Assembly (NCBI GenBank): GCA_048938005.1
Contig: JBHLMQ010000053.1
Coordinates: 1 to 21,494, forward strand
DNA: 21,494 bases
Source of the DNA: Promethearchaeota archaeon
Lineage (GTDB): Archaea; Asgardarchaeota; Lokiarchaeia; Sigyniarchaeales; SOKP01
Reading direction: 5' to 3'
Both the position numbers and the translations under genes were made by a program. How positions within the stretch are numbered: position 1 is the first letter of the stretch; each line of letters starts with the position of its first letter. This document shows, one piece after another, positions 1-21,494 of the stretch. The notes beneath the pieces were generated by a model. It saw nothing but the letters and a program-made list of their open reading frames with translations, was not told the origin of the DNA and did not search any database.

Positions 1-234
1 TATACATAAGTATCAAAAATTTTTATTGTTATATTTTTATTGACTTTTAATACTAATATTTTTGTAGGTAAAATCGAAAAAAAATTTATTATACTTTAAA
101 GGTTATATCGCGATTAATTCCTTTAAATATTTCTGATATTGAGTAATTATGTTTCATTGAATAGAATTTTTTAAAAAAAATAGTAAAAAGGTTAACTTAC
201 GAATTTAAAGATAATCTGGAAATAAAATTAATCT

Positions 235-933
235 TTAATTACTGATCTCTTTCTTTTTTAAGATAATTCTCGCATCCACGCAAATCAATCCTTTATCATA
301 GATAAACACAGGATTCAAATCCATCTCGTTAATTTCTTCATATTTAACAACGAGATCAGAGATTTTTAATAAAGTCTCCACTATAGCATTAATATCTGCC
401 TTTGATTTCCCCCGATATCCATCTAATATTGGGAACCCCTTAATTTCATGAATCATTTCATTAGCATCGTATTCTGTAATTGGGGCTATTCTAAAGCTAA
501 CATCTTCTAAAAGCTCAACTAATATACCACCTATACCAAACATTAAGGCAGGGCCAAATTGTGGATCTGTAGTCATACCAATAATAAGTTCTGTTATGGG
601 TTCATCTGCCATTTTTTGCACTGAAATCTTTTTTTCTTTCTGAGAAGGGATTTCCATTAATTCATCATATGCTTTGTCTACTTCTTCTTTTGTTTTTAAG
701 TTTAACTTTACAGCTCCAGTATCAGATTTATGAACAATATCTTCTGCTATAAGTTTCAATACAATAGGAAAGCCAATTTCCTCCGCTGCAGAGAGAGTTT
801 CTTCTTTGGAAATAGTTAGTTTTTGAGCTGGAACAGAAATTCCAATTTCTTGTAGAAGTTCCTTAGATTCAAATTCAGTTAAAACTGTTTGGTTTGTTTC
901 AATCTTAGTTTTCAAAACTTCAGCTATATTCAT
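235..933 (-). CDS. acdB: ADP-forming acetate/acyl-CoA ligase, beta subunit (ATP-grasp)
   Basis: LTEFESKELL start, GFPIVLK, HKSDTGAV (phospho-His), DPQFGPALMFGIGG, LDGYRG, EMDLNP, VDARI: classic archaeal AcdB motifs. Confidence 0.93.
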   Translation of the reverse strand: MNIAEVLKTKIETNQTVLTEFESKELLQEIGISVPAQKLTISKEETLSAAEEIGFPIVLKLIAEDIVHKSDTGAVKLNLKTKEEVDKAYDELMEIPSQKEKKISVQKMADEPITELIIGMTTDPQFGPALMFGIGGILVELLEDVSFRIAPITEYDANEMIHEIKGFPILDGYRGKSKADINAIVETLLKISDLVVKYEEINEMDLNPVFIYDKGLICVDARIILKKKEISN

Positions 934-1098
934 TATTATGTTCCTGTTTTCGGATATTGAACTATTCAGTTCTAATTATTAAATAAAATTCTAAAAAAAA
1001 TATAAAATTAATTAATACAAATTAAAGTATTATTTAATGATTAAAGAAAAAGGTTGATTTATAAAAAATATAAGAATTAAGATTAAAAGTAAATGGAA

Positions 1099-3954
1099 TT
1101 AAGATTTCCTCCTAATTATCATCCCTCTCTTCTTACGAAGTCGCCACTTTCTAATCTCATCCATGACGGAGACGCTAAAAGCGCCAATAAAAAGGGTTAT
1201 CCAATAGTAAGGATGGTATATTGGTATGACGTGAAATGCTATCCCCATTGGAGTAAATAATATAAGGAATTGTAAACCTAAAGAAAGTCCGACTGCCCAA
1301 AATAAATGTTTATTGGGAAATAAGTAAAATGGTTTGATATTTGAAGTACAAGTAAATACAAACATCAATTCACAAATTACTAAATTGCTGAAGACTATTG
1401 TTTGCGCTAAAGCAATTGCGTATTCTTCTGCGGTATAGGTAATGCCAAATATAGTTGTTCCACTTATAAGTGCGGGATCCAATGGATTCAATGGGTTGCT
1501 CCAACTTGGGATTAATACCCCCCATAGAATTAAATAGAGTGAAACATCCGTTATTGACGTATAAATTCCAAGCATAAGCACCGGACCTTTAATCTCAGGT
1601 AATAACGTAAATCCTTTTCTTGGTTTATCCTTCATGACATCTGGATCTGTAGGTGTAAATCCTAATACCATAGCAGGAATGCCATCAGTAGCGATATTAA
1701 GCCAAAGTATCTGAATTGGCGCAACTGGTATTGCAAGAAATACAGTTGAAAAAAGTTTCATAACGATATATGCTACTAAAATTAAAAAGATTTCATCAAA
1801 ATTTGTACTTAACATGTATCGGAAAAATCCTTTAGTCGTCTCAAAAATCCCTCGTCCTTCTTCTATAGCATTTACAATAGTTGCATAATTATCATCTATC
1901 AAAATCATTTCTGAAGCTTCTTGTGTGACTTCAGTTCCCTTTAATCCCATCGCAACCCCAACATGAGCTCCTTTCACTGCAGGGGCATCGTTCACTCCAT
2001 CTCCTGTCATTGAAACTACCAATTCTAATTCCTTTAATCTCCTTAAAATTCTTAGTTTATGCTCAGAAGTAACTCTAGCAAAAATATCAACTGTTTTAAC
2101 CCTTTCGCGAAGGTCATCATCACTCATTTCTTCTAATTCAACACCAGTTATCGCTTCACTTGATTGTGTTAATCCAATTTCCTGTGCAATTGCAATAGCA
2201 GTAATTTTATGATCTCCTGTAATCATTATTGTTCTAATTCCTGCCATTCTAGCTTCTTCAATAGCATCCTTTACTTCATCTCGTGCAGGGTCTATTATTC
2301 CTGCTAAACCAAGGTAAATATAATCAGTTTCTATTTCTTCTTCTGTATAACCTTCTTTTAGAGGTTTATAAGCTATACCTAAAACTCGTAATGCATTTCT
2401 GGCAAATTCTTCATTTTTTTCAAGAATTATATTTTTTACTTCATTAATGGATTTCTCTTGACCATCCATAACTGCTTTTTCAGCTTTATTCAATAACACA
2501 TCTGGAGCACCTTTAATTAAAGCAAACATCTGATTATCGATTTTAGAAACAACTGACATCATTTTTCTATCGGAACTAAATGGAATTTCATACAGTTTCT
2601 CTGCTTCAGTATCTAATTCCATTTTCATAGCTAAAACCTTTAATGAAATTTCAGTGGGATCACCTACAACATCAGTATCATTAGTACCATCATTTTTTAG
2701 TGAGACATTTGAATTATTACAAAACATACAAACCTCGAGAAATCTTTTAATATAACTTTCTTTATCTAATGGAATTTGCTTCCCTTTTTTTCCTATGATT
2801 TTTCCTTCAAGAGCATAACCTACTCCTTCAACATTATATTCAGTTCCTCCAAGAAAAACTTTAACAACTGTCATCTCGTTTTTTGTAAGTGTACCAGTTT
2901 TATCTGAGCAAATTACATTAACTCTTCCTAAAGTTTCGACTGCAGTCAATTTTCTAACCAGAGCATTACGATCCGCCATTTTACGCATACCGATAGACAT
3001 AACTACTGTAATAACAACGATTAAGCCCTCAGGAACAGCAGATACTGCTAAAGAAATTGATATTTCAAATGCTGTAATTAGTTCTGCCAAATTAAATTCC
3101 GTTATTAGCAAAATTATTAGATCTATACCAAAAACTGCAAAACAAATAACTATTATTATAATTCCTAAAAGTTTTCCAAATCTATTTACTTCTATCTGAA
3201 ATGGACTAAGCTCGATTTTTTCTGCTTGTAAACTTTCAGCTATTTTACCAATTTCAGTTCCCATTCCCGTTCCGACAACAATCCCTTCCCCATTTCCTCT
3301 GGTAATAATAGTGTTCATATACCCAAGATTCGTCCGCTCAGCTAAGATCATCTTTTCATCAACAAGATTTAAATGTTTTTTGACTGGTTTTGACTCTCCC
3401 GTTAAAATTGCCTCATCAACATAGAGTGAAAATTCCTTGCTAAGTCTTATATCAGCAGGAAATTTATCTCCCTCTTCGATGAGGATAATATCTCCAGGAA
3501 CTACATCTTCAACTCCAACTTCTATAACTCTTCCATCCCTACGAACTTTAGCAAAATGTGGAGCTAATTTCTTAAGACTCTCAAGAGACTTCTCTGCCGA
3601 ATATTCTTGATAAAATCCTAATATGGCATTCACTATCAAAATTGCTGCAATGACAATAGCATCAATATATTCTGAAGGCCAGGGTTCACCAGTGGTAATA
3701 GATTCATATATTCCAATTATGATAGAAATAAATATTGCAAAAAATAGAAGATATATAAGAAAATCTTTGAATTGACTTATGAAGATTTGCAAAGCGGTTT
3801 TTCTCTTTTCTTTAATCAGTTCATTTCTTCCATATTCCTCAAGTCTTTTTTGAGCTTCATTTTCAGTTAAACCAGTCTCCACAGAAGTATTCATTTTTTT
3901 AGCTACTTCTTCATAATCAATTGAGTGTGCGTGAATAGTTTTTAAATCTATCAT
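1099..3954 (-). CDS. P-type cation-transporting ATPase, type IIA (SERCA-like Ca2+ pump)
   Basis: TGES, VPEGL, DKTGTLT phosphorylation site, KGAPD, MITGD, GDGVNDAP; TM5 STNFDE, TM6 NIATD. Confidence 0.95.
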   Translation of the reverse strand: MIDLKTIHAHSIDYEEVAKKMNTSVETGLTENEAQKRLEEYGRNELIKEKRKTALQIFISQFKDFLIYLLFFAIFISIIIGIYESITTGEPWPSEYIDAIVIAAILIVNAILGFYQEYSAEKSLESLKKLAPHFAKVRRDGRVIEVGVEDVVPGDIILIEEGDKFPADIRLSKEFSLYVDEAILTGESKPVKKHLNLVDEKMILAERTNLGYMNTIITRGNGEGIVVGTGMGTEIGKIAESLQAEKIELSPFQIEVNRFGKLLGIIIIVICFAVFGIDLIILLITEFNLAELITAFEISISLAVSAVPEGLIVVITVVMSIGMRKMADRNALVRKLTAVETLGRVNVICSDKTGTLTKNEMTVVKVFLGGTEYNVEGVGYALEGKIIGKKGKQIPLDKESYIKRFLEVCMFCNNSNVSLKNDGTNDTDVVGDPTEISLKVLAMKMELDTEAEKLYEIPFSSDRKMMSVVSKIDNQMFALIKGAPDVLLNKAEKAVMDGQEKSINEVKNIILEKNEEFARNALRVLGIAYKPLKEGYTEEEIETDYIYLGLAGIIDPARDEVKDAIEEARMAGIRTIMITGDHKITAIAIAQEIGLTQSSEAITGVELEEMSDDDLRERVKTVDIFARVTSEHKLRILRRLKELELVVSMTGDGVNDAPAVKGAHVGVAMGLKGTEVTQEASEMILIDDNYATIVNAIEEGRGIFETTKGFFRYMLSTNFDEIFLILVAYIVMKLFSTVFLAIPVAPIQILWLNIATDGIPAMVLGFTPTDPDVMKDKPRKGFTLLPEIKGPVLMLGIYTSITDVSLYLILWGVLIPSWSNPLNPLDPALISGTTIFGITYTAEEYAIALAQTIVFSNLVICELMFVFTCTSNIKPFYLFPNKHLFWAVGLSLGLQFLILFTPMGIAFHVIPIYHPYYWITLFIGAFSVSVMDEIRKWRLRKKRGMIIRRKS

Positions 3955-4324
3955 GATAAATTCATTTTTTTTTTAGATATTTTTATAAAAAGATAATATT
4001 TATCCTTATATTCTTATTATTTAATTAATACATTTAAATTCACTTATCGATATTAATATTGGATTTACCCTTTAAAAATCTTGAATTTTCCTTAAGGCTA
4101 CGGGAGAAAATATTTGTAAAAAGAATAATAAAATCTTCCTTTTTTAATAAAATTGTCAAAAATACATGAGTTTGGATTCGTCTTATCTGATTTATAAGAA
4201 CCTAAATTGTTAACAAATATAAATATAAAATTTATATGTATAATAACTCTAATAATAGTTAATTTAATTTTATCTAAAAAATACATAAATTAATATCAAA
4301 AATAAATATTTGATCTCGATTAAT

Positions 4325-4900
4325 ATGAGACCATCTCGAGTGTTTAGATTGCTCTTTAGGATATTTATTGGAGTATTAACTCTATCTGTAACTGTAGTAT
4401 CTATACTTGGTGGAATATCCGCAGTTATGATCCTTACAAATCCAAATAATATTGGGATAGATCCTGGTGATATTAAATTTAATCTTGATATAAACAATGC
4501 TACACTCGAAATTGATAGTGTTAATTTTACCTTACCATTTAATCTCACTAATGCTGGTTACTTTGATTTAGAAAATCTTGAACTAAAAATAGATATCGCA
4601 TTGAATTATAGCAAAATAGATTATCCAACTCCTGGAGTGAATGAAACTATAGAAGTAAAAATTTTTTCAAATTCAACGAATTTTGGGACAATACCAAAAG
4701 GCACAACAGGGAATTTTACCTTTATAGGCGATACTTTTATTATGGGAAATTTTCCAAATTTCACTTCAGAAGTAAATTGGTTCAGAGGACCTCCCGCACT
4801 ACTATTTTATGTTAATCTAACCATTAGTTTAGATTATTCATTAAGGATGCATTCACTTTCAATAACTATACCTCGAATACCAGCAGGAGGATTTCCATAG
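4325..4900 (+). CDS. Membrane-anchored extracellular beta-sandwich protein (LEA_2/WHy-like), sequon-rich; hypothetical
   Basis: ATG at 4325 (track uses TTG at 4310); basic N-terminus, one hydrophobic helix, then alternating beta-strand pattern (FTLPFNLTNAGYFDL); 9 N-x-S/T sequons. Confidence 0.75.
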   Translation: MRPSRVFRLLFRIFIGVLTLSVTVVSILGGISAVMILTNPNNIGIDPGDIKFNLDINNATLEIDSVNFTLPFNLTNAGYFDLENLELKIDIALNYSKIDYPTPGVNETIEVKIFSNSTNFGTIPKGTTGNFTFIGDTFIMGNFPNFTSEVNWFRGPPALLFYVNLTISLDYSLRMHSLSITIPRIPAGGFP

Positions 4901-4906
4901 GAGGTG
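4900..4906 (+). promoter_or_regulatory. Shine-Dalgarno GGAGGTG for the 4913 CDS
   Basis: GGAGGTG 6 nt before ATG 4913, overlapping the upstream TAG. Confidence 0.8.
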
Positions 4907-4912
4907 CAATAA

Positions 4913-5392
4913 ATGGGTGCCGTTAAAAATATGGTAAAAGGTTTTATTTACACCGCAATTTATGTTGTTATCTCAATTGTGATTCCTTTAGCTACATTTA
5001 CATGGCTTCGGAGTATGGTAGTACAAGGCTTTCCCTTAGAATTTGAGCAACAAGAATATCAAAGCGTGATATTTTGGCTTATAGCATTTGGATTAGTCAT
5101 TAGCGGGTGTGCATTTTTCAAATATTCTTCTCCAAAACAGTCGATCCGAAAAGGTGTATTTGCGTTGATTCAAGTACTTGTTAATTGTTTATACTTATGG
5201 AGTTATAAATTCTCTGGAGCCACTAATATAGAATTTGTGATATTAAATTTTGGCTTTTTTTCTTTGAATATACAACAGATGATTTTGGTGTTTTTGGGCA
5301 TATACTTTCTCACAATCATTTTAAGAGTGTACGATATTATAGATTTTTCAGTTAACAGAGAAAAAATTAGAGAAAATAGAATGAAAGAATAA
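4913..5392 (+). CDS. Hypothetical integral membrane protein (about 4 TM)
   Basis: Four hydrophobic segments, charged C-terminal tail, strong SD, operonic spacing. Confidence 0.8.
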   Translation: MGAVKNMVKGFIYTAIYVVISIVIPLATFTWLRSMVVQGFPLEFEQQEYQSVIFWLIAFGLVISGCAFFKYSSPKQSIRKGVFALIQVLVNCLYLWSYKFSGATNIEFVILNFGFFSLNIQQMILVFLGIYFLTIILRVYDIIDFSVNREKIRENRMKE

Positions 5393-5394
5393 TA

Positions 5395-5401
5395 AAGGTG
5401 A
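5395..5401 (+). promoter_or_regulatory. Shine-Dalgarno AAGGTGA for the 5410 CDS
   Basis: AAGGTGA 8 nt before ATG 5410. Confidence 0.7.
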
Positions 5402-5409
5402 GCTAAAAT

Positions 5410-5796
5410 ATGATATTTCAAACAGATTTTTTACAAGTTCTTGCTGATATTATAGGCGCGATTCTATTAGGACTCTCGCCAATTATTGTACCAATAGGTG
5501 AATGGATGGTTGGTTGGATAACTGCTGCTACACAATTTCTAAAGGATAGTTTTAGCACTGATTTAACCATATATATTGTGATTTGCGTTATATTGATTGT
5601 ATCTGGTGTTATTGTTAACATCATTTGGCCTGGTGATATTAAAGGAACAATCTTTTCAAAAGGAAAAATCGAAGAATTAGAAGATAAACTAGAAATGAAG
5701 GGAGAAAGTATAGAAGATACTGTAAGAAGGTGCAAAGATTGCGGTAATCCTATTGGAGATGCTGAAGTGTGTTCTTTATGTGGAGCACGTAATTAA
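5410..5796 (+). CDS. Membrane protein with C-terminal zinc ribbon
   Basis: Hydrophobic N-terminal half; C-terminal CKDC-x9-CSLC. Confidence 0.8.
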   Translation: MIFQTDFLQVLADIIGAILLGLSPIIVPIGEWMVGWITAATQFLKDSFSTDLTIYIVICVILIVSGVIVNIIWPGDIKGTIFSKGKIEELEDKLEMKGESIEDTVRRCKDCGNPIGDAEVCSLCGARN

Positions 5797-5829
5797 AATA
5801 TTGATTTTTTTATTTAAACATTATATCTT

Positions 5830-5869
5830 AATTTTAAGAAGTAATACAGCTATTCTATTACTTAAAATT
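5830..5869. repeat. Inverted repeat / possible hairpin between convergent units
   Basis: AAGTAATA (5839-5846) / TATTACTT (5856-5863); can be extended with a 3-nt bulge using AATTTTAAG (5830-5838) / CTTAAAATT (5861-5869). Confidence 0.4.
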
Positions 5870-6028
5870 TTATATAACATTACAGGGAGTTAAATTATAA
5901 TCTGAAATATAGAGGATATTTCTTTCTAATTTACCTTTCATAGATTTTATGCCCTCAATTGCTTGCTCAATTAAGAAACTGCATTTTTTATTTCTTTTAG
6001 GTGAACCTATAAAAAACGTTATTTTCAT
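5870..6028 (-). pseudogene. Truncated flavodoxin-fold iron-sulfur flavoprotein / NADPH-FMN reductase family remnant (52 aa)
   Basis: Hand translation MKITFFIGSPKRNKKCSFLIEQAIEGIKSMKGKLERNILYISDYNLTPCNVI* matches the family N-terminus (MKI...GSPR...L...A.EG...l.D.ni.PC) and stops just after the first Cys of the expected CxxCxxC. Confidence 0.75.
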
Positions 6029-6152
6029 CTTAATTTTAAATTTCCTCAATAATGAAAAGAATGTTTTATTAAATCAATAATATTAAATTTTAATTTTGTA
6101 TCTATTATAGTTAGATATAAGAATATATCATCTATATCTTAGACGAGCGGAT

Positions 6153-6911
6153 ATGGGCATTCATAACAATCTCGAAAGTTTTAAAAACAAAAGAGAACTT
6201 ATTGAAGAATTAAATTATTATAAATCTATCATTCTAAAAAAAGTAAAGAGTGGAGATTATAATTCTGCTTTAGAAAAAGTAAGATCAGCACTAGTATTGA
6301 TTGAAGAACATAAAGATTCTTTTCATATTGAAAGAGAGCTTAGTAATTTTTATGAGTTGAATAAAATAATTAATGATGAATTATCAAAACATAGAATGAT
6401 TTATGTGCGTCGTTTCAATAATCTTCTAAGGGAAAAGCTCGATGAATCTAATCTTGAAAATTTTTCAAAATTATTAGCTATGCTAAAGAATGACGTAGAC
6501 CACAATTTAGATAAGTATAATTTGGGAGATATTGGTATTAAAATTAATAAATATTTTAGATTTATTAAGAGAATGTATGAAATTCTGAGTTGTTATAAAG
6601 TTTTAAATTACCATGATGCTTCCGATAAAATTTTCGAATTTGTAAAAGAAATAAAATCTGAGAATTTCCCAAATCTGAAGATGCTGATTTCATTAACTTA
6701 TCAAAATTTAATAAGTAAAAGATTATTCGAGGTTTCAAAGGATTTTGATAAACTTAAACTTTCTGCTCTTTCTAAAAAAATGGCTATCAACCAGGATCGT
6801 TTAATTGATTTTATTAATTTAATAAAAGAGCGACCAAAAAGTCCAGTCAAAGATTATTTACCTCAAACTCAAGAAATCATATTTAAAAGGACAAGATTTT
6901 CCTCATTTTAA
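6153..6911 (+). CDS. Helical protein with putative C-terminal PCI (winged-helix) domain
   Basis: TPR-like SGDYNSALEKVRSAL; C-terminal YQNLISKRLFEVSKDFDKLKLSALSKKMAINQDRLIDFI...DYLPQTQEIIF follows the PCI consensus pattern. The CDS is secure; the domain call is by eye. Confidence 0.65.
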   Translation: MGIHNNLESFKNKRELIEELNYYKSIILKKVKSGDYNSALEKVRSALVLIEEHKDSFHIERELSNFYELNKIINDELSKHRMIYVRRFNNLLREKLDESNLENFSKLLAMLKNDVDHNLDKYNLGDIGIKINKYFRFIKRMYEILSCYKVLNYHDASDKIFEFVKEIKSENFPNLKMLISLTYQNLISKRLFEVSKDFDKLKLSALSKKMAINQDRLIDFINLIKERPKSPVKDYLPQTQEIIFKRTRFSSF

Positions 6912-6916
6912 AGGGA

Positions 6917-7840
6917 TTATAGCCCCCGATAAAACTCTGGTCGTAATATATTTTTATGTGTTAATCCGTAATTTATTGTACTTAAAATATTATCTTTTTC
7001 TCTATCCAAAATACCTTTAATTGGTAAATAATTTGATGCGTGATTACTTCGGAAGATACAATTTACACTCTTGTTATGAAATTCGATTTGATTTATGAAA
7101 ATTTTTAGCTCTTGAAGAATTTCTAATGAATTCATCTCTTGAAATTCTCCTTTTATCTTTTTTTTGAAGATTTCAGTCCCAGAAGGTATTATAAGTGTTA
7201 GGAATGCAATATACCAAATTCTATCATCATCAGGACAGATTTTATTAACCAAATCAGCTGATTCTAAAGCATGTTCTTTTGAAATCTCAGGATTATTTCC
7301 ACCACCAAGACCATTTATCAAAGTTGCTGATAAAGTTATCCCTGCTTTCATTAACTTCTTAGAAGCTTTAATGTGATCTGATTTATTTACTTCTTTATGT
7401 ACCATTTCAAGTAAACGATCAGAACCAGACTCAAAACCAACATAAGTGATTTTAAGACCCGCTTCGAACAACATTTTTAATTGCTCATCTGATTTCTTAA
7501 GTATATCTTTAGAGTGAGCATAAACACCGCACCTTTCTAAATTTTGAAAAAGGCTATATGCATATCTGGTTACATCCAACAATTTCTCTGTAGGTGTAAC
7601 CATCGCATTCCCATCCAAGAAAAAAATTCTTCTTACATTTGCTCCATATTGTTTTCTGGCAATATCTAAATCTTTTTTTACTAATTCTATATCTCTGATT
7701 AAAAATTTTTTGCGAAGATTTGACATACAAAAATCGCATTTAAATGTACAACCCTCAGTTAATTGAATTAATAGAGAATAGGCCTCGCTTGGGGGTCTGA
7801 ACACAGGTTGACAGTAATAGATTTCTTCTTTACTCTTCAT
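6917..7840 (-). CDS. Radical SAM protein (RPPxEA family), unknown substrate
   Basis: RPPSEAYSL, CTFKCDFC (CX3CX2C), YVGFESGSD, FRSNHASNY. Confidence 0.9.
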   Translation of the reverse strand: MKSKEEIYYCQPVFRPPSEAYSLLIQLTEGCTFKCDFCMSNLRKKFLIRDIELVKKDLDIARKQYGANVRRIFFLDGNAMVTPTEKLLDVTRYAYSLFQNLERCGVYAHSKDILKKSDEQLKMLFEAGLKITYVGFESGSDRLLEMVHKEVNKSDHIKASKKLMKAGITLSATLINGLGGGNNPEISKEHALESADLVNKICPDDDRIWYIAFLTLIIPSGTEIFKKKIKGEFQEMNSLEILQELKIFINQIEFHNKSVNCIFRSNHASNYLPIKGILDREKDNILSTINYGLTHKNILRPEFYRGL

Positions 7841-7895
7841 AGTTACTTGGAAAATATGATAATAAATAGAATTTAGAATTATTATCTAATTGAAT

Positions 7896-8597
7896 TCATT
7901 CCTCATCTTCTATATCATCAGCATCAACAGGTTTCTTTGGACAAGAAGTTAGATGCCTACCTAACCTCTGAAATGACTTGCCGCAATATGGGCAAACCTG
8001 TTTTTCTTTCACTTCTTTTTCAGCAGCCTCTCCTGTTGATCTCTTAGTGGTAGGTTTTTTTTTCTTTTTCTTCTTTTTTGCGGGTACGATGTCTTCTATG
8101 CTTGCATCATCAGGAGCAAACTCACAACTTTGAATATGTGTGGCTAAATCGTCAAATAGCTCTCCACAAAAGGGACACTCAACATCGGCAAATTCTTCTG
8201 AATCTTCAATATCCGCTTTTCCAGCTTTTCTCTTTTCAAATTTTAAAGGTATTTCTTCATCTTCTTCCTCGAATTCATCAATAGATAAATCAATTTCTTC
8301 ATCCAATTTTATTTCTGCAATTTCAAACTCTTCCAATTTTATTTCTTTCTCTTTAATTTTCTTTTCAGCTATTTTTTTACTTTCTTCATATAATTCGGAA
8401 AAACGACGATTATTTTTAGCTGGATCGTATATTGTACAAACTTGACAAACATAAGCTCGGCTACCCAAAATTAAATCTCTGGCAGGACAATAACATAAAG
8501 ATTGAAGACTATTACTAATATCACCTTTCGGTTCAAGATGTTTACATACGATTTTTCTTGAATATTTAATTTTTTGTTTGCGACGTGGCGTACTCAA
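7896..8597 (-). CDS. Multi-zinc-finger protein: Cys-rich N-terminus, acidic linker, two C2HC fingers, poly-Lys tract
   Basis: CPFC-x9-H-x3-C (8124-8177) and CPYC-x9-H-x3-C (7941-7994); K8 run; TTG start directly preceded by GGTGA. Confidence 0.8.
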   Translation of the reverse strand: MSTPRRKQKIKYSRKIVCKHLEPKGDISNSLQSLCYCPARDLILGSRAYVCQVCTIYDPAKNNRRFSELYEESKKIAEKKIKEKEIKLEEFEIAEIKLDEEIDLSIDEFEEEDEEIPLKFEKRKAGKADIEDSEEFADVECPFCGELFDDLATHIQSCEFAPDDASIEDIVPAKKKKKKKKPTTKRSTGEAAEKEVKEKQVCPYCGKSFQRLGRHLTSCPKKPVDADDIEDEE

Positions 8598-8694
8598 TCA
8601 CCAAAAGAAGTATGTAAAATAATTATTCCTAAAATTTAATTTTTATGAATTGCAGTCTAAGAAAACAAAAATATTTGAATATTCCGAATTAGAA

Positions 8695-10293
8695 TTAAAA
8701 ATTATAGTGAAGATTTTTGAGATCCGCTATAATTTTATTCTTTAATTCAAGATTATCAAGATTAGGGATTAATTCTTCAATGATATCTCTTAGTTCGACT
8801 ATTTTTTGAATAAGAAGTCCTGGTTTATTCCAAAAATCTAATCTTAATGGATACGTTGTTTTAATCGCCTTATTATAATTTTCTATTGCTGCACGATAAA
8901 ATAAGCACGCATTTTCTAGTTTATTTAACCTAGATTGATAAATTGTCCCAATTTTGTTAAAACACATTCCTGCTCCAGCAAAATCTCCTTCTTTTTCAAA
9001 ATCTATAGCTGCATCTTGAATTTTTTTTAATGCTTCTTCTAAAATTTCATTATCCCCTTTTTTTAAAAGTAAATATCCCATAATGTAATTTGCTACCCCT
9101 AAATAGAAAAGATGTTTTTCTTTTTTAGCAAGTTTGTAAAGATCATCAGCAAATTCTCCAGCAAATTTTAGATGATCATTTGAGATGCATTTTTGTGCTA
9201 CAATCCTTAATAAATCCAAAACTCTTTCAAAATCTTTAAGTTCTTTATATTTTTCAATACCAAATCTGAATTTTTCAATTCCAGTAAAAGAATCTTTGTT
9301 TTCAAAAGCATTATTTCCCTCATAAATTAATTGTTCAGCTTCTTCTTTTACCCTTAATTCTTTCTGTTTTTTCTTCGCATCAATCTCACCATAAAAAAAG
9401 TCATCTACACCAAATACAATATCTTCAGTCATAGGAATTTCAGTTAAGAAATCTTTACTCGAAATTTTACTGGATTCAGAGTCTGATTGAGATTTAAACT
9501 CTGGTGAAAATTGATCGCTTTCTTTTTGTAAATGGTTTTCTCTATAGGCGGATTGTAATGGCTTTCCTTCAGTGGCCAATGCGGACAGCTCTGATAAAAC
9601 ATTTGCGAAAAAATATTTGTTTAATCCATCTACAATATAATCAACTTTATGGTAATTATTGTCGTATTCCGGATCATTAATATCCATGTTTACATCAGTT
9701 ATTCTATAAATTTCAAAACCGGTATCATATTTTGTCATAGCATATTCAGAACCATCTTCACTTCTTATAACTTCCTCTTTTTTCTTTCCTAAAAGTGTAT
9801 GATCAAATACCAAACCACAAAAATCATCATTATTTTGTTGAAAACCTAGCTGGTTAAGCAAATCTATATAAGAAAAGAACAAGTTTAATCCGGGATGACT
9901 ATGGAACCATCCAACCATATAATACCCCTTTCCTTCTTTATCAAGTTTTTCCTGAATTTCCTCAATAAAACCATAATGCCTTTCGTCTAACTGAACATCT
10001 GTAGCGTGACCAAATGTTAAAGCTTCAGCGCGCTCTACATGTACTAATTCTTCATCAGAAGTACCTATTAAAATACCATATATTTCTTTCCATTGCTCCG
10101 GAGGTAATGATTTATTTGCATATCTACTTGCATATAAAATTATCGTCTTATAAGCATCTGCTCTAATAACTATGGGTTTACTTATTTTTTTTTGTTCTTT
10201 TTCATCAACGGGCTTTTCTTCGTCTCTTTTTAACTCTAATTTTTCTTTTTCTGATTCCTCGTTATTGTTTATGTTTTTGGGTTTTTCAGACAT
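8695..10293 (-). CDS. MPN+/JAMM metalloisopeptidase (Rpn11/CSN5-like) fused to C-terminal TPR/SNAP-like repeats
   Basis: KEIYGILIG (catalytic Glu) and GWFHSHPGLNLFFSYID (HxH-x7-S-x2-D, about 9862-9912); C-terminal half has TPR-like helices such as AGMCFNKIGTIYQSRLNKLENACLFYRAAIENY. Confidence 0.88.
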   Translation of the reverse strand: MSEKPKNINNNEESEKEKLELKRDEEKPVDEKEQKKISKPIVIRADAYKTIILYASRYANKSLPPEQWKEIYGILIGTSDEELVHVERAEALTFGHATDVQLDERHYGFIEEIQEKLDKEGKGYYMVGWFHSHPGLNLFFSYIDLLNQLGFQQNNDDFCGLVFDHTLLGKKKEEVIRSEDGSEYAMTKYDTGFEIYRITDVNMDINDPEYDNNYHKVDYIVDGLNKYFFANVLSELSALATEGKPLQSAYRENHLQKESDQFSPEFKSQSDSESSKISSKDFLTEIPMTEDIVFGVDDFFYGEIDAKKKQKELRVKEEAEQLIYEGNNAFENKDSFTGIEKFRFGIEKYKELKDFERVLDLLRIVAQKCISNDHLKFAGEFADDLYKLAKKEKHLFYLGVANYIMGYLLLKKGDNEILEEALKKIQDAAIDFEKEGDFAGAGMCFNKIGTIYQSRLNKLENACLFYRAAIENYNKAIKTTYPLRLDFWNKPGLLIQKIVELRDIIEELIPNLDNLELKNKIIADLKNLHYNF

Positions 10294-10431
10294 TTTTGAT
10301 ATTATCTATTTTATTTCAGGTATTTATTATTTAAATCTAAAAAATTAATAATTCTACTCTTAATTAAAATTATGTATAATTAAGTATTCATTATGAAATC
10401 AGGTAGCAAATTAAGAAACATTAATTTAATT

Positions 10432-10986
10432 TTATTTAGATAATGCTTTAATAAATCTTGATTTTATCTTTTCTGGATGTAGAGGTATATTTTTAACTTG
10501 AGCTTTGCCTGGCATTGTTTTAATAACCACAAAATGACATCCTAATCCTAAATTTTTCAGTTTTGGAATGATCTCATCCTCTTTATCAATAAGGGTTATT
10601 GACTCAAAACCGGATCCTTCAGCAATAATTTCTAGCCTTGTTTTATTGCTTGTATATGATTTTTGATTTCCTGTAGAACCATAGGAAGAATTATCAACTA
10701 TTATTAATGTAAAGTTTTCTGGCTTATTATTTGCTATTGTGCTTAAGCTACCTAGATTCATTAGTATTGAACCATCACCATCAATACAAATAATTTTTCT
10801 TTCAGGGTGAGATATGGCTAAGCCAAAAGCTATTGAAGAAGAAAGGCCCATTGAACCCATCATATAGAAATTTTCAGTTCTATCTTTAATATTGTAAAGT
10901 TCCCTTGAAGGATCTCCAAGATTGCATACTACTAATTCATTTGTTAGTATTTTAACAATTTCTTTTAAAGCATCATATCTTTTCAT
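10432..10986 (-). CDS. comE: Sulfopyruvate decarboxylase beta subunit (ThDP-binding)
   Basis: NLGDPSREL, NFYMMGSMG, GDGS...DNSSYGSTGNQ ThDP motif. Confidence 0.9.
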   Translation of the reverse strand: MKRYDALKEIVKILTNELVVCNLGDPSRELYNIKDRTENFYMMGSMGLSSSIAFGLAISHPERKIICIDGDGSILMNLGSLSTIANNKPENFTLIIVDNSSYGSTGNQKSYTSNKTRLEIIAEGSGFESITLIDKEDEIIPKLKNLGLGCHFVVIKTMPGKAQVKNIPLHPEKIKSRFIKALSK

Positions 10987-11482
10987 TTTGTATCCTCCAT
11001 AAGGTTTTTTTAAGAATTACAGCTACACGCTTTTTAGTTTTCTTAGCTTTATTAACTGCTTTTATAATATTATTGACCTTTTCGGGAGAGTCTAAAATAT
11101 ATATTTCAAATGCTAAAAGTTTTAGTAGATCTATAGTTATTTGACCCATTGGCATTTGAGCAATGATTTTTTCTCCTTCTGCACCTCTATGGCTTATTAT
11201 AAATACAACTGGAATTTTATATAATTCAAGGAGTGATTTTATGGCATTTATAGAATTTCCTAATCCAGAATTTTGCATTAAAATTGCAGGGATTTTTCCT
11301 CCTAAATAAGCACCTGCGGCAATTCCAACTCCCTCTTCTTCACGGGTAACAGGTATATGGTGAATTTCTTTCTTTTCTTCAATAACTTCCAATAAGCCTT
11401 TAAGCATAATACAAGGGACTGAAAGAATTAAATTTATACCTGAATTTTTAATAGATTTATATAATTCTAAATCAACATCCAT
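10973..11482 (-). CDS. comD: Sulfopyruvate decarboxylase alpha subunit
   Basis: SVPC, VTREEEGVGIAAGAYLGG, MQNSGLGNSINA, SHRG, AQMPMG; overlaps comE by 14 nt. Confidence 0.9.
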   Translation of the reverse strand: MDVDLELYKSIKNSGINLILSVPCIMLKGLLEVIEEKKEIHHIPVTREEEGVGIAAGAYLGGKIPAILMQNSGLGNSINAIKSLLELYKIPVVFIISHRGAEGEKIIAQMPMGQITIDLLKLLAFEIYILDSPEKVNNIIKAVNKAKKTKKRVAVILKKTLWRIQNEKI

Positions 11483-11608
11483 AAAACTTCACATAAAACC
11501 AAAGTTGATTATTTTCTATATTTTATAAAATTGTTACTATCAAAAAAATATCTATAAAATATGAAAAAGTAAAGAATATTATATATAAAAAAATTTTTAC
11601 CTTTACCA

Positions 11609-12874
11609 ATGAAGGCGTTACTTTACGAATATAACATTTCGAGATTAGCATTGGCTCGCATTATAGGATTATTTAGTTTAAAGGGTTACCTCACTAAATT
11701 TGGGCCAATAAGGTTAAAAGAATTGCCTAAACCTGAAATTAAAGATAATGATTGGGTTGTAATCCGTACAAAATTTTGTGGAATTTGTGGAAGTGACCAT
11801 AAACAAGTTTTTCTTGATGGAAATCGTGATAATCCGATGACTGCCTTGATTTCATGGCCACAAATTTTAGGACATGAAGCAGTTGGATTTGTTGATAAAA
11901 TTGGTACCAAATCAAAAATTAAAGTTGGAGAACGTGTAGTACTTAATCCTTGGATAAGTTGTTTACCAAGAGAAATAAAGCCTCCTTGTATTGCATGTCA
12001 AGAAGGAAAAAATACTCTTTGTCGTAATTTTAATAAAGGTATTCTTACCACTGGTATACATACAGGGAATAGTAGTGATGCTACAGGAGGTTTTGCAGAA
12101 TATTTCCCTGCACATGAGTCTATGGCAATTCCCATACCAGATGATATCAATTGTGATCAAGCAACACTTTCAGATCCATTTTCAGTCGCATTTCATTCGG
12201 TATTAAAGGTCCACATTAAGCCAGGAACAGTATGTGCAGTTTATGGTTGTGGAAATTTAGGTCTTCTTACAATTCTAATTTTGAAAGAAGTCTTTGAGGA
12301 TGTACAAGTAGTTGCAATTTCACGTTTTTCCCATCAAGCGTCTATGGCAAAAAAATTTGGCGCTGATTTAGTCATTGATTCTACTCCTACACATAGAATT
12401 ATTGAAAAAATCGCAGATTATGTAAATTGTAATATTTATTATCTAAAAAAGAAAAAACCGTGGTTAATTGAGGGTGTTGATTTTTTGTTTGATACAGTGG
12501 CATCTCCTGAAACTCTTGAAACTGGGATTCGTATTGTAAAAGCGAGAAAGATAGATTCTGATAGTAATCATATATCATCTGGAGTTATAGTCGTTACTGG
12601 AGTTTCTTCCCCAAAACGATATGAATGGACTCCATGGTATTTCAAAGAGATCGATATAATTGGAAGCAATGCTTTTGCAATTGAAGAATTCGAAGGTAAA
12701 CGCGAACATGCCTATTTTCACTATTTTCGCTTTTTACAAGAAGGGCGCCTTGATCCTACACCAATGATTACTCATCGATTTCCCTTAGAAGTATATAAAA
12801 AAGCTTTTGTTACAGCACGAGCACAGAAAAAATTTAAATCGATAAAGGTTGCATTTTCATTTGATGGTAATTAG
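11609..12874 (+). CDS. Zn-dependent medium-chain dehydrogenase/reductase (MDR), paralog 1
   Basis: CGICGSD, ILGHE, structural-Zn Cys cluster, YGCGNLG Rossmann motif, ITHRFPL. Confidence 0.92.
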   Translation: MKALLYEYNISRLALARIIGLFSLKGYLTKFGPIRLKELPKPEIKDNDWVVIRTKFCGICGSDHKQVFLDGNRDNPMTALISWPQILGHEAVGFVDKIGTKSKIKVGERVVLNPWISCLPREIKPPCIACQEGKNTLCRNFNKGILTTGIHTGNSSDATGGFAEYFPAHESMAIPIPDDINCDQATLSDPFSVAFHSVLKVHIKPGTVCAVYGCGNLGLLTILILKEVFEDVQVVAISRFSHQASMAKKFGADLVIDSTPTHRIIEKIADYVNCNIYYLKKKKPWLIEGVDFLFDTVASPETLETGIRIVKARKIDSDSNHISSGVIVVTGVSSPKRYEWTPWYFKEIDIIGSNAFAIEEFEGKREHAYFHYFRFLQEGRLDPTPMITHRFPLEVYKKAFVTARAQKKFKSIKVAFSFDGN

Positions 12875-12887
12875 GGGTGAAGAATCA

Positions 12888-14147
12888 ATGAAAAAAAACA
12901 GAAAAGAAAAAACAATGCCTGCTCTTGTCTTTGAATTGAAATTACGTAAATTAATGAAAGCATACTTACGCGGAAAAAGAGAACGTTCTGGATATTGGAA
13001 AAAGGGCGGGCCAGTTAACATAAAACATGTTCCTATTCCTTCACTCGTTGCTGAGGATTGGGTAATAGTAAAAACGGTATATTGTGGGATATGTGGTAGT
13101 GATATGAAAGAATTAACATTAAGCGGAGCTCGTGATAATCCTCTACGTTCATTAATTACTTTTCCGCAAATTTTAGGACATGAGCCTGTGGGAATAATCG
13201 ATCAAGTAGGGAAAAACGTAACTAAAGTTAAAATTGGTGATAGAGTTGCAATAAGCCCTTGGTTTCCATGTTCATCACGTGGAATTGATACAGAATGTTC
13301 AAGGTGTCAGATTGGAGATTATACACATTGTCAAAATTTTCAAAGAGGAATTTTACCTATTGGGATGCATCTTGGAGCTACTAAAGGTCTTGGAGGTTTT
13401 GCTCCATATATTTCTGTACATGAATCGCAATGTTTTTTAATTCCCGAAAATGTATCATTTGATCAAGCTGTCTTGGCGGATCCATTTGCTGTAGCTTTTC
13501 ATTCACTTTTAATTTTAGATCCAAATCCAGATTCTACCATTTTGGTTTTTGGATTAGGAGTAATAGGATTATTAGTAGTAATGGCTCTCAAAAATATATT
13601 TAAAGTTAAAAATGTAATTGGTGTTGGTAGATATCAATTTCAAACAGAAACAGCATTAAATTTAGGCATTAAACATGTTTTTATAAACGAGAGGGAGCCT
13701 TTAATAAAAGAAATTGCGGATTATATGAACGCTGAACTTTATATCCCTGACCATGGTGTAGTATGGGCTATGGATGGAGTAGATGGTATTATTGATACAA
13801 TTGCTTCAGCAGAAACTTTAGAAGTTGGAATGAGAATTTTAACAACTCAAGGGAAACTAGTCTTTCTTGGTGTAAGCACTCCGAGAAGATGTGAAAGTAC
13901 ACCTCATTATTTTAAAGAACTCGAAATTATTGGTTCCAATGCATTTTCAATCGAAAATTTTGAAGGTAAGAGAGCCCATGCCTATGAATTTTTTTTAGAA
14001 TTTATAGCTAATAAAAGAATTGACACCTCGATATTTGTTACACATAAATTTCTACTGGAACAGTATAAAGAAGCTTTTGATTCATTAGCATATAAATCAA
14101 AATCTCATGCTATCAAGGTTTTATTTGAGTATTCTGAAAATCATTGA
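12888..14147 (+). CDS. Zn-dependent MDR dehydrogenase, paralog 2
   Basis: CGICGSD, ILGHE, four-Cys cluster, FGLGVIG; start moved to ATG 12888, which follows SD GGGGTGA (12874-12880). Confidence 0.92.
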   Translation: MKKNRKEKTMPALVFELKLRKLMKAYLRGKRERSGYWKKGGPVNIKHVPIPSLVAEDWVIVKTVYCGICGSDMKELTLSGARDNPLRSLITFPQILGHEPVGIIDQVGKNVTKVKIGDRVAISPWFPCSSRGIDTECSRCQIGDYTHCQNFQRGILPIGMHLGATKGLGGFAPYISVHESQCFLIPENVSFDQAVLADPFAVAFHSLLILDPNPDSTILVFGLGVIGLLVVMALKNIFKVKNVIGVGRYQFQTETALNLGIKHVFINEREPLIKEIADYMNAELYIPDHGVVWAMDGVDGIIDTIASAETLEVGMRILTTQGKLVFLGVSTPRRCESTPHYFKELEIIGSNAFSIENFEGKRAHAYEFFLEFIANKRIDTSIFVTHKFLLEQYKEAFDSLAYKSKSHAIKVLFEYSENH

Positions 14148-14268
14148 TTTAAATTCAAAAATGATAAAATTTCTTCAGAATAGAAATTATATTTATCAAA
14201 TTTACCAAGTTTTAATTAAAATCTGTTATTATTTTGTTTTATTCAGATAATTAAATAAAGTGAAAAAA

Positions 14269-14631
14269 ATGGTTATTGAAATAATAGCTGCAATTTATTG
14301 TATTTTAATAGGTATTGCAATTATAATCATGTGGATCTTATTAATAAGGAGGAGAGAAGTACCTGAACTTAATACTAAACCAATACAAATATATTTTCAT
14401 TTAGTTTCTGAATTTCTAACAGGTATAATTCTTATAATTGGAGCTATAGGATTGTTTATAAATCAAGCATGGGGAATAGCATTATTTTTCCTTTCTATTG
14501 GAATGGTGATTTATTCTATGATAAATGCAGCAGGGTATTATGGACAATTAAAAGAATGGCCAATGTTCATTATGTTTATTGTTTTTGCTATTGTTTCTGC
14601 TTTAGTCGCTACTGCTGTTATCTTTAGTTAA
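14269..14631 (+). CDS. Small 4-TM membrane protein, hypothetical
   Basis: Four hydrophobic helices; HLVSE and INAAGYY polar motifs; ATG 14269 (alternative GTG 14260). Confidence 0.8.
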   Translation: MVIEIIAAIYCILIGIAIIIMWILLIRRREVPELNTKPIQIYFHLVSEFLTGIILIIGAIGLFINQAWGIALFFLSIGMVIYSMINAAGYYGQLKEWPMFIMFIVFAIVSALVATAVIFS

Positions 14632-14655
14632 GGTAAAGTAAATAATTTTTTAAAT

Positions 14656-15870
14656 TCATATTACTCCTTTTTTTTTGAAATCTCGGATCTCCTCATCTGA
14701 ATGACCCATATTCTTAAGGATCTCATTTGTGTGTTGACCGAGTTTTGGTGCAAAATCTCTTATTTTCAAAGGTGTTCGTGAATATTTTATTGGTGAAGCT
14801 ATATTGTGGATTTTCCCAAATCTGGGATGCTCCATCTCAACAACCATATTTCGTGCCTTTATCTGAGGGTCCTCACATCCTTCAGCAAAAGATTTAACTG
14901 GCATGACACATGCATCTAAATATTTAAAAATTTCAATCCAATCTTTCTGATTTTTCTTCAAAAATTCTTTTTGTATCTCTTCAAAAACGTGTTCCCTTTC
15001 TTTTCCTTTTACAGTTTGTTTAAGAGTTAAATCCTCACGATCAAGACCTTTACAAAATTCTCGCCAGAATTTTACTTCAATAATTCCTACAGACACAAAT
15101 TTATTATCTTTCGTCTTATAAACAGAATAAAAAGGAAAATCCCCATGAATGGGATTATGTGTTTCAATGCCATCATTTAAATCTTTGGAGAAATGATGTG
15201 CAGCTACAAGAGGCATAAAAGAAAAAACACAATCTGTCATAGCAATATCAATAAATTGCCCTTTTCTTTTAGGATTATTATCTCTTTCAATAATGGCTCC
15301 AAGTATCCCTATTGTTGATACTAATCCTCCACCTATATCAGCAGCTTGAACACCCGGAACTATTGGTTTTCTTTCTTGAGTTTCATTACCATGAACCATT
15401 CGTTCTTTATTTAAATCCAAAATTCCACATATTCCAATATAATTGAGATCATGACCTGCTATTTGCTCATATGGCCCATATTGACCATAACCTGTTAAAG
15501 AACAGCAAATAATTGATGGATTTATTGAAGCTAAGGTATCATAGTCAATTTTTAATTTTTTAGTAACCTTAGGACGATAAGTATCAAGAACAATATCAGC
15601 TTCTTTAACTAATTCATAAAAAATCTTTAGTGCTTTTTCTTTTTTCAAGTTTAGAGTAATAGCTTTTTTATTCCTATTAAGAATGGAATTAAAAGCACTT
15701 TCACGATATCTTCCTTTTTGAAAGAATGGAGGTGGATGACCATAAGGATATTGGGGATCTTCTATTCGGATAACGTTTGCCCCAAGATCAGAGAGTATCA
15801 TTGAGCAATATGGTCCAGGTAACATTCTTGTTAGATCTAATACAGTTATCCCTTCTAAAGGTAATGACAT
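14656..15870 (-). CDS. Family III CoA-transferase (CaiB/BaiF), alpha-methylacyl-CoA racemase-like
   Basis: PLEGITVLDLTRMLPGP, LNRNKK, TGYGQYGP, GHDLNY, ADIGGG, APKLGQHT; likely start ATG at 15870 (MSLPLEG). Confidence 0.92.
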   Translation of the reverse strand: MSLPLEGITVLDLTRMLPGPYCSMILSDLGANVIRIEDPQYPYGHPPPFFQKGRYRESAFNSILNRNKKAITLNLKKEKALKIFYELVKEADIVLDTYRPKVTKKLKIDYDTLASINPSIICCSLTGYGQYGPYEQIAGHDLNYIGICGILDLNKERMVHGNETQERKPIVPGVQAADIGGGLVSTIGILGAIIERDNNPKRKGQFIDIAMTDCVFSFMPLVAAHHFSKDLNDGIETHNPIHGDFPFYSVYKTKDNKFVSVGIIEVKFWREFCKGLDREDLTLKQTVKGKEREHVFEEIQKEFLKKNQKDWIEIFKYLDACVMPVKSFAEGCEDPQIKARNMVVEMEHPRFGKIHNIASPIKYSRTPLKIRDFAPKLGQHTNEILKNMGHSDEEIRDFKKKGVI

Positions 15871-16000
15871 AATAATTAAAAAATTAGATAAAATAAAAGT
15901 ATAGATCAAAAGTTTGAAATCAAAGGATTGGATATGTTTATTGAAACATATTTAGCACTTCTCTTTTTGATAATTGAAAAAGAAAAAAAAGAGTTGAATA

Positions 16001-16513
16001 TTATAATTCAATTATTTCAGATTCCATTTTTTCGATATCTATAATTGCAAAAGTCGCTTTTCCAGTTAAATAGCCACAAACTTCACCAGGATTTATCACT
16101 AAAACACCATTATCCAATTTTTTATTGGAAAGCGAATGTGTATGTCCTGATAAAATTATATCAAATCTTCCCGAATTTGCTAAGGCATCTATTGTTTCTT
16201 GTCTTGGCATGTGAGATGCAAAGATTCTCTTACCTCCCAATTCCATAATTAATTCATTACCATTTTGAGCAAATTCACATATTTGTCCCAGGTTTTGTTT
16301 TAAAAATAATTTTTCTCCATCATTATTTCCAAAAACTCCATAAAATTTTTTTTTAATTGATTCATTTAACCCATCAAACCATTTTTTTACGAAAGGTGCC
16401 ACATAATCTCCACAGTGTATTAGCACATCCACATTTCTTTCATTTATTATAGATACTGCTTTCAATATATTATTCATATGATCATGTGTATCACTCATTA
16501 CTGCAATTTTCAT
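16001..16513 (-). CDS. Metallophosphoesterase, MJ0936/YfcE/Vps29 family
   Basis: SDTH, HCGD, GNND, GHTH, INPG; SD AAGGAG upstream. Confidence 0.92.
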   Translation of the reverse strand: MKIAVMSDTHDHMNNILKAVSIINERNVDVLIHCGDYVAPFVKKWFDGLNESIKKKFYGVFGNNDGEKLFLKQNLGQICEFAQNGNELIMELGGKRIFASHMPRQETIDALANSGRFDIILSGHTHSLSNKKLDNGVLVINPGEVCGYLTGKATFAIIDIEKMESEIIEL

Positions 16514-16629
16514 TTCTTTATTATCTCCTTTTAGTTTAAAATTAATAGAATTTAGATATAATTAAATTACATTATTATATGTTTTATATTAATAATTTAT
16601 ATTAATAATGAACATTTTATGAATTAGGC

Positions 16630-17703
16630 ATGATTGAAGATTACTTTAAAACAGAAATACCATTAATTAGCAGAGAATTGAAAAAATATTTTAGTAAATT
16701 ATATAAAACGGAAAAGGATGTTCTTCTTAAAGATTTTATAACTCAATTAGAAGAATTTATTTTAAATGAGAAAGCAAAGAGAATTCATCCTATATTATTG
16801 ACAGCCGCTTTTAAAGGAATTGTGAATCCTATGTTTTTAGAAGATTTCATAGAACAAATTCGTGAAGTATCGATTTCAGTTGAATTATTGCATAGTGGGC
16901 ACTTAATACATGATGATCTTTTAGATAATGATATTACAAGAAGAGGTAAACCTACATTTCATATGCAATTAAAAGGTGAATTAAATCAAGTTTATAAGGA
17001 TCTCAATATCCCAAATAAGGATGATATTATTAAATTATATGGAAATAATATGAGTATTCTAGGAGGAACCCAAGGATATCTTTTAGGTTTAGATATTTTG
17101 AAATCTTCAAAATTTCCAGAACAATTAAAGTTGTTAGCTATTAATGAATATATAGAAGCAATGGATTACTTAATGAAAGGACAGCTAATAGAAGAATACA
17201 TGAATTATAATAATATTACTATGACATTGGAACAATATTTGAATATAACTGAATGTCAAAAAGCCAGAATATTTGAGAAATCCACTAAAATTGGAGCGAT
17301 CTTGGCTAAAGGAAATCTCCATTATCAAATCAAACCTCTAAGTGATGCAATGTTAAGTATTGGTCAAGCTCATGCCATTCGCGATGATATACTTGATATT
17401 GAAAATGACATTAAAGGAAAGCAGAAAAAAATTATTTATATTTTAGCTGTGCAAAATACAGATGAAGACCAGTCTAAACGGTTGAATGAGTTATTTCATA
17501 AAGATAATTTAGTAAAGAATGATATTGAAGAAGTGAAAGATATATTTACTAAAACCAATGCTCTAATGATTGCTGAACATTTAGCAAGAAATTTTATTGA
17601 GCAATCCAAAAGTAATCTAAAAGATATCTATCCTGATTTAAATAAACAAGAAAAATTATTCTTTAACGAATTCTCGGATTTTGTATATCTCCGGGAGTAT
17701 TAA
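16630..17703 (+). CDS. Trans-polyprenyl diphosphate synthase family protein, divergent
   Basis: FARM HDDLLD-NDITRRGKPT, GQ motif, SARM RDDILD. Confidence 0.88.
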   Translation: MIEDYFKTEIPLISRELKKYFSKLYKTEKDVLLKDFITQLEEFILNEKAKRIHPILLTAAFKGIVNPMFLEDFIEQIREVSISVELLHSGHLIHDDLLDNDITRRGKPTFHMQLKGELNQVYKDLNIPNKDDIIKLYGNNMSILGGTQGYLLGLDILKSSKFPEQLKLLAINEYIEAMDYLMKGQLIEEYMNYNNITMTLEQYLNITECQKARIFEKSTKIGAILAKGNLHYQIKPLSDAMLSIGQAHAIRDDILDIENDIKGKQKKIIYILAVQNTDEDQSKRLNELFHKDNLVKNDIEEVKDIFTKTNALMIAEHLARNFIEQSKSNLKDIYPDLNKQEKLFFNEFSDFVYLREY

Positions 17704-17719
17704 GTATTTTTAATTTATT

Positions 17720-18316
17720 TTATATTACAACATAAGGGAATTGTTGTTTCTTTAACATAAGATTATTTAACTCTTTAAAAACCTCAAGAACATTAAAATT
17801 TAATAAGGCAGATGTTCTATAAAATCCATCCAATTTTTTTTCTTCCACATATTTATAAATTAATTCTTCAACAACTTTCTCAGAATCAGGAGTCTTTTTC
17901 AATAAATCACTCTTACTCCCAACTAAGATAATAGGAATTTTTGAATCTACTGCGTTTAATATTAATTGTTCGTACCAAAAATCTAACTGATCAAAAGAGG
18001 AGTAATTTACCAAATCAAATACTAATAACGCTCCATTAGCACCATCTATAAACTTAGGGATCAAAGGTGCAAATCTCTCCTGTCCACCGAAATCAAATAT
18101 AGAATTTACGATAAAATTTTCTTTTAAGTCATCAGGATTTTTCTCAAAATTGATTTTTAAATAAACGGAATGAAAGTTTATTCCTATTGTTGGAGATGTG
18201 TCGAAATTAAATGAGTTAAAGCAAAATCTATTAAAAAGTGAAGATTTACCTACAGCGCTAGCACCACAAATTACTACTTTAAAACTATAGAGTATATCTT
18301 TTCGATCATAGCTCAT
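17720..18316 (-). CDS. Rab-like small GTPase (Ras superfamily)
   Basis: G1 GASAVGKS, G2 PTIG, G3 DFGGQERF, G4 SKSD, G5 TSAL. Confidence 0.93.
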   Translation of the reverse strand: MSYDRKDILYSFKVVICGASAVGKSSLFNRFCFNSFNFDTSPTIGINFHSVYLKINFEKNPDDLKENFIVNSIFDFGGQERFAPLIPKFIDGANGALLVFDLVNYSSFDQLDFWYEQLILNAVDSKIPIILVGSKSDLLKKTPDSEKVVEELIYKYVEEKKLDGFYRTSALLNFNVLEVFKELNNLMLKKQQFPYVVI

Positions 18317-18579
18317 AGAAGGCTTAACCCATAAACTTATAGAAAATTATCTTTAATCTAATTTATGATATAATATGTTAAGTTTGTATTCCACTAATTT
18401 AATACAAAAAATTCTTAAAGATTTAAATAGTTTTTGAGATTAAGTCCTATTTGATTAATATTGAAGTTTATTATCTAATTAAAAGAAAGTTAGTAAAACT
18501 TGTGAATTATAATGCCAATATCTAAAAGTTTGCTTTAATATTTTTTAATTGTTAAATAGATAAATTTCAAGAAATTATT

Positions 18580-19488
18580 ATGCTTACTAAAATCCCACCC
18601 GAACAAATTGTAATAAGACCTCCAGTAGAAGCATATTCTGTACTAATTCCTGTAACGGGGGGATGTTCATGGAATAAATGCCGTTTCTGCGGAACCTATA
18701 AAGGAATTTATGGAGTTACCCAAGATTATGCGATAAGACCTTTAGAAGATATAAAAAAAGATATTGATAAATATGCTCAATTGAATTATCACGGATTTCC
18801 GGTTTTTTTAGCGGGAGGTAATCCTACGTCGGCACCAACTGATTATTTGGTTGAAATTATCAAATATGTAAGACTTAAAATGAGAAATGTTCAACGGGTT
18901 AGCTGCTATGCTAAATCGCTAGATATTTTAAGAAAGTCAGATGAAGAATTAAAAAAGTTAGCTGAAGCTGGATTAGATATTGTTTATATGGGATTAGAGA
19001 GTGGTTCAAATAAGATATTAAGAATTATGAAAAAAGGAACCAATGCTGAATCTATGATAAAAGCAGGGAAGAAAATTTTAAATGCTGGAATTAAACTATC
19101 GTTATACATCATTTTAGGTTTAGGAAGTTATGAATATTCAGAAGACCATGTCAAGGAGACCGCAAGAGTGTTAACTGAAATAAATCCAACCATATTTAGG
19201 TTCCGAACATTAAATATTATGCCAGGTACTCCTCTTTGGGATGAATGGAAATCAGGCAATTTTAAATTATTAAGTCCGGTCGAAAATTTAAAAGAGGAAA
19301 GGGATATCATCGCAAATTTAGGAGAAAATGTGACTTCTCAAGTCTTTAACGACCATATATCTAATTATTGCGCAATAGAATCTTCAAATATAAAGGAAGA
19401 TCGAGAAATGTTTATAAAAACCTTAGATTCTTATATTAATGATCCAAGAATCCAGAATCTGCTAAGAAAAAACTTAACTAGAATGTAG
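18580..19488 (+). CDS. Radical SAM protein (RPPxEA family), paralog of 6917-7840
   Basis: RPPVEAYSV, CSWNKCRFC (CX4CX2C), YMGLESGS, NDHISNY. Confidence 0.9.
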   Translation: MLTKIPPEQIVIRPPVEAYSVLIPVTGGCSWNKCRFCGTYKGIYGVTQDYAIRPLEDIKKDIDKYAQLNYHGFPVFLAGGNPTSAPTDYLVEIIKYVRLKMRNVQRVSCYAKSLDILRKSDEELKKLAEAGLDIVYMGLESGSNKILRIMKKGTNAESMIKAGKKILNAGIKLSLYIILGLGSYEYSEDHVKETARVLTEINPTIFRFRTLNIMPGTPLWDEWKSGNFKLLSPVENLKEERDIIANLGENVTSQVFNDHISNYCAIESSNIKEDREMFIKTLDSYINDPRIQNLLRKNLTRM

Positions 19489-19504
19489 ATAATTGGGGAA
19501 ATAT

Positions 19505-20599
19505 TTAAGCTAGTTCATTCCAATCGTCAAGGATTTTATCCACCATATCAATGAAAATTTTGTATTTAGATATTGAGTTTAAAAGGAATTCATTTATTTT
19601 GTAAATCCGAGTATAACCATTTAATGTCTTTAAATAATTTCTCTTTTCATCAAGTTCTGATCTCATTTTTAATAACTTATCATTCCATTTTGTCATTCTA
19701 TTAATAATAGAACGAGAGAACTTTAGGAGTATTATCCCCGCAGATTCAGCACCATACGTTATTTTCCCTTTTGGTGAAATATCTGATTTTTCTATTAACC
19801 CATTTTCTAAAAGCAGGTTTACTTCTTCAGAAATCTTTCCTGCTGACAAACCCGTGATCTCTTGCAACTTTTTTTGAGTGAGATATTTTCTTGTAATAAA
19901 GTACCCAAGAATCCTAATGAACATTGTATCTCGACTCATAAACATGGGGCTAGTACCAAGTTGATATATTATATCATCCTCAACAATATAAACCTCTGGA
20001 TCAAAAGAAATCTTCTTCACTTCTCTTTCTTCGCTCCTTATCAATTCGAAAGATTTCGAAGATAACTCTTTCGATGCATCATTGTTTGAATTTCGAGTTA
20101 TTATTGGGAATAAAACCTTATATATTTCAAAGATATCAAGTAATTCATCTATTCTTTGTAAAAGATGCTCTGCGCCTTCTTTACTTTGTTCAGTTAATTT
20201 TTTTAATTCTTTCTTTTTATTCTTCAAATAAGTTTCTAATGGACCAAAACTACTTAATGCGATTTCTATACCCATTGTAGTAAGATCTTCAAGTTTTCCT
20301 GGAAACGAATACATAAATGTGTGAGTATGAGGTATTCTCTCTTTTTGAAAGGCTCCAGTACCAGTCATAACCGACAATAATGTTGAAATAGAGCCCATTG
20401 AGAATCCAGTTAACTCTTTTAACTCTTTTTGAGTCAATTTTTCATGAATTAATAAATAAGAGGAAATTGTGGATATCTTGGGATCTACACGCTTACTGCT
20501 AGCAATATCTAAAAGGAATTCTGCAATTTTATCCTCATATTTTCGAAGTTTATCACTAAAAAGGTAACTACTAGTTTCGGTATCATCTTCAATTGTCAT
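19505..20599 (-). CDS. Tandem-duplicated winged-HTH regulator (GbsR/MarR-like)
   Basis: Two repeats: YLLIHEKLTQKELKELTGFSMGSIS and YFITRKYLTQKKLQEITGLSAGKIS, each followed by a coiled-coil-like helix. Confidence 0.8.
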   Translation of the reverse strand: MTIEDDTETSSYLFSDKLRKYEDKIAEFLLDIASSKRVDPKISTISSYLLIHEKLTQKELKELTGFSMGSISTLLSVMTGTGAFQKERIPHTHTFMYSFPGKLEDLTTMGIEIALSSFGPLETYLKNKKKELKKLTEQSKEGAEHLLQRIDELLDIFEIYKVLFPIITRNSNNDASKELSSKSFELIRSEEREVKKISFDPEVYIVEDDIIYQLGTSPMFMSRDTMFIRILGYFITRKYLTQKKLQEITGLSAGKISEEVNLLLENGLIEKSDISPKGKITYGAESAGIILLKFSRSIINRMTKWNDKLLKMRSELDEKRNYLKTLNGYTRIYKINEFLLNSISKYKIFIDMVDKILDDWNELA

Positions 20600-20704
20600 T
20601 AGTTAATTAGATATAGGCTATACAATTATTTAAAAGTTTTCATGAAATTTGAAATTTAAAAATTAATTAATTATTTTTATTCTAAAATAATAGATTCATA
20701 TATA

Positions 20705-21280
20705 TTAAGTTCCTAATCCTCTCATTATTTTAATAATCATATTCATGAATTTTTCGTCGGAACCATAAAGATTCCTAAATATTATATGCTGACGTATAAT
20801 AGCTTTCCAAACTGCTAGCATATCCAACAATTTCTCATGTTCTATTGAATGTCCACAGATGTATTCTACGAGTTGTTTAAACAAATTGAAATCCATATCA
20901 GAAATATATTTTCTTGCTTTCATAATAAAACTATCTGGATTTTTTAAAGTTTCGAGCTGAAGTGCAATAAGGAATTTTCTTCTCTTTCGTCCAATATCCA
21001 AAGAAGCATAGAAGAAATCTCTTAAACTATCATCATCGAATTTTTTGTATTGTTCTTCAAATTGATCCTTAAAACTCTTCAATATTTCCAGTAATACATC
21101 CTCTTTTCCATCAGGAAAATCCTTATATAACGTCCCTATAGGAATCTTAGTGCGCTTATGCAATAAATTCATTGAAAGATTGCCATAATCCTCATTTTCA
21201 ATTATCTCCTGCGAGATCCTTACAACATGGGCAATTCTTTCCTCCTTATCTCTTGCATAACGCTTTCGATGAGAAGACAT
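20705..21280 (-). CDS. TetR/AcrR family transcriptional regulator
   Basis: N-terminal HTH LSMNLLHKRTKIPIGTLYKDFPDGKEDVL; 191 aa, all-helical pattern. Confidence 0.8.
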   Translation of the reverse strand: MSSHRKRYARDKEERIAHVVRISQEIIENEDYGNLSMNLLHKRTKIPIGTLYKDFPDGKEDVLLEILKSFKDQFEEQYKKFDDDSLRDFFYASLDIGRKRRKFLIALQLETLKNPDSFIMKARKYISDMDFNLFKQLVEYICGHSIEHEKLLDMLAVWKAIIRQHIIFRNLYGSDEKFMNMIIKIMRGLGT

Positions 21281-21281
21281 A

Positions 21282-21302
21282 ATTGTGGGAAGTACTCACT
21301 TT
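21282..21302. promoter_or_regulatory. Putative TetR operator 1 (degenerate palindrome)
   Basis: ATTGTGGG-AAGTA-CTCACTTT, next to the TetR start codon. Confidence 0.6.
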
Positions 21303-21310
21303 TATTTAAA
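21303..21310 (-). promoter_or_regulatory. Putative TATA box for a leaderless TetR transcript
   Basis: TTTAAATA on the minus strand 23-30 nt upstream of ATG 21280. Confidence 0.45.
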
Positions 21311-21357
21311 TATTAGTCATCAAAACATTTAAATATTCCGTCTATATACAATTATTG

Positions 21358-21378
21358 AAAGTGAGTAAGTCTCACTTT
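21358..21378. promoter_or_regulatory. Putative TetR operator 2 (perfect 8-5-8 palindrome)
   Basis: AAAGTGAG-TAAGT-CTCACTTT. Confidence 0.7.
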
Positions 21379-21458
21379 AACATCAATGTAAATTTTTAGG
21401 TCTTAAAAATGTTAGAACAGATTGAATTGAATAATCAATATTTTAAAAGAAAATTAAA

Positions 21459-21494
21459 TCAGAGAGAACGAGCCCACTCAAAAGCACCAAATTC
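21459..21494 (-). CDS. Possible 3' end of a gene entering from outside the window (...EFGAFEWARSL*)
   Basis: Higher GC than the flanking intergenic DNA; open frame to TGA at 21459-21461; only 12 codons visible. Confidence 0.4.
   Translation of the reverse strand, partial: EFGAFEWARSL

Follow-up and report, generated by a model that had tools for sequence, protein, structure and literature searches.

A JAMM protease with a TPR arm and a predicted PCI-fold neighbour in a conserved gene block of Lokiarchaeia-type Asgard archaea

Four neighbouring genes of a Promethearchaeota archaeon encode a predicted PCI-fold protein (P0001), a radical SAM enzyme (P0002), a zinc-finger protein (P0003) and an MPN+ protease with a TPR arm (P0004). 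The region is probably not one machine and is better explained as a block whose gene order is fixed within a single family of Lokiarchaeia-type Asgard archaea. The steady functional unit would be P0004, P0003 and P0002 on the minus strand, and P0001 would occupy a slot of variable content where two convergent units meet. A sequence-only reading of this DNA had proposed a minimal MPN-PCI deconjugation complex; its domain calls were right, but the complex is unsupported, as P0001 is optional and occurs in 4 of the 16 genera sampled by profile search. The window is the whole stretch of 21,494 nucleotides that was analysed, and the open reading frames of the four genes lie at the coordinates given in that reading. 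The features are as follows.

6153..6911, plus strand: P0001, 252 aa, predicted free-standing PCI-fold protein with helical repeats and a C-terminal winged helix
6669..6884, plus strand: winged helix of P0001, residues 173-244, from predicted secondary structure
6917..7840, minus strand: P0002, 307 aa, radical SAM enzyme (Pfam Radical_SAM, 7e-16)
7896..8597, minus strand: P0003, 233 aa, two C2HC fingers (translation and alignment of orthologues)
7941..7994, minus strand: second C2HC finger of P0003 (C202, C205, H215, C219)
8124..8177, minus strand: first C2HC finger of P0003 (C141, C144, H154, C158)
8695..10293, minus strand: P0004, 532 aa, Rpn11/CSN5-type MPN+ domain, disordered linker and TPR domain
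8713..9387, minus strand: TPR superhelix of P0004, residues 303-527, ten helices (model)
9571..10176, minus strand: MPN+ domain of P0004, residues 40-241 (Pfam JAB, 2.9e-12)
9862-9903, minus strand: JAMM motif of P0004, H131-x-H133-x7-S141-x2-D144, with E70 at 10084-10086

The minus-strand run of P0004, P0003 and P0002 features intergenic gaps of 97 and 55 bases. P0001 and P0002 are convergent and their stop codons are 5 bases apart, which bears out the earlier remarks that the radical SAM gene lies between the PCI gene and the others and that the PCI gene is not co-transcribed with them. A Pfam scan of the 20 window proteins revealed one MPN gene and, also as read earlier, no ubiquitin, E1 or E2 domain. 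No ESCRT gene adjoins P0004 in the window (Pfam). Among the 20 proteins scanned, two of which were folded, no PCI-fold gene other than P0001 was identified.

The catalytic site of P0004 is intact, and the protein is paralogous to the Rpn11-like deubiquitinase of Asgard archaea. The protein matches Pfam JAB with 46.9 bits (cut-off 22.5), and the JAMM residues E70, H131-S-H133, S141 and D144 are complete and show no variation in an alignment of 28 orthologues, confirming the intact motif that had been noted. CsRpn11 is matched by sequence (6fjv, 4.8e-11). Foldseek searches with the MPN domain found CSN5 (1.0e-7) and Rpn11 (2.3e-7), and structural alignment gave Z scores of 16.0 for Rpn11, 14.2 for CsRpn11 and 14.1 for CSN5, along with 12.4 for the catalytic domain of S. 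pombe Sst2. In the predicted model the MPN domain (residues 40-241) is followed by a disordered stretch (242-302) and ten helices (303-527), and the protein contains no winged helix. TPR residues 314-509 come closest in fold to the TPR of Pins/LGN (Z 18.9, rmsd 2.8, 172 residues), so that the JAMM-TPR fusion called from the sequence is upheld by the model. Other TPR matches are Pins/LGN (Z 17.5), SNAP/Sec17 (16.3), NASP (15.9), KLC1 (15.1) and RapH (15.0); Pfam reports weak Rgg_C and SNAP matches in this region, every one under its cut-off. A flexible linker would tie the MPN+ domain to an LGN-type peptide-binding TPR domain that may choose the substrate or partner, and P0004 is most likely a targeted isopeptidase that would strip ubiquitin-like modifiers off particular substrates. 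These modifiers may be made by a ubiquitin/E1/E2 operon on a different contig (C97), where one JAB gene, encoding a protein of 275 aa, is clustered with three ubiquitin-like genes, E1 and E2.

P0003 features a basic Cys-rich N-terminus, an acidic linker and two C2HC fingers with a lysine run between them. Both fingers had been called earlier and are retained in relatives: C202-x2-C205-x9-H215-x3-C219 is unchanged in 11 of 11 orthologues, and C141-x2-C144-x9-H154-x3-C158 is present in nine of the ten orthologue rows that cover that region and absent from L059. All zinc-finger matches in Pfam are sub-threshold, no UBZ-type match was found, and the best PDB profile match is a viral CCHC finger (E 0.0037); none of these results ties the fingers to the recognition of ubiquitin. 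Downstream of the protease, the first conserved gene is P0003 in all 14 loci examined. The earlier suggestion that the zinc-finger protein is a partner of the protease fits this gene order, and the charged, always-adjacent P0003 could be an adaptor, regulator or substrate of P0004, possibly paired with its TPR domain. P0002 carries C31-x3-C35-x2-C38, and its NCBIfam matches are all far under their cut-offs. In all 11 loci with enough contig sequence to show it, the radical SAM gene adjoins the zinc-finger gene, on the opposite strand in L059, and P0002 travels with the protease/zinc-finger unit.

The constant presence of the radical SAM gene is also consistent with a target other than ubiquitin for this trio, in which, for example, the JAMM protein processes a radical-SAM-modified P0003 or peptide, or a MoaD/SAMP-type sulfur carrier is matured. 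An FMN reductase, a possible electron donor, is added beside the radical SAM gene in three sister-genus loci, and in L069 the best P0004 match, from another family of the class, lies beside Pfam-confirmed MoaC, MoaB and MoeA; compared by size, the neighbouring genes in L068, L071 and L072 are similar. The window's lack of ubiquitin, E1 and E2 genes points the same way. However, the nearest matches of the MPN domain, Rpn11, CSN5 and CsRpn11, act as isopeptidases on ubiquitin and NEDD8. P0002 has neither a SPASM nor a peptide-recognition domain match (Pfam, NCBIfam), its match to MoaA reaches just E 0.05-0.07, and the strand of the radical SAM gene differs in L059. We regard this explanation as unlikely.

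Judging from its predicted structure, P0001 does have the PCI fold, as a free-standing protein. The AlphaFold2 model (pLDDT 88.6) features seven helices followed by a strand-helix-helix-strand-strand winged helix at 173-244 (H173-195, E200-202, H203-210, H214-224, E232-236, E241-244). All 46 Foldseek matches listed are CSN, 26S proteasome, eIF3/43S or TREX-2 entries, with a best E-value among them of only 4.3e-3. Residues 76-252 align with lid and CSN PCI domains at Z 9.6-11.4 over 153-172 residues, including lid subunit 5mpb_Q (VIA-align, Z 11.4 over 172 residues), and the winged helix aligns with that of CSN2 (9is6_B, Z 8.7, rmsd 2.1, 65 residues) as well as with the PCI domain of CSN7 (3chm_A, Z 8.1). 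PF01399 gives no Pfam match to P0001 at E<=0.1, and a whole-genome scan at E<=1 gave none on its contig; the orthologue P0247 reaches 23.7 bits (cut-off 22) over the equivalent region. The PCI-like C-terminus that had been assigned to 6153-6911 therefore stands on the model, the structural matches and this orthologue, though not on a Pfam match of its own. Profile searches found no sequence link to eukaryotic PCI proteins. The family is small: a search of 1.84 billion proteins gave 38 representatives at E<=0.001, none of them a fused form (longest <=253 aa).

Many homologues of P0001 are named ParD-type antitoxins at NCBI, and residues 21-58 do match Pfam ParD_antitoxin (21.2 bits, cut-off 21), with ParD chains at E 0.11-0.38 in a PDB search. 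Of the 81 positions in the ParD profile, 38 are matched, and within the 252 residues of P0001 they fall in two long helices, with the N-terminal strand absent. No toxin gene adjoins P0001, which is flanked by the radical SAM gene and by genes for small membrane proteins, and PCI is the Pfam family matched by most family members (8 of 14, vs 5 of 14 for ParD). An antitoxin identity is contradicted by the predicted model and is extremely improbable. A role for P0001 in regulating the neighbouring genes, as a winged-helix transcription factor or RNA-binding protein whose PCI-like shape is just a shared fold, is very unlikely. The protein is basic (pI 9.4), strongly so at residues 173-252 (pI 10.06), an AT-rich spacer of 357 bases lies upstream of its gene, and in eIF3 and TREX-2 the winged helix of the PCI domain binds nucleic acid. 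However, no DNA-binding HTH family of Pfam matches P0001, its best structural matches span 160-220 residues of PCI subunits, beyond the winged helix alone, and a protein that regulates the protease operon should be present in every genome with that operon, which P0001 is not. Within the preferred explanation of a frozen gene block, P0001 probably acts alone through its basic winged helix, binding nucleic acid or protein.

Across the class, profile searches found P0001 in 36 of 61 genomes, a count that takes in G000, with 16/16 in genus g1, 4/4 in g3, 14/18 in g4 and 1/1 in g8, and in none of the 10 genomes of g2, g5, g6 and g7 or the 11 genomes of the other four families of the class. The protease is kept in 13 of the 14 same-family genomes without P0001 (match E<=1e-84), and would not need it. 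The slot of P0001 is taken by an FMN reductase (Pfam) in L055, L057 and L058, by a ten-segment membrane protein in L054 and by a similar-sized gene of 208 aa in L075; it is empty in L076, and in G051 P0001 shares the slot with a 207-aa gene. P0001 and the protease are convergent and 1.8-3.3 kb apart in 29 of the 33 other genomes with P0001, a pairing still seen where P0001 identity has dropped to 30%; of the four exceptions, two fall at contig ends. That the two stay together wherever P0001 exists is a counterpoint to the preferred view. The block around P0001 is collinear for about 15 kb, and L055, L073 and L075 share the order CoA-transferase, metallophosphoesterase, polyprenyl synthase, Ras-like GTPase and second radical SAM gene. 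Because unrelated metabolic genes in the block are equally collinear, the linkage, which the synteny check did recover, carries little weight and does not discriminate between explanations.

A lid- or signalosome-like deconjugation complex of P0001 (PCI), P0004 (MPN+) and P0003 (adaptor), at least in P0001-bearing genera, would draw on the two confirmed folds and on the 29 linked genomes. P0001 is basic, and P0004 and the P0003 linker are acidic; therefore an electrostatic contact is conceivable. The genome has seven JAB genes in 3.72 Mb; on a rough estimate, the chance that any given gene falls 4 kb or less from one of them is about 1.5%, and a PCI-fold gene is unlikely to be so close to one of only seven by chance. 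Against this stand the restricted distribution of P0001, its convergent orientation and the collinearity of the whole block. Lid-type assemblies use a C-terminal helix. P0001 ends at its winged helix in the model, P0004 has none, and the genome contains no second P0001-like gene (next best profile match E 0.14), nor does the P0001 family show profile similarity to the C-terminal parts of JAB proteins. A lid/CSN-style assembly is not available to a P0001 that ends at the winged helix, with one MPN gene and one identified PCI-fold gene, and, as the PCI gene proves optional in relatives, the locus does not appear to be a primitive proteasome lid. Such a complex is quite unlikely.

Among known systems, P0001 resembles the PCI subunits Rpn6, Rpn7, CSN2, CSN4, CSN7, Rpn12 and PCID2 in having helical repeats followed by a winged helix. 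Unlike the PCI subunits of the lid, COP9 signalosome, eIF3 and TREX-2, it is a single copy without a paralogue, much shorter than most at 252 aa, optional in its own lineage and without a helix after the winged helix. P0004 shares the MPN+ fold and complete JAMM motif of CsRpn11 and of eukaryotic Rpn11, CSN5 and BRCC36. CsRpn11 of Caldiarchaeum subterraneum (PDB 6FJU/6FJV; PMC6043591) is its best sequence match, and P0004, like CsRpn11, has no adjoining MPN- partner gene. Unlike these enzymes, P0004 adds a 60-residue disordered linker and a 225-residue TPR domain, and it lies outside the ubiquitin/E1/E2 operon, which has its own JAB protein. Residues 314-530 share the fold of LGN/Pins, kinesin light chain, NASP and Rap/Rgg, whose TPRs hold extended peptides in a groove; P0004 lacks sequence-level membership in these families (Pfam below cut-offs), and none of them is fused to a protease. 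As in AMSH/STAMBP, a JAMM isopeptidase is coupled in P0004 to a helical module that binds proteins and would direct the protease to its targets. The helical MIT domain of AMSH/STAMBP is small and N-terminal, whereas the ten-helix TPR of P0004 comes after the catalytic domain.

The region features a run of three minus-strand genes and one plus-strand gene that faces them. The four open reading frames agree exactly with the coordinates that the sequence-only reading had assigned and are as follows.

6153-6911 (+): P0001, a predicted PCI-fold protein of 252 aa
6917-7840 (-): P0002, a radical SAM protein of 307 aa
7896-8597 (-): P0003, a C2HC zinc-finger protein of 233 aa with a TTG start
8695-10293 (-): P0004, a predicted JAMM-TPR protease of 532 aa

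The three minus-strand genes, P0004, P0003, and P0002, are separated by gaps of 97 and 55 bases. The P0001 gene is convergent, as had been described, since it faces P0002 with the two stop codons only 5 bases apart. The window is AT-rich (GC 0.25-0.35) and is one contig (C91) of a 3.72 Mb genome, G000, that consists of 101 contigs. Homologues of the window proteins carry the source labels Promethearchaeota or Lokiarchaeia. The four genes most likely represent a TPR-armed, targeted Rpn11-like isopeptidase with a zinc-finger partner, beside an independent, lineage-restricted PCI-fold protein.

P0004 matches the Pfam JAB family (PF01398) with 46.9 bits against a curated cut-off of 22.5 (E 2.9e-12). 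The protein features a complete JAMM motif, E...H-x-H-x7-S-x2-D, formed by E70, H131, H133, S141, and D144, and these residues are invariant among 28 orthologues, which bears out the intact motif recognized earlier. By sequence, the closest protein of solved structure is the Caldiarchaeum subterraneum homologue of Rpn11 (6fjv, 4.8e-11), followed by CSN5, Rpn11, and BRCC36 in a search that gave 33 distinct sequences at E≤0.01. The AlphaFold2 model of P0004 (mean pLDDT 72.1) consists of an MPN part at residues 40-241, which is of moderate confidence, then a disordered linker (242-302) and a set of ten helices (303-527). Foldseek matched the model to CSN5 (1.0e-7) and Rpn11 (2.3e-7), and VIA-align superposed the MPN part on Rpn11 chain 4o8x_B with Z 16.0 and an rmsd of 4.4 over 158 residues. 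Residues 314-509 align with the TPR domain of Pins/LGN (Z 18.9, rmsd 2.8, 172 residues), and the next matches of this part are Sec17/SNAP, kinesin light chain, NASP, and Rap receptors. The model of the MPN part together with the Pins/LGN match upholds the JAMM-TPR fusion that had been proposed for this gene. There is no winged helix in the AlphaFold2 model of P0004, and the C-terminus is a TPR domain of the peptide-binding type and not a PCI domain. As modeled, P0004 has a new MPN-linker-TPR architecture. The protein has a pI of 5.0.

Two C-x2-C-x9-H-x3-C fingers, at residues 141-158 and 202-219, are present in the translation of the zinc-finger protein, P0003, as had been claimed. When 11 orthologues are aligned, the second finger shows no variation, and the first is missing only in the most distant of them. 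Other features of P0003 are a conserved N-terminus that is basic and rich in Cys, a linker with a strongly acidic composition, and a run of lysines; its pI is 5.3. Pfam returned 14 zinc-finger or DUF families for P0003, each below its cut-off, and no UBZ family was among these 14. The top match of the P0003 family profile against the PDB is a viral CCHC finger (E 0.0037), and a ubiquitin-reading role of the two fingers is therefore a conjecture. The radical SAM protein, P0002, matches Radical_SAM (PF04055) with 59.3 bits (cut-off 29.5, E 7e-16) and its cluster motif, C31-x3-C35-x2-C38, is intact; no subfamily model was reached that would assign the protein to a subfamily. Searches of the PDB with P0002 gave weak matches to FtsZ (E about 0.006-0.06) and MoaA (0.05-0.07), which were judged uninformative.

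The evidence regarding the fold of P0001 comes from a model and from its homologues. A Pfam scan of P0001 at E≤0.1 gave no match to the PCI family, PF01399, and a scan of the whole genome with PF01399 at E≤1 gave no match on the contig of the window. The AlphaFold2 model, built with 31 homologues, has a pLDDT of 88.6 and a pTM of 0.75, and in it seven helices lead into a winged helix with the order H-E-H-H-E-E at residues 173-244. The 46 Foldseek matches listed for the model are all chains of the COP9 signalosome, the 26S proteasome, eIF3/43S, or TREX-2; the best has an E value of 4.3e-3, and there is no match at E≤0.001. A first VIA-align comparison with 48,161 representative chains gave top rows of three-helix bundles, MIT, and TPR proteins that cover residues 3-80 only. 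The Z values of these rows, 9-9.7, are in the noise range of the tool for helical proteins, and a reading of the N-terminus as an MIT domain was dropped. In a second pass, lid, CSN2, and CSN4 chains came out on top with Z 11.4 to 9.6 over 153-172 residues, in superpositions that span model residues 76-252; the best is the lid chain 5mpb_Q (Z 11.4, rmsd 4.8, 172 residues), and Rpn6 (Z 9.0) and Rpn12 (Z 8.6) were matched in the same pass. The isolated winged helix matches CSN2 with Z 8.7 and an rmsd of 2.1, and CSN7 with Z 8.1. The Z values for P0001 fall within the range in which VIA-align warns about helical proteins, so the sequence evidence matters.

Among 14 diverse members of the P0001 family, 8 match PF01399 at E≤10, the most for any Pfam family. 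The matches cover residues of about 169-228 in the orthologues P0247 (23.7 bits, above the cut-off of 22), P0244 (19.5 bits), and P0118 (18.8 bits). One homologue is named 'PCI domain-containing' in UniRef. In the ESM Atlas, a Thorarchaeota cluster was found beyond the protein's own cluster with a score of 0.82 and PF01399 on 19% of its members, which is taken as a lead only. The PDB sequences gave no PCI chain among the 9 matches of the P0001 family profile at E≤10. Searches of the PDB with the P0001 sequence and with the family profile yielded only fragments of ParD and a match to SidC of a coiled-coil-like kind (E 0.0023), taken as chance. P0001 is thus accepted as a PCI-fold protein on the strength of a predicted structure and family-level matches: the earlier PCI-like call holds for the fold, through the model, the lid and CSN matches, and the above-cut-off hit of P0247, with P0001 itself giving no PF01399 match in Pfam at E≤0.1.

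There is a competing annotation of this family, since many NCBI records label it 'type II toxin-antitoxin system ParD family antitoxin'. The only Pfam match of P0001 is indeed to ParD (PF03693), a marginal one of 21.2 bits against a cut-off of 21 at residues 21-58 that covers 38 of the 81 profile positions. The modeled protein lacks the N-terminal strand of an antitoxin of this kind, having helices only from residue 13, and its neighbours are the radical SAM gene and membrane proteins with no toxin gene among them. Neither the model nor the gene neighbourhood fits the ParD label. The value of this result is that it would correct a widespread label on a PCI-fold family.

The P0001 family is small. 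A profile search of 1.84 billion representatives found 38 proteins at E≤0.001, all of them 253 aa or shorter, and among them there were neither fused or longer forms nor eukaryotic PCI proteins. There is no paralogue of P0001 in its own genome, where the next profile match has an E value of 0.14. P0001 is present in 36 of 61 genomes of the class by profile search (G000 included), all within one family. By genus it occurs in 16/16 genomes of g1, 4/4 of g3, 14/18 of g4, and the single genome of g8 (1/1), and the same search found it in none of the 10 genomes of the genera g2, g5, g6, and g7 and in none of the 11 genomes that represent four further families. When the P0001 family was compared by profile-profile alignment with the JAB-TPR family and with the JAB proteins of 577-597 aa from other families, the probabilities were 2.9% and 0.3%, respectively, which argues against a hidden PCI-like part in those proteins and gives no evidence of a fusion.

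The sequence-only reading had proposed that P0001 and P0004 form a minimal MPN-PCI proto-lid or signalosome with P0003 as the adaptor, and it looked to conserved linkage as a sign of the complex. The linkage itself looks strong. A single-protein search found P0001 in 33 other genomes, and in 29 of these an orthologue of P0004 is located on the same contig, convergent and 1.8-3.3 kb away; this holds down to 30% identity of P0001. In the remaining 4 genomes the two genes are on separate contigs, and in two of these, G051 and G056, the contig ends past the zinc-finger gene. Synteny does not point to a complex here, however, because the whole block is collinear. The three membrane-protein genes upstream keep their order in sister genera, and the downstream genes for a CoA-transferase, a metallophosphoesterase, a polyprenyl synthase, a Ras-like GTPase, and a second radical SAM protein are collinear as well (L055, L073, L075, and other loci). 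The region is collinear throughout the family, so unrelated genes are equally 'linked' to the protease. The flanking features of the window are the following.

4310-5796 (+): three small genes (196, 159, and 128 aa), each predicted to encode membrane segments
10432-14631: stretch from the protease to the CoA-transferase that holds split TPP-enzyme genes (184 and 169 aa), an ORF of 123 aa, and two alcohol dehydrogenase-like genes of the zinc type
17720-18316 (-): Ras/Roc-family small GTPase (Pfam Ras 7.1e-32)
18580-19488 (+): second radical SAM gene, 302 aa (Pfam 5e-23)

The order of the three genes at 4310-5796 is conserved across the family. The 159-aa product in the middle resembles DUF4386-type proteins and the last product, of 128 aa, also has a C-terminal zinc-ribbon-like motif. 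These genes were dropped from the finding, being small membrane proteins that are unconnected to it. Some relatives have parts of the stretch at 10432-14631: L056 and L062 carry the TPP genes, L063 carries these and the 123-aa ORF, and L074 carries the alcohol dehydrogenase-like genes. The stretch is absent from L055, L057, and L075 and is thus an insertion or deletion within an otherwise collinear block. The Ras-family GTPase is an Asgard eukaryote-like signature gene that is collinear in L055, L057, L073, L075, and L076. The product of the second radical SAM gene is about 35% identical to the orthologues of P0002, and the position of this gene in the block is kept in sister genera.

Genomes that lack P0001 separate the two genes. 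A match to P0004 at E≤1e-84 is found in 13 of the 14 genomes of the same family without P0001, and judging from gene content the protease appears to have no need of P0001. Additionally, six loci without P0001 have a contig that spans its place between the two convergent units. In three of these an FMN reductase replaces P0001, at the following positions.

L055 3653-4276 (-): FMN reductase
L057 9458-10081 (+): FMN reductase
L058 3557-4186 (-): FMN reductase

The place is taken by a polytopic membrane protein in L054, is empty in L076, and holds in L075 a 208-aa gene that is likened to the others by size alone; in G051 a 207-aa gene and P0001 occur together. The occupants differ between loci, so the slot is variable and P0001 is one optional occupant. 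The FMN reductase of the sister genera is an NADPH-dependent protein of 207-209 aa whose gene adjoins the radical SAM gene and shares its strand, and it is a possible electron donor for the adjoining radical SAM enzyme. The minus-strand run is steadier: in 14/14 loci the first conserved gene to follow the protease, in the downstream direction, is P0003, and P0002 adjoins P0003 in all 11 loci with a long enough contig, once on the other strand. A pairing of the protease with the zinc-finger protein is plausible.

The genome contains seven JAB genes, some of which are located in two clusters.

Contig C97, about 11588-16986 (L065): ubiquitin-type cluster
Contig C11, about 104424-112049 (L064): three side-by-side JAB paralogues of 466, 490, and 301 aa

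In the C97 cluster, three ORFs for ubiquitin-like proteins (149, 262, and 111 aa) are grouped with genes for a winged-helix regulator, a ThiF E1 of 415 aa, a UQ_con E2 of 175 aa, and a JAB protein of 275 aa. The C11 paralogues adjoin a 734-aa ChlI/MoxR-type AAA plus VWA protein, and the 466-aa JAB protein has an apolipoprotein-like helical tail. The number of JAB genes and the clusters on C97 and C11 suggest that P0004 is one of several specialised paralogues, and its substrates are likely to be conjugates made by the C97 ubiquitin system.

The best matches of P0004 beyond the order are proteins of 501-597 aa that share the MPN part alone and have different neighbours. In four other families of the class no homologue of the radical SAM protein, the zinc-finger protein, or P0001 was found beside the best P0004 matches (BLAST, E≤1e-3), and these matches are probably different paralogues. 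In three other families of the class (L068-L072), JAB proteins of 577-597 aa have four similarly sized genes in a row next to them. The row in L069 consists of MoaC, a MoaB-like protein, and two MoeA proteins by Pfam, which hints at a tie of the long JAB proteins to molybdopterin synthesis; the other loci were judged by gene size alone. Another locus, L067, features two convergent neighbours.

L067 4860-6026 (+): VWA plus RING-finger protein, Ssl1-like, 388 aa
L067 6160-7665 (-): JAB protein, 501 aa, its tail coiled and apolipoprotein-like

These two proteins are a possible E3-deubiquitinase pair.

Full-text searches of a limited set of papers gave neither an archaeal MPN-PCI gene pair nor an MPN-TPR fusion; the families may be listed in the supplementary tables of PMC10936438 and of Asgard gene-cluster catalogues. 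PCI-like winged helices are mentioned for Asgard ESCRT-linked proteins in PMC10936438. The locus yields a clean candidate, open to testing, for an archaeal deubiquitinase that is targeted and has a likely zinc-finger partner. MPN and PCI genes that lie side by side are no evidence of a complex, and the PCI-fold gene is here an optional passenger in a frozen block.

Assembly of the lid, CSN, and eIF3 draws on paired MPN+ and MPN- subunits, PCI winged helices arranged as a horseshoe, and a C-terminal helix bundle to which all subunits contribute. The locus differs from this plan in each part. There is one JAB match on the contig and none among the neighbouring genes, which leaves the MPN+/MPN- heterodimer unmatched. 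The known complexes join several PCI subunits through their winged helices, whereas a single PCI-fold gene, P0001, was identified in the window, where 20 proteins were scanned by Pfam and 2 were folded. The P0001 model ends at a winged-helix strand, 241-244 of 252 residues, and provides no counterpart of the helix bundle, and the P0004 model is without a winged helix. The joint inheritance expected of subunits is likewise unmatched, as nearly all P0001-less genomes of the family keep the protease. Co-folding of P0004 (37-532) with P0001, both with alignments, scored 0.00 in two runs against a mark of 0.32, was run without controls, and counts neither way. With the canonical parts missing and P0001 optional, the proto-lid or signalosome interpretation is unsupported, and P0001 and P0004 would have to meet, if they do, in a different way. 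Their net charges are opposite, with a pI of 9.4 for P0001 and acidic values for P0004 and P0003, which leaves room for such a contact. It is rather improbable that in four Lokiarchaeia-type genera the free-standing PCI-fold protein was recruited to the TPR-tethered Rpn11-like isopeptidase and its zinc-finger partner as an optional subunit with a regulatory or scaffolding role; if it was, this would be an archaeal MPN-PCI partnership built unlike the eukaryotic lid, and MPN and PCI modules would already have been combined before eukaryotes. In the preferred reading the isopeptidase and zinc-finger protein would be one unit and P0001 an independent neighbour. The locus shows that a Lokiarchaeia-type archaeon possesses components of both kinds, namely a true PCI-fold protein and, on the MPN+ side, several proteins like Rpn11, which bears on the origin of the eukaryotic lid, signalosome, and eIF3.
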